IMG/VR virus record: IMGVR_UViG_3300045988_036631 | Location: 1-44,213 of that record | Length of the DNA stretch: 44,213 bases | Strand: one strand, 5' to 3' | Source of the DNA: a virus | Shown here: piece after piece, positions 1 through 44,213 of the stretch | Position numbering within the stretch: the first letter of the stretch is position 1 | Layout of the letters: each line of letters begins with the position of its first letter | Position numbers and translations under genes: made by a program | The notes under the pieces: model-generated | Told to the model about the DNA's origin: nothing | The model's database searches: none | What the model saw: only the letters and a program-made list of their open reading frames with translations

Positions 1-99
1 CTTGCTTCCGTCAACGGGCGGGCATTTGCCTTGCAAAACATATTCGCGCCAAAAGTAGTCCTCGGCGGAGATGAGCGCCTTGATCTGGTCTTCGTTCTC
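1..99. repeat. Terminal direct repeat, identical to 44115-44213; indicates a circular or closed contig
   Basis: The string cttgcttccgtcaacgggcgggcatttgcc...ttcgttctc is read identically at both window ends (99 bp). Confidence 0.95.
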
Positions 100-624
100 T
101 CTGCGCTTGAAGCTGTATGTATACATTCCGCGCCCGATGACCAGTACAACGAGCTTCCATTCGTCCCAACCCGTGACCGCGAGGTAGTGCATGCACTGAG
201 CGTAGTACCAAGGGTTAATATCCCCTCCAGCAAAATCGGTCTTTGTGAAAGAGGATGTCGTCTTGATCTCAACGCCGATCCGCTTACCCTTGACGCGGCG
301 GTCGATGTTCGCCAGCATGTAGGGATGCTCGATGCTCTGCATCATCTGATTGCACCTGACGATGTTCAGACCGCTCTCTTCGGCGTATCGCCTCGCCACA
401 TGGTCTTCCAGCACGTTTCCGAGCCAGATTGCTTCGCTCTCGCTCTCTTCTTGCGGCTCGTCCGCGCTGGTCTTATCCACCCAGACTGTGAGCGGCGACG
501 AGAACGGGTTCAAACCGATGATCGCGGCTGCATCGCTTCCACCGATACCGGCTTTTCGAGCTGCGAGCCATTCTGCGCGGCTCATGTTGCGCGTGTCCTT
601 GTACACGGTGTAGATTTCTTTCAT
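1..624 (-). CDS. YqaJ / lambda-Exo-type recombination exonuclease, N-terminal 208 codons; continues across the junction into 43785-44114
   Basis: My translation from ATG at 624: MKEIYTVYKDTRNMSRAEWLAARKAGIGGSDAAAIIGLNPFSSPLTVW...GVEIKTT...YYAQCMHYLAVTG. These are YqaJ PD-(D/E)XK motifs. The frame joins exactly with ORF 43785..44150, and the gene lies directly upstream of recT. Confidence 0.9.
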   Translation of the reverse strand, partial: MKEIYTVYKDTRNMSRAEWLAARKAGIGGSDAAAIIGLNPFSSPLTVWVDKTSADEPQEESESEAIWLGNVLEDHVARRYAEESGLNIVRCNQMMQSIEHPYMLANIDRRVKGKRIGVEIKTTSSFTKTDFAGGDINPWYYAQCMHYLAVTGWDEWKLVVLVIGRGMYTYSFKRRENEDQIKALISAEDYFWREYVLQGKCPPVDGSK

Positions 625-626
625 TT

Positions 627-851
627 TCAGACTGCCTCCGCAAACGTCCATCCGGTGCCGAGCAGCTCAAGCCACTCTGTCGTGCTGATGCTGTCGGCGC
701 AATCCTCACACAAAACCTTGTTGCCGATCTCCGCGATTTTGTCGCCCTCATAGATCGCCGTCTTGCATCTGCTGCACTGACATACAGGGACATCGGGTTC
801 GGCGTTCGGGCAACTGCTCAAACACGGGAAGCTGTGGCAGATATCACACAT
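627..851 (-). CDS. Small Cys-rich (zinc-ribbon-like) protein, 74 aa
   Basis: Internal start MCDICHSFPC...CQCSRCKTAIYEGD...LCEDCAD of track ORF 627..1019. The ATG overlaps the upstream stop (ATGTGTGA coupling). Confidence 0.55.
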   Translation of the reverse strand: MCDICHSFPCLSSCPNAEPDVPVCQCSRCKTAIYEGDKIAEIGNKVLCEDCADSISTTEWLELLGTGWTFAEAV

Positions 852-1008
852 TCTTCTTTCCCTCCTTGTCCTTGTCCATTTCCGCGAGGATGCAGCACAC
901 CAGCAGCAGCGCCGCACCGACCACGCCAACTGCCAGCGCATACGCAAGCACCATGCCCAGCCCCTCAAGCAGCCGGGCGAAGAAACCGATAAACTGCGCT
1001 TTAAGCAT
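844..1008 (-). CDS. Small membrane protein, 54 aa
   Basis: MLKAQFIGFFARLLEGLGMVLAYALAVGVVGAALLLVCCILAE... is hydrophobic. AAGGATGG RBS lies 8 nt upstream of the ATG at 1008. Confidence 0.5.
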   Translation of the reverse strand: MLKAQFIGFFARLLEGLGMVLAYALAVGVVGAALLLVCCILAEMDKDKEGKKNV

Positions 1009-1102
1009 TGATATTCCATCCTTTCCGTGGTACAATAATCATGTCATTTTTTTGTTTGTCTCTCTGTGCCGTTCCGCGCTGCAACGCGGGGCGGTTCTTT
1101 TT

Positions 1103-1372
1103 TTACCTTGCGATTCTCAGGCGCGGGAGTTCCACGCCGTCGAAACCCGCTTGATACTCAAGCCCCTCGGCTTGCATCAGCTCGTAGAGCCTTCGCTCTT
1201 CGCGCTTGGTCAGCGTCTCCGGGTGGTTGATCCGGTTATAGAGTGTCTTTGTTGAGATTCCAAGGTTCAGCGCCAGCTCGGCTTTGCTCATGCCGGACAC
1301 TCCGCAGAGCTGACCAACCTGCCGCCGGAAGAGATCGTCTTCCGCGTTCCAATTCCGCTGGCGCTTTTTCAT
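1103..1372 (-). CDS. HTH DNA-binding early regulator, 89 aa
   Basis: GMSKAELALNLGISTKTLYNRI helix-turn-helix. AAGGAGG RBS before ATG 1372. Follows the cro-like gene. Confidence 0.7.
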   Translation of the reverse strand: MKKRQRNWNAEDDLFRRQVGQLCGVSGMSKAELALNLGISTKTLYNRINHPETLTKREERRLYELMQAEGLEYQAGFDGVELPRLRIAR

Positions 1373-1374
1373 GG

Positions 1375-1572
1375 TCAAACCTCCTTATCGAAGAATTGCG
1401 TCCAGTCAACATTCAATGCGTGAGCAATCTTTTTCGCTGTGTCAACCGTAGGGTCGCACAGCCCGCACTCGATTTGCCAGTAGGATGGCTGAGAAATGCC
1501 GGCCATTTCGGCAATGTCTTTTTGCCTCAGCCCTTTCTCGATGCGGATATCCTTTAGCCACTGTCTAATCAC
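1375..1572 (-). CDS. Cro-like XRE-family HTH regulator, 65 aa
   Basis: KGLRQKDIAEMAGISQPSYWQIECG HTH. GTG start with GGTGAT RBS. Divergent from the repressor gene. Confidence 0.85.
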   Translation of the reverse strand: MIRQWLKDIRIEKGLRQKDIAEMAGISQPSYWQIECGLCDPTVDTAKKIAHALNVDWTQFFDKEV

Positions 1573-1720
1573 TTTATCACCTGCCTTAGCTATCGGTTAT
1601 TTTCTTAGCTCATGCCTATTATATCATAGCTCAAGGCTATTGTAAATAGTTTTCAACTATTTTTTTATTCTTTACCAAGATAGTTTTTAGCTATATAATG
1701 ATGTAAAGGAGGGCTGAAAA
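1573..1720. promoter_or_regulatory. Divergent lysis/lysogeny switch: two sigma70-like promoters plus TAGCT-type operator repeats
   Basis: Minus-strand promoter: TTTACA (1641-1646 rc), 17 nt spacer, TATAAT (1618-1623 rc). The palindrome ATAGCTCAAGGCTAT (1626-1640) fills that spacer. Plus-strand promoter: TTTACC 1671-1676, 17 nt spacer, TATAAT 1694-1699. TTAGCT motifs at 1586, 1605 and 1687. Confidence 0.7.
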
Positions 1721-2083
1721 ATGAACAGAATCAAACAATGCAGAGAAAAGTCAAACCTTAGTCAAAAATACGTTGCCGTTGCTCTCGGCGTAGCTGCACC
1801 TTCTGTTAGCAACTGGGAAAGTGGGAAGACAAAACCCTCGATGGATAATTATGTTAATCTAGCGAAACTTTTCGGCGTTTCCGTCGAATATCTGCTAGGC
1901 GTGGCGGACAAGGACGAAAGTGAAGAAAAAACTCCCACCGCTACTAGCGATGGGAGTAATAAAGAATATCAAGATGTTTTTAATCTCCTGAATAATTGGA
2001 ATCGTCAACGTGCTCTTGACTTCGCAAAAGGTCTTTTAACAGCTCAAGAAGAAGCTCCTTCTGGTGAGAATTCAGTTTATTAA
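1721..2083 (+). CDS. CI-like XRE-family repressor, 120 aa, no S24 peptidase domain
   Basis: SNLSQKYVAVALGVAAPSVSNWESGKTKPSMDNYVNLAKLFGVSVEYLLG. AAAGGAGGG RBS. Divergent from the cro-like gene. Confidence 0.85.
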   Translation: MNRIKQCREKSNLSQKYVAVALGVAAPSVSNWESGKTKPSMDNYVNLAKLFGVSVEYLLGVADKDESEEKTPTATSDGSNKEYQDVFNLLNNWNRQRALDFAKGLLTAQEEAPSGENSVY

Positions 2084-2183
2084 CTACTTTCATAAAATCG
2101 CTCGTCAGCACTTCGTTTTCATTCTTCACAAAAATCACCTCATTATAATAGTCGAAGGAGTCTGTGCTCATGTCTCGCATCAA
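1980..2183 (-). CDS. Questionable 67-aa ORF, convergent with and overlapping the repressor 3' end
   Basis: Track ORF only. The overlap with 1721..2083 is 104 nt antisense. No clear RBS. Confidence 0.2.
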   Translation of the reverse strand: MMRDMSTDSFDYYNEVIFVKNENEVLTSDFMKVVNKLNSHQKELLLELLKDLLRSQEHVDDSNYSGD

Positions 2184-2339
2184 TTCGGTTTATTACTTAC
2201 CTTCTCCGGCGGCGGCATCTCAAACGGATTTCGCGGTTGAGATGCTACTACAATAATAATAATTATCATCGATATTCCCTCCATTGCTTACATTATATTC
2301 ATGTTGGAGGGTTAAAAGAATAGAAAGAGGGTTAAGAAA

Positions 2340-3149
2340 ATGAAAAGAATCGTTGCTCTGTTGGCTCTGATGTTTGCTCTTCTTCCCGTGCACGTCACGG
2401 CTGAGAACGAGATCGACCCGAAGGATTGCATACCGTTCCCGGCTGACTGTAAAAAAGCGGATGTCGCCATGGCTGCTCTGTATGCCGTTGATATCCCCAA
2501 CCCCCAGAATTACGAATGGAGTTCAAACACGGAAGATTTGCATTTCACGGAAGACGGAGTTTTTTCGCTCTTGGGTGAAAAAGGTACATTAACAGGCGTT
2601 CCGAAGGACGGAAGCGGAAAAACGATTAAAATTTCTGTGTCAGCCCCCATACCCTTTTTCAGCTCGAAGAATATCGTTGTCGATTCGCCGGAAGGCGAAG
2701 AATTGTTAGTCCGTACCGGCGGCGGATTTATTATGGTAGGCACAAGCGGCGACGACTGCTTCACCAGCGAAGAGATTGAGGGAAGAAAATATGGTTTTGC
2801 TGATGCGTACCGAATCATGCCCAAAAAAGAGGGCAAGGGCGCAATCATCTACACGATAAACATGAGCAAGAAATACAAGATCAACATCACGGTCAAAAAG
2901 TCCGCGCTCATGTCTGAAGAGGAACGGCAAGCCCTGATAGAAAAGGCCGGGGAGAACGCAAAAATTGTTATCGCGGAAAAGAACGTGAACGTCCGCGCTG
3001 ATGCGTCCGCTGATGCCGAGAAGGTCGGAAGCATCAAGGCCGGTGATGAAGTGATCGTCACCCAGCCGTACTATACGAAAAAGTGGCACCAGATTCTCTA
3101 TGACGGCGAGCTGTGCTATGTTTCGGCAAGCTATCTTAATGTCAAATAA
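2340..3149 (+). CDS. Secreted protein with C-terminal SH3b-like domain (moron)
   Basis: Signal peptide MKRIVALLALMFALLPVHVTA/ENE. C-terminus NVNVRADASADAEKVGSIKAGDEVIVTQ...WHQILYDGELCYVSASYL is SH3_3-like. Locally lower GC. Confidence 0.75.
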   Translation: MKRIVALLALMFALLPVHVTAENEIDPKDCIPFPADCKKADVAMAALYAVDIPNPQNYEWSSNTEDLHFTEDGVFSLLGEKGTLTGVPKDGSGKTIKISVSAPIPFFSSKNIVVDSPEGEELLVRTGGGFIMVGTSGDDCFTSEEIEGRKYGFADAYRIMPKKEGKGAIIYTINMSKKYKINITVKKSALMSEEERQALIEKAGENAKIVIAEKNVNVRADASADAEKVGSIKAGDEVIVTQPYYTKKWHQILYDGELCYVSASYLNVK

Positions 3150-3219
3150 GCAAAAATCCGCTACTAATCGCTTGAGATAAAAGCAAGCGTACAAAAAATC
3201 AAAATGGAGGCATTTAACC

Positions 3220-3609
3220 ATGAAAAAGAAGATTGCTATCGTATTGGCGGGCATGATGCTATCTGCCGGGGTTGCAATGGCCGACGTTGATCTAAAGAGC
3301 ATGTCCTTTGATGAGCTTGTCGATTTACAAAGTCAAATCCTCGAAGAAGCTGTAAGCCGTGAAGAATTTAAGTGCGTATCCGTCCCCGCTGGTGAATACA
3401 CCGTTGGTGTTGATATTCCGGCAGGAGACTATACTATTGCGAGCAACACAAAAAGTTCCATGGTAACGCTTTACGTGAACGGCTTTGAATCCGCATATTA
3501 TCTGACAAGCACAGACCCGGTAGTCGGCAAACTCTCCCTCGAAGATGGGGATATCGTCTCAACGTCCGGCACGTTGGATTTCTCCACCTATAAGGGGCTT
3601 GGTTTTTAA
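3220..3609 (+). CDS. Secreted small protein (moron), 129 aa
   Basis: Signal peptide MKKKIAIVLAGMMLSAGVAMA/DVD. Repeated GEYTVGVDIPAGDYTI motif. GGAGG RBS. Confidence 0.7.
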   Translation: MKKKIAIVLAGMMLSAGVAMADVDLKSMSFDELVDLQSQILEEAVSREEFKCVSVPAGEYTVGVDIPAGDYTIASNTKSSMVTLYVNGFESAYYLTSTDPVVGKLSLEDGDIVSTSGTLDFSTYKGLGF

Positions 3610-3674
3610 TCGCTTGGAACGGAAACAAGCGATGTTTTGTCGACGTCGGCAAAACATCGGGTCGCGCTGAGCGA

Positions 3675-3708
3675 CAAAAAAGGCGCGTCCTGATGGGCGC
3701 GTCTTTTT
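3675..3708. terminator. Bidirectional intrinsic terminator between convergent genes
   Basis: aaaaaa-GGCGCGTCC-tgat-GGGCGCGTC-ttttt hairpin (with G-U pairs), flanked by A and T runs. Confidence 0.6.
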
Positions 3709-3711
3709 GGT

Positions 3712-3966
3712 TTAAGCTCGACAGCAACAAAGTCCATAATCAGCGGAAGTCAACAGCTTGAAGCAGTTTTCGATGCGGAATAGATCAACTGCCCGTTCAA
3801 AAGCGATTTTCTTCTGCTCCTGCGTCAAGTCTTCGGGAAGACCTTTCAGACAATCGCGCAAATTTTCGACAATCGCAAGTACAATCGTGTTTTCCTCTAC
3901 TTCATTTTCCAGCCGGTCGAGCTTTGTTTCTGTCCTACATACAAATAGCTTGGATGTGTCGCTCAT
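3712..3966 (-). CDS. Hypothetical protein, 84 aa, divergent from int
   Basis: Internal ATG of track ORF 3712..4005 with GGTGATAGG RBS. MSDTSKLFVCRTETKLDRLENEVEE... No recognisable motif. Confidence 0.45.
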   Translation of the reverse strand: MSDTSKLFVCRTETKLDRLENEVEENTIVLAIVENLRDCLKGLPEDLTQEQKKIAFERAVDLFRIENCFKLLTSADYGLCCCRA

Positions 3967-4049
3967 CCTATCACCGCCTTTCTGCTTTTTAGTATATTCA
4001 GCCATTCGCAGAATATACTATCAAATAATTATCAAAAGGGGGATTTTTT

Positions 4050-5159
4050 ATGGCAAAAGCAAAAAAGCTACCGTCCGGGAACTGGCGAACACAGGTTTAC
4101 CTCGGCAAGGATGCCGCCGGAAAGCCAATCGTTGAATCCTTCACCGCCTCGACCGCCCGCGAATCTGAGCGTCTCGCCGCCGTCGCTGCTGCCGATCACA
4201 AACGGAAGAAGAAGCAAACGCTGACGCTTGGTCAGGCAATGGACGAGTTTATAGACACGTGCAGGGTACAAGGCTATTCGCCGTCCACGCTGAGGGGATA
4301 TGTCACCATCCGCAAAAACAGCTTCCTGTCGCTGGTCAATGTGAAGCTCGATCAAATCACGCCCCGCGATGTGCAAAAGGCACTTGACGACCGAGCGCGG
4401 GCGCACACGCCGAAGACGGTCAGAAATGACTATTTCTTACTCAAAACGATTTTGGAAAAAAACGTTCCCGATCTACAGCTTAATGGAATCGTCCTCGCAA
4501 AGCTCAAGCGGAAAAAGAAGCAGCTCTTTTCCGAAAAGTGGGCGGGCGACGTTCTCCGCTACGTCGCGGAACGCTGGGAGACGGATTTTTACCTCTACTG
4601 CTGCTTCATCATCAGCGCGGGCTTGCGCCCCTCTGAGGCGTATGCTCTGACGTGGGGGGATTTGTCCGCGTCTCCCATTGACGCGCTGGATTCGAGCGGC
4701 AGGACGTACAGGATCGGCACAATCAACATTGACAAGGCGATCGTTCGCGGCGAAAAGGGGTTCCAGCCCAAAGGGACGAAAAGCGACGCGGGAGAGCGCG
4801 TCCTGCGCGTTGACTGGTCTTTCTTTGAAAACCTTTACGACGCAAAGCCACGAGGAAAAGACGACGAACAGGTTTTCCAGATGAAGCCCAGCCGCGTTAT
4901 TTACAGATGGGATATCACGCGCAAAGACCTAGGACTGCCGGAAACCATGCGCTTTTACGACCTGCGCCACTTCTTCGCAACGTCCGTCGCATACTCCGGC
5001 GCATCCGAGGAAGAACTTGCCCGCGTCATGGGTCATTCCACATCCGCTTTCTCCCATCAGGTGTACGTCGAGCTTTTCCGTGAACGGCAGGATGAAATCA
5101 ACGCCAAAATGGCGGCGGGAACAGCCGCCTTGTACGGGTCTGTTTCGGCTAAAAAATAG
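4050..5159 (+). CDS. int: Tyrosine recombinase / phage integrase
   Basis: C-terminal catalytic pattern RFYDLRHFFATSVAYSG...LARVMGHSTSAFSHQVYVE (R..HxxR..H..Y). N-terminal SAM-like arm. Adjacent to attP. Confidence 0.95.
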   Translation: MAKAKKLPSGNWRTQVYLGKDAAGKPIVESFTASTARESERLAAVAAADHKRKKKQTLTLGQAMDEFIDTCRVQGYSPSTLRGYVTIRKNSFLSLVNVKLDQITPRDVQKALDDRARAHTPKTVRNDYFLLKTILEKNVPDLQLNGIVLAKLKRKKKQLFSEKWAGDVLRYVAERWETDFYLYCCFIISAGLRPSEAYALTWGDLSASPIDALDSSGRTYRIGTINIDKAIVRGEKGFQPKGTKSDAGERVLRVDWSFFENLYDAKPRGKDDEQVFQMKPSRVIYRWDITRKDLGLPETMRFYDLRHFFATSVAYSGASEEELARVMGHSTSAFSHQVYVELFRERQDEINAKMAAGTAALYGSVSAKK

Positions 5160-5171
5160 CCGTTTTCGGGC

Positions 5172-5415
5172 ATCATTTCACACGAAAATTCACACGTCAA
5201 GTCGAAAATCTTTGTATTCTTTGATTTTTTATGTTGGTTCGTCGGGTTCGACCCCCGCCACCGGCACCACGTGTGAAATCCAGAAGCCACAAAGGTTTCT
5301 GGATTTTTTCTTTTGTACTCTGGTTTTTCGCGTGTAAAAATATACTTGTTTCGTGTACGTCTTTCCCTGACGAGTGCAATCATTTTCAAAATCATTTCAC
5401 ACGATAATTCACACG
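5172..5415. other. attP region: tRNA 3'-end-like core flanked by arm-type repeats
   Basis: Core 5241-5269, TCGGG-TTCGACC-CCCGC-CACCGGC-A-CCA, reads as T-arm plus acceptor 3' strand plus CCA. Direct 25-mers atcatttcacacga(a/t)aattcacacg at 5172-5196 and 5391-5415 (1 mismatch). Inverted copy cgtgtgaaat at 5270-5279. Confidence 0.75.
5278..5310 (+). terminator. Intrinsic terminator downstream of int
   Basis: ATCCAGAA-gccacaaagg-TTCTGGAT followed by TTTTT. Confidence 0.7.
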
Positions 5416-5418
5416 CAA

Positions 5419-5451
5419 AGAGGCCGAGGGTTTGCCCCCGACCTCTTTTTT
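5419..5451. terminator. Hairpin terminator at the end of the minus-strand accessory operon
   Basis: AGAGGCCGAGGG-tttg-CCCCCGACCTCT (10 of 12 pairs), flanked by AAA and TTTTTT. Confidence 0.55.
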
Positions 5452-5770
5452 ATGCTTTGCGCGTTTTCAGCTTTCGGATGGCCGCCGCGTATGCTTTCGG
5501 CGCGACGATCTGCAAGCCCTGAATCGTGTCTTCCAGCGCATCGACAAGCTCAGCGGATGACAAGCCTGCACATGCGGCGCGGAACTCGCTTTCCGGCTCT
5601 GCCGCCATCGAGTACGCCGAAACGGGCGCTTCCCTCACATCCTGCACAGATTCGCTCGCCATGTGCGCCCGGAGACCGTACAGCACCGCCAGACGTTCAG
5701 CGTCTTTCACGCTCGTCCCTTCGCGCTTGATTTTGGTGATGGTTTCGTCGATCTCTTTCAGGTCGATCAA
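5450..5770 (-). CDS. Hypothetical protein, 106 aa
   Basis: Track ORF. Coupled downstream of 5787..6155. No motif recognised. Confidence 0.55.
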   Translation of the reverse strand: MIDLKEIDETITKIKREGTSVKDAERLAVLYGLRAHMASESVQDVREAPVSAYSMAAEPESEFRAACAGLSSAELVDALEDTIQGLQIVAPKAYAAAIRKLKTRKA

Positions 5771-5786
5771 TGCTGCTCACCGCCCG

Positions 5787-6155
5787 TCAGGCGTTGCGCA
5801 GCTCGTCCATTGCGCGGCGGATGATTTCGCGCTGTTCGCCGGTTGCGTCGCGCATGATCTCTTCCATTTTGCGCATCATGCTTTCGCGCCCGTCGTCGCG
5901 GCTGTAATGCCCGCGCACATAATGTTCGCCGCGCCGGTCGTTGCGTCCATAGCTTCCGCGCACGTCAGCACGCCACTCCGCGCTGTTACTGTAGCCCTCG
6001 TCCTCAAGGATTTCGATTTTGTCAATATTCTTGATGGTGTCGGTCAGCTTATGGACGGTTTCGAGGTCGCCGGGGTTCATGTCGCGCTTGGCGGCGATTT
6101 TGTCCAGCTCATCGCAAAGCATATCGCGCAAGTCGCGCATCGCTTTCATGCTCAT
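5787..6155 (-). CDS. Hypothetical charged protein, 122 aa
   Basis: ATG at 6155 with AGAAAGGAG RBS. R/D/E/Y-rich centre GSYGRNDRRGEHYVRGHYSRDDGRE. Confidence 0.55.
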   Translation of the reverse strand: MSMKAMRDLRDMLCDELDKIAAKRDMNPGDLETVHKLTDTIKNIDKIEILEDEGYSNSAEWRADVRGSYGRNDRRGEHYVRGHYSRDDGRESMMRKMEEIMRDATGEQREIIRRAMDELRNA

Positions 6156-6169
6156 ATTTTTCTCCTTTC

Positions 6170-6592
6170 TCACGCCTGCCGCGTGACGATCAGGTTTGCG
6201 TTGGCAACGTCAATCGCTTGCGCACTGGTGTTTTTCAGCGCGACGGTTACGCAGCATCCGCGCGGCACATCGACAAATGCGGAGACGGAGACGTTGAAAT
6301 AGTTTTCGACCGCCGCAGGGGTGACGATAGCGACGGCACTATTCAGCGGCTCGCCGTTTATGGTCAGCGCAACGGAGATCGCTCCAACCGTTCCACCGGT
6401 CGGAATGGCAATGTTCCCGGTGAAGTCCACAAAGTACCGTGCTCGGCACTGGTTTGTCAGGCCGCGAAGTGTTACGATTCCCGCGCCCTCTCGATGGACG
6501 ATGCACGGAGAGCCGCAAATCGGCGTTTCGGTCAGCGGTAGATTCTGGCCAGCCGCGACAAGTGCCGTGCTGGCGTTGGTATACTCAGCCAT
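6170..6592 (-). CDS. BclA-C-terminal / C1q-TNF-like jelly-roll domain protein, 140 aa
   Basis: Pattern QNLPL...G..IVH..GAGIVTL...RYFVDFTGNIAIPTGGTVGAISVALTINGEPL......VALKNTSAQAIDVANANLIVTRQA resembles the BclA C-terminal domain. GAAAGGAG RBS. Confidence 0.5.
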   Translation of the reverse strand: MAEYTNASTALVAAGQNLPLTETPICGSPCIVHREGAGIVTLRGLTNQCRARYFVDFTGNIAIPTGGTVGAISVALTINGEPLNSAVAIVTPAAVENYFNVSVSAFVDVPRGCCVTVALKNTSAQAIDVANANLIVTRQA

Positions 6593-6610
6593 AGATTATC
6601 TCCTTTCATA

Positions 6611-6640
6611 AGAAACGGCGGGACACATTCGCCCCGCCGT
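6611..6640 (-). terminator. Intrinsic terminator after the 273-aa gene
   Basis: Minus strand: ACGGCGGG-gcgaatgtgt-CCCGCCGT-TTCTT. Confidence 0.7.
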
Positions 6641-6706
6641 CGTTGCAGAATCAGCTCGGGGCTGAACAGCTCGGTCGCGCCGAACAGTTGCATCTCTTAT
6701 GCGATT

Positions 6707-7528
6707 TTAGCAGTTACAACCGGCGTTGGCAGCGCAGCCGTAACCGTATACGCCCGTGTAGGGGTTCGGCACCTGATACGCGGGGACAGCGACGGGCTGA
6801 CGCAGCGCGTTAATGATCTGCGCCGTCTGCGCTCCCATCTCCGTGGTCAACAGTGCGGACTGACGATCCTGCGACGCAGCGCGGCGAAGATCGGTGTTTT
6901 CCGCCTGCAACGTTGCAATCTTGTCCTGCGTGAGGAAGTCGAGAATCGCGCGGCTGTTGGCGTTCTGGTTGTCGATCACGTCGCGGGTGTTGTTGTTGAG
7001 CGTGTTCTGGATGGCGCAGAATCCCTGCTGCATCTGGTTTCGCGTGTCGCAAGCCTGAGTAGCGAGGTTGTAATTCACGCCCTGAATCGCTTCGCGCGTC
7101 TCGCAGCAACAGTTAGCCTGCTGCATCTGCATTGCGAAGAGCTGCTGCATGAGCGCCGCCTGCTGGTTCGCGCGGGAAAGCTCCGCCGCGCTGAAACCGC
7201 TATTGACGGCGTTGGTGATGGCGTAGGTGCTGTCACAAAGCCCGTTCTGGATAGCGCGAATGCCGCTGTCAATGCCGTTGATGGCAAAGCCTTCGTTGAT
7301 GTCCGCGCGGGTCGCGTAGCCCTGGAAGCCCGGAGAATTTGCGCCGTTGTTGCCGAAGCCGCCGCCCCAGCCCATGCCGCCCCAGCCGCAGAACATGAAG
7401 AGGAACAGAACGATGATACACCACGCGCCGTTCCCGTCTCCAAACATGCCGCCGTTGTTGCGATTTCCGCCCGTTACCGCCGCGATATCGGCAGGGGTCA
7501 TTTCAGAGGTAGTCAAAGACATTTTCAC
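6707..7528 (-). CDS. Membrane-anchored Gly-rich / Gln-Asn-rich Cys-containing protein with double-glycine-leader-like N-terminus, 273 aa
   Basis: N-terminus M(K)MSLTTSEMTPADIAAVTGG / NRNNGGMFGDGNGAWCIIVLFLFMFCGWGGMGWGGGFGNNG. This is followed by a Q/N-rich region with a CCC motif and the tail GYGCAANAGCNC. Alternative ATG at 7522. Confidence 0.65.
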   Translation of the reverse strand: MKMSLTTSEMTPADIAAVTGGNRNNGGMFGDGNGAWCIIVLFLFMFCGWGGMGWGGGFGNNGANSPGFQGYATRADINEGFAINGIDSGIRAIQNGLCDSTYAITNAVNSGFSAAELSRANQQAALMQQLFAMQMQQANCCCETREAIQGVNYNLATQACDTRNQMQQGFCAIQNTLNNNTRDVIDNQNANSRAILDFLTQDKIATLQAENTDLRRAASQDRQSALLTTEMGAQTAQIINALRQPVAVPAYQVPNPYTGVYGYGCAANAGCNC

Positions 7529-7573
7529 ACGTCCTTTCGTTTTTATCGCTAACCGTGCGCACGGATTTAGCCG

Positions 7574-7804
7574 TTAGAGACCTTCAAAGAGGCTTTGGAA
7601 CTGGCGGGCGATGCCGTAGAGCTGATTAAACTGCTGCTGCGTCATCTTGCCGCTGTTGAGTAGGCGCTGAACCTCTTGCTGCGGATCGCCGTTAAATCCG
7701 GCCTTGAACCGCTTGAACTCCTGCGCCATCTGCTGAAACTGTCCCATCTGTCCGGGAAGATTCCCAGACATGCCTTGCATCGCATTAAACAGCGGGTTGC
7801 TCAT
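7574..7804 (-). CDS. Small Gln-rich protein, 76 aa
   Basis: ATG 9 nt after AAGGAGG. MSNPLFNAMQGMSGNLPGQMGQFQQMAQEFKRF... Confidence 0.5.
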   Translation of the reverse strand: MSNPLFNAMQGMSGNLPGQMGQFQQMAQEFKRFKAGFNGDPQQEVQRLLNSGKMTQQQFNQLYGIARQFQSLFEGL

Positions 7805-8231
7805 CGGCTGCATCCTCCTTTTTTCTGTTCGGCTTTTTTGCCATCGCATCGACACGCGCCACGAGCGCGTTAAAGTCGTCGCGGGTCACATAATCGGCTG
7901 ATTGTACGGGAGGCTCGGCCTGTCTCGGTGCTGTCCTCTCGGTGTAGTCAAAGATTCGCATCGACGGCATACCGCTTGCGTCCGCAGATTTGAGGTAAAA
8001 CGTCAAAGATTCGCTGTCCATCAGCAGAACACCGCTTCCGGGGCTGACCGGGTAGCTTTTCGCCGCTGCTTCGCCCTGAACCCAGATGATTCCACCGCTA
8101 TTTTGAGCTGGCACTTGCTGCGCCGGCTGCTGCGGCATGTACGGCTGTGATCTGAGCTGCGCAAGTTGATCTTGCATTGGCGGGTAATATCCGCCGTATG
8201 GCTGCTGCCAGCCTTGCATCGGATAGGCCAT
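7785..8231 (-). CDS. Hypothetical protein with Pro/Gln-rich N-terminus, 148 aa
   Basis: MAYPMQGWQQPYGGYYPPMQ...PQQPAQQ followed by a compact domain IIWVQGEAAAKSYPVSPGSGVLLMDSESLTFYLKSADASGMPSMRIFDY. Confidence 0.55.
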   Translation of the reverse strand: MAYPMQGWQQPYGGYYPPMQDQLAQLRSQPYMPQQPAQQVPAQNSGGIIWVQGEAAAKSYPVSPGSGVLLMDSESLTFYLKSADASGMPSMRIFDYTERTAPRQAEPPVQSADYVTRDDFNALVARVDAMAKKPNRKKEDAADEQPAV

Positions 8232-8234
8232 AGA

Positions 8235-8630
8235 TCATCCCTCCCAGTAGTAAAGGGGCGTTTCGCCGCCGCTGTCCCATGTGTCATACCAATCACCGTC
8301 TACGACCGCGAGAACATGTCCGTTTGTCGCCAAAACGTAAACGCCACGCGGGAAGTCTCGGCAAAAATCCGAAACCGTGTAGCAGTCCGGGCACGTCTCC
8401 GGGATACTGTGACGCTTGAAGCCTTTGCGTCGAAGATACGCGCCCCAGACGTGATTTGCGTTTGGCATGTCTCCAACGCAGAAACCGTCAAGGCAAAGCG
8501 CGACGAATACGCTTTCCCATGTTTGCCCTGTGGCCTTGCTTACGGCTCTAATCGCGCAGTCGCCGACGCGAGAATGAAAAGGGTTTGGATTAAATGGAAC
8601 AAACACGCTCTCACCTGCTTCTGCCCTCAT
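8235..8630 (-). CDS. Stand-alone papain-fold (C39- / NlpC-P60-like) putative cysteine peptidase, 131 aa
   Basis: Candidate Cys in NPNPFHSRVGDCAIRAVSKATGQTW and candidate His in YVLATNGHVLAVVDGDWYDTWDSG. Size and motif order fit a Cys-His peptidase domain. Confidence 0.45.
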   Translation of the reverse strand: MRAEAGESVFVPFNPNPFHSRVGDCAIRAVSKATGQTWESVFVALCLDGFCVGDMPNANHVWGAYLRRKGFKRHSIPETCPDCYTVSDFCRDFPRGVYVLATNGHVLAVVDGDWYDTWDSGGETPLYYWEG

Positions 8631-8638
8631 TTTTGCAC

Positions 8639-8671
8639 AAAAAAAGGACGTGCACCTATCAGATGCACGTC
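8639..8671 (-). terminator. Strong intrinsic terminator after the 118-aa gene
   Basis: Minus strand: GACGTGCA-tctgatagg-TGCACGTC-CTTTTTTT. Confidence 0.8.
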
Positions 8672-8691
8672 ATGTTTATATCAGGTTTTTG

Positions 8692-9048
8692 TCAATCCTC
8701 GACCTTGAGAATCGCCAGTACTGTCGGATAGCTCAAAATGATTTCGCCCTCATCCTCACCATATCCGCTCATCTTATTGTCACCCAAGAGCAGCACATAT
8801 CGGCCAGGATACTCATTATTGGTATTAGCCATCGCGCTGTATATCGTCGCACATACACCGTCGAGTTCTTCCTCCGTCTCTTCGCCATCCACCCAAACTC
8901 GGCTGTTGTGGATGACCTTGTCGCCAACTTTCAGGCCGAAGGTTTCCTCTTGAACGCGGATACCGATGTAGGCATAATCTTCTTCAAACGCCTCCATATC
9001 AATTTCCGCGTTTTCAATCGCCTTGCGAACCGCCTTGTTGCTTGCCAT
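8692..9048 (-). CDS. Strongly acidic hypothetical protein, 118 aa (monocistronic moron)
   Basis: Roughly 25 D/E versus about 10 K/R, counted by eye. AGGAGGAAAAAG RBS. Has its own consensus promoter and terminator. Confidence 0.65.
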   Translation of the reverse strand: MASNKAVRKAIENAEIDMEAFEEDYAYIGIRVQEETFGLKVGDKVIHNSRVWVDGEETEEELDGVCATIYSAMANTNNEYPGRYVLLLGDNKMSGYGEDEGEIILSYPTVLAILKVED

Positions 9049-9091
9049 AACTTTTTCCTCCTATCGGTTTCTTCCTTGTTCTTATGGCTAT

Positions 9092-9120
9092 ATTATACAT
9101 CATTTTAATTTACTTGTCAA
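9092..9120 (-). promoter_or_regulatory. Consensus sigma70 promoter (copy A), with A/T-rich upstream element
   Basis: Minus strand: TTGACA (9115-9120 rc), 17 nt spacer, TATAAT (9092-9097 rc). The -35 lies inside the palindrome ACTTGACAAGT. TTTGCAAA palindrome just upstream. Confidence 0.8.
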
Positions 9121-9155
9121 GTGTTTTGCAAATTATTTTTATTTATTTTTAAGTC

Positions 9156-9182
9156 AAAAAAACTCCCTGCGCAAGGCAGGGA
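9156..9182 (-). terminator. Intrinsic terminator after the 245-aa gene
   Basis: Minus strand: TCCCTGC-cttgc-GCAGGGA-GTTTTTTT. Confidence 0.75.
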
Positions 9183-9189
9183 ATAAACG

Positions 9190-9927
9190 CTATTGATCTG
9201 GATCATCCGGTTTGCGCCTATGCGCTGGCGTGATAGGCAGAGACAGCAGCCCCCAATCCTTATAGTGATACACAGATCCCTTACACGATGGATTGCCTCG
9301 CATGCATGCCGCGATCTTTTGAAATCCCCGCGCGATACGGTTCGCAGCATCGTCTCGCTCCTCTTCCGGAGTTTGCGGCTCAAAGAGCCGATAATTGTTG
9401 CGCGCCCAGTCGAGCAGATTGGTGCATGGCACTTGATTCCCACTCGGATCGACCAGCACCCATATTTTGCTTTCGCGATTTTGCGGCCCACGCTGTCCCT
9501 CCGGGATCGCAAGCGCCGCTTGCACGGCACGCGGTCGCAGCTCGTCCATCTGTGCCTTAATGTCAGGGTCTTCCGCGCGTCGCCTTTTCGCGTCCTCTCC
9601 CCACTTGCGCGGCTTGTCATGCGACGACTTCGCCGCCCGAAGACGGCGGCAGGCATCCGAGCAGGTCACGCGGTTGTCCGAGCGGTATGAGTCAAACGGC
9701 TTTCCGCAGATCACACACGTTTTTGTGATCTTCCCAACCGCCTTGCATCCGCACGATGTAGTCTTGCCCGCAATCAGATTACTCGCATAGTACGACTTTA
9801 CGCTGCCGCATCTCAGGCATTCCGCGTCGCATTGTGTCTTAGACGACGCCTCCGGCAGTCGCCAGATCCTCAAAACCTTGAGATCGCCAAACACATTGCC
9901 GACCTGCATGTTGAGCTTGCGCGGCAT
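9190..9927 (-). CDS. Zinc-ribbon protein, possibly a degenerate homing-endonuclease-like DNA binder, 245 aa
   Basis: N-terminus VGNVFGDLKVLRI...CDAECLRCGSVKSYYASNLIAGKTTSCGC plus CVICGKPF...CSDAC. C-terminus SKIWVLVDPSGNQVPCTNLLDWARNN. GGAGG RBS before ATG 9927. Confidence 0.6.
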   Translation of the reverse strand: MPRKLNMQVGNVFGDLKVLRIWRLPEASSKTQCDAECLRCGSVKSYYASNLIAGKTTSCGCKAVGKITKTCVICGKPFDSYRSDNRVTCSDACRRLRAAKSSHDKPRKWGEDAKRRRAEDPDIKAQMDELRPRAVQAALAIPEGQRGPQNRESKIWVLVDPSGNQVPCTNLLDWARNNYRLFEPQTPEEERDDAANRIARGFQKIAACMRGNPSCKGSVYHYKDWGLLSLPITPAHRRKPDDPDQ

Positions 9928-9929
9928 AG

Positions 9930-10412
9930 TCAGCGCCTCCAAAACTCGCCGCCAACGAAGACGCGAGGCAATCCCCTATACATTACCACCGTGTCTTCGC
10001 CGCGCGCGTCAACCCAGCGCGCGGCGCCGATCTCATCGACGGTCATAGGCTGCTCACCCTGCCAGTCCGCGAGGGTAAACTGCATACCCTCAGACTGGAT
10101 CACAGCAATGATCCCGACGTCTGGGTGCTCGACGAGGTAAAAAATGCCGTAATCGTCGATCACCGTCTCGGCCACGATGGGCAGCGCCTCCGTGCGCCCG
10201 GTCTGCCAGTCATAGACTGCCAACCGCTGCGCGTCGCCCCGCAGATATGCCGCCGAAACGCCCAGCGCGTCCGCCAGCGCAGGCAGAATTTTGTTTCCGG
10301 GGTTGCTCTGCCCCCCCTCGTAATTGTTGAGCTGTTGAGCGGATATACCCATCTTATCCGCCAGCTCTTTCTGTTTCAATCCGCGCAAGACGCGCAGCTG
10401 TTTAATGTTCAT
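9930..10412 (-). CDS. XRE-type HTH fused to an unknown C-terminal domain, 160 aa
   Basis: MNIKQLRVLRGLKQKELADKMGISAQQLNNYEGGQSNP HTH, then about 95 aa with no recognised motif. GGGAGGGAGGAG RBS. Confidence 0.8.
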   Translation of the reverse strand: MNIKQLRVLRGLKQKELADKMGISAQQLNNYEGGQSNPGNKILPALADALGVSAAYLRGDAQRLAVYDWQTGRTEALPIVAETVIDDYGIFYLVEHPDVGIIAVIQSEGMQFTLADWQGEQPMTVDEIGAARWVDARGEDTVVMYRGLPRVFVGGEFWRR

Positions 10413-10431
10413 GGTTTTTCTCCTCCCTCCC

Positions 10432-10782
10432 TTAAAATATTACTTGCGGCTTGTAATCGCCGCTCTCACGGTCGTAGTGCATCAATGTCAGATGCACGCC
10501 GTTTTCCGCGCACGCGGCAATGACTGCCGCCATGGCTGCGGTCAATCCGGTGACGTAGACCACCAGCTCACGACGGCCACAGAAGCACGACGTGTCTGTG
10601 TAATCGTTGCCGTTGATCGGCTGGGTGTACGCCGACTCAACGCCCACGCGGTCAAGGACAAACTTAACCGCGACCGCCCGGAGGCCGTCGAAATCCAACG
10701 GGTTGACGGTCTCCGGGTAGATGTATTCCGTCACCGGCAGCGGATGACGGGAAGCGCAAAGACCGCAAATTACCTTTTCCAT
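10432..10782 (-). CDS. Hypothetical protein, 116 aa
   Basis: GGAAAGGAG RBS. C-terminal strand-helix-strand-looking ELVVYVTGLTAAMAAVIAACAENGVHLTLMHYDRESGDY. No family recognised. Confidence 0.6.
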   Translation of the reverse strand: MEKVICGLCASRHPLPVTEYIYPETVNPLDFDGLRAVAVKFVLDRVGVESAYTQPINGNDYTDTSCFCGRRELVVYVTGLTAAMAAVIAACAENGVHLTLMHYDRESGDYKPQVIF

Positions 10783-10847
10783 TTTTTTCTCCTTTCCGCC
10801 GCGCTGGTGCGGCAGTCGAAAAATTGCGAACAGTTTCCGCCTGGCAC

Positions 10848-11216
10848 TTACCAGACGTAGGCGCGCGCCGCGCTCAGCCGTCTATAACCGCGAGGCGGGC
10901 AGTTATCTTCCACTCTGCAAATGCGCAGAGTGGAACCTCTATCGCTGAGCTCGTCCGTCTCCTGCATGAGGATATAACGCCGCCCCGCGGAAAACTTCGG
11001 GCGATCCACAAAGAGCCAATCGCCATAGCTCTCCGCCAATGCGGCATAATTTGCGCCGACCAGCCGACGCGCAGACTTGCCGAGCAGCGGCTTTCGCGCC
11101 GGGATAAAGCTCCATTCCGGTACATCGCCGGATTCCTCCGCGATATACCGATCAGAATAGGCCAGCGCTTTGTTAAGGCGCTTCATTTGCTTCTTGATGG
11201 TTCTCCATTTTTTCAT
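10848..11216 (-). CDS. Hypothetical basic protein, 122 aa
   Basis: First gene after promoter copy B. AAAAGGAGGAAAAAATT-ATG RBS. Confidence 0.6.
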   Translation of the reverse strand: MKKWRTIKKQMKRLNKALAYSDRYIAEESGDVPEWSFIPARKPLLGKSARRLVGANYAALAESYGDWLFVDRPKFSAGRRYILMQETDELSDRGSTLRICRVEDNCPPRGYRRLSAARAYVW

Positions 11217-11298
11217 AATTTTTTCCTCCTTTTTTACGCGGCGACGAGTGCGCCGGTCATGTTGTCGATGTTTTCCTTGTTCCTTATGACTGTATTGT

Positions 11299-11327
11299 AT
11301 TATACATCATTTTAATTTACTCGTCAA
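11299..11327 (-). promoter_or_regulatory. Near-consensus sigma70 promoter (copy B), with A/T-rich upstream element
   Basis: Minus strand: TTGACG (11322-11327 rc), 17 nt spacer, TATAAT (11299-11304 rc). The surrounding roughly 110 bp is near-identical to 9070-9182. Confidence 0.8.
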
Positions 11328-11363
11328 GTGCTTTACAAATTATTTTTATTTATTTTTTGCATT

Positions 11364-11390
11364 AAAAAAGCCCCTGCCATCAGGCAGGGG
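11364..11390 (-). terminator. Intrinsic terminator closing the late/lysis operon
   Basis: Minus strand: CCCCTGCC-tgat-GGCAGGGG-CTTTTTT. Overlaps the stop of 11380..11607. Confidence 0.8.
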
Positions 11391-11607
11391 TGTTATCATC
11401 TGTATATATAGATGCAGACATCCGTCTTTTAATCTCGCGAATGCTGCGGCTGACAGTTGCGGGCGACATGCCCAGTGTCATGCTGATCTGCACAATGCTG
11501 TAACCGCGCCAGAGCAGGTCAAAGACCTGTCCCAGCCGGACGTGCTCGTCAAAGCCGCAGCGGCGGGCGATTTCCTCTTTCGTGCGCCTGTCAAAATCAA
11601 GGCGCAC
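11380..11607 (-). CDS. Small sigma70-region-4 / LuxR-like HTH protein, 75 aa
   Basis: LLWRGYSIVQISMTLGMSPATVSRSIREIKRRM. GTG start with GGGAGG RBS. Confidence 0.6.
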   Translation of the reverse strand: MRLDFDRRTKEEIARRCGFDEHVRLGQVFDLLWRGYSIVQISMTLGMSPATVSRSIREIKRRMSASIYTDDNTPA

Positions 11608-11623
11608 AGAAAACCGCCTCCCT

Positions 11624-11953
11624 TTACACGCTGGCTTCCTCGACCACTACGGGCGCGGTGCTCTCCAACTTTGCAATCTCAGCGTTCACCAGCTCGACAA
11701 GCTCATCTGTATCCAACTTATATCCGTGCGCGTCAAGCCGCTCCTTTACCCACGCCAGCTTTTCTTCTCCGCGCCCGGAGCCGGTGTACAGCTTTTCGGC
11801 GGCGAATACGAGGATAGACACGAGGTCGCGGATTTCGCGCCGCTGGTCAAGCGTCGTCTTGGCCTTGATCCACGGGACGACATACCGCGTAATCAGCGCG
11901 GCCACGAGGACGATCAGCGCCTGGAAGATGGGGGTCAGGTCGATATTAGACAT
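11624..11953 (-). CDS. Holin, LL-H-like family, 109 aa
   Basis: MSNIDLTPIFQALIVLVAALITRYVVPWIKAKT TM segment followed by AAEKLYTGSGRGEEKLAWVKERL. Located in the lysis cassette. Confidence 0.75.
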   Translation of the reverse strand: MSNIDLTPIFQALIVLVAALITRYVVPWIKAKTTLDQRREIRDLVSILVFAAEKLYTGSGRGEEKLAWVKERLDAHGYKLDTDELVELVNAEIAKLESTAPVVVEEASV

Positions 11954-11992
11954 AGATAGCCTCACTTTCTGCCCGGTTTTTGCCGGGCGATG

Positions 11993-12433
11993 TCATGTAA
12001 AAATGTGGTTCTCCAAACACTTGTGATAAGTGTTTTTGATGATATTGGTCGCCTCTATTGTTTTGTGGTTTTCAAATTGTGGGTGTGATTCGCAGTAAGC
12101 ATTATAGGCATTGATATCGTCAAACACCTGCTCAAAATGCTGTCGTGCGTGGCTCAAATCCGTCCGATAGTACAGCTCATCCGCAAACCGCTGTATTCGT
12201 GCTCGTGCAATTTTGGCAAACTCAAGGTCGTTTTTCGCCTCAATCCGTCCCATGCGCTCTTCCAACGAGCCGACAAGTGCCTTGCGCAAGCCCTTAAAAA
12301 CCCACGAGAGCGGCTGAACCTTGATCGGGGAAATCTCGATCAGGTTGAGCGTGATATACACCAGCACGAGCGTCAGTGTGCTGTGCGTTGTGACAGCCGC
12401 TTGCAAGCCGTCCAGCAGCTTTTGTAGTGTCAT
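11993..12433 (-). CDS. Membrane-anchored lysis-cassette protein of unknown role, 146 aa
   Basis: N-terminal TM LTLVLVYITLNLI followed by a soluble domain. Sits between endolysin and holin. Confidence 0.6.
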   Translation of the reverse strand: MTLQKLLDGLQAAVTTHSTLTLVLVYITLNLIEISPIKVQPLSWVFKGLRKALVGSLEERMGRIEAKNDLEFAKIARARIQRFADELYYRTDLSHARQHFEQVFDDINAYNAYCESHPQFENHKTIEATNIIKNTYHKCLENHIFT

Positions 12434-12436
12434 CGG

Positions 12437-13210
12437 TCAATCCTCCGCAATCGTCCATTTTCCCGCCAGCGTGATATACACGCCGTCGTTCCTGCGCAGG
12501 GTCGTCGTGGCCAGTGCTTCGCCGCCCGTCTCGTCCTGATCCCCGCTTTCCGGCGGCGCATCCTCGACAAGATATTTGCTGGACATGTACCCGGTATCGC
12601 CGTTTTCCAGCTTGCCGAACACCCAGCCCGTGCCGCCCGCCTCGCGGATGACGTTCACCCGCGCGCCGTCTGCGGCTTTTGCGATGACCTTTGACCGAGT
12701 GCTTGCGCCCTCACGGATGTTGAGATATCCGCTGGTCACGCTCACCGTTGCATTGCCATACATGGTCTCACCTCCTTCCGCGTTATCTGAATAACTGATC
12801 GCCTTTAGCGGGGCGGCGAACGCCCAATTTTGCGACGCGGGCGACGCGACAAAGCCCGTCTTGGTGCTCTGCGCGTTGAGCACACGCCCATCCTGTCCCA
12901 TCAGGCCAATGTGATAGCAGTCGCCGGGCTGCTGGTCAAACCAGCGGTTGCCGCTGTCGTCCTCGCGCCACTCGCGCAGCTTGAAGACCGCATAGCCCGG
13001 CTTTGCCTCCGATACGGGCACATACTCGCCAACGCGCAGATGCGCAATAGAGTTGCTTCCGTGCTCGATTGTCGCGCCAAGCTGCTTATACGCCCAGACA
13101 AACGCGCCCGAACAGTCTACACAGCCCTCGCGCGCCGTGCCCAGCTCATACGCCCAGTGCTCGTCCAGCATGCGTTGAAAGAGATTGATCAGTGCGCTCG
13201 CCTTAATCAT
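12437..13210 (-). CDS. Endolysin: NlpC/P60 peptidase plus SH3b, 257 aa
   Basis: GCVDCSGAFVWAYKQLG (Cys) and GDCYHIGLMG (His). SH3b-like GYLNIREGASTRSKVIAKAADGARVNVI...GYMSSKYL. GGGAGGTG RBS before ATG 13210. Confidence 0.9.
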   Translation of the reverse strand: MIKASALINLFQRMLDEHWAYELGTAREGCVDCSGAFVWAYKQLGATIEHGSNSIAHLRVGEYVPVSEAKPGYAVFKLREWREDDSGNRWFDQQPGDCYHIGLMGQDGRVLNAQSTKTGFVASPASQNWAFAAPLKAISYSDNAEGGETMYGNATVSVTSGYLNIREGASTRSKVIAKAADGARVNVIREAGGTGWVFGKLENGDTGYMSSKYLVEDAPPESGDQDETGGEALATTTLRRNDGVYITLAGKWTIAED

Positions 13211-13301
13211 CCCACGCACCTCCCGCGCGGATGAAGCGGCCAACCAGACAGCCGGCCGCGAAGATGATCGCGCCGCCGACGATGATACCAAGAATAATCA
13301 T
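13203..13301 (-). CDS. 32-aa single-TM peptide overlapping the endolysin start (not in the ORF track)
   Basis: My translation: MIILGIIVGGAIIFAAGCLVGRFIRAGGAWDD. GGAGGCAAAACC-ATG RBS. Its stop overlaps the endolysin ATG. Confidence 0.45.
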   Translation of the reverse strand: MIILGIIVGGAIIFAAGCLVGRFIRAGGAWDD

Positions 13302-13313
13302 GGTTTTGCCTCC

Positions 13314-13547
13314 TTAGACGGTTGAAAGGCCGTCGTCAGCCTCTTCCTTCGCTTTTTCCGCGTCCAGTGCGTCATAATACGCCTGTGCCAGCGCCTCGAT
13401 CTCTCCGATATCCGCATCGGTGAGCAGCCCATTATCAAGATGGGTGTATGCCTTGTCCAGCCAATAGGCCACATCTCGCCCGGCGGCGATCTCGCGCTTG
13501 ATGGAGCGCAGGGTCAGGTCGTGCCGGGCTTTGCTTTTGATTGCCAT
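13314..13547 (-). CDS. Hypothetical protein downstream of tail fibre, 77 aa
   Basis: Track ORF; AGGAGG-type RBS context. Confidence 0.55.
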   Translation of the reverse strand: MAIKSKARHDLTLRSIKREIAAGRDVAYWLDKAYTHLDNGLLTDADIGEIEALAQAYYDALDAEKAKEEADDGLSTV

Positions 13548-13563
13548 ATGCTTTTCCCCTCCT

Positions 13564-15270
13564 TTAGGTTGTAGTCATAGACGCAATCGCGTCTTCAAGA
13601 TTTTTGATCACGATGTTTACGTCTCTTTGATAGTCCAGTTTCAACCCTGCGCCATCCGTGGCTTGCACCACGGTGTTGGGCGCGTAGGTAGTCAGCGCTT
13701 TGTAGGCGGTAAGTTCGGCAGGGGTGAGCGGGGTTTCAACGGGGGCGGCAAGGATTGCGTTTTGTTCGGCAAGCGTTTTTGTGTTGTCAAAAGAGGTTTT
13801 ATCAACCCTCTGCACCTTCACCCCCCTTTCCAAGTCCACCTCGTCGCACACCCATTGCTGCCCATTTTCATCCGTGTAATTGCCGCCGGAAGTGACAGGG
13901 ATGCCGGGCAAGCCGTTTGGGGTGGGAAGGGTGAGAAGTTGTTCGTGGTAGGGTTCGTAGGTGGTTGCGGTTGTGCCGAGTTCAAGCTGCACTTTTACGC
14001 CAGTGAGATTGTATGTTTGTCCTTCAGTTACAATAAAAACTATTCTGGTTGCCATATCAGACATTTTATCGGCAGCACCTAAAGAAAGAATAGCTCCCCA
14101 TGTTTCTGATACAATTTTCACTTTTGGAGATGTGATGCTAGATGATAAAATCACCACACCGGATGCAATAAATGGTGGGATGTCTAACTTGGCATAGCCA
14201 GAACTAGTTGCCGTCCCTGAAATTGATATTAACCCATCTTTTGCAGTAACCGTTACACCTCTAGCGGTCGCTGACCCGTCGGGAATATTCAGCAGATTCC
14301 TCCCCGTCACCTTCACCGCCACGCTTCCGCCATCTCCCGCACTCACAATCGGAACAGGCGCATCGGGAGTCGGCGTGCCGTCCTGCGTACTCTTGCCGTA
14401 GACAGTCAGCCCGCACAGCGGCGCGGAAAAAGCGTCAGAGACAGATACAGGATTGCCCGTTTCGGTGCCGATCAGGATATTCTGGCGCGCTTTGTCGGCC
14501 TTCTCAGCAACAGCCTTCTCAATTTCCGCCAGCCGCTTTCCCGTTGCGGCTGCGTCCGCCGCCTCGCCCTCCTGGGTCAGCGTCGCGTCGATGACGGCAT
14601 CCTTGCCCGGTTCGCCTTTTGCGCCCGTGTCGCCCTTGTCTCCTTTATCTCCCTTTGCGCCCGTTTCGCCCTGCGGGCCGGTGTCTCCCTTCTCGCCCCT
14701 GTCGCCCTTGTCCCCTTTTTCGCCCTTGGGTCCTTGCGGGCCAATCGGGCCTGTTTCGCCCCTGTCTCCCTGCGGACCTTGCGGCCCTACAAAGTCGCCA
14801 TTATCCAACCGCCGCTGTACTTCGTCTGCGACTTCCTGCGCAGCGTTTCCCGCTCGTTCAACGTCGGCCAGCATGCCAGTCGCTTTGTCAATCCATGTTG
14901 TAACCGGATCAGGTGCCGGGGCAGTTGCGTCGCCAAGAGACTCGCTGATGCGCGTACAGGCAATCGCAGTCTTGATGACTGCGCCATCCGCATCTTGGAT
15001 TGTGATTTGGGCTTGCCCGCTTCCGGCTTTATCGCCGATGTCCGCGCGCGTGATCTCCCACGTCAGGATACTGCCCTCTTGTTTCACCGTCGCCGGATAC
15101 TCCACCCGGCCAGGCGGCTTGACCGTGATCGACGCGATAGCATCCGGATACTGGCTCAATATGCTTTTCAGGTCGAGCTGTACCCGCGTCGCGCGATTTT
15201 CGCCGACACGCCCAAGCAGCAGCGCTTGATCGCCAAAACGATCAAGCGTCAGAATGATATCACGCATCAC
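13564..15270 (-). CDS. Tail fibre / receptor-binding protein: BppU_N-like N-terminus plus collagen-like G-X-Y region
   Basis: N-terminus [25 protein letters not shown]...[22 protein letters not shown]. About 20 G-X-Y triplets ([29 protein letters not shown]...), roughly 14605-14787. Confidence 0.85.
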
Positions 15271-15283
15271 GTTCTCTCCCTCG

Positions 15284-15439
15284 TCAGCCCATGTTCAGCG
15301 CTTCGCGGATGGCTTCCAGGTCGTCGGTCGTCAGTACGGGATAATCCGCCGCGATATCGGCAAAATCCTCGCCGTTGGCAATGCGGATTCTAAAGGCACG
15401 GGTCATAATGCGTAGCTTCAAAGCGTTCAAAGTTTTCAT
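15284..15439 (-). CDS. XkdX-like small protein, 51 aa (not in the ORF track)
   Basis: My translation: [70 protein letters not shown]. Confidence 0.55.
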
Positions 15440-15443
15440 TTTT

Positions 15444-15818
15444 TTATCCTCCAATCAAATCAGCCATCATCAAAATCAGATCGTCGTTTGCAGATTCCAG
15501 CGCATCCGTGCGCTGCTCCACGTTGTTCACGCGCTCCTCAGTCGTCAGCGGCGGCGCGGGCAATGCGTCAAAGTCCGCGTCCATCTCGGCCTGTGTCCGC
15601 TGCGCAACCAGCCCGTCCACGAGCTTGTAGCGGTACACGCCGCGCTCATCCGTGAGCGGCTTGAGCAGATAGTTGTTCTGCGCGTGCCTGTATCGGTCGC
15701 CCTCGCCCTCATCAATAGCCGTCCAACCGTCGCCGCTCACAAACGCGTCGCTGTTGATCGCCGTCACGCGCCCCGCGTCGTCGGTCTGCACCAGTACCTT
15801 GCAGCTCTCTGTGTCCAT
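15444..15818 (-). CDS. Fibre-associated hypothetical protein, 124 aa
   Basis: Track ORF between the two fibre genes. GVYRYKLVDGLVAQRTQAEMDAD. Confidence 0.6.
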   Translation of the reverse strand: MDTESCKVLVQTDDAGRVTAINSDAFVSGDGWTAIDEGEGDRYRHAQNNYLLKPLTDERGVYRYKLVDGLVAQRTQAEMDADFDALPAPPLTTEERVNNVEQRTDALESANDDLILMMADLIGG

Positions 15819-15830
15819 GTCACCCCTCCT

Positions 15831-17384
15831 TTACAGGTCGGCAGAAATGTCAATGTCGCCATGCGGCGTAATCACGCCCGTGCATACGCCCGTTACAGAT
15901 ACCGCGCACTTGACGATGACGCGGTTTGCGTTTGCGTTATGCGCTGTGGCCGTCTCGGTTGTCGTTCCCTGTGCACTGCCCAGCGTGTAGTAAAACTTCC
16001 CACCGCCCGTTACTGTCGGCGCAATCCGCATCTCCTGCAAGTGGATAAAAGCGTAAGCCACGCCATTCGCGGCGTACCCAGAAAACGTTTCGTTGTTGGC
16101 CTTTATCTTCCGATAATACCGCAGGCACTCGGCCAGTTCTGCCGCATATCCCTTCGGCACATACGGCGGCAGGGTCTCCGCTGTGTATTCGCCCTCGTAG
16201 AGCGCCGCCCAACGGACGACCGCCGCCGTGCCGGTGCTGCCTGTGTCCGGCGAAATGTACACGTTCACCACTTCATCCCCGGTCAAGCCATCCGGCTTTG
16301 TCAGCTTCAGCACCAGCGTGCGCTCCGCCGCGTCGCCCTGAAAATACGCTTGCCCAAAATTCGTCGTGCCGTTGCCGATGTAGACAAACAGTCGGCACGC
16401 CACCGGGAAAACGCCGCGTACCGCAAACGTCATCACGTCGGCAAAACGTTTCGCCTCGATCCGCTGCTGAATGCCCGCCGTCCAGCTCGTCTTGTCCGAC
16501 ACGATTTTCAGCCCGTCCGCCGCCTGTGAAACCGTCGCGCCGCTCGTCCGATTCCAGCGATCCACAGCATACTCGGTCGCGCCGTGCGCCCCGTTCACGC
16601 CCGCCTGCGCAATCGGATGGACAAAATCGCTGTTGTCCAGCAGGTTGTACGGCTGACCAAAATTATACTTGGCGATCTCAAGCGCCACATTCTCCGCGAG
16701 GTTGTCGATGCTGCCGGGATCGCCCTTCGGCCCGCGCGGTCCTGTTGGCCCGCGTGGGACGCCGAATGCGATATTGTAGTGTCCGTCAACCGTGGTGACT
16801 GTGGCCGTTGCCTCTGCTCCCGCATCAACGCTTTTTGCGGATGCCGACATATTATTGATTTTTTTCGCCGCCGTATTTGCGCTGCTCGCCGCTTCTTTCG
16901 CGGTCTTGGTTGCGTTGTTTGCATTCGTTGCCGCCGTGTTCGCAGCCTTTGCCGCCGCTTCTGCGGCAGCAATTTGCGCCAGAAGCTCATCAAGCGACGG
17001 GATAACATTTTCCTCGTCAACAATAGCATCCGTCATGCTGCGCACGACATAGCCGTTTCCCCAAAATACAGACTTGCGGCTTTCGGCGGTGGACACCTTA
17101 ATTATGAGGTTAAAGTTTCCGACGATGTAATAGCAGACCTCCGAAAGTGTGAGGGTCACGACATTGCCGCTGATCGCTCCCGTGATGGGCACGGTGTACC
17201 CGTCCGCACGGATAAAATAGCCCTGAGCGCTTGCACCGCTCAAGGCTATTTCTTGCCCGCCTCGATAGAGGGAAAGCTCGAAGACATGCGCGTCCTTGTC
17301 GCCTGACGCATACAGCGACTTTAGCGGGGTCATCTGGATATCAGCGTCTACGTCAATTTTGCGCTTGAATACGCCGAGATTCAA
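15831..17384 (-). CDS. Second tail fibre / receptor-binding protein: BppU_N-like N-terminus, Ala-rich coiled coil, short collagen-like stretch
   Basis: DKDAHVFELSLYRGGQEIALSGASAQGYFIRADG...NFNLIIKV; AAAEAAAKAANTAATNANNATKTAKEAASSANTAAKK; GPTGPRGPKGDPG. Confidence 0.8.
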   Translation of the reverse strand: MNLGVFKRKIDVDADIQMTPLKSLYASGDKDAHVFELSLYRGGQEIALSGASAQGYFIRADGYTVPITGAISGNVVTLTLSEVCYYIVGNFNLIIKVSTAESRKSVFWGNGYVVRSMTDAIVDEENVIPSLDELLAQIAAAEAAAKAANTAATNANNATKTAKEAASSANTAAKKINNMSASAKSVDAGAEATATVTTVDGHYNIAFGVPRGPTGPRGPKGDPGSIDNLAENVALEIAKYNFGQPYNLLDNSDFVHPIAQAGVNGAHGATEYAVDRWNRTSGATVSQAADGLKIVSDKTSWTAGIQQRIEAKRFADVMTFAVRGVFPVACRLFVYIGNGTTNFGQAYFQGDAAERTLVLKLTKPDGLTGDEVVNVYISPDTGSTGTAAVVRWAALYEGEYTAETLPPYVPKGYAAELAECLRYYRKIKANNETFSGYAANGVAYAFIHLQEMRIAPTVTGGGKFYYTLGSAQGTTTETATAHNANANRVIVKCAVSVTGVCTGVITPHGDIDISADL

Positions 17385-17390
17385 AGGCCA

Positions 17391-17669
17391 TCACTCCTTT
17401 GCCAGTGTCAGGCGCACGCTTCCCGATGCCATATCCCGCTGGATGCCAACAAGCCGAGAAAATCCTTCATACATCTCATAGACGGCTTTGTCATTCCTGC
17501 CAGAAACCGTCTTTTTAATGCTTTCAAGGCCGTCAAAGTCGGCGGCAATTTCAGCCAGGGGGCGCTCATCCTCCATTTCGATGATTGCTTTGCTTCCGTC
17601 TCTGAGCGGAGAACAGATAAATTCAATATTAAAGGTTTTTCCCTTGCTCGTTTCAATTTTCATGGTCAA
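17391..17669 (-). CDS. Hypothetical baseplate-region protein, 92 aa
   Basis: Track ORF; position only. Confidence 0.5.
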   Translation of the reverse strand: MTMKIETSKGKTFNIEFICSPLRDGSKAIIEMEDERPLAEIAADFDGLESIKKTVSGRNDKAVYEMYEGFSRLVGIQRDMASGSVRLTLAKE

Positions 17670-17820
17670 CCGCCTCCTTCAGTTCTTTGATGGTTTTTCG
17701 CGTGATCTGAATTGCGGCGAGTAGATTGTTCAGATTCTTCTCGCCCTTGGTTTCCACCGATTCAAGCAGCAATCCGACGTTGCCAAGCTGAAAAATGATG
17801 TCTTCCACGGTCATTTTCAT
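17653..17820 (-). CDS. Hypothetical small protein, 55 aa
   Basis: ATG overlaps the upstream stop (TGATGAAAATG). MKMTVEDIIFQLGNVGLLLE... Confidence 0.45.
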   Translation of the reverse strand: MKMTVEDIIFQLGNVGLLLESVETKGEKNLNNLLAAIQITRKTIKELKEAVDHEN

Positions 17821-19760
17821 CACTCCCAAGATACATAGTACATTTTCTCTGTGCTCACGCCGGAACACTCGTAAAACTCAATGTTCGACGTGCCGGACGG
17901 GCCTTTTGCATATCGCTTCGTTCGGCTCACGCCTGTCACAACGGTCTTTTGTACCAAGGACAACCCGCTCCCGTTGACTGTCAAGTGGCTGCACTCAAAA
18001 TTTGATGCGCTTAAAGCCCGCACATATAGATTGTCGGATAGGCCGCTTTCAAAGTTGGAAAACTCCGTCTTCATTTGGTTGGCCGTGACATATCCATCCA
18101 ACGTGATCTTGTCCGCTTTCAGCTCGATTTCGCTGTTCAGGCCGTCGATTCTGACTTCCGCGCTGCTAACTCTTTCGCCGAGCGCGTCCGTCACAGTCGC
18201 GTCGGCTTTTAGACTGATTGTGCTGTTCAAGCCGTCAATCTTGACTTCCGCGGACTTGATATCCCCTTCTGCTGTTTCGACGCGCCCCACAAGGCCGATC
18301 TGCCCGTCCGCGCCGTTCAGCGTGATTTCCGCCGACGATAGACGTTCTCCCATATCCGTAACCGTCTTAGCATCGGCCTTCATGTTGATAAGGCCGCCCC
18401 CGGCGGCGGTCGCAGAGATGGCGGCATTCACGTCCTCAATCTTGTTGTGCCGACCGACAATCATCGACACAAGGCCGCCGTTGTCGCTCGATGCGGTAAT
18501 CAAGGCGTTAATCGTCTCGACGTTTCCCGCCCAATTTCCCGTGATTGCTCGCTTTGTCGCGTACAGGTCGGCGTGATTCGCCTCAATCTTCACGCCTGCT
18601 TCCCTTTTCCAAGATTCTGTTGCGGAAGAGAAGTCGTCATAGTCACGTAGCAAGCCGAGCAAAGTGTTTCTCGAAATGCCCGTTCCTTTAGACGTTCCGC
18701 CGCCGATATACTTTTTTGTGCTGTTTTGCGACGAGCCGCCTGTAACGGTGTTGTCCAGCCGCACGAGGTCTTCCGCCGTGTCGCGGATGTTGCTCGCAAG
18801 CGTCAGCCTCACGCCGCACGGGTCGCCGTAAACGTCGGTGATGCTGCGCACAAGGATTCGCTCTTCCATCTTCACGCCGTAATCAGGGAGCGCTAGCCGG
18901 AAAAGCCGCCCGATTCGGAAGGAATCGAGGCTTTCCCTCGTCGCGGTCGCCAAATCAACGCCGTTAATCTCGATGCTGTTTCGCGGGTTTTTGTGGTCTT
19001 CGAGGTATCGCACAATGTAGCTTTTCAAGCTCTCGGCGGTCACGCCCTCTCCGGCGGTGATCGTCTTCGTGATGATTCCCCATGTGCCGACGGTCGGACC
19101 GTCGATGTAGTGTGGCTCTGGGAGGCTCTTGCAGTAAATCCGTGTGCAAAACTCGTCATCGGATATCGAGACGCTGACGCTTTCGAGGTTTCGGCTCAGT
19201 CGTCCCTCACAACTCGCGGAGGTCTCGACCGATACGACGTTCACCCGCCAAGGAAAACCGTGCGTATCATCAAATTCGAGTGCGTAGCCGTCTTTCTCGT
19301 CGCCGACCACTTCCGTCATCGCCGACAGGATGTTGTTGCAGTCATACGCATATTCGATGCTCGCGCTTTTCGCACACGTTCCGAGTACCCAAGGCTTTTG
19401 ACCGTTTACAAGCGTCGTCTGGTTTGCCAGCATCGCCGTCAGCACTTCGGCGCACGTTCCGCTGTATTTCCCCTCGCCGGGGATGATCGCATCGCCGAGA
19501 ATCGCCGCGCCGTGCTCCAAGTCAACGTCGCCCGTGATGACATAGCTCTCAGACGCGCCAGAAACTCGGTAGAAGCCCGCGCTGCCGTCGATGGTATAAA
19601 GCTCTACCCATGCGTGGAAAGGCGCTCCCTCGCCCGGAGGCAGCGTCATGGAAGCATCGTGCGGCGGTACAAGCCGCTCGTTGATGGACAGCGTGACGGG
19701 ATGGAGGCGGCACACCTCGCGGAGCTGCGCGTCAAGAAGACGCGGAAGCCTTACGCTCAT
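17820..19760 (-). CDS. Tail-associated (Tal-like) minor structural protein / prophage tail endopeptidase family, 646 aa
   Basis: Position after Dit, size, and repeated C-terminal segments (SAEVKIDGLNSTISLKAD / SAEVRIDGLNSEIELKAD). Confidence 0.75.
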   Translation of the reverse strand: MSVRLPRLLDAQLREVCRLHPVTLSINERLVPPHDASMTLPPGEGAPFHAWVELYTIDGSAGFYRVSGASESYVITGDVDLEHGAAILGDAIIPGEGKYSGTCAEVLTAMLANQTTLVNGQKPWVLGTCAKSASIEYAYDCNNILSAMTEVVGDEKDGYALEFDDTHGFPWRVNVVSVETSASCEGRLSRNLESVSVSISDDEFCTRIYCKSLPEPHYIDGPTVGTWGIITKTITAGEGVTAESLKSYIVRYLEDHKNPRNSIEINGVDLATATRESLDSFRIGRLFRLALPDYGVKMEERILVRSITDVYGDPCGVRLTLASNIRDTAEDLVRLDNTVTGGSSQNSTKKYIGGGTSKGTGISRNTLLGLLRDYDDFSSATESWKREAGVKIEANHADLYATKRAITGNWAGNVETINALITASSDNGGLVSMIVGRHNKIEDVNAAISATAAGGGLINMKADAKTVTDMGERLSSAEITLNGADGQIGLVGRVETAEGDIKSAEVKIDGLNSTISLKADATVTDALGERVSSAEVRIDGLNSEIELKADKITLDGYVTANQMKTEFSNFESGLSDNLYVRALSASNFECSHLTVNGSGLSLVQKTVVTGVSRTKRYAKGPSGTSNIEFYECSGVSTEKMYYVSWE

Positions 19761-20527
19761 GTGTAATACCCCCTCACGCCGAATCTCGTCTTTGCTTTTC
19801 CGTCCGTGGAGACGGACAGCTTGCCAAACTTCCCGGCTTCAAGCCGCAGCTCGTCGCTCGATTCTGCCGTTCGCTTGCTCAGCACGCTTTTGTTCCCGAT
19901 TCGCGCATAAAAAACGCCGTGATCGTCTGTGCCGACTTCCAGCGTCGAGCCGGAAGGGAGCGCAAGCCCGGAGAAGTGCAGCGCGGTTTGTCCGGCTGTC
20001 AGGTCTACGCTCGTGATCGCGCCCGTTCCGGCGTTGGTCACGCTCGCCCAAACGCGGGAATCATCCGCAAAACCAGGCGCAATCATTTGAGCTTCGCCGT
20101 TTCCGTCAACCGTCGCATTTCGCGGGTATTCGCTCTCCCAGAATGGAATTTCAAACGCCGTGAATGTCATCGTCATGCTGTTCGTCCAGCGCAACGCGGA
20201 GAAGTTCGGTAGGGTCTCGCAGATGACGTGCATCCGCCTTTCGGGTCGGTCATTCGTTGTCAGAATGCCGCCGAGAATCGCCCACTCCGTCACTTTCTCC
20301 GCGATGAGGGCGCGGCGAACGGTATTCTGCTCGTGGATTTCAAATTTCACCTCGACGCTCAGGCTGTTCGTCGTGCGCTTCGTGATTCGCTGCCCGCTTC
20401 GGCCTGCAAGCGGTGTCGTCACAAGATCGCGCACGGGCGAAACGGTGCTCACGTCAAGCACATAAATTGCTGGGTCGATGCTCGACAAATCAATGCCGTT
20501 CAGTCGGCAGGCGTATCTCGTCATCAT
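19757..20527 (-). CDS. Distal tail protein (Dit)
   Basis: Immediately follows the tape measure gene; 256 aa; overlapping stop/start coupling. Confidence 0.7.
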   Translation of the reverse strand: MMTRYACRLNGIDLSSIDPAIYVLDVSTVSPVRDLVTTPLAGRSGQRITKRTTNSLSVEVKFEIHEQNTVRRALIAEKVTEWAILGGILTTNDRPERRMHVICETLPNFSALRWTNSMTMTFTAFEIPFWESEYPRNATVDGNGEAQMIAPGFADDSRVWASVTNAGTGAITSVDLTAGQTALHFSGLALPSGSTLEVGTDDHGVFYARIGNKSVLSKRTAESSDELRLEAGKFGKLSVSTDGKAKTRFGVRGYYT

Positions 20528-22569
20528 ACGTTTGCATACCTCATAGCTCTTGCGCCCTTGGCAATGTTGCGGCTCACGCGCTGTGTCACAAGATCGCCTA
20601 CTCTATCCGCACCCATGTACACGCCCACACCGTCAAGCGCTTCGCGTACAGCGACGGCGACGGCTTGGCTGATGCTTTCCGCGCTGATACCGCCGACATT
20701 TCCGGCGCGGTAGGCCGTCGCGTCTGCGCGGTTCAGGATGAGTTCTCCAGCATGGAGCTTGGCGACAAAGTTATCATATGGCACATAATCAAGGCCGGTG
20801 GCCTTGCTCGGCGCGTTCCTCTTGCTTGACCACGGAGCAAGCGAAGGGCTTGAAACCGCGTCTATTTCATCCTTGTAGTCCTTTTGCGCTTGTTCAAGCT
20901 CAGCTTGGCTGAACGTCCGACTATACGATGCACTGAATGACAGCTTCAGTCCTGCTTTGACCGCCGCCCACCACGTTTGTATCTGTTCCTGTACGCTCTC
21001 GATGCTGGGCAACTCCAAATCACCTAGATTCCACGTCAGAATGGCAGTCATGGCAGGTAAGAAGTCATTCATCCACCAGTCTTTTACACTTAGCGCGAAA
21101 TCTCCCCACGCGGGAACGATCAGCTCGCCGAACGACCATTGTGTGATCGCTGTGAGCGCGGGCTGTGCCGTTTCTTCCCACCACGTTGAAGCACTGTCGA
21201 AGAATCCTTCAATGTTAGGGGCAACGAAGTTTCCCAGCGTCCACGTAAATACAGATTTCAGGCGCTCGTATGCGTTCGCACCCTGACCGCTCCACCATGT
21301 TTTAGCCGTCTGCAAGATCTCTGGAATGGAAACGCCGTCCAGCGTAAACGCACCCAGTGTCCACGTCGCAAAGCCCTTAATGCCGTTTTGAATGGTGGTC
21401 AGCGCGGTTTCAGCGGTAGTCTGAATCTCTTCCCATGTCGGAATATGAATATCAATTTTGAATTCCTCGTCTCCGCTGCTCCATTCCAGTATTTTATCCA
21501 GAAGGTCAATTATACCGTCAAATACCCAGCCGGTAGCGTCTGACAGACTTGCCGCCAGCATGCCAGCGCGCATTTGAATTGTTTCGTCGGTAAGAAAATC
21601 CGTCGCTTTTTCGATTACCGGAATTAGATTTGTTCTGAAGCTCTCACCAATCTTGGGCATGATTCCGTCTGTTCCGTATAGTGCGGAGCTGAGATTGCCG
21701 ATTACGGTTTCCCATTCGTGGCCTTCTCTTGCCGCTTGCCCGATAACGCCGGAAGCGGTATACATCTCGTCAACGACGTTGAGAAGAAGATTCTGTTTCT
21801 GCGCCTCTGTGAGTTCAGACCATTTCTTCCCGTATACTTCAAGTGCTTTCGATGCGCGTGTAGATTCGGAGATTTGAAGACCGATTGAATCGCCAGCCTC
21901 TACATTTCCGCGCAGAAACGATCTCAGCCTTACGTCTGCGTCTTCAACGCTGATGTTATACGCGGCTGCACCGTCAGCAGCGAGGCGGACATATTTATCC
22001 ATCATGGATATAGCTTCCGCCGCGTCCACGCCTGCGCTCCTAAACTGCATGAAGGAGGACGTGCCAACGCCTTTAAGCCTTCCGGCCAGAATGTTTGTGT
22101 CCTTGCTGATCGTGTCAAGAGCGCCATTTGCGGCAGATTCCAGCTCGCCGAACGTTTGACTTGCAAGAGAATCAAGGGCTTCCTTGTCTGCGGAGGACAC
22201 AATCGCTTTTTTCACGATGTCGAAAATCTTAGAAAACGCGCTTTTAATCCCGTCGGCCAGCAGTTTGGCCTTCGCAAGCGTCCACGCGCTCAGGCTCTCC
22301 ATCTTCGATTTTCCGTTGCTTTCGACTGCGGAAAACATACGTTCCCACAACGTCTTATTTCTTTCCGTTGTCGTCTTCGTCGTGCTTTCCGTTCCTTTGG
22401 TCGCGTTCTTGATGCCTTCTCCCGCTTCCTTGGCTGCGTTCTTTACGGATTCGGACGCGCGCCCGATACTCTGCGCGGCAGTTTGCGCATCGTTTTTAGC
22501 TTTGCGGATGCCCTGCTCATATTCTTTAGAGTCAAGGCCGATCTTGGCTACAAGCGTAAACAAATCCAT
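20524..22569 (-). CDS. Tape measure protein, 681 aa
   Basis: Long helical protein downstream of the G/GT chaperones. Repeated W-containing segments (WTLG.F, WWxx). Confidence 0.85.
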   Translation of the reverse strand: MDLFTLVAKIGLDSKEYEQGIRKAKNDAQTAAQSIGRASESVKNAAKEAGEGIKNATKGTESTTKTTTERNKTLWERMFSAVESNGKSKMESLSAWTLAKAKLLADGIKSAFSKIFDIVKKAIVSSADKEALDSLASQTFGELESAANGALDTISKDTNILAGRLKGVGTSSFMQFRSAGVDAAEAISMMDKYVRLAADGAAAYNISVEDADVRLRSFLRGNVEAGDSIGLQISESTRASKALEVYGKKWSELTEAQKQNLLLNVVDEMYTASGVIGQAAREGHEWETVIGNLSSALYGTDGIMPKIGESFRTNLIPVIEKATDFLTDETIQMRAGMLAASLSDATGWVFDGIIDLLDKILEWSSGDEEFKIDIHIPTWEEIQTTAETALTTIQNGIKGFATWTLGAFTLDGVSIPEILQTAKTWWSGQGANAYERLKSVFTWTLGNFVAPNIEGFFDSASTWWEETAQPALTAITQWSFGELIVPAWGDFALSVKDWWMNDFLPAMTAILTWNLGDLELPSIESVQEQIQTWWAAVKAGLKLSFSASYSRTFSQAELEQAQKDYKDEIDAVSSPSLAPWSSKRNAPSKATGLDYVPYDNFVAKLHAGELILNRADATAYRAGNVGGISAESISQAVAVAVREALDGVGVYMGADRVGDLVTQRVSRNIAKGARAMRYANV

Positions 22570-22572
22570 GCT

Positions 22573-22844
22573 TTATCCCTCCCCTCTTGCTTTTTTCCTT
22601 CTTTCGTGCTCGGCGATCAGGTCATCAATGATCTCTTGACCCGTTCGGTTGTCCTGCTCCACCAGCCCGACAAACTCCTCATAGCTCACGGGTTCGTTCC
22701 CCATCGCCTGACAGATGGCGGAAAGCATCTTCGCGCTGTACACATCTCCCAGCCATTTTTGACGGTCATCCGCCAAAAGGTCGGAGAGTGCCGCGATTGT
22801 CGGCGGTGCTCCGTGCCTGTAAATCGCCGCCGTTACAGCTTTTC
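22573..22844 (-). CDS. Tail assembly chaperone, -1 frameshift extension (gpT-like)
   Basis: The -1 frame stays open across the gpG-like stop at 22833-22835 and continues into track ORF 22573..22776. Confidence 0.6.
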
Positions 22845-23198
22845 GACCGTATGCACGGACGACGTAAAAAAATCCATCAGGTCGGGGTCTGCGAGTGCAT
22901 TTTTCAGCTCCTTGATGGTCTGCACGCCCTTCTGACTGCGGATTTCCTCAACGGTTTTGCCGTTGATTGCCGCCAGAATGGCGAACGTGTCCTCCCGATG
23001 ATCGCCCAGCAGCAGCGGAACGAATTTTCCGATCATCATAGAGGTCTGCTGGATGTTGTTCATGCCGCTTTTGCTCAAATCGGCGATTTTCTGGAAGGTC
23101 TCCGTCGTCTTCTTGTCAAAGCCGATCCGCTCAATCGGTTCTGCGATTTTGCAAAGGCAGACAGACAGCTCTTCGCCGTTCATCTCCGAAAGTTTCAT
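22833..23198 (-). CDS. Tail assembly chaperone (gpG-like), 121 aa
   Basis: Position between major tail and tape measure genes. Ends ...GTC GAA AAG CTG TAA with an A-rich slip site. Confidence 0.75.
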   Translation of the reverse strand: MKLSEMNGEELSVCLCKIAEPIERIGFDKKTTETFQKIADLSKSGMNNIQQTSMMIGKFVPLLLGDHREDTFAILAAINGKTVEEIRSQKGVQTIKELKNALADPDLMDFFTSSVHTVEKL

Positions 23199-23250
23199 CT
23201 TCTCACCTCAAAAAAAGAAAAGCGCCGAAGGCAAAGCCCCCGGCGTGTTG

Positions 23251-23877
23251 TTACTGCGCCGCTTCGTCGAAGAAGTAGATCGCGCAAGGCGCGTACTCGT
23301 TGTTCTCCACGGTGTCCTGGTATGCGTGGAACTCGACCGGGAGCGTACCCTCTCCTTTGTCGCTGAAAGTCAACGTCACGCCCGTGTTGTTCAGCGCATT
23401 GTCAAGTACGATGGCGACAAGTCCCTTGGACGTATTGCCGAACCAAACGAGATTCTGAATATAGTCGCCGTCTTCGATGTTGGTTCGCAGTTTGATCGTG
23501 GTCTTTTTGCCAGTCGTGAAAGATTTGTCCTCGTTCTTCTCAGCCGTGCCGAGTGCAAGCACGAAGTTATCCGGCGTGATCTCCATAAGCGTCGCGGTCA
23601 GCTTGATATCCCAAGTATCAATGACCGTACTGCCTTTGAACTCATACCGCTTTCCGTCCGCCTCGATGCTGCGCATGGTTGGCGTTGCGGTAAATGTGCC
23701 TCCGCCTCGCGTCGCGCCCAGCGCCTTTGTGCCGTCCTTAATGGCGGCGAAAAGCGCTTCTTCGAGCGCGCTGTATTCAGTGTAGGTGCTCAGATCAAAA
23801 TTTTTGAGAAAAGCACCCGCGTTGAGCTGCAACCGCTCGAACGTCTGCGGTCTGACAGCCGTAACAGGTTTGCCCAT
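23251..23877 (-). CDS. Major tail protein, 208 aa
   Basis: Synteny (terminator, major tail, chaperones, tape measure). Strong RBS. Confidence 0.75.
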   Translation of the reverse strand: MGKPVTAVRPQTFERLQLNAGAFLKNFDLSTYTEYSALEEALFAAIKDGTKALGATRGGGTFTATPTMRSIEADGKRYEFKGSTVIDTWDIKLTATLMEITPDNFVLALGTAEKNEDKSFTTGKKTTIKLRTNIEDGDYIQNLVWFGNTSKGLVAIVLDNALNNTGVTLTFSDKGEGTLPVEFHAYQDTVENNEYAPCAIYFFDEAAQ

Positions 23878-23882
23878 TTATA

Positions 23883-24263
23883 TCACCTCGATTGATACGA
23901 ATTGATTTGAAAATTGAGATACGCGACTTTGATTTCCGGGTTTGCGATGGGCTGATACTGCACCAGCGGGTCAGCGGGGCGAATGGCGATGTAGCCGTTC
24001 GCCGTCGGAAGCATGAGCAGCTCGCCAACCGCCCTTGTGATCTCGTCAACCTTGGCGTTTATTTTCTTATAGCCTTCTGACCGATACCACACCCGCGCCT
24101 GATGGCTTGCAGCGTTTCGCCAGTCCGGCTCAATGACGGTGTAGGTGATGTATGGGAGTTTCGCGTCCTCCGGCACGTTGCTTTCCGGGTATGCGTCAAT
24201 GCCGAACCCGGAATAGAAGCTATATAGTGCCTTTGTCGTCTCGTTCACGTTGGAAGTTCCCAC
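23883..24263 (-). CDS. Tail terminator / tail completion protein
   Basis: Synteny; 126 aa. Confidence 0.6.
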   Translation of the reverse strand: MGTSNVNETTKALYSFYSGFGIDAYPESNVPEDAKLPYITYTVIEPDWRNAASHQARVWYRSEGYKKINAKVDEITRAVGELLMLPTANGYIAIRPADPLVQYQPIANPEIKVAYLNFQINSYQSR

Positions 24264-24604
24264 CTCTCAGCCGTCACTCGCTCAAAGTCGAACGTCGCCA
24301 CGTCAGGCGGTCTGCTGTCGGTGTAGTCACTCGTCACGCGGAAGATTGCCCCATCAGAAACGCGGCGGAAAACCTCGTGATACTCAAGTGCAACGCCTCG
24401 CGCCGTCGTGATGGTGTAGACGCTGGAAACGCCCTGCTTCTCGGCGACACGCGCTTGTAAGCTCTGGTCTTTAACAATCGCCGCGTCGAACTTGTCACCG
24501 TCCGACCAGCTTGTTTCAAAGCCGCCATACCCATCAGGGACGCGCTTTTTCTTTAGTATCACGCACGGCTGCGAAAACATCTCGATTAGCTCTGCGTTAA
24601 TCAT
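24245..24604 (-). CDS. Head-closure / head-tail joining protein
   Basis: Synteny; 119 aa. Confidence 0.6.
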   Translation of the reverse strand: MINAELIEMFSQPCVILKKKRVPDGYGGFETSWSDGDKFDAAIVKDQSLQARVAEKQGVSSVYTITTARGVALEYHEVFRRVSDGAIFRVTSDYTDSRPPDVATFDFERVTAERWELPT

Positions 24605-25016
24605 CGCTTATCCTCCGATAAGGGGCAAGGCGGGAGGCGAAAGCCCCCTGCCAGCCCGTCGGCGCACCAGTCGTGCCGGATGCGCGAGAGTAACTGTAAC
24701 CGCCGAAACTCTCGGAAATCTTGTCGGTCACCGGGTTCTTTTCCGTGTACGCGGCGATTTCTTCCGAAAGCTCTTTGACGCTTTTCGGGATTGCCAGCGC
24801 CCAGATTTCGCCGTAGAATGTCTCGCCTGTCAGCGTTTCGCCGCCCTGGTAGACGTGCAGCCCGTCGGAAAACACGCTGCCTTTGACGCGGAAATACTGA
24901 CCATTCGTCAAAAAGTCAACGTCAGGCATACCGGAAACGATTGAAAACGTTCCTTTGTGCTTGCCGCCTTTGACAGGAAACCAGTTGTGCAGATGCGTCA
25001 AAACCGTTTCCAGCAT
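24597..25016 (-). CDS. Head-tail connector/adaptor protein
   Basis: Synteny; 139 aa. Confidence 0.6.
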   Translation of the reverse strand: MLETVLTHLHNWFPVKGGKHKGTFSIVSGMPDVDFLTNGQYFRVKGSVFSDGLHVYQGGETLTGETFYGEIWALAIPKSVKELSEEIAAYTEKNPVTDKISESFGGYSYSRASGTTGAPTGWQGAFASRLAPYRRISDD

Positions 25017-25022
25017 TTGCCG

Positions 25023-25136
25023 TTACTCCTTCTCTGCGGCTCTGATCGCCGCGATAATGTCCGCCTTTAACATAGCGCTGCTGACACCCTCAGCGCCATT
25101 CTCGGCGGCATACGCAAGCAATTCAGCCTTTGTCAT
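25023..25136 (-). CDS. HeH / Rho-N-like small protein, 37 aa (not in the ORF track)
   Basis: My translation: MTKAELLAYAAENGAEGVSSAMLKADIIAAIRAAEKE. This motif is typical just downstream of capsid genes. Confidence 0.55.
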   Translation of the reverse strand: MTKAELLAYAAENGAEGVSSAMLKADIIAAIRAAEKE

Positions 25137-25183
25137 ACCGTCGAGATTGACGCTTTGGGGCGTAGGCGTTCCAGACAGCGCGG

Positions 25184-26248
25184 TTATTCCCCCGTTACGG
25201 AAGCAATGTAAAGGCTGTTCGGATTATACAGAACCGGCATAAACAGGGCGGATGCCTTCGTCCACAGAACAGTGGGGTCTTTCTCCATCCACTGAGAAAC
25301 GTACACATACGGGCTTGCGCCGCTCGCTCCGACCTGCATAAACGCACCCGCGTCAGTCTCCGGCGGGTCGCCCCACAGACCCTCGCCCAGACGACCAGCA
25401 GGATTCGCTGCGAAGAGTGTGATCTTATCTTTCGGGTAGTGGCGCTTTGTCGTTCTGTTCGGGCGGCCATTCGTGCCGACGCCATTTTCGACCGCATAGG
25501 TCAAATCGTTTGCGATAACGCGCTGAATGCCAAACTCCTCATTGAGATAGGCGTTGAAAGCGTCCGCACGGACAAGCGCGCCGGCGCCAACGTTGCCGTT
25601 CACAGCCTTCTGAATCGCCGCATTGCTGCGCATTTTGGTGATGTTCGCCTTGCTGGTGTAAATGCCAGTCAGCGTCACGCCGTTGTCGGTTGCCTCATCG
25701 ATCAGCGCTTGCAGCAGCTTCGGCACGTTAGCACTCTCGGACAGATCAAGCGTCTTGGAGGTCTGCCCGGACGGCACGCCGTAATCAACGGTCAGGTTGA
25801 GGTTATTCTCCTTGATCGTTACCTTGCCCGTTGCCAGCAGCTCGTTCTTGGCAACCTTCGTGCGCGTCACGACCTGCTCCGACAGGTTGATGCCATCTCG
25901 GATGACATAATCGTACATGTCATTCTGCTGCACGCCGCTTCGCAGAAGAGCGCGCATGCGCTCGGACTGATTGATTTTGACCTTAATCAGGCCCTTTTCA
26001 ATGTTGTGCGTATCGACCGGAACGCGGAAGGTCGTTTGTGCTTCGGTATCAAAGCCGTGGAACTGCGCCATGACGGGGATCTGATACTGCGCCGCGATGC
26101 TCTGCCAGTAGGCTACCAGATTCGCGGTTCGCGTGTCGCCGAACAGACCGTCAATCGGGTCGTTCGGGCGGGCAACCTGGAACGGGATGTTCAGCCAGTC
26201 TTTCTGCGGGATAAAACCCAGGATGTTGTTTTCAAACATTTCAGCCAT
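25184..26248 (-). CDS. Major capsid protein (lambda gpE-like family)
   Basis: 354 aa. N-terminus ...DGLFGDTRTANLVAYWQSIAAQYQIPVMAQFHGFD. Preceded by scaffold and decoration genes. Confidence 0.85.
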   Translation of the reverse strand: MAEMFENNILGFIPQKDWLNIPFQVARPNDPIDGLFGDTRTANLVAYWQSIAAQYQIPVMAQFHGFDTEAQTTFRVPVDTHNIEKGLIKVKINQSERMRALLRSGVQQNDMYDYVIRDGINLSEQVVTRTKVAKNELLATGKVTIKENNLNLTVDYGVPSGQTSKTLDLSESANVPKLLQALIDEATDNGVTLTGIYTSKANITKMRSNAAIQKAVNGNVGAGALVRADAFNAYLNEEFGIQRVIANDLTYAVENGVGTNGRPNRTTKRHYPKDKITLFAANPAGRLGEGLWGDPPETDAGAFMQVGASGASPYVYVSQWMEKDPTVLWTKASALFMPVLYNPNSLYIASVTGE

Positions 26249-26263
26249 TTTTCTTCACCTCTT

Positions 26264-26623
26264 TCAGTACGGGCGCGTGATCGCCGGGGCAGTGGCAACA
26301 AAGGTGATGCCTTTCAGCGCCGTCTTTGCAGCCGTATCAACCGCCGGAGAAATCTTGTCCTCATAGACAGCTCCACGCGTAACGGCAGACCCCGGCATGT
26401 CGCCGCTGGACACGTCCACATCCTCATACAGGATGCCGACCGCCGTTGTGTCATTCGCCGGGATGACAGACCCCGCCGGAACATACTTGCCGCCGTTTGC
26501 GGCGGTTTTGACGTTCTCGTGGTCTGCCTTGACCGTGCAAGTCTCCCGCGTTACGTCTTCGGGATGAACCAGAAAATAACCAGGCGCGTAAACCGCGCCG
26601 TTTTCAGCTTTGATAAAGCTCAT
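26264..26623 (-). CDS. Head decoration-like protein, 119 aa
   Basis: Position between scaffold and capsid genes. Confidence 0.55.
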   Translation of the reverse strand: MSFIKAENGAVYAPGYFLVHPEDVTRETCTVKADHENVKTAANGGKYVPAGSVIPANDTTAVGILYEDVDVSSGDMPGSAVTRGAVYEDKISPAVDTAAKTALKGITFVATAPAITRPY

Positions 26624-27201
26624 TTTTTCGCTCCTTCTGCCGCGCCATAAATCGCGGCGTAATAATCCTTGGCAACCTGTGCCGCACGGCTGGATGCCCC
26701 GCCGCCGCCATTGTTGTCGGGCGGATTATCCACATTCGCGCCGTGCGTATTGGTGTTCGGGATGAAATCCGCATAGTCGGTCTGGATGCCCTTCTTCACG
26801 CCTTCCGCGTCTTCCAGCTTGCCGTCCTTGACCTTCACGGTGGAAAGATCAGTCAGGCGTACAATGCTGTCAGCTCGCTTTCCAGTGATGCCCAGCGCGG
26901 TAAGCTGCTCCCGGTACAGTCGCTCGGTCAGTACCGCCGATTCTTTGGCGCTCTGGTCTTGCTTGTACTTCTCAAAAGCCGCGTGCTCGCTGTCATACTT
27001 GCTTTTGTAGTCCTCTCCGCCGCCCTTGGCTTTCAGAACGTCCAACTCCCTCTGAACGTCTTCCAGCTTATCAGCGTCGGCTTTGTAGCCCGCCATCTGG
27101 CTTTTCAGCCCGTCAACGGTTTCCGTGTGCGCCTCAACCACGCTGTCAACCTGTTCTTCGGTCAGACCAAGCGCCTTGAGAAATTTTCTGGTGAATGCCA
27201 T
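26620..27201 (-). CDS. Scaffolding protein (GP20-like)
   Basis: MAFTRKFLKALGLTEEQVDSVVEAHTETVDGLKSQ... is coiled-coil and charged. Confidence 0.8.
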   Translation of the reverse strand: MAFTRKFLKALGLTEEQVDSVVEAHTETVDGLKSQMAGYKADADKLEDVQRELDVLKAKGGGEDYKSKYDSEHAAFEKYKQDQSAKESAVLTERLYREQLTALGITGKRADSIVRLTDLSTVKVKDGKLEDAEGVKKGIQTDYADFIPNTNTHGANVDNPPDNNGGGGASSRAAQVAKDYYAAIYGAAEGAKK

Positions 27202-27280
27202 GTTTACGCTCCTTTACTTCGGGGGCTGTTCTTCGCCCTTCGCTTTATATGCAAACGGCGGTACTTTGCCGTTTTTGCCA

Positions 27281-27305
27281 AAAGAAAAACCGCTGTTCTC
27301 AGCGG
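27281..27305 (-). terminator. Internal hairpin terminator/attenuator upstream of the scaffold gene
   Basis: Minus strand: CCGCTG-agaa-CAGCGG-TTTTTCTTTT. Overlaps the stop of 27299..27469. Confidence 0.5.
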
Positions 27306-27469
27306 TGCTTGTCAATTTCCCTGTTTGCCTTTGCCCTGATTTTCTCGATCTTTCGCGCCAATGCGCGTTGACCTTGCCTTGTAGCGGGCGCGGTTTCTCG
27401 CGCCTGTTTGATCTCTTTTCGCGCTCCACGGCGGATTTTCTCGCGCCTGAACCACTTAATAAGCCCCAT
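27299..27469 (-). CDS. Small highly basic protein, 56 aa
   Basis: MGLIKWFRREKIRRGARKEIKQARE... The ATG lies 1 nt after the upstream stop. Confidence 0.45.
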   Translation of the reverse strand: MGLIKWFRREKIRRGARKEIKQARETAPATRQGQRALARKIEKIRAKANREIDKHR

Positions 27470-27470
27470 T

Positions 27471-27893
27471 TTAACCTCCTGACAGCTCGTCTCGCATGAT
27501 TTCCTTGTACTCTTCGCGGTGATCTTCAATCGCGGGTCTTAGGTATCGGTGAGGCCGCATAAACGATTTACCGATTCCGCTTCCTCGCGTCGTCGTGAAC
27601 TGTTCCCATTCAGGCGGTGCTTCAAAATACGGTCCAGTGCCCAGTTCAGGATACGGCGCATATTCGACGTTGCTGCCCACGCTCACCACGTCGTCGTCAA
27701 CCCTGTGCGTGATGCTGTTTCTCAATGTTCCGCCGATATATCCTCTCTTTCCCGTGCTTTCAACCGTTCCGACGGGGCACTTGTCCTTTGCGTATGTTTC
27801 AGCTTTCTGACCGATGGTTTCAAGCGCCCACGCCTTTGCGCGTTCCAGTTCTGCCAGAAACGCCGCGCTGTTGTCGATCAGGTTTCCCGCCAT
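27471..27893 (-). CDS. HK97 gp10-like head/neck protein, 140 aa
   Basis: GGAAGGAGG RBS before ATG 27893. ...GTLRNSITHRVDDDVVSVGSNVEYAPYPELGTG. Confidence 0.65.
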   Translation of the reverse strand: MAGNLIDNSAAFLAELERAKAWALETIGQKAETYAKDKCPVGTVESTGKRGYIGGTLRNSITHRVDDDVVSVGSNVEYAPYPELGTGPYFEAPPEWEQFTTTRGSGIGKSFMRPHRYLRPAIEDHREEYKEIMRDELSGG

Positions 27894-28860
27894 TGTGCGC
27901 CTCCTTCCATCCCGCCCACTCCGCATAAGTCTTAAACGGTATTGTGTCGCGGGTGATGTTGTCGAGCCGCGTCTCATTTCGCGGCGGATATTTTGGATTG
28001 TACGACACGAGCGTACAGCGGCAGTTGTACACATTCGCGGGTCTTGCGTTCGGGTCGCCCGGACACATGATCTCGCCCAGCTCGCTCTGAAACGGCTTGT
28101 CTACGTCCACCCGCTGCCCGTCAAGCATAGCGTGGGAATGGCGCGTGTGGTTGTCCAGCGTCGCCCGCCACTCCTTTTGCAGCTTGATACCCAGCTTTGC
28201 CGCCTGATGATAGCTTTCAATGCGCCCTGCGTTCTGCGCGTAGGTCATCGCGGTTCTCGCGTGTCGCCTTGCGCTGGCCTCATTCGCCGTCGTCACACGC
28301 TGCAATCGCTTCACGACCGTCTCAAGCGGTTCGCCCTGAATGATGCCCTGCGTGATCTGCTGCGTGATCTGCATATGATTCCAGCGCTTGTCTGCTGGTA
28401 TATCCACCTTTGACGGCGGCAGAAGGTCTGGCTGGTCGCGGATAAGCTGCTTGACGGTTGATGCGTCGTATAGCTCAAAGCCCATGTTTATCCGTGCGCC
28501 CTTTTCAAGCATATAGCTCGACCAGTTGGCATTATAGGCAAACGCTTCCGGGGTCGTGTCGTTGATGATCTGCATAGCAAGCTCGTTGCTGTGCGTCAGC
28601 GTCTCCGTCAGGTTGGCAAGCATCTGTCGCCAGCGTTTCCCCTGAAACACTTGCCCTGCCAGCCAATCGCGATACGTCTCTTGCGTGATCTCTCCCGCTT
28701 CGAGCTGCGCATGATATTTTTTATCATCCCTGCGGAATTTCGCGATGAACTTACCCAGCTTGCGCTGGATATCAGCCGCCGCGTCGGTGTATACGTCGCG
28801 GATGCGCCGCTCTAGTTCTTCAATCTGCTTGTCAGTCCATTGAACCGCCTGATCTGTCAA
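27820..28860 (-). CDS. Head morphogenesis protein (SPP1 gp7 / Mu F family)
   Basis: RHARTAMTYAQNAGRIESY...WRATLDNHTRHSHAMLDGQRV...PGDPNARPANVYNCRCTL. Confidence 0.9.
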   Translation of the reverse strand: MTDQAVQWTDKQIEELERRIRDVYTDAAADIQRKLGKFIAKFRRDDKKYHAQLEAGEITQETYRDWLAGQVFQGKRWRQMLANLTETLTHSNELAMQIINDTTPEAFAYNANWSSYMLEKGARINMGFELYDASTVKQLIRDQPDLLPPSKVDIPADKRWNHMQITQQITQGIIQGEPLETVVKRLQRVTTANEASARRHARTAMTYAQNAGRIESYHQAAKLGIKLQKEWRATLDNHTRHSHAMLDGQRVDVDKPFQSELGEIMCPGDPNARPANVYNCRCTLVSYNPKYPPRNETRLDNITRDTIPFKTYAEWAGWKEAHNGGKPDRQQRGVSGRTGTRKGVGA

Positions 28861-30058
28861 GCGCCGTCACCCCCGCCGCGTTCGCATAAACCCGTTCTCT
28901 CATCAGTTTCCCGGAACCTTTCCCGCTGCTAAGTGATCGCTTGTCGCACTCAAAAACGCGTGTGAAGCGCTTGTCCTCCACCTTGTAACTGCTGATAAAT
29001 ACGGGAGTTTTCTGTTTCGCTGCCCAATTAAAAAAGGATTCGTGGTCGAATCCTTCATAAATTCCGCAATCTGTATCTTGATACGGAATATCTGCGTAAA
29101 TCACGCTATTTGGTGGAATTTTTACGTTTTCATAGCTTTCAAACGAGATTTCCAGCCTTTCCAGCCTTTGCAGCCTTTCCAGCCTTTCCAGCCTTTGCAG
29201 CCTTTCCAGCCTTTCCAGACTTTGCAGACTTTGCAGACTTTGCAGACTTTGCAGACTTTGCAGCCTTTGCCTGAGCCTGTACAATCCGACAAGCTCATTG
29301 TAATCGTCAGGAAGCGGCATAAATTCCTGCATACGTTGGTACATTTCCCGCGTCGGGAACTCCCATTGTGAGCGCCCGAAGTAATGCCCGGCCATCTGCG
29401 TTCCGAGACGACGCTGAACCTCGGCCTGCGTCAAGCCTGACGTTTTCAAGGCTTTCAGTAGATACGCCCTCAGCTCTTCCTCGTCTCTCTCGATATCTGC
29501 TTTCGCGTTTTTAATCAGTTCGTCAAGCTCTGCTGGGGAATATTTCTGATGTGAAAGCCACCACCGAATATATTTCTCCTTGTACTCGGCTTCATGCGCC
29601 AGAACGTCCGCGCGGCTTCCGTCTCCTTCGATTCCCATATTTTGCAGGAGGAATGTGTCACCAAAAACCCGCGCATAGTGCAGCGCTTTTTTCCATGGTT
29701 CTATTTCCTGCGCATATAGATAGTCGATCCCGTTATTCCCGAAGCTCCAACAGTATCTAACATACGGGTCAACATCTTTCAGCTTTTGAAACGTTTCTCG
29801 ATCAATCCAGCGCTTTTCATCCGCATACTCTCCGCATATTGCGCCCTTGAACAGTTTCAACGGCATTTCGCAAATGTCGTTCGCTATAATCCGCTCCCAC
29901 TTCGGGGCAAGGCCTTCACAGCTTTCGAGTGCCGCATGTGTTATGGCGCAACCGCCAGCGCAGATATCAATCAAAACATCAGCAGGCGGAAGAAAACTGA
30001 CTATTTTTCGCGCTATGCTGTTTTTGCTCCCTTTGTACGGTATGCCATAGCGCTTCAC
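28832..30058 (-). CDS. D12-class (Dam-like) N6-adenine DNA methyltransferase with internal tripeptide repeat
   Basis: N-terminus YKGSKNSIARKIVSFLPPADVLIDICAGGCAIT (AdoMet motif). C-terminus VIYADIPYQDT (DPPY-type motif). GTGA start overlaps the portal stop. Confidence 0.85.
   Translation of the reverse strand: MKRYGIPYKGSKNSIARKIVSFLPPADVLIDICAGGCAITHAALESCEGLAPKWERIIANDICEMPLKLFKGAICGEYADEKRWIDRETFQKLKDVDPYVRYCWSFGNNGIDYLYAQEIEPWKKALHYARVFGDTFLLQNMGIEGDGSRADVLAHEAEYKEKYIRWWLSHQKYSPAELDELIKNAKADIERDEEELRAYLLKALKTSGLTQAEVQRRLGTQMAGHYFGRSQWEFPTREMYQRMQEFMPLPDDYNELVGLYRLRQRLQSLQSLQSLQSLQSLERLERLQRLERLERLQRLERLEISFESYENVKIPPNSVIYADIPYQDTDCGIYEGFDHESFFNWAAKQKTPVFISSYKVEDKRFTRVFECDKRSLSSGKGSGKLMRERVYANAAGVTALDRSGGSMD
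29151..29267. repeat. 13 tandem 9-bp units (t[c/g]cag[c/a]ctt), in frame within the methylase gene
   Basis: Units counted from 29151. They encode (S/R)L(Q/E) x13: RLQSLQSLQSLQSLQSLERLERLQRLERLERLQRLERLE. Confidence 0.95.
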
Positions 30059-31413
30059 GTCGTTTTCTCCTCCGATTCCTCGCGCACGAACCGTCCTTCC
30101 GTTTCCTCGTCCAGCCGCGCCATGATCTCCGGCACTTTGTCGATGTAGATGTTCGGCAGATTCTCGAGGATCGTCTGTCTGTCAAGATACGTTGCTTCCA
30201 GCATCAGCATTTGAACCTGTTCAAGCTGGTTACTGATGCGGTTGCGCTTGAAAACGGGGACATCATCAATGCCGATCAGTCCCAGAATCGACCTGATGCA
30301 CGTTTCAATCTGGTTTTCAAAGTCGTCGGCGTTCTCATCCAGCGGTTGAAACGCAGAATTGATTGCCGTCGCGGTCTGATTTGATGCGGAAATCGCCTTC
30401 GTGTCGAACCCGCCGAAATCTTCATAGATATCCTGACGGATAGTCTGCAAGTACGCCGTTCGCGCCGCATACGGTACATCTTGCGTGTACGGCTTGATTG
30501 CGCCGCCGTCCGTTGTGTCCGCTACTGCGATGTGCTGCAATAGTATCTGGTCGCGGAAACGTTGGAGTTCTTCCTCTTTCATGCCGCCGTAGTTTTCAAG
30601 TATCCAGTAGATTTGCGCGCAGTCCTGCAAGTCGTTTGCAAAGCCAGACCGGATTAGATCATAGCTGTCAATGCTTTGCTGCAACCCGATAAGCGTTGAC
30701 TGATGCAAGCGGCTGCCCCAAAGCGGGACAATCGGCAGACGGCTATAATTTTCTTCTGCGACGACTTCCGGCTCAGCGTCGGCAGGCGCTTTTGAAATCG
30801 TCTGCTTGTAGCTGCGCTTTTCGCCGTCCTTCTCAAATTTTGCATACCCGCCTTTAGACTTGTATCTCCTGTATCCGTCCTCGGTATACAAAATCGCAAT
30901 CGTGGGCTTTGTGCTGTCGATGCGCCAATAGCGCAGACCCGCCCGCAAAGTGCCGTCGTTCTCGTCCCACAGCGGCACGAACTCCGTCAGCGGAAAGACG
31001 TGAATATGGTCAAAATTGAAGAAAACAAAGCTGACACCGTGAATCAGTGCCAGATATCCAGCACGATAAATCTCCGTGTCGAACGTGTCGCCCAGCTTTG
31101 CTTTGGCTGCATCCGTATTCTTTGCAAACGTCACGCCATTGCCGAGCGAATAGGTGCAACGCTGCGTGTTCAGCCGTCTAAAAAAATTCGATGCGATTTT
31201 GTTGTTTGAAGCAACATAATTTTGAACCGCCACGCCCGCAGACGAATAGATTTTCTTCACATATTCGTTGATGGTCTTGTTTCGCTGATGGTCGTACAGG
31301 TCAGCAGTTCGCGCCGTCTCAACCGCTTCATTGAGGTCGTGTTCAGAAATCATCTGAGCGATGAACTCCGGAATTTCGTTCTCGTCCGTTGGAAAATCCT
31401 GCCACGTCAGCAA
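30055..31413 (-). CDS. Portal protein (SPP1 gp6-like)
   Basis: 452 aa, directly after TerL. N-terminus ...ADLYDHQRNKTINEYVKKIY...NKIASNFFRRLNTQR. Confidence 0.9.
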   Translation of the reverse strand: MLTWQDFPTDENEIPEFIAQMISEHDLNEAVETARTADLYDHQRNKTINEYVKKIYSSAGVAVQNYVASNNKIASNFFRRLNTQRCTYSLGNGVTFAKNTDAAKAKLGDTFDTEIYRAGYLALIHGVSFVFFNFDHIHVFPLTEFVPLWDENDGTLRAGLRYWRIDSTKPTIAILYTEDGYRRYKSKGGYAKFEKDGEKRSYKQTISKAPADAEPEVVAEENYSRLPIVPLWGSRLHQSTLIGLQQSIDSYDLIRSGFANDLQDCAQIYWILENYGGMKEEELQRFRDQILLQHIAVADTTDGGAIKPYTQDVPYAARTAYLQTIRQDIYEDFGGFDTKAISASNQTATAINSAFQPLDENADDFENQIETCIRSILGLIGIDDVPVFKRNRISNQLEQVQMLMLEATYLDRQTILENLPNIYIDKVPEIMARLDEETEGRFVREESEEKTT

Positions 31414-31415
31414 CT

Positions 31416-32645
31416 TTAATCACCTCCTCGCCCAAAGAATGGGCTTTTATACTCTTCTTTCGGCTTGACAAGCCGCATGGTGCGCACGCCGTAGCGCAGC
31501 GCGTCCATCAGGTGGTCATTTACCTTTATCGGCTTGTCGTCCGCTTTGTCGTCCCAAACATAGCCGTCAAACTCCTTGCGCAGCTCCGGCAGATTGTCAA
31601 AAATCCGCACGTCGCCGCGCTGCATGCAAACCGCAACGTCGCGGATGCCGTCCAGCACGTCGTTATCTGCCTTCCTAACACGGAAGGCAAACCGTGAACG
31701 CCTGAGCGCCGCGATGAACGACGCGGCAGAAGGGTCGATGATTGTCATCACGCCGCGCTGCTGGTCTTCCGGCAAACTCTCGCAGACGAACCGCTCCATG
31801 TCGCGCACATAATCCTCATCGGTTTTTTGCACTTGTGTGTCGCGTCCGGAGTAGCGATATTCCCGGAAAATATGCCAAACGCCCTCGCTTTTTCCCCATA
31901 GCAGGGCGGCGAAGGCGTTTTGTGTGCCGTAGTCGATGGAAATAAAAACGTCACGCCAGCGCGGCGGCGTGAACGGCGTTTCAAGCGCTAAGGAATAGCC
32001 GGGGTAGATCATGCCCTCGGCAAGCGACCACTCGCCCAGAATATAGCGCTTATAGTACACCGACCCGGCGTATTCTCGTTTCAGGTTTTCGATAAACTCC
32101 GGCGGTAAGAACGGATTATCGTCTATCGTGTAGGTTTGGCTGAATATGTCCGCGTCGCTGTCCAAAAACGCCTTTAACCAATGACTGGGATATTGTGGGT
32201 TGAACGTGCCGTCAAAGCAGGAATACGCCTTGTCCAGACGGCTTTTCAGCAACTCAAAAACTTCGATGCTCCAATCCGCGACCTCGTCTCCGTAACAATA
32301 CTTGATTGATGCGCCACGGATTTTTGAAACTTGCGTGATTTTCTCCGCGCCGAGTGCGTAACAACGTTCGCCAAAAAGCCAGATGCGATTATCACTAGAT
32401 ATTGTGCCGACAAGCTCATCGCCATAGATATTCCGCATAGGTTCAAGCACGTTTCTTTCAATCGTGCTTTTTGTAACGCCGAGAATGACCGTCAAGCCTT
32501 CTTTGCCTATGCGCTCCCTTATCCGTATCGGAATGACCCATCTGAAATCCAGATATGTCTTTCCGCTTCGCGTTGCTCCGCCCTTAAAGTTCCATCTATG
32601 ATGCGCCTCGCGTACAAACTCCGTCTGTTTATCGCTTAACAGCAT
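31416..32645 (-). CDS. terL: Terminase large subunit
   Basis: Walker A GGATRSGKT. 409 aa. Precedes the portal gene. Confidence 0.9.
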   Translation of the reverse strand: MLLSDKQTEFVREAHHRWNFKGGATRSGKTYLDFRWVIPIRIRERIGKEGLTVILGVTKSTIERNVLEPMRNIYGDELVGTISSDNRIWLFGERCYALGAEKITQVSKIRGASIKYCYGDEVADWSIEVFELLKSRLDKAYSCFDGTFNPQYPSHWLKAFLDSDADIFSQTYTIDDNPFLPPEFIENLKREYAGSVYYKRYILGEWSLAEGMIYPGYSLALETPFTPPRWRDVFISIDYGTQNAFAALLWGKSEGVWHIFREYRYSGRDTQVQKTDEDYVRDMERFVCESLPEDQQRGVMTIIDPSAASFIAALRRSRFAFRVRKADNDVLDGIRDVAVCMQRGDVRIFDNLPELRKEFDGYVWDDKADDKPIKVNDHLMDALRYGVRTMRLVKPKEEYKSPFFGRGGD

Positions 32646-33021
32646 CTTGAAACTCCTTTAACAGCGAATCCAGCTTCTCTACCGCTTTGTTGTCCTCGTT
32701 CTTTACGTTATCAGCCTGTCCCAGCATATTTTTCCCCAACCAAATCAGCATCTGCACATTTCCGCTTTTTGCCTGCAAAAATTGCCAGTGACGCAAGCTG
32801 AGTTTTGATTCCTGTACGCCCCACCGATACGCTTCCATCGCCTTTTTGTTGGCGCGGAAGGTCGAATCTGCGCAGCCGACGGCGTGCGCAAGTTCTTCAA
32901 TCGTCGCGCCCTCGGCGGCAAGCTCCTTGATTGTATCTAAACGCTCCTCGGTAAACTCAAAGCGTGGTCTTCCACCGGGCAAGCGCCCACCTCCTTCTTG
33001 TGTTAGCGGGCGCTCGCCCAT
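32629..33021 (-). CDS. terS: Terminase small subunit (HTH type)
   Basis: ELAAEGATIEELAHAVGCADSTF HTH. Overlaps the terL start. Confidence 0.75.
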   Translation of the reverse strand: MGERPLTQEGGGRLPGGRPRFEFTEERLDTIKELAAEGATIEELAHAVGCADSTFRANKKAMEAYRWGVQESKLSLRHWQFLQAKSGNVQMLIWLGKNMLGQADNVKNEDNKAVEKLDSLLKEFQDAVKR

Positions 33022-33024
33022 AAT

Positions 33025-33141
33025 TTAGGTGCTGCTCGCTCTCGCTCGCATCGAGCTTTGCACTCGGCGGCTTTCACGACGACGTGCACCAGCGCCCGAA
33101 ACGCCGGTTGCGCGGTTGATTCTGCGCTGCATTGCAGTCAT
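33025..33141 (-). CDS. Possible 38-aa Arg-rich peptide upstream of terS (not in the ORF track)
   Basis: My translation: MTAMQRRINRATGVSGAGARRRESRRVQSSMRARASST. AAAGGAGGTGATTGC-ATG RBS. Confidence 0.3.
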   Translation of the reverse strand: MTAMQRRINRATGVSGAGARRRESRRVQSSMRARASST

Positions 33142-33202
33142 GCAATCACCTCCTTTCTGCTACAAAAAAAGAGCCACATGCGCAGCTCTTTCGTGGAGTT
33201 TA

Positions 33203-33580
33203 TCAGATATCCATAGCCCGCGCCGAAAACTCTTTGTCCGGCGCTTTAATCTTTGCAAACTTCAAATCCGGCGTCCTGACCGGGCGCTTCACCGCCCGCG
33301 CCATCTCTCGGCCGTCGATGTACTTCAAATCGGTTTCCATGCCGACGCTCTGTAAAAACTCTTCCTTTTGTGCTCTGCTCTTAAAGCACAAGCAGACCCA
33401 ATACTCAGTGTCGCACATATCGCGGAATCGATCATTCTCCGCCTTCATGCGCTCGCGGAATCCTTTTTCAACTTCGCCCATTTCTTCAAGGCATTCGGCT
33501 TCGACATTTTCAAGGCTTTCCGCCTGTTCCTGCTCCTCCGGTTCGGGCGCGGAAGGTTCTTTTTTGTCCCAATAGCCCAT
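33203..33580 (-). CDS. Acidic hypothetical protein, 125 aa
   Basis: TAATG coupling to the upstream gene. MGYWDKKEPSAPEPEEQEQAESLENVEAECLEE... Confidence 0.55.
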   Translation of the reverse strand: MGYWDKKEPSAPEPEEQEQAESLENVEAECLEEMGEVEKGFRERMKAENDRFRDMCDTEYWVCLCFKSRAQKEEFLQSVGMETDLKYIDGREMARAVKRPVRTPDLKFAKIKAPDKEFSARAMDI

Positions 33581-34293
33581 TACATTTCCCTCCTCATAAT
33601 TTCCAGTTCGGCAAGCGGAAACCATGTAATGATTTTTTCGTAATCTTCCGGGTAATGCTCCTTGATCGGGGCAAGGAATCGGTAGTCAATACCGTCGAAT
33701 GTCCTGCCGAACAGCTTATAGTCAGGTGGAAGTTTCACACCAGCCGAATCTATTTCCCGCAAAAGGTCAGCTTTTGTCCAATCATAGACCGGGTAAAAGC
33801 ATTTCCGATTGTGATTGATACATCCATGCGTTTTCAGACCGACGCGGCGCATAGGGGAATCAGCCATGCGAACGCCTGTTCCGGTGTACGCGCCATCCGG
33901 AAGCCCGGCGGTCTGACGGACGATCTCGCCAATCATCGCGTCGTCGTATTCTTCGCCGGGTATGTCCAGCGCTTCGATTTTTGTCACATGATCCGGCGGC
34001 TGGAATACCAATCCCCGCATCCAGCGATAGAGGCTTCTGTGCGGGAGTCGATAGATATGTGTCCCAAAAAAGTCCTCATAGTATGCAAGGCTTCTTTCCA
34101 CAAAGCCGAGGTTCGGGACACTATAACAGTAGTACGGTACGATGTGCTTAAAGTATCGGCGCATTTGTAGCCATGCCGCGATGCTGTCCTTGCCGGTGGA
34201 GAAAGCAATGATCGCTGTGTCGCACTCCTGCGCCATCCGCTCACAAAGCTCGGCGCTGTTGGTGTACTCAATCCTTTCATACATTGCCTTCAT
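33580..34293 (-). CDS. PAPS-reductase-like PP-loop ATP pyrophosphatase family protein
   Basis: PP-loop AFSTGKDS near the N-terminus; 237 aa. Confidence 0.75.
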   Translation of the reverse strand: MKAMYERIEYTNSAELCERMAQECDTAIIAFSTGKDSIAAWLQMRRYFKHIVPYYCYSVPNLGFVERSLAYYEDFFGTHIYRLPHRSLYRWMRGLVFQPPDHVTKIEALDIPGEEYDDAMIGEIVRQTAGLPDGAYTGTGVRMADSPMRRVGLKTHGCINHNRKCFYPVYDWTKADLLREIDSAGVKLPPDYKLFGRTFDGIDYRFLAPIKEHYPEDYEKIITWFPLAELEIMRREM

Positions 34294-34471
34294 CCTCCTT
34301 CCTCATGCGCTCGCGCATTGCTGCCTTGAGATAGCCGCTGACGGTCTCCCGCTGCGCATCCGCATGATTTTTTAACCTTTCATATTCTTCCTTTTGCATT
34401 TCCAGCGCTACGCGGCGGATATGGCGCTCTTTATAGCGCCGGGTTGCCGCAATCTGGCTTTCGGTCGGCAT
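34277..34471 (-). CDS. Ribbon-helix-helix (CopG/Arc-like) small protein, 64 aa
   Basis: RRVALEMQKEEYERLKNHADAQRETVSGYLKAAM. First gene after the consensus promoter. Confidence 0.6.
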   Translation of the reverse strand: MPTESQIAATRRYKERHIRRVALEMQKEEYERLKNHADAQRETVSGYLKAAMRERMRKEDEGNV

Positions 34472-34489
34472 CCCATCACCTCCACCATC

Positions 34490-34518
34490 ATTATAGCGCT
34501 TTTTCGTATATGTGTCAA
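34490..34518 (-). promoter_or_regulatory. Perfect-consensus sigma70 promoter ahead of the packaging module
   Basis: Minus strand: TTGACA (34513-34518 rc), 17 nt spacer, TATAAT (34490-34495 rc), then GGTGGAGGTGATGGG-ATG. Confidence 0.8.
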
Positions 34519-34776
34519 CATATATTTTTATATTCGCCGCAGTTTTTTACACCCCGAATCAGCATAAGCAACGCCGCTCCCACTCTGCGTCCCTGTCTGC
34601 GTTGCGTCCCGATCTGCGCCGGAGGTAAAGCACAAATCACCCCAAAACAAAAGCCGTGACGTTCGCCGCGGCTTTGCTGCTGATTATAAGCCAGCGTCCT
34701 GCGCTTTGCGCTCTTCGCTGATTTTAATGTTATCACACGGTCGCACTCTATGTGTAGCTCCGACCGCTCTATAAAT

Positions 34777-35205
34777 CTACTGCAAGTCGCCTATAATCTC
34801 CCTCTTGTACGCCCAGCCTGTGCTTTCGGCCAGCCCTTGGCGTGCCGTCGCCTCAGTGACGGACAGTCCCTCGATAAAATACGCCTTGCAAAACTCTCGC
34901 ACTCGACTGACCTTCTCAAGTGTTTCGATTTGCAGCACAATCTTGTCGATCACCTCAAGCGCCGCTGAAATTGCCGTAAGATAGGCCGTGCTTGCGGCTT
35001 GCAGCGCCTCGAAAGCCTTGTCACGCCGTATGACATAGGCTTCAAGCCCTGCACCGTTGGGCGAGCCGGACGGCATGCCCGTGAGCTTCTGCGCCGTCAG
35101 ATAGGCGGCTTTCTCTTCCTCGTAGGCTTCTTCCGTCCTCACATACGCCTTGCGCTTTTTCCGCGTGTCAAGCAGCGTGCGCTTGTCCGCTTCCGTCAAC
35201 TGCAT
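34777..35205 (-). CDS. Late-gene transcriptional regulator (ArpU/RinA or sigma region-4-like)
   Basis: C-terminal HTH FCKAYFIEGLSVTEATARQGLAESTGWAYKREII. Position just upstream of the packaging genes. Confidence 0.65.
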   Translation of the reverse strand: MQLTEADKRTLLDTRKKRKAYVRTEEAYEEEKAAYLTAQKLTGMPSGSPNGAGLEAYVIRRDKAFEALQAASTAYLTAISAALEVIDKIVLQIETLEKVSRVREFCKAYFIEGLSVTEATARQGLAESTGWAYKREIIGDLQ

Positions 35206-35207
35206 TA

Positions 35208-35405
35208 TTAACCTCCTTTTTGTGTCTTTCTTTGAAATTTAAGCCAGCGCTCATGACTGCGCTTTTTGCTCGTGCCCTCCAGGCAAGCCGTGTAGCGGTT
35301 TTCCAGCGCTTGCTTCCGTCCGTCGGCATACGCCTTGTATCTCTCGCATCCCGCGTGACAGCCGACCTCGCGGCTCACACAGTCGCGGCATGGCGCGTCA
35401 TTCAT
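35208..35405 (-). CDS. Small Cys-rich protein, 65 aa
   Basis: MNDAPCRDCVSREVGCHAGCERYKAY... Confidence 0.45.
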   Translation of the reverse strand: MNDAPCRDCVSREVGCHAGCERYKAYADGRKQALENRYTACLEGTSKKRSHERWLKFQRKTQKGG

Positions 35406-35808
35406 GGCTATCACCTGCCCACGATGTTCCCCGCCTTTCCGCTTCCGTCGGTTTGCGCAGCCAGCAGCGCCAAAGCACTCCATAATCACAGAGCGGCAGG
35501 TATTCGCAAGATGCTTTCCCAATTGTCTGTATTTGTGCCATTCTCGCATCCGGCGCGACACACACATCGGCAATAAATACCCGGCTCATTGCCTCAAGCC
35601 ATACAGGTTCATCGCTTCCTGTCGCTTCCTCCGGCGTGAGCACGCGATTTTTCGGCTCGGCGCGGCTCTCAAGCTGCTCGATGTAGGCGAGTGCGTCGGA
35701 AAGCAGATTCATAACACATTCTTTCTCCGTAAAATACGGGCACTCCATCCAACACCATTCCTTTCCGCATATTTCCGCAGATTTCTTGATCTCGTCAGGC
35801 GTTTTCAT
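35398..35808 (-). CDS. Cys-rich hypothetical protein, 136 aa
   Basis: MKTPDEIKKSAEICGKEWCWMECPYFTEKEC...WRCWLRKPTEAER. Confidence 0.5.
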   Translation of the reverse strand: MKTPDEIKKSAEICGKEWCWMECPYFTEKECVMNLLSDALAYIEQLESRAEPKNRVLTPEEATGSDEPVWLEAMSRVFIADVCVAPDARMAQIQTIGKASCEYLPLCDYGVLWRCWLRKPTEAERRGTSWAGDSHE

Positions 35809-36089
35809 CGCTTTTCCTCCGTTTCCGCTCCTTCTCGATCTTCGCATCTCCCGGATTTAAGTTGCAAAACCAAGCTCACAAGCTCATCATTTGTCACGTT
35901 TTCCTTGCCAAACAAGGATTTTTTAAGTTGACGGCAAGTTTCAATCGCCGAAATCGCCGCTCGTTGCTGCTCAATCCACTCGTCATAGTCGGCGGTTCGC
36001 TTGGCATTCATCGTGTTTACTCGGTATCTAGTAAGAGCGCAAATGTTCTCATTTAGCCTTTCAAGCATACGTTCCTCGGCGGTGTTCAC
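35805..36089 (-). CDS. Hypothetical protein, 94 aa
   Basis: GTG at 36089, 7 nt after AAGGAGG. This is the C-terminal third of track ORF 35805..36527. Confidence 0.45.
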   Translation of the reverse strand: MNTAEERMLERLNENICALTRYRVNTMNAKRTADYDEWIEQQRAAISAIETCRQLKKSLFGKENVTNDELVSLVLQLKSGRCEDREGAETEEKR

Positions 36090-36253
36090 TGCTTTTCCTC
36101 CTTCGGCGGCTTGGGCATTGGCATCCAGTGAGTAACTGTAAGACCCGCTCCGTAGTTTGCTGGTACTCTTGTTTTTCCTTCCAGAGAGCGGTAAAGCCAC
36201 GCGCCGTTTGAAATTATTACTGTTTCGCCATCCGTAACAAGGATTTTCCCAGC

Positions 36254-36577
36254 TTACGGCAACCTGTCCTTGACGCTGATCCGCTCCGGCTTCTGCGCAT
36301 CCTTCTCCGCCGCCAGCTTTTCCAGCATGTCGGCGGCTTGCAGCTTTGCAAGTCTGCCGTCGCAATCTTCTCCGTCCAGATTTGCGGGACATTCTTCGCA
36401 AACATAACCGATATTTGAACAGCATCGCAGGATTTTCACCAGTTCCGACACTTCGTATTTGATTTCCGCGAACTTGCACACCTCCGGGTGTTCGCTCGTC
36501 GGACACACATCGCCGCGATACGGACACTCGCCATTGGTGCAGACGCCTTCAAACGTGGCGTACCATTTACATTTCAT
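36254..36577 (-). CDS. Cys-rich hypothetical protein, 107 aa
   Basis: MKCKWYATFEGVCTNGECPYRGDVCP...CCSNIGYVCEECP. Confidence 0.5.
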   Translation of the reverse strand: MKCKWYATFEGVCTNGECPYRGDVCPTSEHPEVCKFAEIKYEVSELVKILRCCSNIGYVCEECPANLDGEDCDGRLAKLQAADMLEKLAAEKDAQKPERISVKDRLP

Positions 36578-36580
36578 CGG

Positions 36581-36991
36581 TCATTCCCTCCCCCAATCCA
36601 TTTCAACCTGTTCGCCTTCGGTGTAGGTTGTCTCTTCCTTGGCACACCCGTTGAGATACTGCAAAAAGGCTTTCGTCTCCGGCGAATCGTGAATCAGATA
36701 CATCATGTCTCTGCACCAGTTTTTATACTGCTCGTCGCGCTCCATCACGTTTTCGATCATTTCCCGAAGATCGTCTTCCGAAAATTCCGAGACGATCTCC
36801 TGCTCAACCAAATAGACCTCAATCTCTTGTATGTTTAGTTTGTTAGCGCGAAGTTCGCCTAAAAGTTCTTCTTTTGTGATGATCTCCACGTCGTCACTGT
36901 ACAGATCCTCGGAAAATCTGCCCGTATAAACAATCAACAGCCGATCATTCTCAAGCTCGCTGAACTTTGGCAGCGTATCAAGTCCCGCCAT
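36581..36991 (-). CDS. Very acidic early protein, 136 aa
   Basis: D/E-rich throughout (SEDLYSDDVEIITKEELL, EFSEDDLREMIENVMERDEQ). Confidence 0.55.
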   Translation of the reverse strand: MAGLDTLPKFSELENDRLLIVYTGRFSEDLYSDDVEIITKEELLGELRANKLNIQEIEVYLVEQEIVSEFSEDDLREMIENVMERDEQYKNWCRDMMYLIHDSPETKAFLQYLNGCAKEETTYTEGEQVEMDWGRE

Positions 36992-37052
36992 CCGCTATCC
37001 CCTCCATCACATACAGCACACATGTCAACGCCATGCCGTTACCCAGCGTCAT

Positions 37053-37241
37053 TTAGTCGTCCTCCATCGCGTCCAAATCATCCACCAATGCCAGAAGATG
37101 CGCTCTAACCTGTTTCACGCCGCGCTTGATGCCTTCTTTTGCGTAGGCTTTGCGGACGTAGTAGGGTTTATAGTGCTCGATTGTTTCTTCAAGCGATTGT
37201 ACTTCCAGCGCAATCATGCGTATTCTTTCTTGTGCTGTCAT
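37053..37241 (-). CDS. Hypothetical protein, 62 aa
   Basis: ATGA overlap with the MazG stop. GGAGG RBS. Confidence 0.45.
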   Translation of the reverse strand: MTAQERIRMIALEVQSLEETIEHYKPYYVRKAYAKEGIKRGVKQVRAHLLALVDDLDAMEDD

Positions 37242-37606
37242 TTCCCGTGCCTCCACTCTCTCCCTCGGTTGATCTCCATCTTTTCCCGCACCGCCTTGTC
37301 AATGTCGATGCCCAGATACCCGGCGGCAGACAGCGCCATGATGATAACGTCCGCCAGTTCTTCACGGAAGTGATCTTCATCAAGCACCGATCCCAAAAGT
37401 TCCTGATTTTCCACGAAAACTCGCAGTGTTGCATGAACACGCCTCGTCTCTTGCTCGGCGTTTGCGATTTTGTAAATCCGCAAAATGCCGGAATCCCTCA
37501 GACAATCGTTGCTCATCAGCGTTTTCAAAAGATGGCCTTCTTCCCACAGCCCATGTGCCACCGCGTCACTGTAAATCTCATCGCGCAATTCGTTCAAATC
37601 GTTCAT
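37238..37606 (-). CDS. MazG-like nucleotide pyrophosphohydrolase
   Basis: EELADVIIMALSAAGYLGIDIDKAVREKMEINRGR is a typical all-alpha NTP-PPase motif. Confidence 0.8.
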   Translation of the reverse strand: MNDLNELRDEIYSDAVAHGLWEEGHLLKTLMSNDCLRDSGILRIYKIANAEQETRRVHATLRVFVENQELLGSVLDEDHFREELADVIIMALSAAGYLGIDIDKAVREKMEINRGREWRHGK

Positions 37607-38033
37607 TTCGTGCCTCCTCTAAAAATAACCAACATCGACGGAAAAGGCGCGGACGCTTTCGCATTGCCAAACTTGATCCGCCCTTTCAAAAACCTAATCT
37701 CTGCCTGATGATAAATGTAGTCGTGAAAGGCTCGCGTGTCTGTTCTCGCAGGAACGAGCATCACCACCAGCGCGCCTTTCTCTGCCTCGTCGTGCGCTTT
37801 CTTGATCCACTTCGGGAGTTCTCGCCCGTAGGGCGGATTGCAAAACACCCTTTTACCCCCCCCCAATTTTGGGAAAGTCCGTCCTCTGCCTTGGTGAAGT
37901 GTTCCGCGCATTTCGCGTTCTCGTGTGTGCAGCACGGGTCAAGGTCGAAATGGAACTCCGCGTCCAGCTCGTCAAAAAGATCCTGCGGCGTTGCCCACTC
38001 AACGGATGCGCTTGAAAATAGACAGCTATTCAC
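37603..38033 (-). pseudogene. Small phage Dam-type N6-adenine methyltransferase interrupted by a frameshift at a G9 (C9 on plus strand) tract
   Basis: N-terminal half in track ORF 37761..38114 (SVEWATPQDLFDELDAEFHFDLDPC...QNWGG). C-terminal half in 37603..37935 (GGGKRVFCNPPYGRE...). The two frames join if the 37856-37864 run were 10 or 7 G. GTG start 38033 after GGGAGG. Confidence 0.8.
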
Positions 38034-38046
38034 GTCTAAACCTCCC

Positions 38047-38511
38047 TCAGAACGGCAATTCTTCGTCGTCCACCTGCGTGAACCCGCCAAAATCATTATG
38101 CGGCTGCGGCGCATAGGCCGTCCCGCTGTCTTTGCTCGCCGCCGTCGTGTATGCCCCCGGCGCGCTCTGTGTGCTGCTCTGCTGGTTCTGTGGCGACAGG
38201 AACTCCACCTCGTCGGCGACGATATCCCATGCCGTCCGCTTGCTCCCGTCCTTCGCCTCGTAGGTTTGGGTCTGGATGCTTCCCGTCACGGCCACCTTGC
38301 GCCCTTTGGCAAGATACTTGCTGCACAGCTCGGCCAGCTGCCGCCACGCGATGACGTTCAGGAAATCCGTTTCCTGCTGTCCCGTCTGCGGGTTGCGAAA
38401 GCGGCGATTTACCGCAATCGAGAAGTTGCAGACCGCAACGCCGGACTGCGTGGATCGCATTTCCGGGTCGCGGGTCAGATTGCCGATCAGAAAAACCTTA
38501 TTCACAGCCAT
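38047..38511 (-). CDS. ssb: Single-stranded DNA-binding protein
   Basis: NKVFLIGNLTRDPEMRSTQSGVAVCNFSIAVNRRF...DFLNVIAWRQLAE and acidic tail DDEELPF. Start is ATG 38511 or GTG 38505. Confidence 0.95.
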   Translation of the reverse strand: MAVNKVFLIGNLTRDPEMRSTQSGVAVCNFSIAVNRRFRNPQTGQQETDFLNVIAWRQLAELCSKYLAKGRKVAVTGSIQTQTYEAKDGSKRTAWDIVADEVEFLSPQNQQSSTQSAPGAYTTAASKDSGTAYAPQPHNDFGGFTQVDDEELPF

Positions 38512-38743
38512 TCTCCTTTTCTTCTCCGTATTTTTGATTTTTTTCAAGGTTTGCAATTCTGCCAATCTGATTCAGGATCGTTTTTCGCATTTTTTGATTT
38601 TCCACAACGACCTTGTTCATAGAGCCGAATAATCCATAACACGACGACGCAACGTCTCTGATAAATTGGGCATTGCATTCAATTTCCTTGTCGGACATTT
38701 CTTGGATTGATTCAAGTCCTCGAATAATTTCATACTTCTTCAC
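38498..38743 (-). CDS. Hypothetical protein, 81 aa
   Basis: GTGA overlap with the VRR-NUC stop. GGGAGG RBS. Lower local GC. Confidence 0.45.
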   Translation of the reverse strand: MKKYEIIRGLESIQEMSDKEIECNAQFIRDVASSCYGLFGSMNKVVVENQKMRKTILNQIGRIANLEKNQKYGEEKENGCE

Positions 38744-39117
38744 TTTTTCGATCCTCCCAAGTAATTTTTTATACATTCCGCAGCTTCGCACCATCCCCGG
38801 CACACCGCCGCGCAATAGCCTTGTTTTTGCAAGTCATGCAGCCATAGCTTTTGACAATCGCTGACCGTTCCGCCCTTTGTGCGCTTCATCTCGACGAAAA
38901 GCCCGTGAAACTCTCCACGCGGGACGGGCAAGAAGATGTCAGGCACTCCGCTTTTCAGCCCTTCGGCCTTCATTCTGCCGCCCGTCATCCAGCTTCGTTT
39001 TCCCTCGTTGGGGATATGGAACATCAGCGCCAATTCCGGGTACTTCCCACATTGCATCGCCGCCCAGCGGAAAAGGGTCTGCTGCTCTTCGGATTCAGTC
39101 GGCGTTGTGTTCCTCAC
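38740..39117 (-). CDS. VRR-NUC domain nuclease
   Basis: SEEQQTLFRWAA...HIPNEG...GVPDIFLPVPRGEFHGLFVEMKRTKG...Q..W is the PD-(D/E)XK VRR-NUC pattern. Confidence 0.85.
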   Translation of the reverse strand: MRNTTPTESEEQQTLFRWAAMQCGKYPELALMFHIPNEGKRSWMTGGRMKAEGLKSGVPDIFLPVPRGEFHGLFVEMKRTKGGTVSDCQKLWLHDLQKQGYCAAVCRGWCEAAECIKNYLGGSKK

Positions 39118-39246
39118 TTACTTCTTCACCGCCTTGCCTAAGATGACCACAAGCATCAATAAACACCACCAAGGATTTTTTGTCACCCAGATACACGCCA
39201 CGCTCACAAGCGCTTGCGCTATCCAGATAAGGCCGTATCCCGTCAC
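39118..39246 (-). CDS. Small hydrophobic (2-TM) peptide, 42 aa
   Basis: GTGA overlap. GGGGAGGG RBS. VTGYGLIWIAQALVSVACIWVTKNPWWCLLMLVVILGKAVKK. Confidence 0.4.
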   Translation of the reverse strand: MTGYGLIWIAQALVSVACIWVTKNPWWCLLMLVVILGKAVKK

Positions 39247-39449
39247 TTTTTTCCCTCCCCTTGCCGTCTTTGAAACGTCCTCATGCAGGTGTACCGACAA
39301 AAATACTTACATTTTCCTTTTTTGTCAGTAATCTTATAGACATAGATCATCGGGTATGCCGTCACAAACTTAGTACCGCACACGGGGCAAGTTCTGGAGG
39401 TTAATACTTGGTCAAGCGCCCCGCGAGGCATTTTGCTTTTCCCGCTCAT
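39243..39449 (-). CDS. Small zinc-finger protein, 68 aa
   Basis: CPVCGTKF...CKYFCRYTC. Confidence 0.5.
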   Translation of the reverse strand: MSGKSKMPRGALDQVLTSRTCPVCGTKFVTAYPMIYVYKITDKKGKCKYFCRYTCMRTFQRRQGEGKK

Positions 39450-40228
39450 ATCGGCAGTCTCTCCTGTGTCGCTTTTGGCGCATACAAGTCGTGGAAAAAC
39501 CGCTGGCCTTTCCCGGTGATTAGCGGTGTTTTGTTGATCTGAATACCGCTGCTTCGGGAAACCGTACTCTCATGCACCCGCATCAGCCCCATATCCATGC
39601 TTTTCTGTGACGGAACGTTCCAGTTTCGGCCTTTTGAGTTCAGCCATTTGTCATTTCGCAGCCTTTCAAACAGCCGTCTTTCTCCGATATCTAGCCCCGC
39701 CTGATTCAGAATTTTGGCCAGCGTTCCGATTGAGATGCAGGTTTCTGCTTTCTCCACGGTTTCGGCAAACAGCACCTTCGGCGCGTCTGCTTTGATCTTT
39801 TCGTTCGCAGCCTCAAGCTGCTTGTTTCGCTCGGCAATCTTCCGCTGTGCAACAATCAGCGCGTTTGCCAGCAACTGGTCGTCGTCCATCGTCTCCTGTC
39901 CGGCGATATATCCGCCCGTCTTGCGGATCTCTGGAATAACCTCGTGAGTAATCCAGCGCTTGAAGGCTTTCGCTTCGGGCTTGCGGCTACCAAGAATCAA
40001 AGCGTAAAGCCCCGGTTCGTTGACGGCATTCACGGGAAGCCCGTTGCTCGCACCCTCGATTGAAACTAGGGTGCGTTCATCCTCATCCAAACGCTTAATA
40101 ACATCGCTGCTGTTCCCCAGTCCCAGCGCCCTGCACACATCCGCCGCCACAAACCACGGTTCACCTTCCAGTGTCACAGCGCGCACCGCGCCGAACTCAT
40201 CCTTGCGAAAAATCGTTACATCGTTCAT
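39446..40228 (-). CDS. Antirepressor: Bro-N domain plus KilAC/ANT C-terminal domain
   Basis: FGAVRAVTLEGEPWFVAADVCRALGL...EPGLYALILGSRKPEAKAFKRWITHEVIPEIRKTG. Confidence 0.85.
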   Translation of the reverse strand: MNDVTIFRKDEFGAVRAVTLEGEPWFVAADVCRALGLGNSSDVIKRLDEDERTLVSIEGASNGLPVNAVNEPGLYALILGSRKPEAKAFKRWITHEVIPEIRKTGGYIAGQETMDDDQLLANALIVAQRKIAERNKQLEAANEKIKADAPKVLFAETVEKAETCISIGTLAKILNQAGLDIGERRLFERLRNDKWLNSKGRNWNVPSQKSMDMGLMRVHESTVSRSSGIQINKTPLITGKGQRFFHDLYAPKATQERLPI

Positions 40229-40230
40229 GC

Positions 40231-41484
40231 TTAACCCCCTTGCATTTCCGTGAATCGCATCGTCGCGCCGTCAAAATACAGCGTAATCCTTCCACATCGA
40301 CCTCCCCGATTTTTGTCCAGAAACAGCTTCCTTTCCGGGTCATCCTTGTCGTTCGGCGCATGTAGCAGGAGTACCGCGTCCGCGTCCTGCTCAATCGAGC
40401 CGGATTCGCGCAGGTCTGACAGTTTCGGCTCGTCGTTCCGCTCGCTCGCGCGGTTGAGCTGTGATGCGGTCAAAACCGGGATTTTTAGCTCCATCGCAAG
40501 CGCCTTTAGCCCTCTTGTGACAACTCCGACTGCTTCCGCGCGGTTGTTTGTCTTTTGTCCTGCATCAAGCAGCTGCAAGTAATCAGCCACGATCAAATCA
40601 AGCCCGCCATGTGCTCGCGTCCTCAGTGCCATTCGGCGGATATCCTGCACGGTTCGCGCCCGTTCGCTGATGCAGAACCTCTCTGACGGGATTTCTGCAA
40701 AGCTGTCAGCGACTTTGATGATCTCATCTTCCGTCAGGTCGTGGCGTTCGATTTTGTCCACCGAGACGCCGCTTTTCTGTGCCACAACACGCCCGACGAC
40801 CTCGTCCGCGCCCATCTCGCAAGATACCAACAGGATTCTTCTGCCTGCGTCCAGCGCTCGAACGGCCATATGCAGCAGGAGCGCAGACTTGCCGACGGAA
40901 GGCCGTGCGCCGACAACGATCAACTTGCCGCCCGCAATCAGCAAGGATTGATCGAGCTTCGGAAACCCTGTCTTTGCGATGGGTTCAACCGCTCCACTCG
41001 TGAGCCGTGTATAAAAGCCGCAAAGCGCGCCTGTGCCGCTGATAATGTCTCCGTCGTCTGTTTGTCCGCCAAGTTCGTTCAAGCGCACCACGGCGCCGTT
41101 AAGCAGTTCTGACGTGGATATCTCGCCATCGTTCGCGCTCTTGACTGTATCCAGACACGTCTTGATAAGCGCTTTCCGCATTGCCGCTTCCCGGATGTTC
41201 CGTGCCTGCTGTTCGGCAAGCGCCGTTGTGACGGTTTCCGTGGCGACGACGATAGCCTGTTCAAGGTCGTCGTCAGAAATCACGCCTTCAAGCGTCGGGA
41301 TATCGCATGGACGGCCTTGCCTCTCAAGCGCAAGCGCGGCCTCAAAAATTCGGCGGCAGAACGGGATTGTGAACCATTCGGCTTTAAGCCCGGAATCGCT
41401 TGCCTTTGCGTCGCCCTTGATGATTGCGCCGCAGAATTCGCGCTCAGAGATCTCTTTCGTGAGACTTTGGTACGGATCGTCCAT
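40231..41484 (-). CDS. Replicative DNA helicase (DnaB family)
   Basis: Walker A GARPSVGKSALLL. DYLQLL, SQLNRASE and RESGSIEQDADAV motifs. Confidence 0.95.
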   Translation of the reverse strand: MDDPYQSLTKEISEREFCGAIIKGDAKASDSGLKAEWFTIPFCRRIFEAALALERQGRPCDIPTLEGVISDDDLEQAIVVATETVTTALAEQQARNIREAAMRKALIKTCLDTVKSANDGEISTSELLNGAVVRLNELGGQTDDGDIISGTGALCGFYTRLTSGAVEPIAKTGFPKLDQSLLIAGGKLIVVGARPSVGKSALLLHMAVRALDAGRRILLVSCEMGADEVVGRVVAQKSGVSVDKIERHDLTEDEIIKVADSFAEIPSERFCISERARTVQDIRRMALRTRAHGGLDLIVADYLQLLDAGQKTNNRAEAVGVVTRGLKALAMELKIPVLTASQLNRASERNDEPKLSDLRESGSIEQDADAVLLLHAPNDKDDPERKLFLDKNRGGRCGRITLYFDGATMRFTEMQGG

Positions 41485-42217
41485 AACTCATCCCTCCCTT
41501 GCTGTCAGGTGGCTTGTCCGTCCATGTGTATCCTCGCTCTTTCTCCTTGCGAAGAATGCCCTCGACATACCGCCAACATCGGCTTTTTTCTGTCGCTCCT
41601 TGAGTTTTGTTTATGGCTTTCAGCAGATTTTTGGCTCCGTATTCAGCCCTGAGTCTGTCCATCGCGTCAAAGTCGCCCGAAGCACTGGCGGGTAAACCCA
41701 TGCGCTTTGCAGCAGCCTCCACGTCTGCCTGTTCTTCCCGCATTCGCCGCAGTTCGTCGTCCGTCACGTCGTCGTAGGGGTTTGGGGTTACGTAACCACC
41801 ACCAATATTCTTTTCTTGTTCTTTTACTTGTTCTTGTTCTTGTATATATGCGTTTTGCTTGACGTTGCTTTCGTCTGCTTCCGGTTGCTTGGCTTTGCTT
41901 GACTTTGCTTGGCTTTGCTTCAATGTGCTTGCGTTTGCTTCCGTCTGCTTGACGTTGCTTTCGTCTGCTTCCGGTTGCTTGGCGCTTCCGCCTTTTTTCC
42001 CGCTTGCTTTCTTTGCTTCCAAGGATTCAGCGCACTGATCGATTTTAAATTGAAGCGTGTCCCAGACATACCATTCCGGCGCGTTCTCGCCAAACGTCGG
42101 CAACTCGCCACGGTAGGCATAGGCCATCATGGCCATAAAAAGCCGTCCGCGCTGTGCGTCATCATATCGTTTGAGAAGGACTTCGATGTCCGGGAAAACC
42201 TTCAGATAATCCAGCAT
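41444..42217 (-). CDS. Replisome organizer / replication initiator (DnaD-like C-terminus) containing the origin repeats
   Basis: N-terminus MLDYLKVFPDIEVLLKRYDDAQRGRLFMAMMAY. Repeated KQPEADESNVKQ. Precedes the DnaB gene. Confidence 0.75.
   Translation of the reverse strand: MLDYLKVFPDIEVLLKRYDDAQRGRLFMAMMAYAYRGELPTFGENAPEWYVWDTLQFKIDQCAESLEAKKASGKKGGSAKQPEADESNVKQTEANASTLKQSQAKSSKAKQPEADESNVKQNAYIQEQEQVKEQEKNIGGGYVTPNPYDDVTDDELRRMREEQADVEAAAKRMGLPASASGDFDAMDRLRAEYGAKNLLKAINKTQGATEKSRCWRYVEGILRKEKERGYTWTDKPPDSKGGMSYGRSVPKSHERDL
41851..41980. repeat. 13 consecutive 10-bp units each ending TGCTT (AAGCA on the coding strand); putative ori iterons
   Basis: cgttttgctt gacgttgctt tcgtctgctt ccggttgctt ggctttgctt ... 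Includes a 33-bp exact direct repeat at 41861-41893 and 41951-41983. Flanked by a T-rich/TATATA stretch at 41806-41850. Confidence 0.85.
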
Positions 42218-42245
42218 TCTTTTTCCCCTTTCTCTTTAAAGTAAA

Positions 42246-42383
42246 TGGCGGCAAGCCCCAGAATTGAACCGGGCGCGTGGGCAAGGTGCTTCGCGTTAAT
42301 TTTGTATGAGGAGGGAAGAACAAGAAGAAACCTTGACGAATAGGGGGGGGTGTTGCACCCGCGCGATGCCTTCCATGCTTGCC
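42246..42383 (-). other. tRNA-like module: canonical T-arm plus 7-bp acceptor closure plus GCCA, in a 138-nt element; not a standard tRNA
   Basis: Minus strand: GGCAAGC...(about 100 nt)...CCCGG-TTCAATT-CTGGG-GCTTGCC-G-CCA. No convincing D or anticodon arm could be folded by eye. Confidence 0.25.
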
Positions 42384-42428
42384 ATAAGTGCCGCCGTTTT
42401 GCCCCGGCGGCTAGGCCGTCTGTGAAAC

Positions 42429-42634
42429 GTCTTTTATTTGCCGTCTTTCCGGCTGCCAGAAAAAAATGGTGTGCGGTCTTTCCCGCCGTCAGGATGTGAA
42501 AAAACAGTTTTGTCTTTCCGCCGTCTCTCCAGCTGTCAATTTTGTTGATCGTCTTTCCGATCTGTCGATGCTAAAGGACACGTTCTTCGTCTTTCCGAAG
42601 CGCCAGAAATGAAATGTGCGGTGCCCGTCTTTCC
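42429..42634. repeat. Array of six GTCTTTCC motifs, plus degenerate copies, spaced 33-39 bp in a non-coding region
   Basis: Copies start at 42443, 42476, 42512, 42551, 42589 and 42627. Variants GTCTTTTA at 42429 and GTCTCTCC at 42523. The motif falls in different frames of the only local ORF. Confidence 0.8.
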
Positions 42635-42853
42635 GAGCAGCCAGTATGATCATAATTTGCCCTTGCTCCGCCATCCTCCCTTCTGTTGGAGCTTTCACCG
42701 TTTCAAGCAGTTCCTTCGTGCTTGACTTACCCAAACTTCTTCTGTTCGGCGCGCTGCGGTATCGACCCGTCCCTTCTTCTTGGCGCTGCTTGCCGCCTTG
42801 AAGCTGCTCTCCTGAGCTGCGCACCATGCGCAAGGGGTTAGCCCTTGCGGTTT

Positions 42854-43780
42854 TTATTGTTCTTTGTCTTCGGGCACGTTCTCCGGCGCGTCATGCGCCG
42901 TTCCAGTGTCTGTCACATCTACGATGCCATCAGGCAGAGGGGATTCATCATCGACCAGGCCTGCGCTTATATCGTGCGCCGCTTTCAGCGCGGCGGGGGA
43001 TGCGCTTTTGTAATCGATGGACATAACGCCCCAGCGTCCGAGCAAGCGGCGCATGACGGTTTTCCGCGCCATAGCGTCCCAGTCGTCGCGCCAGCCTTTG
43101 CCCTGGTTCTTGCCCTTGCGGTTCTTCGCCTCGTGCGCCTCGATCTGCTGGACACTCATGTACACCGTCTTTTCCGTGCCGTTTACAAGGCGATAATAGC
43201 CGACATAGCCGATGATCGGCAGCTTTTCGCGCTCCGTCTCGTCCTGTTCCCAGCGGAACTCAAAGTCTTCGGTCAATCTATCGCAGGAGATCAGCTCCCC
43301 CTCGCGCACGTCCATCACGTTCAGCCGCTTGTATGCCCCGGTTCTGAGCGCGAGCTGAATCATGCCCTTGTAACCGAGGATAAACTGCGCTTCCGGAATT
43401 TTAATCCAGCTTCCGTCATCCGCTTTTTTGCTGTTGTTGAACGGCACGATGTAGGCAAAGCCGAGCGCGTTATCAACCGGAAGGTCGTAACTTGCGGCTT
43501 TGAGCGCCGCCTGAATGACCGTCTGCGGGGCTTGGCGAACCGCCGCCGTCAGATTTGCATCCGCATTGCAAAGCGTGATGACCGCCGAGATAAATTGCGG
43601 CGCTCGATCGCCCAGCAGATCGTTCAGGCGTTTTTTGTAGCCCTCGGAGTCGAACATGCCGTTCAGAATTTGGTTGACGGTTCGCGCTGCAACGGGCGCG
43701 GTCGTGGCCGCCGCGACGGGTGCGCGGCTGGCGGTTGCGTTTGTGATAATTCCCGCCGTGTTTCTTGCCTGTCTTTCCAT
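42854..43780 (-). CDS. recT: RecT-family single-strand annealing recombinase
   Basis: ...FAYIVPFNN...AQFILGYKGMIQLALRTGAYKRLNVMDVREGE...YVGYYRLVNG... AAGGAGG RBS before ATG 43780. Confidence 0.9.
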   Translation of the reverse strand: MERQARNTAGIITNATASRAPVAAATTAPVAARTVNQILNGMFDSEGYKKRLNDLLGDRAPQFISAVITLCNADANLTAAVRQAPQTVIQAALKAASYDLPVDNALGFAYIVPFNNSKKADDGSWIKIPEAQFILGYKGMIQLALRTGAYKRLNVMDVREGELISCDRLTEDFEFRWEQDETEREKLPIIGYVGYYRLVNGTEKTVYMSVQQIEAHEAKNRKGKNQGKGWRDDWDAMARKTVMRRLLGRWGVMSIDYKSASPAALKAAHDISAGLVDDESPLPDGIVDVTDTGTAHDAPENVPEDKEQ

Positions 43781-43784
43781 GCTT

Positions 43785-44213
43785 TTATGCCTCCTTGACC
43801 ATGAATCGGCGCGTAGGTGCGCCAATCTTGATGTATCTGTCAACGATTTCGGGGTGTTCCTCTGTGAGCCGCTTGGTGTCGATGGTCTTTCGCGGACTGC
43901 TGTTTTTCCAGCTCACGATGTAATTCGCGCTTTCTCCGCGCTCAGATTCGCCCATGCACTCCTTGATACGCTGCTCATACAGGGCTTTATCTCCCTCAAG
44001 CTCTTTGATTTTGCTTGTCAGCGTCATGTATTGGCTGATTGCATCGTCGCAGTCAAGCGTGATGGTCGAGCCATCAGATACGGGATAGCGCTTGGTCAGG
44101 ATTTCTTCCGCCGCCTTGCTTCCGTCAACGGGCGGGCATTTGCCTTGCAAAACATATTCGCGCCAAAAGTAGTCCTCGGCGGAGATGAGCGCCTTGATCT
44201 GGTCTTCGTTCTC
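43785..44213 (-). CDS. YqaJ-type exonuclease, C-terminal part (same gene as 1-624; 44115-44213 duplicates 1-99)
   Basis: The frame is continuous with 1..624 through the 99-bp overlap. The joined gene is about 317 aa. Confidence 0.9.
   Translation of the reverse strand, partial: ENEDQIKALISAEDYFWREYVLQGKCPPVDGSKAAEEILTKRYPVSDGSTITLDCDDAISQYMTLTSKIKELEGDKALYEQRIKECMGESERGESANYIVSWKNSSPRKTIDTKRLTEEHPEIVDRYIKIGAPTRRFMVKEA

Follow-up and report, generated by a model that had tools for sequence, protein, structure and literature searches.

A conserved late-gene cassette of gut phages that moves between phage backbones and centres on a single-pass membrane protein

The exosporium of the Bacillus cereus group is assembled from BclA, ExsY and CotY: the Cys-rich ExsY and CotY form its basal layer, the N-terminus of BclA is proteolytically processed, and BclA_C-like domains are trimeric fibre heads. 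Tailed phages commonly have ejection proteins that are helical and carry transmembrane (TM) segments, and their morons occupy variable late-region slots that are classical insertion hot spots, such as those behind MuF or the lysis genes. i-spanins of the Rz type and XhlA-type proteins are bitopic, with a long helical domain and Cys; monoderm Clostridia need no spanin. Class II bacteriocin leaders, which go with C39 leader peptidases of the ComA/LagD type, are hydrophobic at −4, −7 and −12, acidic at −8 and carry a GG pair. A gene cluster in a 44,213-nt stretch of virus DNA (IMG/VR record IMGVR_UViG_3300045988_036631; the whole stretch is called the window) shares traits with each of these systems. 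Here, we find that the part noticed earlier makes up the 5' half of a late-gene cassette that is conserved among gut phages and horizontally mobile, and of which we found no description in the literature.

Like the exosporium nap, the cassette brings together a C1q-like domain with Cys-rich proteins, a long partner resembling a rod and, at some loci, a cysteine hydrolase, and its E protein is probably a distant relative of BclA_C (PF18573). However, E is a stand-alone protein of 140 aa without a collagen-like stalk, its Pfam match runs through relatives and falls short of the gathering score, the rod (protein D) is an alpha-helical membrane protein that also occurs in crAss-like phages, and the genes are phage late genes. 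D, with a TM segment, a predicted long helix and Cys, recalls i-spanins and XhlA-type proteins and sometimes lies beside holin and endolysin genes, and an XhlA-type gene accompanies one cassette variant, but D is larger, Q/N-rich and without sequence similarity to them, has a unique Cys-rich tail and no o-spanin partner, and occurs in monoderm hosts, mostly at loci that do not adjoin lysis genes. As with morons, a compact co-oriented set of genes sits at variable positions, at classical insertion hot spots, in otherwise unrelated backbones; unlike them, the cassette has five to seven genes in strict internal order and its own small regulator, lacks a sigma-70 promoter and is conserved across thousands of lineages, with D reaching crAss-like phages. 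The window's D also fits the class II leader pattern, followed by a Gly-rich hydrophobic stretch, and protein A has the papain-like Cys-then-His order of the associated C39 peptidases, but the cleavage-site Gly of D is variable and its 'mature' part is a 250-aa membrane protein, whereas A matches no C39 model, is neither fused to nor near an ABC transporter, is absent from a third to half of the loci and does not co-vary with GG.

The cassette order is [small sigma-70-region-4/HTH regulator]-(A)-B-C-D-E-F-(G). All four open reading frames of the preliminary description (A to D) were found where it had placed them, on the minus strand, and the cluster extends past 6707 to include E, F and G. 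The genes on this strand are A (8235..8630; phrog_3754, 2.5e-28), a predicted small papain-fold Cys-His-Asp protein; B (7785..8231; phrog_21718, 1.1e-32), 148 aa with a P/Q/Y-rich N-terminus; C (7574..7804; phrog_22984, 1e-18), a Q-rich helical protein of 76 aa; D (6707..7528; phrog_16490, 9.8e-68), a single-pass membrane protein of 273 aa; E (6170..6592; phrog_20016, 3e-63), a beta-rich protein of 140 aa with an invariant CC; F (5787..6173; phrog_28802, 6.8e-11), a highly charged helical protein; and G (5450..5770), a lineage-restricted final gene of 106 aa with tblastn matches in the related loci L008 and L081. Upstream of A on the same strand lie a hairpin with an 11-bp stem, a T7 run and a GTGCAAAAAT box (8631..8671), two inserted moron-like units with their own promoters and terminators (8692..11340), the small HTH/sigma-70-region-4-like regulator S6 (11380..11607; family HMM, 68.9 bits) and an LL-H type holin (11624..11965; Pfam Phage_holin_6_1, 6.4e-10). 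On the other side, a bidirectional terminator-like hairpin (5275..5307; 14-pair stem, then a T-run) is the boundary with a convergent tyrosine integrase on the plus strand (4050..5159; Pfam Phage_integrase, 1.1e-8). An endolysin gene (12437..13291, minus strand; Pfam NLPC_P60 3.4e-5, SH3_3 8e-11) marks a lysis cassette upstream of the B–F cassette.

The cassette is real and widespread. In an HMM census of 119 loci, each with at least 3 kb of flank on both sides, the counts were 116 for B, 115 for C, 117 for E, 111 for F, 95 for the regulator and 64 for A; among 37 loci from species-representative genomes, B was present in 35, C in 34, E in 36, F in 31 and A in 25. Co-occurrence of the B-C-D-E-F core is 93–98%, and we conclude that B to F form the core of a conserved cassette of five to seven genes carried by thousands of gut phage lineages. 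The D family comprises at least 2959 clusters at 50% identity and more than 8000 at 90%. Co-occurrence of the first four genes, the check proposed earlier, is nearly without exception for B, C and D, whereas A is optional, missing from 32–51% of loci (present in 33/68 from IMG/VR and 25/37 from genomes). A belongs to a family common in unrelated phages: A-like folds recur in Pseudomonas, Enterococcus and other phages that give no D match. S6 is found in 67 of 68 IMG/VR loci and 18 of 37 genome loci. No core protein reaches the curated threshold of a characterised family: Pfam and NCBIfam gave no match to curated threshold for cassette proteins, PHROGs only families of unknown function, and PADLOC defence profiles nothing significant for A–G. 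This is in line with the earlier view that the cluster lies outside known lysis and structural modules, and it is no known defence module either. An Rfam scan of 5000–12500 gave sub-threshold matches only. A satellite or defence island was considered and rejected, there being no integrase, replication or known defence gene within the cassette.

D is the centrepiece. It is 273 aa long from a GTG start and 271 aa from an ATG (MSLTTSE..., the start seen in relatives), and its conserved features run from an N-terminal S.ADIAAVTG motif and a Gly-zipper TM segment through a Q/N-rich helical region and a P.PAY.VPNP motif to a tail rich in G, C, N and Y. Composition confirms the reported Q/N-rich region with Cys in D, P/Q-rich B and Q-rich C: Q+N make up 22.9% of D residues 73–260 (against 3.3% Q and 4.3% N in ten of the phage's large ORFs), the 11 Cys of D include an invariant CCC within the Q/N-rich helical region and the tail GCAANAGCNC, P+Q account for 43.5% of B residues 1–46, and Q for 19.7% of C. 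A hydropathy scan finds a single hydrophobic segment in D (residues 35–53, Kyte-Doolittle 1.92) and none in A, B, C, E, F or G. AF2 predicts D helices at 35–46, 84–110, 117–138 and 144–242 in a weak model (pLDDT 52.7, 64 sequences), and alignments show the TM segment and helices to be conserved among relatives. Foldseek with this low-confidence model returned four matches, none meaningful, and profile searches of PDB sequences with A, B, D and E gave noise only. There is no positive-inside bias around the TM segment. D is, on these features, a single-pass (bitopic) membrane protein of about 250 aa with a Gly-zipper TM segment, a helix of about 100 residues and a Cys-rich tail, and not the bacteriocin precursor first proposed.

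That proposal started from the N-terminus of D, which does fit a class II leader: the regular expression [LIVMF]x3[DE][LIVMF]x2[LIVMFA]xG[GAS] matches the window's D and 42 of 245 relatives. The match is real as a pattern because it occurs by chance in just 2 of 3515 other proteins of related loci (0.06%). Double-glycine processing is not supported by the family: the aligned site reads GN in 70 relatives, GG in 58 (23%), GS in 55, GA in 11 and something else in 54 (n = 248), leaving a second residue of G, A or S in 124. Some D subfamilies lack the leader motif entirely, one of them beginning with an unrelated TMMMPVAPT, and loci with A mostly have GN, PV or other non-motif D N-termini; a functional link between A and D is not supported. 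The best 150 D-family representatives are all 100–400 aa long, with no short peptide among them. As reported before, no ABC transporter is evident: the LSGGQ signature is absent from all six frames of the window, and transporters are absent among the neighbours listed for related loci.

A, annotated as 131 aa, carries Cys (GDCAIRA) and then His (NGHVLAVVDG). Its start is probably a GTG at 8606, giving 123 aa, because an AGGTGAG ribosome-binding site is found 5 nt before it and relatives begin MFVPFNPNP. The Cys-then-His order suggested earlier is borne out, with C25, H105 and D116 invariant among 40 aligned relatives, and the AF2 model (pLDDT 92.7) places Cys at a helix N-terminus and His and Asp on neighbouring strands, so that A bears the predicted hallmarks of a papain-fold Cys-His-Asp enzyme. 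Clan CA enzymes (Josephin deubiquitinases, staphopain, NlpC/P60 amidases such as Tae4) and transglutaminases place these residues alike, with Cys at a helix N-terminus, His at a strand start and Asp on the next strand, but A is minimal (123 aa) and matches no family model. Its best PDB matches by Foldseek are all weak (YopQ, E = 0.09; Josephin-2, E = 0.14, TM 0.45; Tae4, staphopain, ComA and TssM also appear, all with E > 0.09), with a papain-like fold as the common theme, and in BFVD a Josephin-domain protein is matched (E = 0.011). The assignment to C39-type leader peptidases is not upheld: Pfam gives no family at E ≤ 0.1, Peptidase_C39 and C39_2 included, NCBIfam gives no match, and ComA-PEP (5xe9_B) ranks sixth (E = 0.83, TM 0.35), below other papain-like folds. 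The predicted activity may be that of a protease, an amidase or a transglutaminase.

B, C and F carry no export signals and are soluble partners, either charged or of low complexity. B has a conserved beta-rich middle (WVQGE..AK.Y.V.P...V.L.DSE...Y.KS.D.SG.P) followed by a C-terminal helix. F is highly charged (K+R 21%, D+E 23%), and its R/G/Y-rich middle bears the conserved motif GEHYVRGHYSR; one F relative matches phrog_28802 at 1.2e-63. The C slot holds one of two types (C5 or C7; hhalign probability 12%) and the E slot either E3, as in this window, or the Cys-rich E22, and we do not call C5/C7 or E3/E22 single families because no homology is detectable between the types. The fold of E was approached through the Pfam matches of divergent members because a homologue search returned close relatives only. 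The window's E has no Pfam family at E ≤ 1, BclA_C included, and two E3 relatives (L124 and L168) match BclA_C at 7.9e-8 (32.7 bits) and 1.6e-5, both below the 38-bit cut-off; the E3 core HMM matches the same two at 1e-14, with hhalign probabilities of 96–98%. This indirect, sub-threshold chain of profile matches suggests that E is a beta-sandwich distantly related to the C1q/TNF-like BclA_C domain. B, C, E and F lack signal peptides, so an extracellular complex would need lysis or a holin route.

Expression signals set the cassette apart from its neighbours. In most relatives the cassette comes after S6 (Pfam GerE 2.1e-5 and Sigma70_r4_2 1.7e-3; Sigma70_r4 for a relative, 2e-6). The two inserted units have sigma-70 promoters (12/12 at 9120..9092, 11/12 at 11327..11299) and terminators (9184..9162 and 8671..8647), and their genes are missing in relatives such as Vescimonas; they are moron-like and outside the cassette. 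The cassette in this window has no sigma-70 promoter before it and starts right behind the hairpin and T-run. A hairpin, T-run and (A/G)TGCAAAAAT precede the first cassette gene in 32 of 79 IMG/VR loci and 11 of 73 genome loci, compared with 0–1 in shuffled sequences, and this element upstream of A is a conserved 5' junction of the cassette.

The cassette is always oriented as the late genes are, in several genomic slots. It follows MuF or minor capsid protein 2 in IMG/VR class 1 (portal-MuF-cassette-scaffold-capsid), Dulem virus 35 and 10 of 46 genome loci; in one related locus (L002) it follows the major capsid and connector genes, and in Dulem virus 36 it comes directly after the receptor-binding protein, with lysis genes 17 kb off and no integrase in the 50 kb examined. 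Elsewhere it follows holin and endolysin (this window, Dulem 33, Vescimonas fastidiosa MM35, bajarodcaudo 5), and in the first three it is flanked by the lysis genes on one side and the integrase or att site on the other. Head genes are the commonest recognisable neighbours, adjoining it in about 22% of species-level loci. A general rule that the cassette is an appendage of the lysis cassette was rejected, as a recognisable endolysin or holin lies within 3–3.5 kb upstream in only about 10–25% of species-level loci. XhlA-type 'hemolysin' genes (phrog_937, 7e-15) or other TM plus coiled-coil genes accompany it away from lysis genes, with XhlA-type genes adjoining it in class 2. Hosts are overwhelmingly Clostridia, with prophages in the dominant Clostridia of the human gut (Oscillospiraceae, Lachnospiraceae, Ruminococcus); Vescimonas fastidiosa MM35 and Anaerotruncus colihominis DSM 17241 are cultured lysogens with the cassette. 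D is 50–58% identical between phages with different capsid-gene families, and the cassette moves between such backbones. D is also found in crAss-like phages (HMM, 2.6e-58), beside a holin; in cr53_1 the order is holin, LysB/FtsL-like protein, D. The neighbouring crAss-like gp64, gp65 and gp67 resemble B, E and F in composition but were rejected as counterparts for want of hhalign support, and by sequence comparison D alone is demonstrably common to both groups. A strictly ordered, self-regulated five-gene late cassette that crosses unrelated backbones must give a general advantage.

Our preferred reading, held tentatively at a probability of roughly 40%, is that the cassette encodes a complex that is expressed late, anchored in the membrane and active at the host envelope. 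It would be turned on late in the lytic cycle and not in the lysogen, possibly dependent on the small regulator and on readthrough of or past the conserved hairpin junction. D would insert into the host cytoplasmic membrane and oligomerise through its coiled coil; together with E, B, C and F it would make up a filament- or spike-like assembly, anchored in the membrane, that targets the host envelope as infection ends, perhaps in the control or completion of release or in the exclusion of other phages; where present, A may modify a component as a protease or as a transglutaminase-like cross-linker of Q-rich partners. Late rather than lysogenic expression is suggested because the neighbours have sigma-70 promoters and the cassette none, and because D lies beside a holin in crAss-like phages; an envelope or lysis link is suggested because XhlA-type or other TM and coiled-coil genes accompany the cassette. 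Several observations stand against an envelope complex: B, C, D and F have no homology-based functional anchor, D has a low-confidence model and no positive-inside bias, B, C, E and F are without signal peptides, and only about 20% of species-level loci adjoin recognisable lysis genes. D is also the one component demonstrably shared with crAss-like phages, and it would be unusual for a complex that assembles tightly to have, at C and again at E, two types with no detectable homology. Assigning a function to the cassette would explain one of the commonest blocks of gut-virome 'dark matter' and could reveal a new late-stage phage-envelope mechanism.

With a head gene beside about 22% of loci, a virion role fits equally well. 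The products would then be accessory proteins carried by any capsid, for ejection or piloting (a membrane-inserting D) and/or decoration or fibres (an E knob), as suggested by Phage_min_cap2 upstream in 10 of 46 loci, the class 1 order, the position after the receptor-binding protein in Dulem 36, the fibre heads to which E appears related, the helical, TM-bearing nature of ejection proteins and the highly charged, R/G/Y-rich F. However, the identity of D across differing capsid-gene families, and its presence in a crAss-like podovirus, point to a host partner, the cassette has its own regulator and hairpin junction, in several phages it comes last in the late region, after the lysis genes, and it is found in no cultured phage with virion proteomics. 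We regard virion carriage as rather unlikely.

A more specific form of the envelope complex is speculative, and we would be surprised if all its parts held: a new membrane-anchored phage structure with D as stalk, E as knob, B, C and F as helpers and A as cross-linker. D would be a Gly-zipper-anchored coiled-coil stalk long enough for a Gram-positive wall, and E a C1q/BclA-like knob, with the CCC, CC and Cys-tail motifs holding the two together; Q-rich helper roles would fall to B, C and F, and A would, in many lineages, act as a transglutaminase-like cross-linker of these Q-rich proteins. Made late, the spike would alter the surface of the infected cell or its debris, for example by excluding or decoying competing phages. 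The cassette moves between Clostridia phage backbones, and D is found in crAss-like phages too.

Lysogenic conversion, in which a moron expressed from the prophage alters the surface of the cell or spore (with an exosporium-like nap, say, or an exclusion filament), is improbable. The position between lysis genes and integrase or att in the window, Dulem 33 and Vescimonas is the classical slot, the hosts are Clostridia, and the putative E–BclA_C relation, Cys-rich proteins and optional protease recall exosporium assembly. Yet the genuine neighbouring morons have consensus promoters whereas the cassette has no sigma-70 promoter, most loci are embedded in late structural operons, no integrase accompanies it in the 50 kb examined of Dulem virus 36, D also occurs in cr53_1, and hosts include Subdoligranulum and Ruminococcus bicirculans, to our knowledge non-sporulating.

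We give equally little credence to D as a spanin-like, lysis-completing membrane protein of the i-spanin Rz type with the other genes as partners. Its TM segment, long helix and Cys, its place after a holin and a LysB/FtsL-like protein in cr53_1, the cassette's position after holin and endolysin in the window and at least four other phages, and the adjacent XhlA-type genes of class 2 would all agree with this. The hosts, however, are overwhelmingly monoderm and need no spanin, no hydrophobic or signal-like N-terminus marks any of B, C, E and F as a candidate lipoprotein partner, and most loci lie away from lysis genes, by 17 kb in Dulem 36.

Finally, the bacteriocin reading of the preliminary description, with D as a double-glycine precursor that a C39-like A cleaves after GG to yield a secreted or membrane-active toxin, accounts for the chance-rare leader match, the Gly-rich stretch behind it, the invariant papain-order residues of A and its weak ComA-PEP match, but fails because the 'leader' is not conserved, and with A optional and unmatched to C39, no transporter signature in the window and a 'mature' part of about 250 aa bearing a conserved TM anchor and a 100-residue helix, it appears largely refuted by the conservation data and is highly implausible. 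At the far end of the cassette, the position of G is filled in Vescimonas by a gene of 107 aa.

The window is in essence a single temperate phage genome of the siphovirus type. Read along the minus strand, it runs from RecT, DnaB and an antirepressor through terminase and portal to the major capsid gene, followed by tail genes including a collagen-repeat fibre, an NlpC/P60-SH3 endolysin (12437-13291), a 146-aa transmembrane (TM) protein, an LL-H holin (11624-11965) and a 75-aa HTH/sigma-70-region-4-like protein (11380-11607), here called the regulator. Next come two small insertions, each with a consensus sigma-70 promoter and a terminator of its own, and then a cassette of seven minus-strand genes, A to G, beyond which lies a convergent tyrosine integrase (4050-5159). 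The window has no tRNA genes. The preliminary description had reported the first four cassette genes, and all four are present with the unusual composition it noted: A, a small Cys/His protein (8630..8235); B (8231..7785), with 43.5% P+Q in residues 1-46; C (7804..7574), with 19.7% Q; and D (7528..6707), with 11 Cys and 22.9% Q+N in residues 73-260, whereas Q and N each make up approximately 3-4% of ten large ORFs from this phage. The likely start of A is GTG 8606 instead of 8630, since that codon is closely preceded by a ribosome-binding site and the proteins of relatives open with MFVPFNPNP. The cluster continues past D with E (6592..6170), F (6173..5787) and G (5770..5450). In alignments, B begins with a disordered P/Q/Y-rich head, followed by a beta-rich core that is conserved and a helix at the C-terminus; F combines 21% K+R and 23% D+E with a conserved GEHYVRGHYSR motif. 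A hydropathy scan found no hydrophobic or signal-like segment in A, B, C, E, F or G.

We fetched 80 IMG/VR and 80 species-representative genome loci around relatives of D, clustered their ORFs, built family HMMs and counted the loci with flanks of at least 3 kb. These 119 loci contain B in 116, C in 115, E in 117, F in 111, the regulator in 95 and A in 64 cases, and the 37 from genomes contain them in 35, 34, 36, 31, 18 and 25; the counts are descriptive, given that the loci are not phylogenetically independent. The gene order (A)-B-C-D-E-F is invariable. The proposed four-gene unit therefore holds in part: B, C and D co-occur, whereas A is optional. A is mostly found with one type of E (E3) and is nearly missing with the Cys-rich type (E22); profile-profile comparison showed no homology between E3 and E22, nor between the two types of C. 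E is probably a C1q/TNF-like beta-sandwich, because two divergent E3 members (L124 and L168) match Pfam BclA_C (7.9e-8 and 1.6e-5, below the curated cut-off) and the E3 core profile matches both at 1e-14 (hhalign 96-98%); its link to BclA_C itself is indirect and sub-threshold.

D belongs to an unnamed family of at least 8000 clusters at 90% identity and 2959 at 50% identity (E<=1e-3), and the best 150 of these 2959 representatives are 100-400 aa long, with no fusions or short peptides among them. The family conserves a segment S.ADIAAVTG, a hydrophobic stretch with Gly/Trp flanks (GAWWII.LFLF.F.GWG), a P.PAY.VPNP motif and a tail rich in G/C/N/Y; CCC is invariant, as is a string of polar residues within the helical region (R182, D183, N189, D197, S219, Q220 and Q223). 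AF2 on 64 sequences gave a poor model (pLDDT 52.7) that places the TM helix at residues 35-46, two more helices at 84-110 and 117-138, and a single helix spanning 144-242 (pLDDT 65-82); this secondary structure agrees with the alignment. Together, the conserved features and the modelled helices make D a predicted bitopic membrane protein with a long helical domain, which is probably oligomeric, rather than a small-peptide precursor.

Our tentative reading, to which we give a probability of roughly 0.4, is that the cassette encodes an envelope complex. Expressed late under the small regulator, D would be anchored in the host membrane and oligomerise through its helix; it would associate with E, possibly via the CCC, CC and Cys-tail motifs, and also with B, C and F, and the complex would act at the envelope at the end of infection.

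The cassette is mobile, being co-oriented with the late genes in every backbone while its slot differs between backbones. In IMG/VR class 1, Dulem virus 35 and 10 of 46 genome loci it lies between MuF/minor capsid protein 2 and scaffold plus capsid; in the class of L002 it sits between capsid/connector and tail genes, adjoining a diversity-generating retroelement; and in Dulem virus 36 it directly follows the receptor-binding protein, 17 kb from holin and hydrolase, with no integrase within the 50 kb examined. The head-gene neighbourhood would suit virion-borne ejection or fibre proteins, but we regard that alternative as unlikely, because the conservation extends across unrelated capsids and to a crAss-like phage. 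Of the cassette genes, D alone also occurs in crAss-like phages (cr53_1, cr115_1 and cr52_1), under the annotation 'spike protein/glycoprotein'; the cr53_1 copy follows a holin and a LysB/FtsL-like gene. Under the standard code, annotated genes of cr53_1 (L088, 4904-9945) contain in-frame stops, one of them in the D homologue, a pattern that stop-codon reassignment would explain.

In this window, Dulem 33, bajarodcaudo 5 and cultured Vescimonas fastidiosa MM35, the slot follows holin and endolysin, the order in MM35 being holin-amidase-regulator-A-B-C-D-E-F-G-host genes. A spanin-like lysis role is improbable, given that the hosts are monoderm. Where the cassette lies away from lysis genes, an XhlA-type 'hemolysin' (phrog_937, 7e-15) or another TM-plus-coiled-coil protein accompanies it. 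In the PLSDB gene table of MM35, 950 bp after the amidase are left without genes (L169, NZ_AP023416, 12192-13094); this gap contains an HTH/sigma-r4-like ORF and an evident homologue of A (MYKYFNPNPCGKNVSDCTVRA...GHVVCVQDG).

The envelope complex would be a late lytic product rather than one of lysogenic conversion, as suggested by the lack of a sigma-70-type promoter before the cassette in the window (the two neighbouring units score 12/12 and 11/12), the hairpin junction, an apparently non-temperate phage carrying the cassette and the presence of D in crAss-like phages; a role in lysogenic conversion or at the spore surface is improbable. A hairpin, a T7 run and a GTGCAAAAAT box (8631-8671) immediately precede the cassette, and some relatives (L067, L049, L140, L123, L099 and others) have this junction ahead of their first cassette gene. 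It matched no Rfam family and may act as a terminator under conditional control or as a promoter that depends on the regulator. Its conserved form is a hairpin, a T6-8 run and an (A/G)TGCAAAAAT(ATAAT) box; the loop GAACT recurs in several loci from IMG/VR and from genomes, whose stems vary with compensatory changes. In IMG/VR class-1 phages the 5' leader of B carries tandem AAGTCATAGAAT-like repeats, variable in number, that lie between the junction box and the start codon (L042, L049, L051, L061 and others).

A matches phrog_3754 (2.5e-28), and its C25, H105 and D116 are invariant among relatives. In a confident model (pLDDT 92.7) the Cys lies at the N-terminus of a helix and the His and Asp on consecutive strands, which as modelled is a papain-like arrangement. 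No PDB structure matched significantly; the best were YopQ (E 0.09) and Josephin-2 (0.14), with Tae4, staphopain, ComA-PEP (rank 6, 0.83) and TssM also among the weak matches, most of the named ones after YopQ being papain-like cysteine hydrolases. Papain-like fold membership is thus plausible, below statistical significance. Among predicted viral structures there were 21 matches at E<1e-3, of which 20 are uncharacterised and one is named for a thioesterase domain only. They come from very different phages, including Pseudomonas ITTPL, Enterococcus vipetofem, PhiJL001 gp45 and Cellulophaga phiST, and none of these records is among the 24 phage records matching D. Triad, model and viral matches place A in an uncharacterised family that is widespread in phages and has a papain-like catalytic triad; judged from sequence, its chemistry may be that of a protease, amidase or transglutaminase alike.

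A had been proposed as a C39-like leader peptidase; the conserved Cys-His-Asp and their layout agree with this, but A is not a demonstrable C39 peptidase because it has no Pfam match. The double-glycine leader proposed for D is a real pattern in the window, its regular expression recurring in just 2 of 3515 other proteins from related loci, but the GG site is not conserved: the aligned pair in 248 unique relatives is GN in 70, GG in 58, GS in 55, GA in 11 and other or a gap in 54, and one subfamily has TMMMPVAPT instead of the whole motif. No frame of the window contains an ABC-transporter signature. Overall, the GG-leader/C39 bacteriocin model is very improbable.

We rate the cassette as outside known kinds of system, because defining features of C39 peptidases (sought in A), double-glycine leaders (in D) and spanins were not found, no core protein reached the curated threshold of a characterised family and literature searches returned no description of the cassette. 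No cassette protein matched known defence systems. 'New' here means uncharacterised and does not imply an unprecedented activity.

Several neighbouring features were also recorded. A Hol44-type holin gene (Phage_holin_5_2, 2e-23) sits amid head-tail connector genes, far from any endolysin, in lineages carrying the cassette inside the head module (L065:5368-5646, the same position in many IMG/VR loci, and Dulem virus 35, L170, 10609-10866). In L002-L005 (about 10.6-16.4 kb) and cr53_1 (944-4789), which represent two phage groups unrelated to each other, a diversity-generating retroelement adjoins the cassette; it comprises reverse transcriptase and either a DUF6273 or C-type-lectin-like target or a tail protein resembling a 'major tropism determinant'. 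The window's tail-fibre gene (13564-15270, minus) has a long collagen-like G-X-Y repeat; such stalks normally carry BclA_C-like domains, and the BclA_C-like E is a separate gene 7 kb away. The two compact units between regulator and cassette (8692-9120 and 9162-11340, minus), each with its own terminator and consensus sigma-70 promoter, are missing from relatives such as Vescimonas and look like genuine morons. The first encodes a 118-aa acidic protein behind a perfect TTGACA-17-TATAAT promoter, and the second comprises four genes, of which two are unknowns, one (9930-10412) encodes an XRE-type HTH protein and one (9190-9942) a Cys-rich 250-aa protein with weak HNH-endonuclease PHROG matches. 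A sub-threshold Rfam match to RAGATH-17 at 11293-11389 (minus), scoring 35 bits where the gathering score is 102 (E 0.12), overlaps the terminator that follows the regulator gene and is probably due to chance. Positions 1001-4000, with a GC of 0.45-0.47 against about 0.55 in the rest of the window, hold an XRE-type HTH gene (1721-2083) and an SH3_3-domain protein (2340-3149) and are probably the lysogeny/accessory arm of the phage.

Follow-up and report, generated by a model that had tools for sequence, protein, structure and literature searches.

Results

Organisation of the island

The four-gene operon analysed here is the larger of two cassettes that make up a 2.7-kb accessory island, at approximately positions 8672-11379 of the window (the whole 44,213-nucleotide stretch of DNA that was analysed), in a temperate, uncultivated gut phage of the Caudoviricetes. 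The island is bordered by the lysis module on one side and, on the other, by a conserved block ahead of the integrase, and all of the features described below are on the minus strand. An earlier note on this DNA had described a near-consensus promoter, genes for proteins of 122, 116, 160 and 245 residues, each with a strong ribosome-binding site, and a terminator, all located after the lysin genes, and this description is borne out in each of its parts. The open reading frames are found at 10848-11216 (122 aa, gp122), 10432-10782 (116 aa, gp116), 9930-10412 (160 aa, gp160) and 9190-9927 (245 aa from its ATG, gp245), with GGAGG or AGGAG placed 7-9 nt before each start codon, and a holin and an endolysin with NlpC/P60 and SH3_3 domains are encoded upstream. 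Judged by their homologues and by dN/dS values of 0.08-0.31, all four are real genes. The second cassette holds a single gene, gp118 (8692-9048).

The left flank of the island is formed by gp75 (11380-11607), a small helix-turn-helix (HTH) protein of GerE/HTH_38-like type, with Pfam matches to both models, whose gene is the last of the lysis/late block; across all related loci it keeps 85-99% identity, with a dN/dS of 0.07. Elsewhere the phage encodes a separate cI-like HTH protein and an integrase, and one relative (L125) has a cI/cro pair and a recombinase. GenBank phages have essentially no detectable DNA similarity to this phage, a search of GTDB representative genomes for the host returned only unrelated HTH matches, and cluster names gave no more than 'Siphoviridae sp.' and 'Caudoviricetes sp.'.

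Promoter modules and terminators

Each cassette is an autonomous transcription unit, with its own promoter module at the start and an intrinsic terminator at the end. Promoter module B (11299-11365), which precedes the four-gene cassette, consists of a UP-like A-tract followed by TTGACG-17-TATAAT (core at 11327-11299), matching the sigma-70 consensus at 11 of 12 positions. Module A (9092-9150), which drives the gp118 cassette, has the same A-tract followed by TTGACA-17-TATAAT (core at 9120-9092), a 12/12 match. The two modules form an 80-nt direct repeat of 86% identity, and the window contains exactly two copies of the 29-nt promoter core, against 0 expected by chance. A scan of the surrounding 4.5-kb region gave nine promoter-like sites, compared with 3.1 +/- 1.8 in shuffled sequences, and only promoters A and B score above 9/12. 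Together with a preceding terminator and a conserved leader that carries a GGAGG ribosome-binding site, the A-tract and promoter make up a shared start module of ~140 nt; across related phages there are 52 copies of the promoter module, placed in front of at least seven different first genes.

The terminator directly upstream of promoter B (11371-11390; an 8-bp stem with seven GC pairs, and a T-run) closes the late/lysis unit and is conserved in related loci. A second, with a 9-bp stem and T-run (9162-9184), ends the four-gene cassette, and a third, with an 11-bp stem and T-run (8647-8671), forms the far edge of the island. We considered, and rejected, a structured RNA in the promoter and leader: the weak RAGATH-17 match is below threshold (35 bits, where the gathering score is 102) and spans the terminator and A-tract of copy B only, with no match in copy A.

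The palindromes that overlap and adjoin the promoters had been put forward as a possible operator, a proposal that we do not uphold. Composition-matched shuffles contain as many 8-mer palindromes (P = 0.56) and as many 5+1+5 palindromes (P = 0.22), and the palindromes are poorly conserved, being intact in 29 and 32, respectively, of 52 related promoter copies (56-62%). Inverted repeats of 8 nt or more are confined to the terminator stems, and neither a conserved dyad operator in or near the promoter nor the inverted-repeat operator that would mark an acr-aca operon was detected there. The spacer, AGTAAATTAAAATGATG, is without a palindrome; AcrIIA1, by comparison, binds a conserved one in the acr promoter (bioRxiv 10.1101/787200).

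Variation among related phages

Comparison with ~40 related phage contigs shows flanking genes of 95-99% identity on either side of a gene content that differs between relatives, with 25 gene orders among the 31 loci compared. In one relative, L161, the site is empty of both promoter module and cassette; the flanking genes are intact there and gp75 is followed directly by a terminator closely similar to that at 8647-8671. The small genes upstream of gp160 are exchanged combinatorially even among closely related phages. At least 11 unrelated small families of no assigned function (71-212 aa), gp122 and gp116 among them, swap in this position; none matches a Pfam, PHROG, NCBIfam or PADLOC entry, and several are strongly acidic. 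The small island genes are under purifying selection (dN/dS 0.17-0.31). The slot after gp160 is filled by gp245, by a four-zinc-ribbon protein or by a 93-aa protein. The constant element is gp160, present in 33 of 34 informative loci, these loci having been chosen through the flanking gene gp75. By this comparison the locus is a hypervariable and dispensable island, whose small genes are reshuffled while its HTH protein is conserved.

Deletion scars are also present in the island. The leader of the four-gene cassette contains an 8-codon remnant, MTGALVAA-stop (11234-11260), identical to the C-terminus of family C3, a 98-aa protein encoded by the first cassette gene in 15 related loci; and in locus L035 gp122 is fused to the last 17 residues of gp116.

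The HTH anchor gp160

The N-terminal part of gp160 (aa 2-58) is an XRE-family HTH domain (HTH_3, E 1.3e-15), and its C-terminal domain (aa ~60-160) is clade-specific and always HTH-fused, in proteins of 159-165 aa. The gene is under strong purifying selection (dN/dS 0.08). Structure prediction and fold searching had been proposed for this C-terminal domain: a profile search of the PDB gave no match, and the AF2 model, of low confidence, is β-rich. Foldseek matches to gp160 centre on the HTH, with a few longer alignments, to HTH-cupin-type proteins, at an rmsd of ~12. The parallel with AcrIIA1 drawn in the earlier note stands insofar as an HTH is fused to a second domain; it does not extend to homology beyond the generic XRE HTH. 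In NCBIfam and Pfam only generic HTH_3/XRE models match, with no Acr or Aca model, and none of the 55 PDB sequence matches at E <= 1 is a chain named anti-CRISPR, Aca or AcrIIA1. The possibility that gp160 is the immunity repressor was rejected because the phage has a separate cI/cro-type switch, along with an integrase; one relative, moreover, does without gp160.

The zinc-finger protein gp245

The 245-aa protein, identified previously as a zinc-ribbon protein, proves to contain both a CapR-type zinc finger (aa 9-64) and a treble-clef zinc ribbon (aa 66-100), followed by a C-terminal domain of the type seen in PDB entry 9KJA (aa ~123-232). The match to 9kja_A has an E-value of 1e-5 and, with the family profile and over its full length, of 9e-18. 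PHROG families 1271 and 374, both annotated as 'HNH endonuclease', match the zinc-ribbon parts only, the region of the CapR-type finger included, and no HNH model is matched in Pfam; the PHROG and PDB matches together cover zinc-ribbon and C-terminal modules and no catalytic domain. Nor is there a Pfam match to an AP2 domain at E <= 0.1, the C-terminal half matching 9kja instead. On the strength of the PHROG and PDB matches and the cysteine pattern, we describe gp245 as a predicted DNA binder, derived from homing endonucleases but without their nuclease domain.

The finger has the pattern C37-x2-C40-x18-C59-x-C61 (CxxC-x18-CxC) and the ribbon has invariant cysteines C71, C74, C89 and C93. Assignment to the CapR type was made by matching the published CasPR cysteine pattern rather than a CasPR sequence; in CasPRs the conserved cysteines are C33/35/37...C56/58, with an x18 gap (bioRxiv 10.64898/2026.02.23.707548), and in CapR, a repressor encoded by the PLE satellite that silences the capsid genes of ICP1, the finger is CxxC-x24-26-CxC (PMC8096241). 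In the gp245 family, of more than 400 representatives, the cysteines are invariant and the C-terminal domain is intact; relatives have a WxCxCxCG...SCGC consensus, and some are fused to HTH domains. Over 11 full-length copies dN/dS is 0.09. A tblastn search with gp245 gave a single unannotated match.

The small proteins gp116, gp122 and gp118

The family of gp116, a swappable-slot protein, comprises ~80 clusters, so far found only on phage or mobile-element contigs, and is conserved across many unrelated phages; in the island its dN/dS is 0.17. The structure prediction and fold search proposed in the earlier note were productive in their first part, with a confident AF2 model (pLDDT 92.9) of a small Rossmann-like α/β domain with only two helices and a terminal β-hairpin, and gave no significant fold or sequence match in the PDB; as modelled, the fold appears to be new. 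Relatives in BFVD are all uncharacterised, one being fused to an HTH domain. Invariant residues are R12, H13, Y76-V-T-G-L80, H102, R105, Y110 and Q113. Zinc binding by gp116 was rejected, its four cysteines not being conserved, and gp245 is for this reason the only zinc protein of the four.

In other phages, relatives of gp116 are encoded directly after cI/cro or in arrays of small early genes, and in two phage versions 13 nt upstream of an RNA-repair gene of polynucleotide-kinase/T4-Rnl1 type; one contig with a relative is ~99 kb long and has no lysogeny gene in the 13 kb examined. These early or counter-defence-type positions were counted in favour of an anti-defence role for the island.

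There are weak structural resemblances to CARF-type proteins and ring nucleases. Foldseek returned Cam1, the SAVED domain of Cap4, Sis0455, Sso2081 and Csm6, with TM scores of 0.36-0.47 and probabilities of 0.15-0.72, none significant (best E 2e-3). Like these proteins, gp116 has a small Rossmann-like domain ending in a β-hairpin, with conserved loops that follow strand 1 and the strand ahead of helix 2, and the HTH fusion of its BFVD relative resembles the CARF-HTH arrangement known from the protein Csa3. In contrast to them, it has two helices only and no significant structural, sequence or profile match; searches against CARF and defence families by sequence or profile gave nothing consistent.

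In the model, the invariant Arg-His, Thr-Gly and His..Arg pairs would sit where Rossmann-like proteins bind phosphates, and its most likely activity is to bind or cut a nucleotide or the end of an RNA. A more specific proposal, which we consider unlikely, is that the gp116 family is a new group of phage effectors. These would bind or cleave a ligand that contains phosphate, either a small molecule, such as a cyclic-oligonucleotide immune signal, or an RNA end, such as a 2',3'-cyclic-phosphate terminus. The proposal draws on the restriction of the family to phage or mobile-element contigs, the confident fold, the invariant Arg-His, Thr-Gly, His..Arg and Tyr..Gln residues, the weak CARF-type structural matches, the HTH fusion and the kinase/ligase RNA-repair neighbour. 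If true, it would imply a new way to disarm signalling-based or RNA-cleaving defence, and would make the gp160-anchored island a handle to ~12 further anti-defence families in gut phages. Since the family extends far beyond this clade and has a high-confidence fold and a candidate active site, gp116 can be tested biochemically now.

The remaining small proteins are more restricted. gp122, also from the swappable slot, is a basic orphan (pI 10.0) found in 5 of the 31 loci (dN/dS 0.28); it has no Pfam, PHROG, PADLOC or NCBIfam match, and its homologues are confined to the phage clade, with only 23 close relatives at 72-100% identity. Its basic rather than acidic character was counted against an anti-defence role. 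gp118 is strongly acidic (pI 4.3, net charge -15) and matches PHROG 18666, a family with no assigned function. The second cassette carries either gp118 (family C15) or a 182-aa protein (family C1), the latter replacing gp118 in most relatives.

Discussion

What might such an island do for the phage? In Pfam, PHROGs, NCBIfam and PADLOC, none of the operon proteins has homology to known Acr, Aca, anti-defence or defence families. Because no part of it matches a characterised anti-defence or defence protein, the island is a lead rather than a demonstrated function, and, with only unrelated HTH matches returned for the host, no target defence system can be named. Most anti-defence genes have been discovered through their association with an HTH gene that is conserved and serves as a marker, and gut Bacillota phages are poorly covered by the anti-defence markers that are known. 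By the same kind of association, an anti-defence locus is the best-supported reading of the island, at somewhat less than an even chance. Of the anti-defence interpretation offered in the earlier note, the layout and the HTH anchor are supported, with the swappable genes as new comparative evidence; the palindromic operator and any homology to Acr, Aca or AcrIIA1 are not.

If the island is an anti-defence locus, its parts could work together as follows. A consensus promoter would need no phage factor, so transcription of the island would begin as soon as the DNA enters, and might also occur from the prophage. The small proteins would act as effectors of counter-defence or host takeover. gp160 might feed back on the shared promoter modules, in the way that Aca proteins and the N-terminal domain of AcrIIA1 autorepress strong acr promoters (bioRxiv 10.1101/787200; PMC9410906), and gp245, like CapR or a CasPR, could silence transcription at specific sequences, its target being either a host defence gene or the island itself.

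The main rival is a moron expressed from the prophage, which would shield the lysogen or act in competition with other mobile elements, with gp160 and gp245 constitutively expressed and silencing the genes of superinfecting phages, as CapR does, and the small proteins serving as exclusion factors. Morons, or lysogenic-conversion cassettes, classically lie at a lysis-integrase junction with a promoter and terminator of their own and often carry exclusion or defence genes, and here each cassette has both elements, the island lies at that junction next to the lysogeny module, and it is present in some relatives and absent from others. The operon also encodes two DNA-binding proteins, one with the finger type of a satellite-encoded repressor of a phage operon (PMC8096241). 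We nevertheless regard this explanation as somewhat unlikely: PADLOC finds only generic HTH matches and no defence-system protein, the variable genes encode very small soluble orphans (71-212 aa) rather than typical defence or exclusion enzymes or membrane proteins, and gp116 relatives occur in early lytic regions and beside RNA-repair genes, including on the ~99-kb contig. Another possibility is that the module serves the life cycle of the phage itself: gp160, and perhaps gp245, would control phage genes (those for late functions, the timing of lysis or induction, for example), and the small genes would be neutral passengers. This would suit the strong selection on gp160 and gp245 (dN/dS 0.08-0.09), the near universality of gp160 in the clade and the presence of another small HTH gene, gp75, immediately upstream. 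It is made decidedly unlikely by the relative that lacks the whole island, gp160 included, with its flanking genes intact, by the separate cI/cro pair, by the purifying selection that also acts on the small genes (dN/dS 0.17-0.31) and by the conservation of gp116 across many unrelated phages.

Two further explanations carry far less weight. Its origin in homing-endonuclease-type DNA-binding modules, the missing nuclease domain and the deletion scars in the island could mark gp245 as a decaying, functionless remnant and the operon as a junkyard of mobile fragments, but a dN/dS of 0.09 across full-length copies and a large family with invariant cysteines and an intact C-terminal domain make decay very improbable. 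A toxin-antitoxin or abortive-infection pair, with gp160 as XRE-HTH antitoxin and a neighbour as toxin, had been suggested as an alternative and is now extremely improbable. The HTH domain does match HipB-, PezA- and MqsA-type antitoxin models, but weakly, with scores that fall well short of the cut-offs for those families. Among the neighbours there is no match to a toxin family, and gp245 is a DNA binder. The partner after gp160 is any one of three proteins unrelated to each other, and the genes upstream of it are likewise interchangeable.

If gp160 does mark an anti-defence locus, the clade offers at least 11 candidate effector families, gp122 and gp116 included, as well as gp118, which is acidic, and a CapR-like DNA binder without an AP2 domain. 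If the island serves the lysogen, it would show in compact form how one promoter module can be reused to express exclusion cargo. Under both readings, the empty site in L161 and the 25 gene orders amount to a well-defined natural experiment.

Comparison with known systems

The acr-aca operons combine small, exchanged anti-CRISPR genes with an HTH repressor (Aca1-13) under a strong constitutive promoter and with their own terminator. The island resembles them in its strong promoter, its small, unrelated and exchanged genes, its conserved HTH gene as a marker and its own terminator. It differs in that gp160 belongs to none of the described Aca families and has no family-level similarity to them, its gene is not the last in the operon, no inverted-repeat operator was found, and the upstream genes bear no resemblance to known Acr genes.

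A second comparison is with the AcrIIA1 loci of Listeria and other Bacillota prophages, the Listeria acr loci lying downstream of the lysin. Here, too, the anchor is an N-terminal HTH joined to a second domain of ~90-100 aa, with variable small neighbours, in a temperate phage of Bacillota type that carries a CapR-type binder; in contrast to AcrIIA1, the C-terminal domain of gp160 is predicted, at low confidence, to be β-rich, and neither this domain nor the HTH has sequence or structural homology that would place gp160 in the AcrIIA1 family. Prophage acr loci of Bacillota also carry CasPRs, which are anti-CRISPRs and nuclease-free DNA binders of CapR type, recognised in the original paper by BLASTP similarity to CasPRIB1 (QDA75636.1) (bioRxiv 10.64898/2026.02.23.707548). 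Like CasPRs and CapR, gp245 is nuclease-free and built from homing-endonuclease DNA-binding modules; it has the same x18 cysteine gap as CasPRs, and its gene likewise sits in a prophage accessory locus beside an HTH anchor. Where CasPRs have an AP2 domain, however, gp245 has a second, treble-clef ribbon and a 9KJA-type domain.

The term moron denotes a structural class and is silent on function. The island belongs to this class, having its own promoter and terminator, lying between conserved genes near the prophage end, and being present or absent in close relatives, as the empty site in L161 shows. Its anatomy is equally that of a moron or lysogenic-conversion cassette, a point that was counted against the anti-defence reading. 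What sets the island apart from the usual morons is the reuse of one promoter/leader module for two tandem cassettes, together with a dedicated HTH anchor.

Results

Comparison with related phages shows the locus behind the lysis genes to be an autonomous and dispensable island, whose content is reshuffled rapidly around a conserved HTH anchor and whose two cassettes share one consensus promoter. When the ends of the window are compared, bases 1-99 are identical to bases 44115-44213, and this 99-nt identity implies that the window represents the entire phage genome (~44.1 kb), assembled as a circle. On its minus strand the endolysin gene (NlpC/P60 and SH3_3 domains; 12437-13291) is followed by the gene for a 146-aa protein, by the holin gene 3' of this (11624-11965) and by gp75, which encodes a 75-aa HTH protein (11380-11607) and has a terminator on its 3' side (11390-11371). 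Promoter B (TTGACG-17-TATAAT; 11327-11299) then precedes four genes, each named for its length in residues: gp122 (10848-11216), gp116 (10432-10782), gp160 (9930-10412) and gp245 (9190-9927), this cassette being closed by a terminator at 9184-9162. The second cassette comprises promoter A (TTGACA-17-TATAAT; 9120-9092) and a single gene, gp118 (8692-9048), with a terminator at 8671-8647, beyond which lies a conserved block of six genes, gp131 to gp128, also on the minus strand. The integrase (4050-5159) and a cI-like HTH protein (1721-2083) are encoded on the plus strand, opposite to the island; between them, on this lysogeny-module strand, is a second SH3_3-domain protein, of 269 aa (2340-3149).

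GGAGG or AGGAG stands 7-9 nt ahead of the start codon in all four genes of the larger cassette, and full-length homologues were found for every product. Between related loci, gp122 has a pairwise dN/dS of 0.28, gp116 of 0.17, gp160 of 0.08 and gp245 of 0.09, with values of 0.04-0.11 for the flanking genes in the same comparison. By these sequence measures the four are real genes, and the anatomy given in the earlier note (promoter, genes, ribosome-binding sites, terminator and position after the lysis genes) proved correct in every point. Elsewhere in the genome, a 9-nt unit (TTTCCAGCC / TTTGCAGAC) is repeated in tandem ~18 times at 29122-29286, inside a long minus-strand ORF (28832-30058), and so encodes a tripeptide repeat; a 10-nt periodicity at 41856-41983 (TGCTTnnnnn, at least nine units) contains a 38-nt block twice, 90 nt apart, and may represent an iteron or origin-like array or a coding-sequence repeat.

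Exactly two copies of the 29-nt promoter core are present in the 44 kb, against a chance expectation of none, and the core is embedded in an 80-nt repeat of 86% identity. The block of promoter and leader, made up of terminator, A-tracts, TTGACAAGTAAATTAAAATGATGTATAAT and then the leader CATAAGGAACAAGGAAAACAACCTGAYCGGAGGAA, has 52 copies in related phages, usually two per genome and ahead of at least seven different first genes; one module serves both cassettes and varied first genes. Palindromes at the promoters had been put forward as a possible operator, a proposal that the data do not bear out: they are as frequent in composition-matched shuffles of both promoter regions (P = 0.56 for perfect 8-mers, 0.22 for 5+1+5). 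ACTTGACAAGT is intact in 29 of the 52 related promoter copies, and 32 of them have a perfect 8-mer near -45. A conservation profile of the 45 non-identical copies, in which the A-tracts, TTGACAA, parts of the spacer, the -10 box and the ribosome-binding site stand out, contains no dyad, and a repeat finder returned only terminator stems and AT-rich imperfect pairs. No operator was found; there may be one, though the sequence offers no sign of it.

An Rfam search of the promoter/leader block gave no family that reached threshold. The sub-threshold match to RAGATH-17 (11293-11389, minus strand; 35 bits where the gathering score is 102, with E 0.004 in a 251-nt search) spans the terminator, A-tract and -35 box of promoter B, leaves copy A unmatched, and is probably an artefact of composition and hairpins. 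The conserved 5' leader, at 9040-9092 and 11217-11298 (minus strand) and in the 52 related copies, carries three GGA motifs (AAGGAA, AAGGAA and GGAGGAA), the third overlapping the ribosome-binding site, in an arrangement reminiscent of CsrA-type binding sites.

Related loci were fetched through gp122, gp160, gp116 and the flanking gene gp75. The flanks are well conserved among them: gp75 is mostly 95-99% identical, and gp131, gp148, gp93, gp273, gp140 and gp128 share 90-100% identity, again mostly 95-99%. The product of gp273 (6707-7528, minus strand), within the highly conserved block between island and integrase, is rich in Gly, Asn and Cys, has a hydrophobic segment, AWCIIVLFLFMFCGWGG, and gave no family match. 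Between the flanks, the 31 loci compared show 25 different gene orders. Upstream of gp160, the slots are filled from at least 11 unrelated families in varying combination: C3 (98 aa; 15 loci), the acidic C5 (117-196 aa), C6, which is gp116 (6 loci), C8, which is gp122 (5 loci), C11 (149 aa, ahead of gp116 in all five other gp116-carrying loci of the 31-locus comparison), and C12, C13, C14, C16, C17 and C34. The slot downstream of gp160 is filled by gp245 in 11 loci, a 93-aa protein in 17 and a 200-aa four-zinc-ribbon protein in 2, and the second cassette by a 182-aa protein in 19 and gp118 in 3. Apart from the zinc ribbons, and a PHROG of unknown function for gp118, the swapped families had no match in Pfam, PHROG or NCBIfam.

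The constant element is gp160. In the loci chosen through gp75, a sample unbiased for gp160, it is present (74-97% identity) wherever there is enough downstream DNA, with the sole exception of L161. This locus is an empty site (6190-6340): immediately after gp75 comes a terminator closely resembling the one at 8647-8671, and next the downstream block, while the promoter module is missing and the whole island absent. An 8-codon ORF in the leader of promoter B (MTGALVAA-stop; 11234-11260, minus strand) matches the C-terminus of C3, which opens the cassette in 15 related phages, and is a deletion scar because it is the C-terminal remnant of that 98-aa gene. In another related locus (L035, 4568-4984) an in-frame fusion joins gp122 to the final 17 residues of gp116 (...LMHYDSESGDYKPQVIF), a further deletion scar that shows a gp122-gp116 pair to have existed in some ancestor. 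The flanks, the empty site and the scars therefore place the island at about 8672-11379.

The gp160 protein has an XRE HTH domain (HTH_3, E 1.3e-15), whose best PDB relatives are 434 repressor, DdrO, CapH-NTD and SinR. Its C-terminal domain of ~100 aa is always HTH-fused, in proteins of 159-165 aa with at least 79% identity (best 120 matches); it is beta-rich and of low confidence in the AF2 model (pLDDT 65.8 overall), and its profile has no match in the PDB. Among related loci the 159/160-aa form always lies ahead of gp245 or the four-zinc-ribbon protein, and the 164/165-aa form ahead of the 93-aa protein in all but one (L020). Since the length of gp160 tracks the downstream gene, we place a recombination breakpoint in its 3' end (9930-9945).

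The most interesting single component of the island is gp116. At 90% identity its family falls into ~80 clusters, all unnamed, with invariant R12, H13, Y76-V-T-G-L80, H102, R105, Y110 and Q113; its cysteines are not conserved. AF2 confidently predicts a small alpha/beta domain that closes with a beta-hairpin (pLDDT 92.9, pTM 0.85), for which Foldseek gave nothing significant in the PDB, several CARF, SAVED and ring-nuclease chains being among the non-significant matches (TM 0.36-0.47). Only uncharacterised viral proteins were matched in BFVD, one of which, a 386-aa 'HTH domain protein', includes the gp116 domain, and the family profile had no match in PDB, Pfam or PADLOC. Relatives of gp116 lie directly after cI/cro or within arrays of small early genes. 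In two versions of one large phage (L122, 7001-9933; L129, 8001-10933), a 119-aa homologue is encoded 13 nt upstream of a 480-aa polynucleotide-kinase (P-loop) and T4-Rnl1-type ligase, beyond which are a 124-aa gene and a metallophosphatase; this set looks like a split Pnkp-type RNA-repair cassette. Two paralogues stand in tandem in L079 (5001-5741) and L080, the second having lost the invariant motifs (GQNE for GRHE, YAIGF for YVTGL), which suggests a degenerate partner subunit.

Of the remaining proteins, gp122, an orphan with close relatives only, is basic (pI 10.0), and gp118 is strongly acidic (pI 4.3; its 118 aa have a net charge of -15), with a charge pattern like that of DNA mimics; its sole match is PHROG 18666, for which no function is known. 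The gp245 family (404 representatives) has a core made up of a treble-clef ribbon, in which C71, C74, C89 and C93 are invariant, and a C-terminal domain. With the family profile, this domain matches the whole length of PDB entry 9kja_A ('HNH endonuclease', 111 aa; E 9e-18), and fusions to HTH_3 or HTH_23 domains occur in some relatives. Many members, gp245 included, have an extra N-terminal zinc finger, WxCxCxCG...SCGC in relatives and C37-x2-C40-x18-C59-x-C61 in gp245.

Discussion

What might such an island do? The architecture fits the acr/aca-like reading of the earlier note, which is partly supported; against it, no component is homologous to a known Acr, Aca or anti-defence protein, and no operator was found. 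By analogy with acr-aca and AcrIIA1 loci (bioRxiv 10.1101/787200; PMC9410906), we infer a role in counter-defence or host takeover: expression of the island would be immediate and strong, its cargo would be effectors for either purpose, gp160 would supply feedback repression, and the CapR-like gp245 would act as a transcriptional silencer.

A serious rival is an exclusion cassette that serves the lysogen, as the anatomy of the island is also that of a classical moron. Other readings are contradicted by the data. The PADLOC and NCBIfam results speak specifically against a toxin-antitoxin module, and the dN/dS values of the four genes in the larger cassette (0.08-0.28) against junk DNA; that gp160 is the immunity repressor is at odds both with the separate cI-like HTH protein in the genome and with the absence of gp160 from L161.

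The cysteine arrangement of the N-terminal finger of gp245 is common to the published patterns of CapR (CxxC...CxC; PMC8096241) and of the anti-CRISPR CasPR (C33/35/37...C56/58; bioRxiv 10.64898/2026.02.23.707548). Unlike CasPR and the HNH endonucleases, gp245 has neither an AP2 nor an HNH domain in a Pfam search, and we read it as a nuclease-free, sequence-specific DNA binder. The island as a whole is best filed as an 'HTH-anchored accessory / anti-defence island', which is a known kind.

Follow-up and report, generated by a model that had tools for sequence, protein, structure and literature searches.

An always in-frame 9-bp repeat array of changing length inside a predicted Dam-like orphan methylase of a human-gut phage

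How does an enzyme core accommodate a tandem repeat whose length differs between phages, and does that length matter for what the enzyme does? This question is raised by a gene in a viral DNA of 44,213 nucleotides (the window, i.e., the whole stretch that was analysed), in which a predicted DNA methylase carries 13 tandem 9-bp units ahead of its catalytic motif. The phage is a temperate SPP1-like siphophage of the human gut. An earlier note on this DNA had compared the array to the repeats of HsdS proteins, in which copy number alters the recognised sequence.

The methylase and its gene neighbourhood

The features on which the analysis is based are as follows.

28832..30058, (-) strand: predicted methylase gene, 408 aa, GTG start (ORF list, PF02086, phrog_56, T4 Dam profile, Foldseek)
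29939..29968, (-) strand: AdoMet-binding motif I DICAGGCAIT, residues 31-40
29279..29464, (-) strand: HTH-like helical insert '...LTQAEVQRRLGTQMAGHYFGRSQWEFPTREMYQRMQEFMPLP...', residues ~199-260, directly N-terminal of the repeat
29150..29266, (-) strand: VNTR array, 13 units, residues 265-303 (Tandem Repeats Finder and unit parsing)
29081..29092, (-) strand: catalytic motif IV DIPY, residues 323-326 (from the sequence)
30067..30073, (-) strand: Shine-Dalgarno GGAGGAG, 8 nt before the methylase GTG and within the portal gene 3' end
30055..31413, (-) strand: SPP1-type portal gene (PF05133, 3e-36; phrog_64)
27820..28860, (-) strand: gene for a MuF / SPP1 gp7-like minor head protein (PF04233, 5e-21)
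31416..32645, (-) strand: large terminase (TerL) gene (PF03237/PF17289), upstream in the same operon
42854-43843: RecT

The product of the 28832..30058 gene is a predicted Dam-like (D12, alpha-class) orphan N6-adenine DNA methyltransferase. In a Pfam search, residues 8-75 match PF02086 (D12) with 31.3 bits (E = 2e-7; gathering threshold, 22 bits), residues 287-392 match phrog_56 'DNA methyltransferase', and a precomputed PF02086 annotation is present on every listed methylase homologue except P0079. The sole solved-structure match of the methylase profile is T4 Dam, with profile positions 5-108 and 289-328 aligning to T4 Dam residues 5-114 and 144-182; motif I pairs with T4 Dam 'dlfCGGlsv' and DIPY with T4 Dam DPPY. 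Based on Foldseek, the best matches of the methylase model are EcoDam and T4Dam (probability 1.0, TM ~0.5 normalised to target), and the model has the Dam fold with the alpha-class order of AdoMet-binding region, recognition insert, and catalytic region. Within motif I, D31, G35, and G36 are invariant in alignments of 63 and of 91 homologues; in DIPY, D323 and Y326 are invariant in the homologue alignment, and P325 is nearly so. Together, PF02086, the T4 Dam profile match, and Foldseek bear out the earlier assignment to the D12-class adenine methylases. An NCBIfam search with the methylase returned no family, and none of 50,697 phage records matched 27800-31500 in megablast; tblastn of the protein yielded only partial and distant matches (Lacticaseibacillus and Aeromonas phages), so that there is no cultured relative for comparison.

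The methylase shares with T4 Dam and E. coli Dam (PDB 1yf3, 1q0s, 4rtq, 2ore), its best profile and fold matches, the D12 N-terminal match, motif I (xAGGx), a DPPY-type motif IV, and the order of AdoMet-binding part, DNA-recognition insert, and catalytic part. However, the solved enzymes are matched only over ~105 residues at the N-terminus and ~40 residues around DPPY, and the phage methylase has ~150 extra residues, i.e., helices, the HTH-like insert, and an (S/R)L(Q/E)n array that lies directly before the strand preceding DPPY. The region of the HTH-like insert forms short helices in AlphaFold2 (AF2) models; phrog_6952 'DNA methyltransferase' matches residues 207-247 inside it, and residues 199-260 match the Aeromonas phage methylases in tblastn. 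Family members of ~300 aa lack the insert and still carry the repeat.

The ORF coordinates and Pfam matches agree with the earlier placement of the methylase gene, which the portal and MuF genes flank within the late packaging/head operon. The + strand reads TCAC at 30055-30058 and the coding strand, therefore, GTGA, so that the methylase GTG overlaps the portal TGA stop; this overlap, too, had been proposed and can be read directly from the sequence. According to the ORF coordinates, the MuF gene starts 29 nt inside the methylase gene 3' end. The methylase is presumably expressed late, with the portal-MuF head genes. That portal and MuF are normally adjacent, as had been stated, holds in the relatives L012, L013, and L015, where the methylase lies elsewhere. 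The methylase adjoins and overlaps MuF in this phage and in L001-L009, L011, and L023; in L010, it is also located between portal and MuF but ~1 kb away from MuF, while it lies ~2 kb upstream of portal in L012-L017 and directly upstream of terS in L052.

The array and its variation

The array unit is AG[T/G]CTG[C/G]AA, which codes in frame for (S/R)L(Q/E), and the 13 units read RLQ, four times SLQ, SLE, RLE, RLQ, RLE, RLE, RLQ, RLE, and RLE. Tandem Repeats Finder reports 29149-29270 with period 9, 13.6 copies, 93% matches, and a score of 167, which together with codon-register parsing confirms the 13-unit, in-frame, 9-bp array of the earlier note. The coordinates given there (29151-29267) had the location right and the register off by 1 nt, with no consequence. 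The 27-bp higher-order substructure also proposed there is present in the second half only, where the 27-periodic stretch is limited to RLE RLQ RLE RLE RLQ RLE RLE, and period 27 gives the same match (93%) as period 9 (93%). Two of the nine unit positions vary, with synonymous sites nearly fixed in the close clade. The array lies just before the beta-strand leading to DIPY and, in the profile alignment, immediately N-terminal of the T4 Dam strand 'IIFSSLHF...DPPY'. Hundreds of independent assemblies contain such an array, which goes far beyond what chance would produce.

The array is a genuine VNTR that changes fast, outpacing its flanking sequence, and that stays in frame throughout, since a gain or loss of 9-bp units leaves the reading frame of the enzyme intact. 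The tract is present in all of the best 120 homologues (56-94% identity), where its position is constant and its length 3-20 units, and within single 90%-identity clusters the members differ by 3-aa steps. Scaffolds L053 and L054 have an N-gap within the array, flanked by ≥16 and ≥11 units, and one scaffold implies at least 27 units. When the 2.5 kb on each side of the array were compared, six locus pairs had 99.9-100% identical flanks and unlike arrays. In four of them, the flanks are 100% identical (L007/L033, 8 versus 5 units; L028/L035, 10 versus 12; L004/L006, 9 versus 7; L002/L029, 12 versus 8), and in two they are at least 99.9% identical (L018/L042, 9 versus 15 units, 99.9%; L017/L041, 16 versus 7 units, 99.96%). 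The arrays of L011/L030 also differ, with flanks that are 98.2% identical. The longest internal repeated substring is at most 46 nt in the arrays of L007/L033, L018/L042, L028/L035, and L011/L030, which makes assembly collapse unlikely and led us to reject an assembly artefact as the sole cause of the differences in these four pairs. Some of the other differences could be collapse artefacts of short-read assembly, e.g., those in L004/L006 and L002/L029, whose arrays are periodic over 62-80 nt. The in-frame variability that had been anticipated is thus seen among relatives, even between identical flanks; a repeat number invariant across relatives, which the earlier note had named as evidence against its proposal, was found neither among the 120 homologues nor in the flank-matched pairs. 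From the unit sequences, we rejected a DGR-type mechanism, since the variation consists of gain, loss, and reshuffling of units together with T/G and C/G differences and not of adenine-specific mutagenesis. Separately, we observed that the array breaks short-read assemblies, leaving N-gaps and 90-aa 'fragment' proteins, and gene calls in this methylase family are therefore often truncated.

The repeat is no peculiarity of the insertion between portal and MuF but is family-wide in a large clade of phage D12 methylases, whatever the gene context. Of 149 representatives of 50%-identity clusters, 114 have at least four xLx units, and many of the remaining ones have a degenerate pattern with one hydrophobic residue (I/V/M) in three. 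The tract occurs with or without the HTH-like insert and also in another gene context (upstream of terS), and other lineages code the same peptide motif with other codons (AGCTTGCAG, AGTTTGGAG, TCCCTGCAA, AGTCTCGAA). Because the site, the Leu, and the periodicity are kept despite different codons and a decayed DNA repeat, the comparison of these sequences indicates that selection acts on the protein. We found no description of the repeat in D12, phage, or orphan DNA methyltransferases in the literature searched, which was mostly open-access and did not extend to REBASE; the repeat defines a large, apparently undescribed clade of human-gut phage methylases.

The two sides of the tract also differ in their relationships. 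In one homologue (P0078), the N-terminal part is 80% identical and the C-terminal part 35%, and a group marked by 'rlpalnrl' shows the opposite trend (~66-71% and ~55%). At the level of sequence identity, the repeat tract is shown to mark a mosaic joint between N- and C-terminal modules; in part, however, the discordance could reflect unequal evolutionary rates instead of recombination.

Possible roles of the tract

AlphaFold2 assigned a pLDDT of 28-36 to residues 271-299 of the window protein; in a 3-unit homologue, the tract was modelled as coil with a pLDDT of 42-50, while the rest of the model averages 82. The helical spacer predicted in the earlier note is not supported by these models, and the modelling proposed there to see where the helix projects left the tract at low confidence in both runs, with no geometry derivable. 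The distance from FMPLP to YADIPY takes values of 42-100 aa that differ by multiples of 3, with a flat distribution from 45 to 75; tract lengths run continuously from ~3 to at least 20 units, with no helical-phase preference. Leu occupies every third residue, a misfit with a heptad coiled coil. A phmmer search of the tract against PDB sequences returned SDS22/PPP1R7 and internalin LRRs with E-values down to 2e-6; we judged these matches to reflect compositional periodicity (LxxLxxL) and rejected LRR homology.

The explanation that we favour, and consider somewhat probable overall, is that of a Dam-family orphan methylase with a slippage-driven array, which serves as a length-tolerant tether or arm and as a recombination joint. 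The methylase would be made together with the portal-MuF head genes and methylate progeny or prophage DNA, which may thereby be protected against restriction. Its tract would join an N-terminal module, comprising the AdoMet-binding strands, the Dam-type DNA-recognition region, and the HTH-like insert, to a C-terminal catalytic module comprising the strand before DIPY and everything after it, and the two halves would assemble into one Rossmann fold with the tract as a length-tolerant tether or looped-out arm between them. Units would be gained, lost, and reshuffled via slipped-strand mispairing, which we infer, or unequal recombination; such change would be far faster than point substitution, and the phage-encoded RecT annealing protein could contribute to it. 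The shared repeat DNA could then act as a joint for the exchange of N- and C-terminal modules. Because all lengths are found without a phase preference and AlphaFold gives no fixed structure, a tether or looped-out arm is the most likely geometry, as judged from the models, and not a rigid ruler. A flexible tether normally needs no invariant Leu at every third residue, and the tract therefore probably has a structure or partner beyond that; the spacing of the Leu suggests hydrophobic contacts of the arm, either internal or to a partner, that are invisible to a monomer model. Any effect of tract length on methylase function would be hypothetical.

The tract might instead be an arm for oligomerisation or partner binding that assembles with other molecules through hydrophobic contacts and whose variable length sets reach or valency. 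It could bind other copies of the methylase, for instance in an alpha/beta coiled coil of hexads/nonads or another non-heptad fibre, or else a component of the head, the portal, or MuF. In favour of this, strict conservation is seen for the Leu but not for its polar neighbours, which vary freely; the one-in-three hydrophobic pattern outlasts the decay of the DNA repeat; the tract cannot be placed by a monomer AF2 model; and the gene of this phage clade is tightly linked with portal and MuF. However, T4 Dam and EcoDam are monomers in their structures and read a short site through a TRD hairpin, the gene lies apart from portal and MuF in other lineages, and the LRR matches look compositional. 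Fibres with hexad/nonad periodicity exist as trimers (PMC4786415), but the tract is unlike their known beta-layer motif [aliphatic]-A-T-K-[polar]-[D/E], and we rejected an alpha/beta coiled coil for the tract other than as a mere possibility. Altogether, we regard such an arm as conceivable but rather unlikely.

A further proposal is that selection maintains the array as a hypermutable module in an enzyme of phage counter-defence, in which copy number and the S/R, Q/E 'barcode' tune the methylase. The property tuned would be the methylated sequence or spacing, processivity, oligomeric state, reach from an HTH-anchored site, or escape from host factors. A reservoir of methylase variants would then persist in phage populations, and phages could exchange N-terminal recognition and C-terminal catalytic modules through the repeat that they share. 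We consider this proposal unlikely.

The HsdS analogy, according to which length would set specificity, fits poorly. Under it, the tract would be helical and rigid and would hold a DNA-reading module (TRD and/or HTH-like insert) at a set distance from the catalytic site; copy number would alter which sequence is recognised, or how far apart the parts of a bipartite site lie, and so generate a pool of specificities. The tract does lie where the TRD-containing region of T4 Dam and EcoDam ends on its C-terminal side, right after the HTH-like module, and hypervariability between otherwise identical phages fits diversifying selection. The E/R states of neighbouring units have their largest correlation, E(i) with R(i+4), at r = 0.13 among sequences that are not independent; helical salt bridges would be expected to give such a signal, but it is too weak for us to accept them. 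Against a ruler, the lengths are continuous and differ by >50 residues (~75 A if helical) where few discrete lengths would be expected, no confident helix was modelled, Leu recurs every third residue and not in heptads, the ~300-aa members carry the tract without the HTH-like module and so have no obvious second DNA-reading element, and the solved Dam enzymes work as monomers through the TRD hairpin. In HsdS of EcoR124I and EcoR124II, the precedent for such a mechanism, one TAEL unit more or less between the two TRDs distinguishes GAAN6RTCG, recognised by EcoR124I, from GAAN7RTCG, recognised by EcoR124II (PMC7383803). Similar to the methylase array, the TAEL repeat is short, in frame, beside target-recognition regions, and changeable in copy number without inactivation. 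In HsdS, however, the repeat contributes to a coiled coil of heptad type that separates two TRDs, and each unit gained or lost changes the spacer by 1 bp. The phage methylase has a single Dam-type TRD, its Leu recurs with a period of 3 residues, no helix was modelled with confidence, and unit numbers range continuously from 3 to at least 20. Judged by AF2, periodicity, and the ~300-aa members, the tract does not appear to be a helical spacer of the HsdS type between two DNA-recognition domains, and we find both the ruler and the pool of specificities it would create decidedly unlikely.

Alternatively, the array could be a neutral, self-perpetuating minisatellite in a permissive surface loop, maintained by slippage alone and with a length that has no functional consequence. 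Any length appears to be tolerated, the tract is unstructured in AF2, and the DNA units are homogenised within lineages, synonymous sites included, as in concerted evolution. Such neutrality is difficult to reconcile with a tract that more than 100 of the 50%-identity clusters retain at one position while using different codons, with a conserved Leu and a periodic pattern that survives where the DNA is no longer repetitive, and with at least three units in each of the 120 close homologues parsed; we consider it very unlikely. Finally, a DNA-level element, i.e., an array of binding sites (e.g., for packaging or regulation) that happens to lie in a coding region, would fit the position in the packaging module and the restriction of variation to two of nine unit positions with nearly fixed synonymous sites in the close clade but is scarcely credible, given that other lineages make the same peptide repeat from different DNA and that the array travels with the methylase gene in any genomic context, always in frame and at the same place in the protein.

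Relation to known systems and significance

Methyltransferases are known to vary through repeats, either by ON/OFF phase variation (Type III mod, hsdM) or, in HsdS, by a switch of specificity. The contingency loci (Type III mod, Type I hsdM/hsdS) likewise have a slippage-prone tandem repeat with a copy number that outpaces its flanks; however, their units are not multiples of 3 and cause ON/OFF switching or truncation, while the unit of the phage-borne methylase is 9 bp and always in frame. Repeat units divisible by 3 were left out of a REBASE survey (PMC7383803). Collagen-like G-X-Y tracts of tail fibres and staphylococcal SD repeats are also in frame, length-polymorphic, and tolerant of nearly any copy number, and SD-repeat variation has been described (PMC3324548). 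These tracts belong to extracellular structural proteins, while the methylase array is located in the middle of the catalytic fold of a cytoplasmic enzyme, between the Rossmann halves. In the window itself, a putative tail-fibre gene contains a collagen-like tract.

The head 'cargo' enzymes associated with MuF include the MuF polymorphic toxins, polyvalent proteins, and P1 DarB. The methylase resembles them in that it is DNA-modifying and in that its gene adjoins and overlaps MuF in the head module; it differs in not being fused to MuF and in that the same family lies upstream of terS in related phages.

The literature searched yielded no description of a Dam-type orphan methylase whose catalytic fold contains an always in-frame repeat that is highly polymorphic in length. 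If the array were without effect, it would be a striking case of an enzyme core that tolerates 9 to 80 or more inserted residues, and the array would still be a useful strain-level marker for gut phages. If, on the other hand, its length or unit composition affects activity or specificity, the array would represent a new route by which phages diversify anti-restriction methylation and also a natural split Rossmann enzyme joined by an expandable linker.

Rapid in-frame change of the repeat array

Tandem Repeats Finder placed the array at 29149-29270 (period 9, 13.6 copies, 93% matches), and this, together with parsing in codon register, confirmed the 13 in-frame 9-bp units encoding (S/R)L(Q/E) that the earlier note had read:

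29150-29266, minus strand: array in codon register, 13 units AG[T/G]CTG[C/G]AA, residues 265-303

The units run RLQ, SLQ (four times), SLE, RLE, RLQ, RLE, RLE, RLQ, RLE, and RLE. The proposed 27-bp superstructure is confined to the second half of the array, and a period of 27 does not outscore one of 9. Within the window's clade, as well as among homologues to ~58% identity, only two nucleotides per unit vary (T/G, giving Ser or Arg, and C/G, giving Gln or Glu), and the synonymous sites are almost fixed; the four unit types (SLQ, 391; RLQ, 306; SLE, 269; RLE, 167) assort near-independently. Other lineages encode the identical peptide repeat with different codons (AGCTTGCAG, AGTTTGGAG, TCCCTGCAA, AGTCTCGAA). 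Thus, each lineage has its own homogeneous repeat DNA, which fits concerted evolution by slippage, and what is conserved is the peptide pattern, Leu between polar residues.

Repeat number in relatives, on which the earlier note let its proposal hang, is clearly variable. Every one of the top 120 homologues in the database (56-94% identity) has an (S/R)L(Q/E) tract at the equivalent position, with 3-20 units, and their protein lengths differ in 3-aa steps; members of 90%-identity clusters likewise differ, e.g., in (SLESLERLQ)-type arrays of 4-16 units. Based on a comparison of 51 related loci with 2.5-kb flanks on each side of the array, copy number differs even between loci with identical flanks.

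Array length in pairs of related methylase loci (flank identity; units)
L007 and L033: 100%; 8 vs 5
L028 and L035: 100%; 10 vs 12
L004 and L006: 100%; 9 vs 7
L002 and L029: 100%; 12 vs 8
L018 and L042: 99.9%; 9 vs 15
L017 and L041: 99.96%; 16 vs 7

Because short-read assemblers can collapse periodic arrays, we determined the longest internally repeated substring of each array. In L007/L033, L018/L042, L028/L035, and L011/L030 (flanks 98.2% identical), it is 21-46 nt, shorter than the usual k-mers and reads, and artefacts are therefore unlikely in these pairs; the differences in L004/L006 and L002/L029 are still open to the assembly-collapse caveat. In two further related loci, L053 (2100-2460) and L054, the array is interrupted by ~100 N that follow at least 16 units and precede at least 11 more; hence, arrays of at least 27 units exist. 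Such arrays break short-read assemblies, leaving gene calls that cover only a 90-aa C-terminal fragment (P0285, P0287, P0289). Altogether, the comparison of related loci shows rapid in-frame change of both copy number and unit order.

The window contains two other tandem arrays. One (14612-14728, minus strand; 11.9 copies, 64% matches) is a second in-frame 9-bp-period array within ORF 13564-15270, which specifies a putative tail-fibre protein of 568 aa (Pfam Collagen, 2.8e-10); the array encodes collagen-like G-X-Y triplets and is potentially another length-variable tract in this phage. In the other (41849-41981, minus strand), a 10-nt unit (AAGCAA plus 4 variable nt) recurs ~12 times, and Tandem Repeats Finder also gives periods 20 and 30. 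This array lies within ORF 41444-42217, a DUF6291 gene directly upstream of the DnaB-like helicase gene, and could be replication-origin iterons within an initiator-like gene or a low-complexity K/Q/S/A-rich linker.

The enzyme and its locus

The position of the methylase gene between the portal and MuF genes, with a GTGA overlap with the former, stood up to inspection of ORF coordinates, sequence, and Pfam matches:

31416..32645, minus strand: TerL gene, further upstream than the portal gene
30055..31413, minus strand: SPP1-type portal gene (PF05133, 3e-36), upstream of the methylase gene
30067-30073, minus strand: Shine-Dalgarno GGAGGAG read from the sequence, 8 nt upstream of the methylase start
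28832..30058, minus strand: methylase ORF as called, GTG start, 408 aa
29279-29464, minus strand: HTH-like module 'LTQAEVQRRLGTQMAGHYFGRSQWEFPTREMY...', residues ~199-260, matching phrog_6952
27820..28860, minus strand: MuF/gp7-like minor head protein (PF04233, 5e-21), downstream of the methylase gene
4050-5159: integrase
39446-40228: Bro/ANT antirepressor
40231-41484: DnaB
42854-43843: RecT

Positions 30055-30058 read TCAC on the plus strand and GTGA on the coding strand, so that the methylase GTG start overlaps the TGA stop of the portal gene. The TTG start listed for the MuF ORF falls 29 nt within the methylase 3' end (28832-28860), and portal, methylase, and MuF thus form a chain of overlapping genes. 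The integrase, Bro/ANT antirepressor, DnaB, and RecT genes mark the window as a temperate phage. Related contigs, 40-44 kb long, were assembled from human-gut metagenomes, and one relative was found within a Clostridia MAG, Candidatus Ventricola. The tract is also present in other gene orders: in L052 (DUF1492 regulator, methylase, TerS, TerL) and in L012-L017, where the methylase gene lies ~2 kb upstream of the portal gene; portal and MuF are adjacent in L012, L013, and L015. In the close relative L010 (5128-6227), methylase and MuF are ~1 kb further apart, with MuF starting at 6227 rather than at ~5190; the extra sequence may hold an additional gene.

The methylase is placed in the Dam-like, alpha-class N6-adenine methyltransferase family because PF02086 (Pfam D12) matches residues 8-75 above threshold; because T4 Dam was the only match among solved structures to a profile of 63 homologues (positions 5-108 align with T4 Dam 5-114, the motif I region, and 289-328 with 144-182, strand 'IIFSSLHF' and then 'DFVYVDPPY'); because the best PDB matches of the AlphaFold2 model are EcoDam and T4Dam (probability 1.0); and because D31, G35, and G36 of motif I and D323 and Y326 of DIPY are invariant across the family. 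Every testable feature of the D12/Dam family was found, and there is a further match, to phrog_56 ('DNA methyltransferase'), over residues 287-392. Given these sequence and fold matches, the IMG label '16S rRNA G966 N2-methylase RsmD' in the cluster of P0078 (P0294, P0295) is probably a misannotation. The end of the repeat coincides exactly with the point at which the chain passes into the strand preceding motif IV, and ~120 extra residues, including the HTH-like module, separate the repeat from the Dam-type recognition region. This module is 39% identical to part of otherwise unrelated Aeromonas phage adenine methyltransferases (phiARM81ld and others) and seems to be an accessory domain that moves among phage methylases.

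Identity to the window protein differs between the two sides of the tract: P0078, P0085, and P0088, for example, are 77-80% identical N-terminal of it and 33-35% C-terminal of it; the 'rlpalnrl' group is lower N-terminally (~66-71%) and higher C-terminally (~55%). These discordant identities indicate that N- and C-terminal modules have been exchanged at or near the repeat, and the homologue comparison thus shows a mosaic joint. In the close relatives compared (L002, L004, L005, L006), portal identity to that of the window is either ~88% or ~60%, whereas MuF (~94%) and the methylase gene without the array (~95% nucleotide identity) stay similar, which indicates modular recombination with a second mosaic boundary at the portal/methylase junction. 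TerL in close relatives falls into identity classes of 75%, 85%, and 98%.

Tract geometry and competing explanations

The earlier note had predicted a helical spacer. AlphaFold2 modelled the Dam core of the window protein reasonably but residues 271-299 at pLDDT 28-36; in a 91%-identical 3-unit homologue modelled well overall (pLDDT 82), residues 245-271, including the tract, are coil (251-270, pLDDT 42-50). Accordingly, the models do not support the helical reading, which may still be right. Leu at every third residue is a poor match to a heptad coiled coil. In a literature search for regular hexad/nonad fibres, we found only trimeric alpha/beta coiled coils, the motif of which is unrelated to the tract, and the similarity to SDS22/internalin LRRs is compositional. 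Among 145 distinct homologues, the distance from FMPLP, at the end of the HTH-like module, to YADIPY spans 42-100 residues in 3-residue steps, is flat at 45-75, and displays no helical-phase preference. A single Rossmann fold includes both flanks, with strands 1-2 ahead of the tract and strands 3-7 behind it. Because of this shared fold and because any length occurs without preferred phase, the simplest geometry would be a length-tolerant tether or looped-out arm rather than a rigid ruler.

We lean, with some reserve, toward a late-operon Dam-type orphan methylase in which an expandable arm or linker with periodic Leu, arising from a slippage-prone 9-bp minisatellite, connects the two halves. 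The gene would be expressed late, slippage or RecT-assisted unequal recombination would alter the array, the tract would loop out from between the two enzyme halves, and array length may have some functional effect. An arm for oligomerisation or partner binding would best account for the conserved Leu; we hold this to be possible but doubtful. The HsdS-like ruler put forward in the earlier note, in which length changes specificity, appears unlikely given the continuous length range, the short family members without a second recognition module, and the absence of any helix modelled with confidence; on structure, the tract falls outside the HsdS-spacer class.

An exhaustive search gave 2127 relatives among representatives of 50%-identity clusters. 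Among the best 149 of these, runs of 4 or more x-L-x units in succession are present in 114 and runs of 3 in 17; many of the other 18 have a degenerate tract with I/V/M at every third position (e.g., 'SLERIQSLESLERIQSLERIERIQ'). Family members of ~300 aa without the HTH-like insert still carry the tract. These comparisons show that the repeat is a family feature retained family-wide under constraint at the protein level. A neutral selfish minisatellite is improbable in view of this deep conservation despite changed codons, and an element acting at the DNA level hardly deserves consideration.

A survey of repeat-containing Type I genes deliberately left out repeat units divisible by three (PMC7383803). 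We found no published description of the tract in the literature searched, coverage of which is incomplete. The array behaves like contingency loci and like the in-frame VNTR stalks of surface and fibre proteins; unlike these, it sits inside the enzyme core of a predicted phage counter-defence gene. This phenomenon is both robust and widespread, and it lends itself to experimental work.

Follow-up and report, generated by a model that had tools for sequence, protein, structure and literature searches.

A predicted structured RNA element with GAAAGA-hexaloop hairpins and two tRNA-like structures in a phage early operon

GOLLD and ROOL are richly structured RNAs of several hundred nucleotides that are found in phages and prophages and are repeatedly linked to tRNAs, which in GOLLD sometimes lie inside the linker (PMC12286853, PMC5737381). 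UG27 arrays occur in phages of Bacteroidota and Bacillota and consist of units of ~135-167 nt, structurally conserved and sequence-diverse, with the motifs AUCN7UANAG and UUYA; copy number varies, units being gained or lost between close relatives, and the systems need a reverse transcriptase (RT) and two accessory proteins (10.64898/2026.09.22.753630).

Here we describe a locus that resembles both in part. It lies in a 44,213-nt stretch of viral DNA (IMG/VR record IMGVR_UViG_3300045988_036631, analysed over its full length and referred to below as the window), within an early operon that is read on the minus strand in the order recE/recT, organizer, dnaB. The RecT gene (42854-43780, minus strand) and the replisome organizer gene (41444-42217, minus strand; DUF6291 / phrog_2562) are separated by a 636-bp island, and the DnaB gene (40231-41484, minus strand) follows the organizer. 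The antirepressor (ant) gene is downstream of the island in the same operon. A sequence-only reading had picked out this island as non-coding, named its neighbours as recT and a replisome organizer, and noted in it six copies of GTCTTTCC; all three observations proved right.

The hairpin array

We found no conserved open reading frame in the island. The longest ORF of the 34 homologues varies in strand, frame and length (65-145 aa), and the 114-aa ORF and the small plus-strand ORFs of the island gave 0 Pfam or PHROG matches, and on these grounds a coding role was rejected. The six exact copies of GTCTTTCC on the plus strand begin at 42443, 42476, 42512, 42551, 42589 and 42627. Counting both strands of the window, there are 10 matches against 1.72 +/- 1.16 expected, and 10 or more were reached in 0/100 shuffles. 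Read on the minus strand, the motif is G-GAAAGA-C, a closing G-C pair around a GAAAGA hexaloop. The sequence-only reading had worked on the antisense strand and therefore missed the hairpins and both tRNA-like domains described below.

Five exact copies and one GAGAGA variant cap stems of 4-6 bp; the stem sequences all differ, complementarity is kept throughout, and each hairpin unit is preceded by UGRCR. In the order of the minus-strand RNA these are H1 (UGCUCG-GAAAGA-CGGGCA, 42622..42639, motif copy 6 at 42627), H2 (CUUCG-GAAAGA-CGAAG, 42585..42600, copy 5 at 42589), H3 (GAUCG-GAAAGA-CGAUC, 42547..42562, copy 4 at 42551), H4 (GCUG-GAGAGA-CGGC, 42520..42533), H5 (GCGG-GAAAGA-CCGC, 42473..42486, copy 2 at 42476) and H6 (GCCG-GAAAGA-CGGC, 42440..42453, copy 1 at 42443), all on the minus strand. 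H4 corresponds to GTCTCTCC, one of the degenerate copies to which the earlier reading had drawn attention, and folds into a hairpin of its own, with the loop GAGAGA. The remaining exact 8-mer, copy 3 at 42512, forms no hairpin (GGCGGAAAGACAAAAC, 42507..42522, minus strand); it shares bases with the 3' arm of H4, and most close relatives carry the mutated form AGAAAGAC. Elsewhere in the window there are about 40 other GAAAGA sites, and a stem of at least 4 bp is present at only one. H1 and H6 are the copies kept in every clade.

The unit period is 33-39 nt and the flanks differ from unit to unit. Some inter-motif segments had been described as related to each other, and this relatedness is real (family D5, 76% identity). 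With conservation confined to 8-10 nt of each unit, the island registers no tandem repeat in TRF.

Covariation was assessed on 82 distinct hairpin units from at least nine phage groups. The covariation score was 0.413, compared with 0.139 in shuffled sets (reached in 0/500) and at most 0.118 in slid controls. At pair 10-21 the units have CG 36 times, UA 30 times, UG 11 times and GC 4 times, with one unpaired, and relatives L005, L017 and L049 carry H2 in the compensatory form CUUUG...CAAAG. Set against simple conservation, a comparison that had been proposed for this array, the flanks thus behave as stems. The earlier suggestion that the repeat acts at the nucleic-acid level was correct.

Chimeric hairpins are found in L006, L010 and L088, and from these sequences array copy number appears to change by recombination within the loop; recombination between loops would account for the range of one to six hairpins.

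Several kinds of repeat array and loop motif were compared with the units and set aside. CRISPR or solitary repeats (Racr) have constant repeats of at least 23 nt with unique spacers between them, as against a constant part of 8-10 nt here with stems that differ between units. By inspection against consensus sequences, the unit has no equivalents of G8/A9 and G12 of the hammerhead core, does not follow the A1/G4 rule of the ANTAR dual hexaloop, has no GGA in its loop as a CsrA site would, lacks the U33 of an anticodon-loop mimic, differs in base order from the sarcin-ricin loop and h45, and has no -12 or -10 partner for a sigma-54 or sigma-70 promoter. The hairpin unit also occurs in Bacteroidota-type phages, and to our knowledge Bacteroidota hosts are without CsrA.

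We also considered whether the array could be a template or antitoxin-type RNA, that is, a UG27-like non-coding RNA that a phage reverse transcriptase copies into cDNA hairpins, or a mimic of a type III antitoxin of the ToxI kind. Like UG27 systems, it is a variable phage array of structurally conserved, sequence-diverse hairpins, and its 33-39 nt period is close to that of ToxI (34-36 nt). Yet the UG27 motif is absent from the island, the two matches elsewhere in the window are at chance level, and a Pfam scan of 27 window ORFs (small ORFs in part) revealed no reverse transcriptase, so we rejected a UG27 array. The type III antitoxins ToxI, cptI and antiQ have near-identical direct repeats of 34-48 nt, which the units are not and which TRF does not find; the gene that follows the island is the DUF6291 organizer rather than a ToxN/AbiQ-like gene. 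On these comparisons the template or antitoxin reading appears largely refuted.

Two tRNA-like structures

The island appears to be the template of an untranslated, highly structured RNA segment of ~600 nt on the minus strand, read with the early operon, in which the order would be a GC hairpin, a first tRNA-like structure (TLS-1), a spacer that carries an SD-like tract, the six stem-loops, a second GC hairpin and TLS-2. The 5' GC hairpin, GCAAGGG-CUAAC-CCCUUGC (42830..42848, minus strand), lies 4 nt (GCAU) upstream of TLS-1. Relatives carry it in the compensatory forms UGCGGGA/UCCCGCA, GCCGGGG/CCCGGC and GCAGGGG/CCCUGC, whichever gene is upstream. The sequence-only reading had correctly seen a hairpin after the recT stop, and we correct its position and loop (GCAAGGG-GTTAG-CCCTTGC on the plus strand, 42830-42848, loop of 5 nt). 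Its T-run, which might suggest a plus-strand terminator, is just the recT stop region and is missing in relatives with other upstream genes; a better reading of the structure is as the hairpin at the 5' extreme of the minus-strand RNA, conserved and covarying.

TLS-1 (42748..42825, minus strand) is a tRNA-like cloverleaf with acceptor GGUGCGC/GCGCGCC, D-arm GCUC-AGGA-GAGC, long arm CUUC-AA-GGCG-[GCAAGCAG]-CGCC-AA-GAAG and T-arm GACGG-GUCGAUA-CCGCA, which has two mismatches in this phage where most relatives have GGCGG/CCGCC. Its single-sequence MFE structure is the four-way cloverleaf (z = -2.63), the arms fold alike in four sequence-divergent clades, and the acceptor and T-stem covary (for example GGCGGUC/GACCGCC and GGUGG/CCACC). 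There is no CCA end, T-loop position 54 is G or C and not U, and the arm at the anticodon place is interrupted, with 10 positions and an 8-nt loop. Between TLS-1 and the array, the spacer contains an SD-like purine tract, GAAGGGAGGA (42674..42683, minus strand; GAAAGGAGGA in clade B, from the alignment), without a usable start codon; it might serve as a 5' stabiliser.

Downstream of the array is a GC hairpin, GCCGCCG-GGGCAAAA-CGGCGGC (42390..42411, minus strand), 6 nt (ACUUAU) upstream of TLS-2. Its 7 bp are 100% paired across 12 sequences, with compensatory change in 3 pairs. TLS-2 (42246..42383, minus strand) has acceptor GGCAAGC/GCUUGCC followed by G and CCA, a mini D-arm AUG-GAAGG-CAU and a T-arm CCCGG-UUCAAUU-CUGGG. 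A stem of 8-9 bp closes a variable insertion of ~75 nt, which holds a C8 run at 42343-42350 (the G8 run of the plus strand, as had been noted) and a pyrimidine/CCUCC tract at 42308-42332. The thermodynamic signal of TLS-2 by itself is weak (z = -1.04). Taken together, TLS-2, its upstream hairpin and H6 comprise 41 pairs with 97.6% of cells paired (RNAalifold, pair counts), and 11 of these pairs are compensatory, compared with 2.4 in shuffled alignments (0/500) and 0-2 in slid controls. When both strands of the window were scanned strictly for an acceptor plus T-arm, TLS-2 was the sole match. The discriminator and CCA vary between relatives (GCCA, ACCA, UCCA, ACAA), and the organizer RBS and ATG (42215..42231, minus strand) begin ~15 nt past the TLS-2 CCA end.

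Neither structure is a canonical tRNA. TLS-2 has the canonical acceptor and T geometry (7-bp acceptor, 5-bp T-stem, 7-nt UUCRANY loop), which TLS-1 shares except for its G/C-UCGAUA loop; a 5-bp anticodon stem with a 7-nt loop, U33 and an anticodon is absent from both. The Rfam tRNA (RF00005) and tmRNA models recognise neither TLS at E <= 10. Default ARAGORN finds no tRNA in the island and ARAGORN -m no tmRNA, and at -ps70 the program detects TLS-1 only. Across homologues, these alignments and pair counts show compensatory substitutions that keep the hairpins and both tRNA-like folds intact. Two further ideas about TLS-2 were dropped: a duplex search of its insertion against the early operon, for an antisense RNA, gave non-specific purine-tract matches only, and a kissing interaction of the GAAAGA loops with its pyrimidine tract is not conserved, by eye, in relatives.

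At both TLS, U(-1)/G(+1) is conserved and a hairpin stands 4-6 nt upstream. We propose that the island is an RNA-level element, probably excised by tRNA-processing enzymes, in which the hairpins are recognition sites for a factor, and we give this reading a probability of roughly 0.5. In this model, which we infer from the sequence comparisons, the polycistronic transcript would be cut by host tRNA-processing enzymes, with RNase P acting 5' of each TLS and RNase Z, 3' trimming or CCA enzymes at the 3' side. The GC hairpin 4-6 nt before each cut would shield the 3' end of the upstream product, so that the recombination mRNA would be parted from the replication mRNA and an array RNA of ~330 nt set free. 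The invariant loops could then act as multivalent sites for a trans-acting factor encoded away from the array, probably a conserved host protein or RNP, which would be titrated or recruited. Transcription of the segment, its cleavage by RNase P and the release of the array RNA are all predicted steps.

The hairpin unit in other phages

The sequence-only reading had suggested a search of related phages and of Rfam. The architecture is kept, with 1-6 hairpins, in 34 distinct homologues of 427-638 nt, a family of modest diversity (~5 clades, mostly from one metagenome). Their upstream genes differ, and downstream of the island there is one of two different replication-initiator genes. Against Rfam the island gave 0 matches at E <= 10, its 2-kb context and three more loci (the latter at E <= 5) nothing relevant, and 14 related loci, at the gathering score, true tRNAs only. 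Annotated phages in GenBank/INPHARED have no DNA match to the island, L225 or L211, and no tblastn match to the organizer protein. Neither this hairpin nor the tRNA-mimic arrangement turned up in our literature searches.

The hairpin unit (UGRCR, stem, GAAAGA, stem, A; the 5' flank more fully YUGRCR) is found in at least eight unrelated phage groups, strictly in sense orientation and tied to the direction of transcription. It occurs in early-operon leaders, upstream of scaffold genes, in Mu-like transposase leaders and within islands of true tRNAs. In L242 two units separate tRNA-His from tRNA-Ile, and the 8-tRNA island of L319 has five, ~30 nt upstream of tRNA-Met. Arrays of the Mu-like group (L234, L238, L061) and of L259 are bordered by tRNA-like modules, and many arrays, such as those of scaffold-gene leaders, have no tRNA-like flank. 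These comparisons show the unit to be a portable, sense-oriented module in many unrelated phages, repeatedly beside tRNAs or tRNA mimics. In the metagenome exact-pattern scan, true arrays made up 19 of the 120 matches listed, too few for such counts to be informative there, and the pattern GCACCTTGCCC-N3-7-CCCGGTTC, which is too short for the genome-contig collection, gave chance matches only (spot checks, blastn).

Since many arrays are without a tRNA-like flank, the hairpin cannot in general work through tRNA-enzyme processing. ORFs within +/- 4 kb were clustered and no protein family is common to the neighbourhoods of the different array groups; any partner is therefore not co-encoded. A broader proposal, possible but well short of even odds, is that the GAAAGA-hexaloop hairpin is a new, widespread and portable phage RNA module. 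Host tRNA-processing enzymes would typically release it as a small multivalent RNA, either out of a tRNA island or from the stretch between two tRNA mimics, and it would serve to sequester or to recruit a conserved host RNA-binding factor. Candidate types of factor for a decoy or recruiter are a ribonuclease, a transcription-elongation factor and an RNA-sensing defence protein.

The positions of the units also invite a rather unlikely explanation, that of a nut/put-like antitermination or anti-Rho element in which UGRCR takes the place of boxA and the purine-loop hairpin that of boxB. RNA polymerase, acted on co-transcriptionally by the element itself or through a small factor of phage or host origin, would then read across long untranslated stretches and past downstream terminators to reach the replication genes. 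Compared with the lambda boxB loops (GAAAA, GAAGA), the GAAAGA hexaloop has one extra base, and every unit is sense-oriented and lies in an untranslated place. Some follow promoters directly in early-operon leaders, as in the Mu-like group and in L225, where a terminator-like hairpin comes next; those of the window and L259 precede replication genes, as nutR does; others open the scaffold/capsid block or sit in tRNA islands, whose transcripts would be open to Rho. However, in the window the minus strand downstream of the island has no convincing intrinsic terminator, and the arrays of L211 and L212 lie past the local terminator, not before it. Known nut sites have a single boxB with a pentaloop, 1-6 copies would be unusual for nut/put, and no N-like gene was identified, such proteins being possibly too small or divergent to detect.

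An unlikely reading is that the element only punctuates or stabilises mRNA, the hairpins and tRNA mimics setting cuts and protected ends with no trans-acting array RNA. Endonucleolytic cuts, for example within the flank (UG/RCR), would give neighbouring gene blocks different stabilities or expression. In ~23 viral contigs the array lies at the border from portal/Prp to scaffold/capsid, where expression must jump, and ends 3-8 nt before the scaffold-gene RBS; in the window a hairpin stands ahead of both predicted RNase P sites, and the ORF-less SD-like tract resembles Firmicute 5' stabilisers. But a stabiliser needs no invariant loop, closing pair and 5' flank across phages of different phyla, and TLS-2 would sever the array from the organizer mRNA in the window.

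That the island is selfish or decaying sequence, made of degenerate tRNA genes and a REP-like miniature hairpin repeat spreading through phage intergenic DNA with no phage function, is very unlikely. Copy number does vary, there are chimeric and decayed copies (L006, L010 and L088; 42512), the module sits in many unrelated contexts, and the TLS-1 T-stem is weakened in this phage. All helices, those of both TLS included, are nevertheless upheld across clades by compensatory changes, H1 and H6 persist in every clade, sense orientation is strict, and no transposase or RAYT-like gene is associated.

The contexts bear equally on DNA-level roles, several of which had been put forward for this island. 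Duplex GGAAAGAC sites to which the organizer or an HTH protein would bind, for iteron function, handcuffing, partition or titration, might be expected from the position of the array, which in L259 and the window family adjoins a replication initiator gene, and from 8 invariant bases per unit at a spacing of roughly 3.5 helical turns. Iterons are conserved repeats of ~17-22 bp, as against 8-10 nt conserved per unit here with flanks that covary as a stem: beyond G-GAAAGA-C it is the pairing that is kept. The units have a single orientation that follows transcription, and they occur in Mu-like transposase leaders and, where a replication role is unexpected, in scaffold-gene leaders and tRNA islands. 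Two unrelated initiator types accompany the island, which is absent from the organizer relative L031. The organizer gene already contains typical tandem iterons of its own (repeats of 10/20/30 bp by TRF), from which the array is distinct, as the sequence-only reading had held. We therefore regard a DNA-level function as highly improbable; among the roles listed earlier, iterons, handcuffing, partition and a landing pad are unsupported, whereas a structured RNA and a protein-titration array were rightly on that list.

If our preferred reading of an excised RNA element is right, a gap left blank by annotation pipelines would hold an uncatalogued RNA family, and a phage operon would encode non-canonical tRNA mimics, a case of transcript punctuation by RNase P and RNase Z in a bacterial virus. 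An invariant-loop hairpin would have spread among phages of Bacillota-, Bacteroidota- and Pseudomonadota-like hosts, often in tRNA islands. The partner of the loop could reveal a general phage strategy of host-factor titration or recruitment, or of antitermination, and could clarify why GOLLD and ROOL RNAs adjoin phage tRNAs. A hairpin this small and well defined should lend itself readily to pull-downs and loop mutation.

Comparison with known systems

Phage RNAs carved from longer transcripts offer one parallel. As in P1/P7 c4 and P4 CI, the proposed small RNA would be released by tRNA-processing enzymes, and the same processing concept applies to the tRNA-miRNA units of MHV68 and to the E. 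coli 3'ETS-leuZ sponge. In P1 immI the antirepressor gene (ant) is downstream in the same operon, as it is at this island. Unlike C4 and c4-a1b1, to which the island shows no sequence or Rfam similarity, the array showed no complementary target repeats (there is one sense-strand GUCUUUCC, at chance level).

TLS-2 resembles the tRNA-like domain of tmRNA in its 7-bp acceptor, canonical T-arm (UUCRAWU), GG in a reduced D-loop and CCA end, and in the long helix that takes the place of the anticodon arm. It differs in its third acceptor pair, which is C-G with no G3-U70, and in its variable discriminator; there is no conserved tag ORF and the internal part is only ~75 nt.

With lambda nut sites the units share a linear motif directly 5' of a small hairpin, a purine-rich loop that may be GNRA-like, and a sense orientation in untranslated parts of the early operon, upstream of replication genes. 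They differ in having a hexaloop instead of a pentaloop, in occurring in 1-6 tandem copies, in a UGRCR that is unlike boxA (CGCUCUUA-like), in the N-like protein, of which none was identified, and in their Clostridia-like or Bacteroidota-like hosts; we know of N-type systems only in lambdoid phages of enterobacteria.

Variable stems with a fixed terminal-loop sequence, in tandem, are also a feature of TwoAYGGAY RNA (RF01731) and of the CsrB/RsmZ sponges, a likeness that suggests protein binding. Unlike these, the island has the loop GAAAGA with no GGA, no basal stem and no Rfam match. As in UG27, the array consists of variable-copy hairpins with conserved structure and diverse sequence; unlike UG27, its units are of 33-39 nt, and the AUCN7UANAG motif, RT and accessory proteins are absent.

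The island is most like GOLLD and ROOL in being a phage-encoded, structured RNA of several hundred nucleotides whose array lies between tRNA mimics here and in tRNA islands elsewhere. It matches neither Rfam model at E <= 10, and in place of one ornate fold it is built of modules, simple hairpins that vary in number, with non-canonical mimics as its tRNA parts. Should the decoy or recruiter proposal hold, the 600-nt element of the window would be the most elaborate known version of the module, and would represent a third class of tRNA-associated phage RNA beside GOLLD and ROOL.

The hairpin array of the island

The 636-bp gap at 42218-42853, here the island, is flanked on the minus strand by the genes for RecT (42854-43780) and for a DUF6291/replication-initiator-type organizer (41444-42217), with a DnaB helicase gene on the same strand beside the organizer. 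A BRO-N/KilAC antirepressor (39446-40228, minus) lies downstream of DnaB in the same operon. The phage encodes a tyrosine integrase (4050-5159, plus) and is therefore temperate; it also encodes an SPP1-type portal and a large terminase, and an ORF of the head-gene block (28832-30058, minus) contains a D12-class adenine methyltransferase domain. Between the terminase/structural block and the early genes, at 34490-34518 (minus), a promoter matches the sigma-70 consensus perfectly (TTGACA-17-TATAAT, 12/12); it may be the late or middle promoter.

The sequence-only reading had described the island as non-coding, with six exact copies of GTCTTTCC in one orientation. Both descriptions hold: the ORFs local to the island have no Pfam or PHROGs match and none is conserved across the island versions of relatives, and all six copies are found on the plus strand at 42443, 42476, 42512, 42551, 42589 and 42627. 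On both strands of the 44-kb window the motif occurs 10 times versus 1.72 expected, a count reached by no shuffle. The array is also, as was claimed, distinct from the TTGCTTGACGTTGCTTGCGTCTGCTTCCGG-like tandem repeats of period 10/20/30 bp (4-11 copies) within the organizer coding sequence at 41849-41981. TRF finds no tandem repeats in the island; those organizer-gene repeats are the more conventional phage origin/iteron candidate.

Read on the minus (sense) strand, the motif is G-GAAAGA-C. Five of the six exact copies cap stems of 4-6 bp, all different (UGCUCG/CGGGCA, CUUCG/CGAAG, GAUCG/CGAUC, GCUG/CGGC, GCGG/CCGC and GCCG/CGGC are the six stems, H1-H6 denoting the hairpins 5' to 3' from 42622-42639 to 42440-42453). 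The degenerate copies mentioned earlier include a GAGAGA copy that itself caps a stem, and it is an exact copy, that at 42512, which is unpaired and has no stem. Elsewhere in the window GAAAGA occurs at roughly 40 sites, of which only one has a stem of at least 4 bp. When the sense RNA is folded over its full 621 nt, the minimum-energy structure contains the hexaloop hairpins (z = -3.8).

An organizer protein query returned 32 IMG/VR loci (58-99% identity), and DNA-pattern scans supplied further relatives beyond these. Together they hold 34 distinct island versions of 427-638 nt with 1-6 hairpins each, a family of modest diversity. The outer hairpins H1 and H6 are kept in every clade and H2-H5 are an expansion confined to the window's clade, with a compensatory H2 form, CUUUG/CAAAG, in L005, L017 and L049. 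Chimeric hairpins in the window family, for example CUUCG-GAAAGA-CGAUC (L006/L086, L010/L062, L088), mark deletions and show that units recombine with one another at the conserved loop, with loss of copies. The position upstream of the initiator gene is constant, whether the gene before the island is that for RecT or another, and holds for initiators of two unrelated types; one organizer relative, L031, has no island. No consistent promoter was found upstream of the island in relatives.

tRNA-like domains flanking the array

The alignment showed CCCGG-UUCAAUU-CUGGG-GCUUGCC-G-CCA directly upstream of the organizer RBS, which is the T-arm, 3' acceptor strand, discriminator and CCA end of a tRNA-like domain, TLS-2 (42246-42383, minus), whose acceptor is completed by the 5' strand GGCAAGC some 125 nt farther upstream. 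RNAalifold on 12 diverse sequences gave a tmRNA-TLD-like layout. The acceptor stem has 7-8 bp; the D-like stem, of 3 bp, has GG in its loop and in 4 sequences exchanges G-C for A-U; an interrupted stem of 8 bp closes a variable insertion rich in pyrimidines; and the T-arm completes the layout. By pair counting, 97.6% of cells are paired and both sides have changed in 11 pairs, against a shuffle value of 2.4 (0/500) and values of 0-2 for slid controls; in L029 the acceptor is GGCAGAC/GUCUGCC in place of GGCAAGC/GCUUGCC. TLS-2 was the sole match in a strict acceptor plus T-arm scan of both strands of the entire window.

The second cloverleaf, TLS-1 (42748-42825, minus), is at the 5' end of the island RNA. 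Its acceptor is GGUGCGC/GCGCGCC and its D-arm GCUC-AGGA-GAGC; the long arm is interrupted and has a loop of 8 nt, and the stem of the T-arm, GGCGG-(G/C)UCGAUA-CCGCC, has two mismatches in the window phage. Folding the single sequence gives precisely this four-way junction as the minimum-energy structure (z = -2.63), the arm keeps one fold in four clades despite unrelated arm sequences, and the acceptor and T-stems covary. In both domains position -1 is U and position +1 is G, and a covarying GC hairpin stands 4-6 nt before each. ARAGORN at default settings and Rfam found nothing at either domain, and ARAGORN at a 70% threshold detected TLS-1; neither is a canonical tRNA or tmRNA.

The anti-SD-like pyrimidine tract UUCUUCCCUCCUC of TLS-2 (42308-42332, minus) is variable in sequence and constant in composition in all clades, and the spacer holds an SD-like GAAGGGAGGA (42674-42683, minus) without a start codon. 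No pairing partner was established for either tract.

The hairpin unit in other phages

The exact pattern CGGAAAGACG-N18-45-CGGAAAGACG matched 79 IMG/VR loci, and outside the window family the unit is carried by at least 8 unrelated groups with 2-6 units each. In a huge metagenome collection the counts from an exact-pattern scan are mostly chance, with 19 true arrays in 120 among the matches listed. The unit comprises YUGRCR, a 3-6 bp stem of any sequence, GAAAGA (at times GAGAGA), the complementary stem and A-rich sequence. Its stems, for which the sequence-only reading had wanted covariation weighed against simple conservation, covary: over 82 distinct units all Watson-Crick pair types occur, and the score is 0.413 versus 0.139 in shuffles (0/500) and at most 0.118 in slid controls, the pair adjoining the closing pair being partly fixed by the search pattern and the outer pairs being free. 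A separate repeat family in L239 (IMG/VR 3300011443_000002, 3000-3600) has constant arms, GUGUCG...CGACUGA, and a varying 6-nt loop (GAAAGA, GCGGGA, GUUUUA and others), the reverse of the GAAAGA-unit pattern.

Arrays read in the sense direction and are found 18-270 nt ahead of genes. They precede replication initiators (the window family; L259, phrog_270), lie in the early-operon leader of transposable Mu-like phages whose promoters are Bacteroidota-style (L061, L214, L234, L238; transposase phrog_310), lead a RecE-like exonuclease operon (L225) and, in about 23 contigs, immediately precede the RBS of scaffold-type genes (L211, L212, L229, L230, L215 group). No protein family is common to the neighbourhoods of the different array groups. 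Because the stems covary and the units are sense-oriented in such varied contexts, the iteron, partition and titration roles proposed earlier at the DNA level are poorly supported. The scaffold-type genes have an L27-like N-terminus (LNLQFFA or LQLFAEG type) and are often preceded by a Prp-like cysteine protease gene. This context favors a pure processing and stabilizer module; against that reading, the invariance of loop and flank points to specific recognition. Arrays at these genes (L211, L212, L229, L230, L215/L217/L223 group) have 2-6 units, with 3-bp stems in the L215 group, and end 3-8 nt before the RBS.

True tRNAs can also adjoin the arrays: L242 has two units between tRNA-His and tRNA-Ile (3010-3080), and L319 has five (1100-1240) inside an 8-tRNA island, ending about 30 nt before tRNA-Met. 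A tRNA-like acceptor/T-arm module directly follows the array in Mu-like L234, L238 and L061, and is absent from that position in their relatives L214, L235, L247 and L261; in L259 a 53-nt acceptor plus T-arm mini-mimic lies upstream. Across loci, then, what stays constant is the array; tRNAs or mimics often lie beside it but need not. L319 also has, at about 830-940, a tRNA-like sequence with a ~40-nt insertion that ARAGORN does not call. In L061 (2090-2600), L234 and L238 the early leader, with 3-6 GAAAGA hairpins, lies between an XRE-type repressor gene and the transposase; the module after the hairpins is GGGGAGU...GAGGG-UUCGAAU-CCCUC-ACUCCCC-A and the promoter is TAnnTTTG, Bacteroidota-style. 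A further upstream tRNA-like module in L061 encloses a strong SD and a 15-codon mini-ORF.

These positions in leaders, at pre-replication sites and in tRNA islands, together with the boxB-like GAAAGA loop, would also suit a nut/put-like antitermination or anti-Rho signal; however, the window has no downstream terminator that we could find, and neither boxA nor an N-like protein was found.

Proposed function and known systems

We assign a probability of about 0.9 to the island being an RNA-type (formally, single-stranded nucleic-acid) structured sense-strand element, in which a variable array of loop-conserved hairpins lies between two tRNA mimics. Transcription of the early operon would run through the segment, RNase P and 3' tRNA-processing enzymes would cleave the transcript at the mimics, and the upstream product of each cleavage would be shielded by the hairpin lying shortly before the site. 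We give this predicted processing an even chance. An array RNA of about 330 nt would thereby be released, its invariant loops bound by a factor encoded away from the array; that it acts in trans as a decoy or recruiter is a tentative suggestion.

The comparison with Rfam proposed in the sequence-only reading yields no family for the island in Rfam 15, nor any match to the hairpin or mimic arrangement, and we found no description of either in annotated phage genomes or in the searchable literature. In phages of Bacteroidota and Bacillota, UG27 reverse transcriptases are reported to copy variable arrays of hairpin RNAs (recent preprint, 10.64898/2026.09.22.753630). Those arrays differ from ours in unit size and motifs, and the scanned window ORFs yielded no reverse transcriptase. 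The GOLLD and ROOL RNAs have a tRNA-adjacent genomic habit (PMC12286853, PMC5737381), and the hairpin arrays described here resemble them in their frequent tRNA neighborhood.
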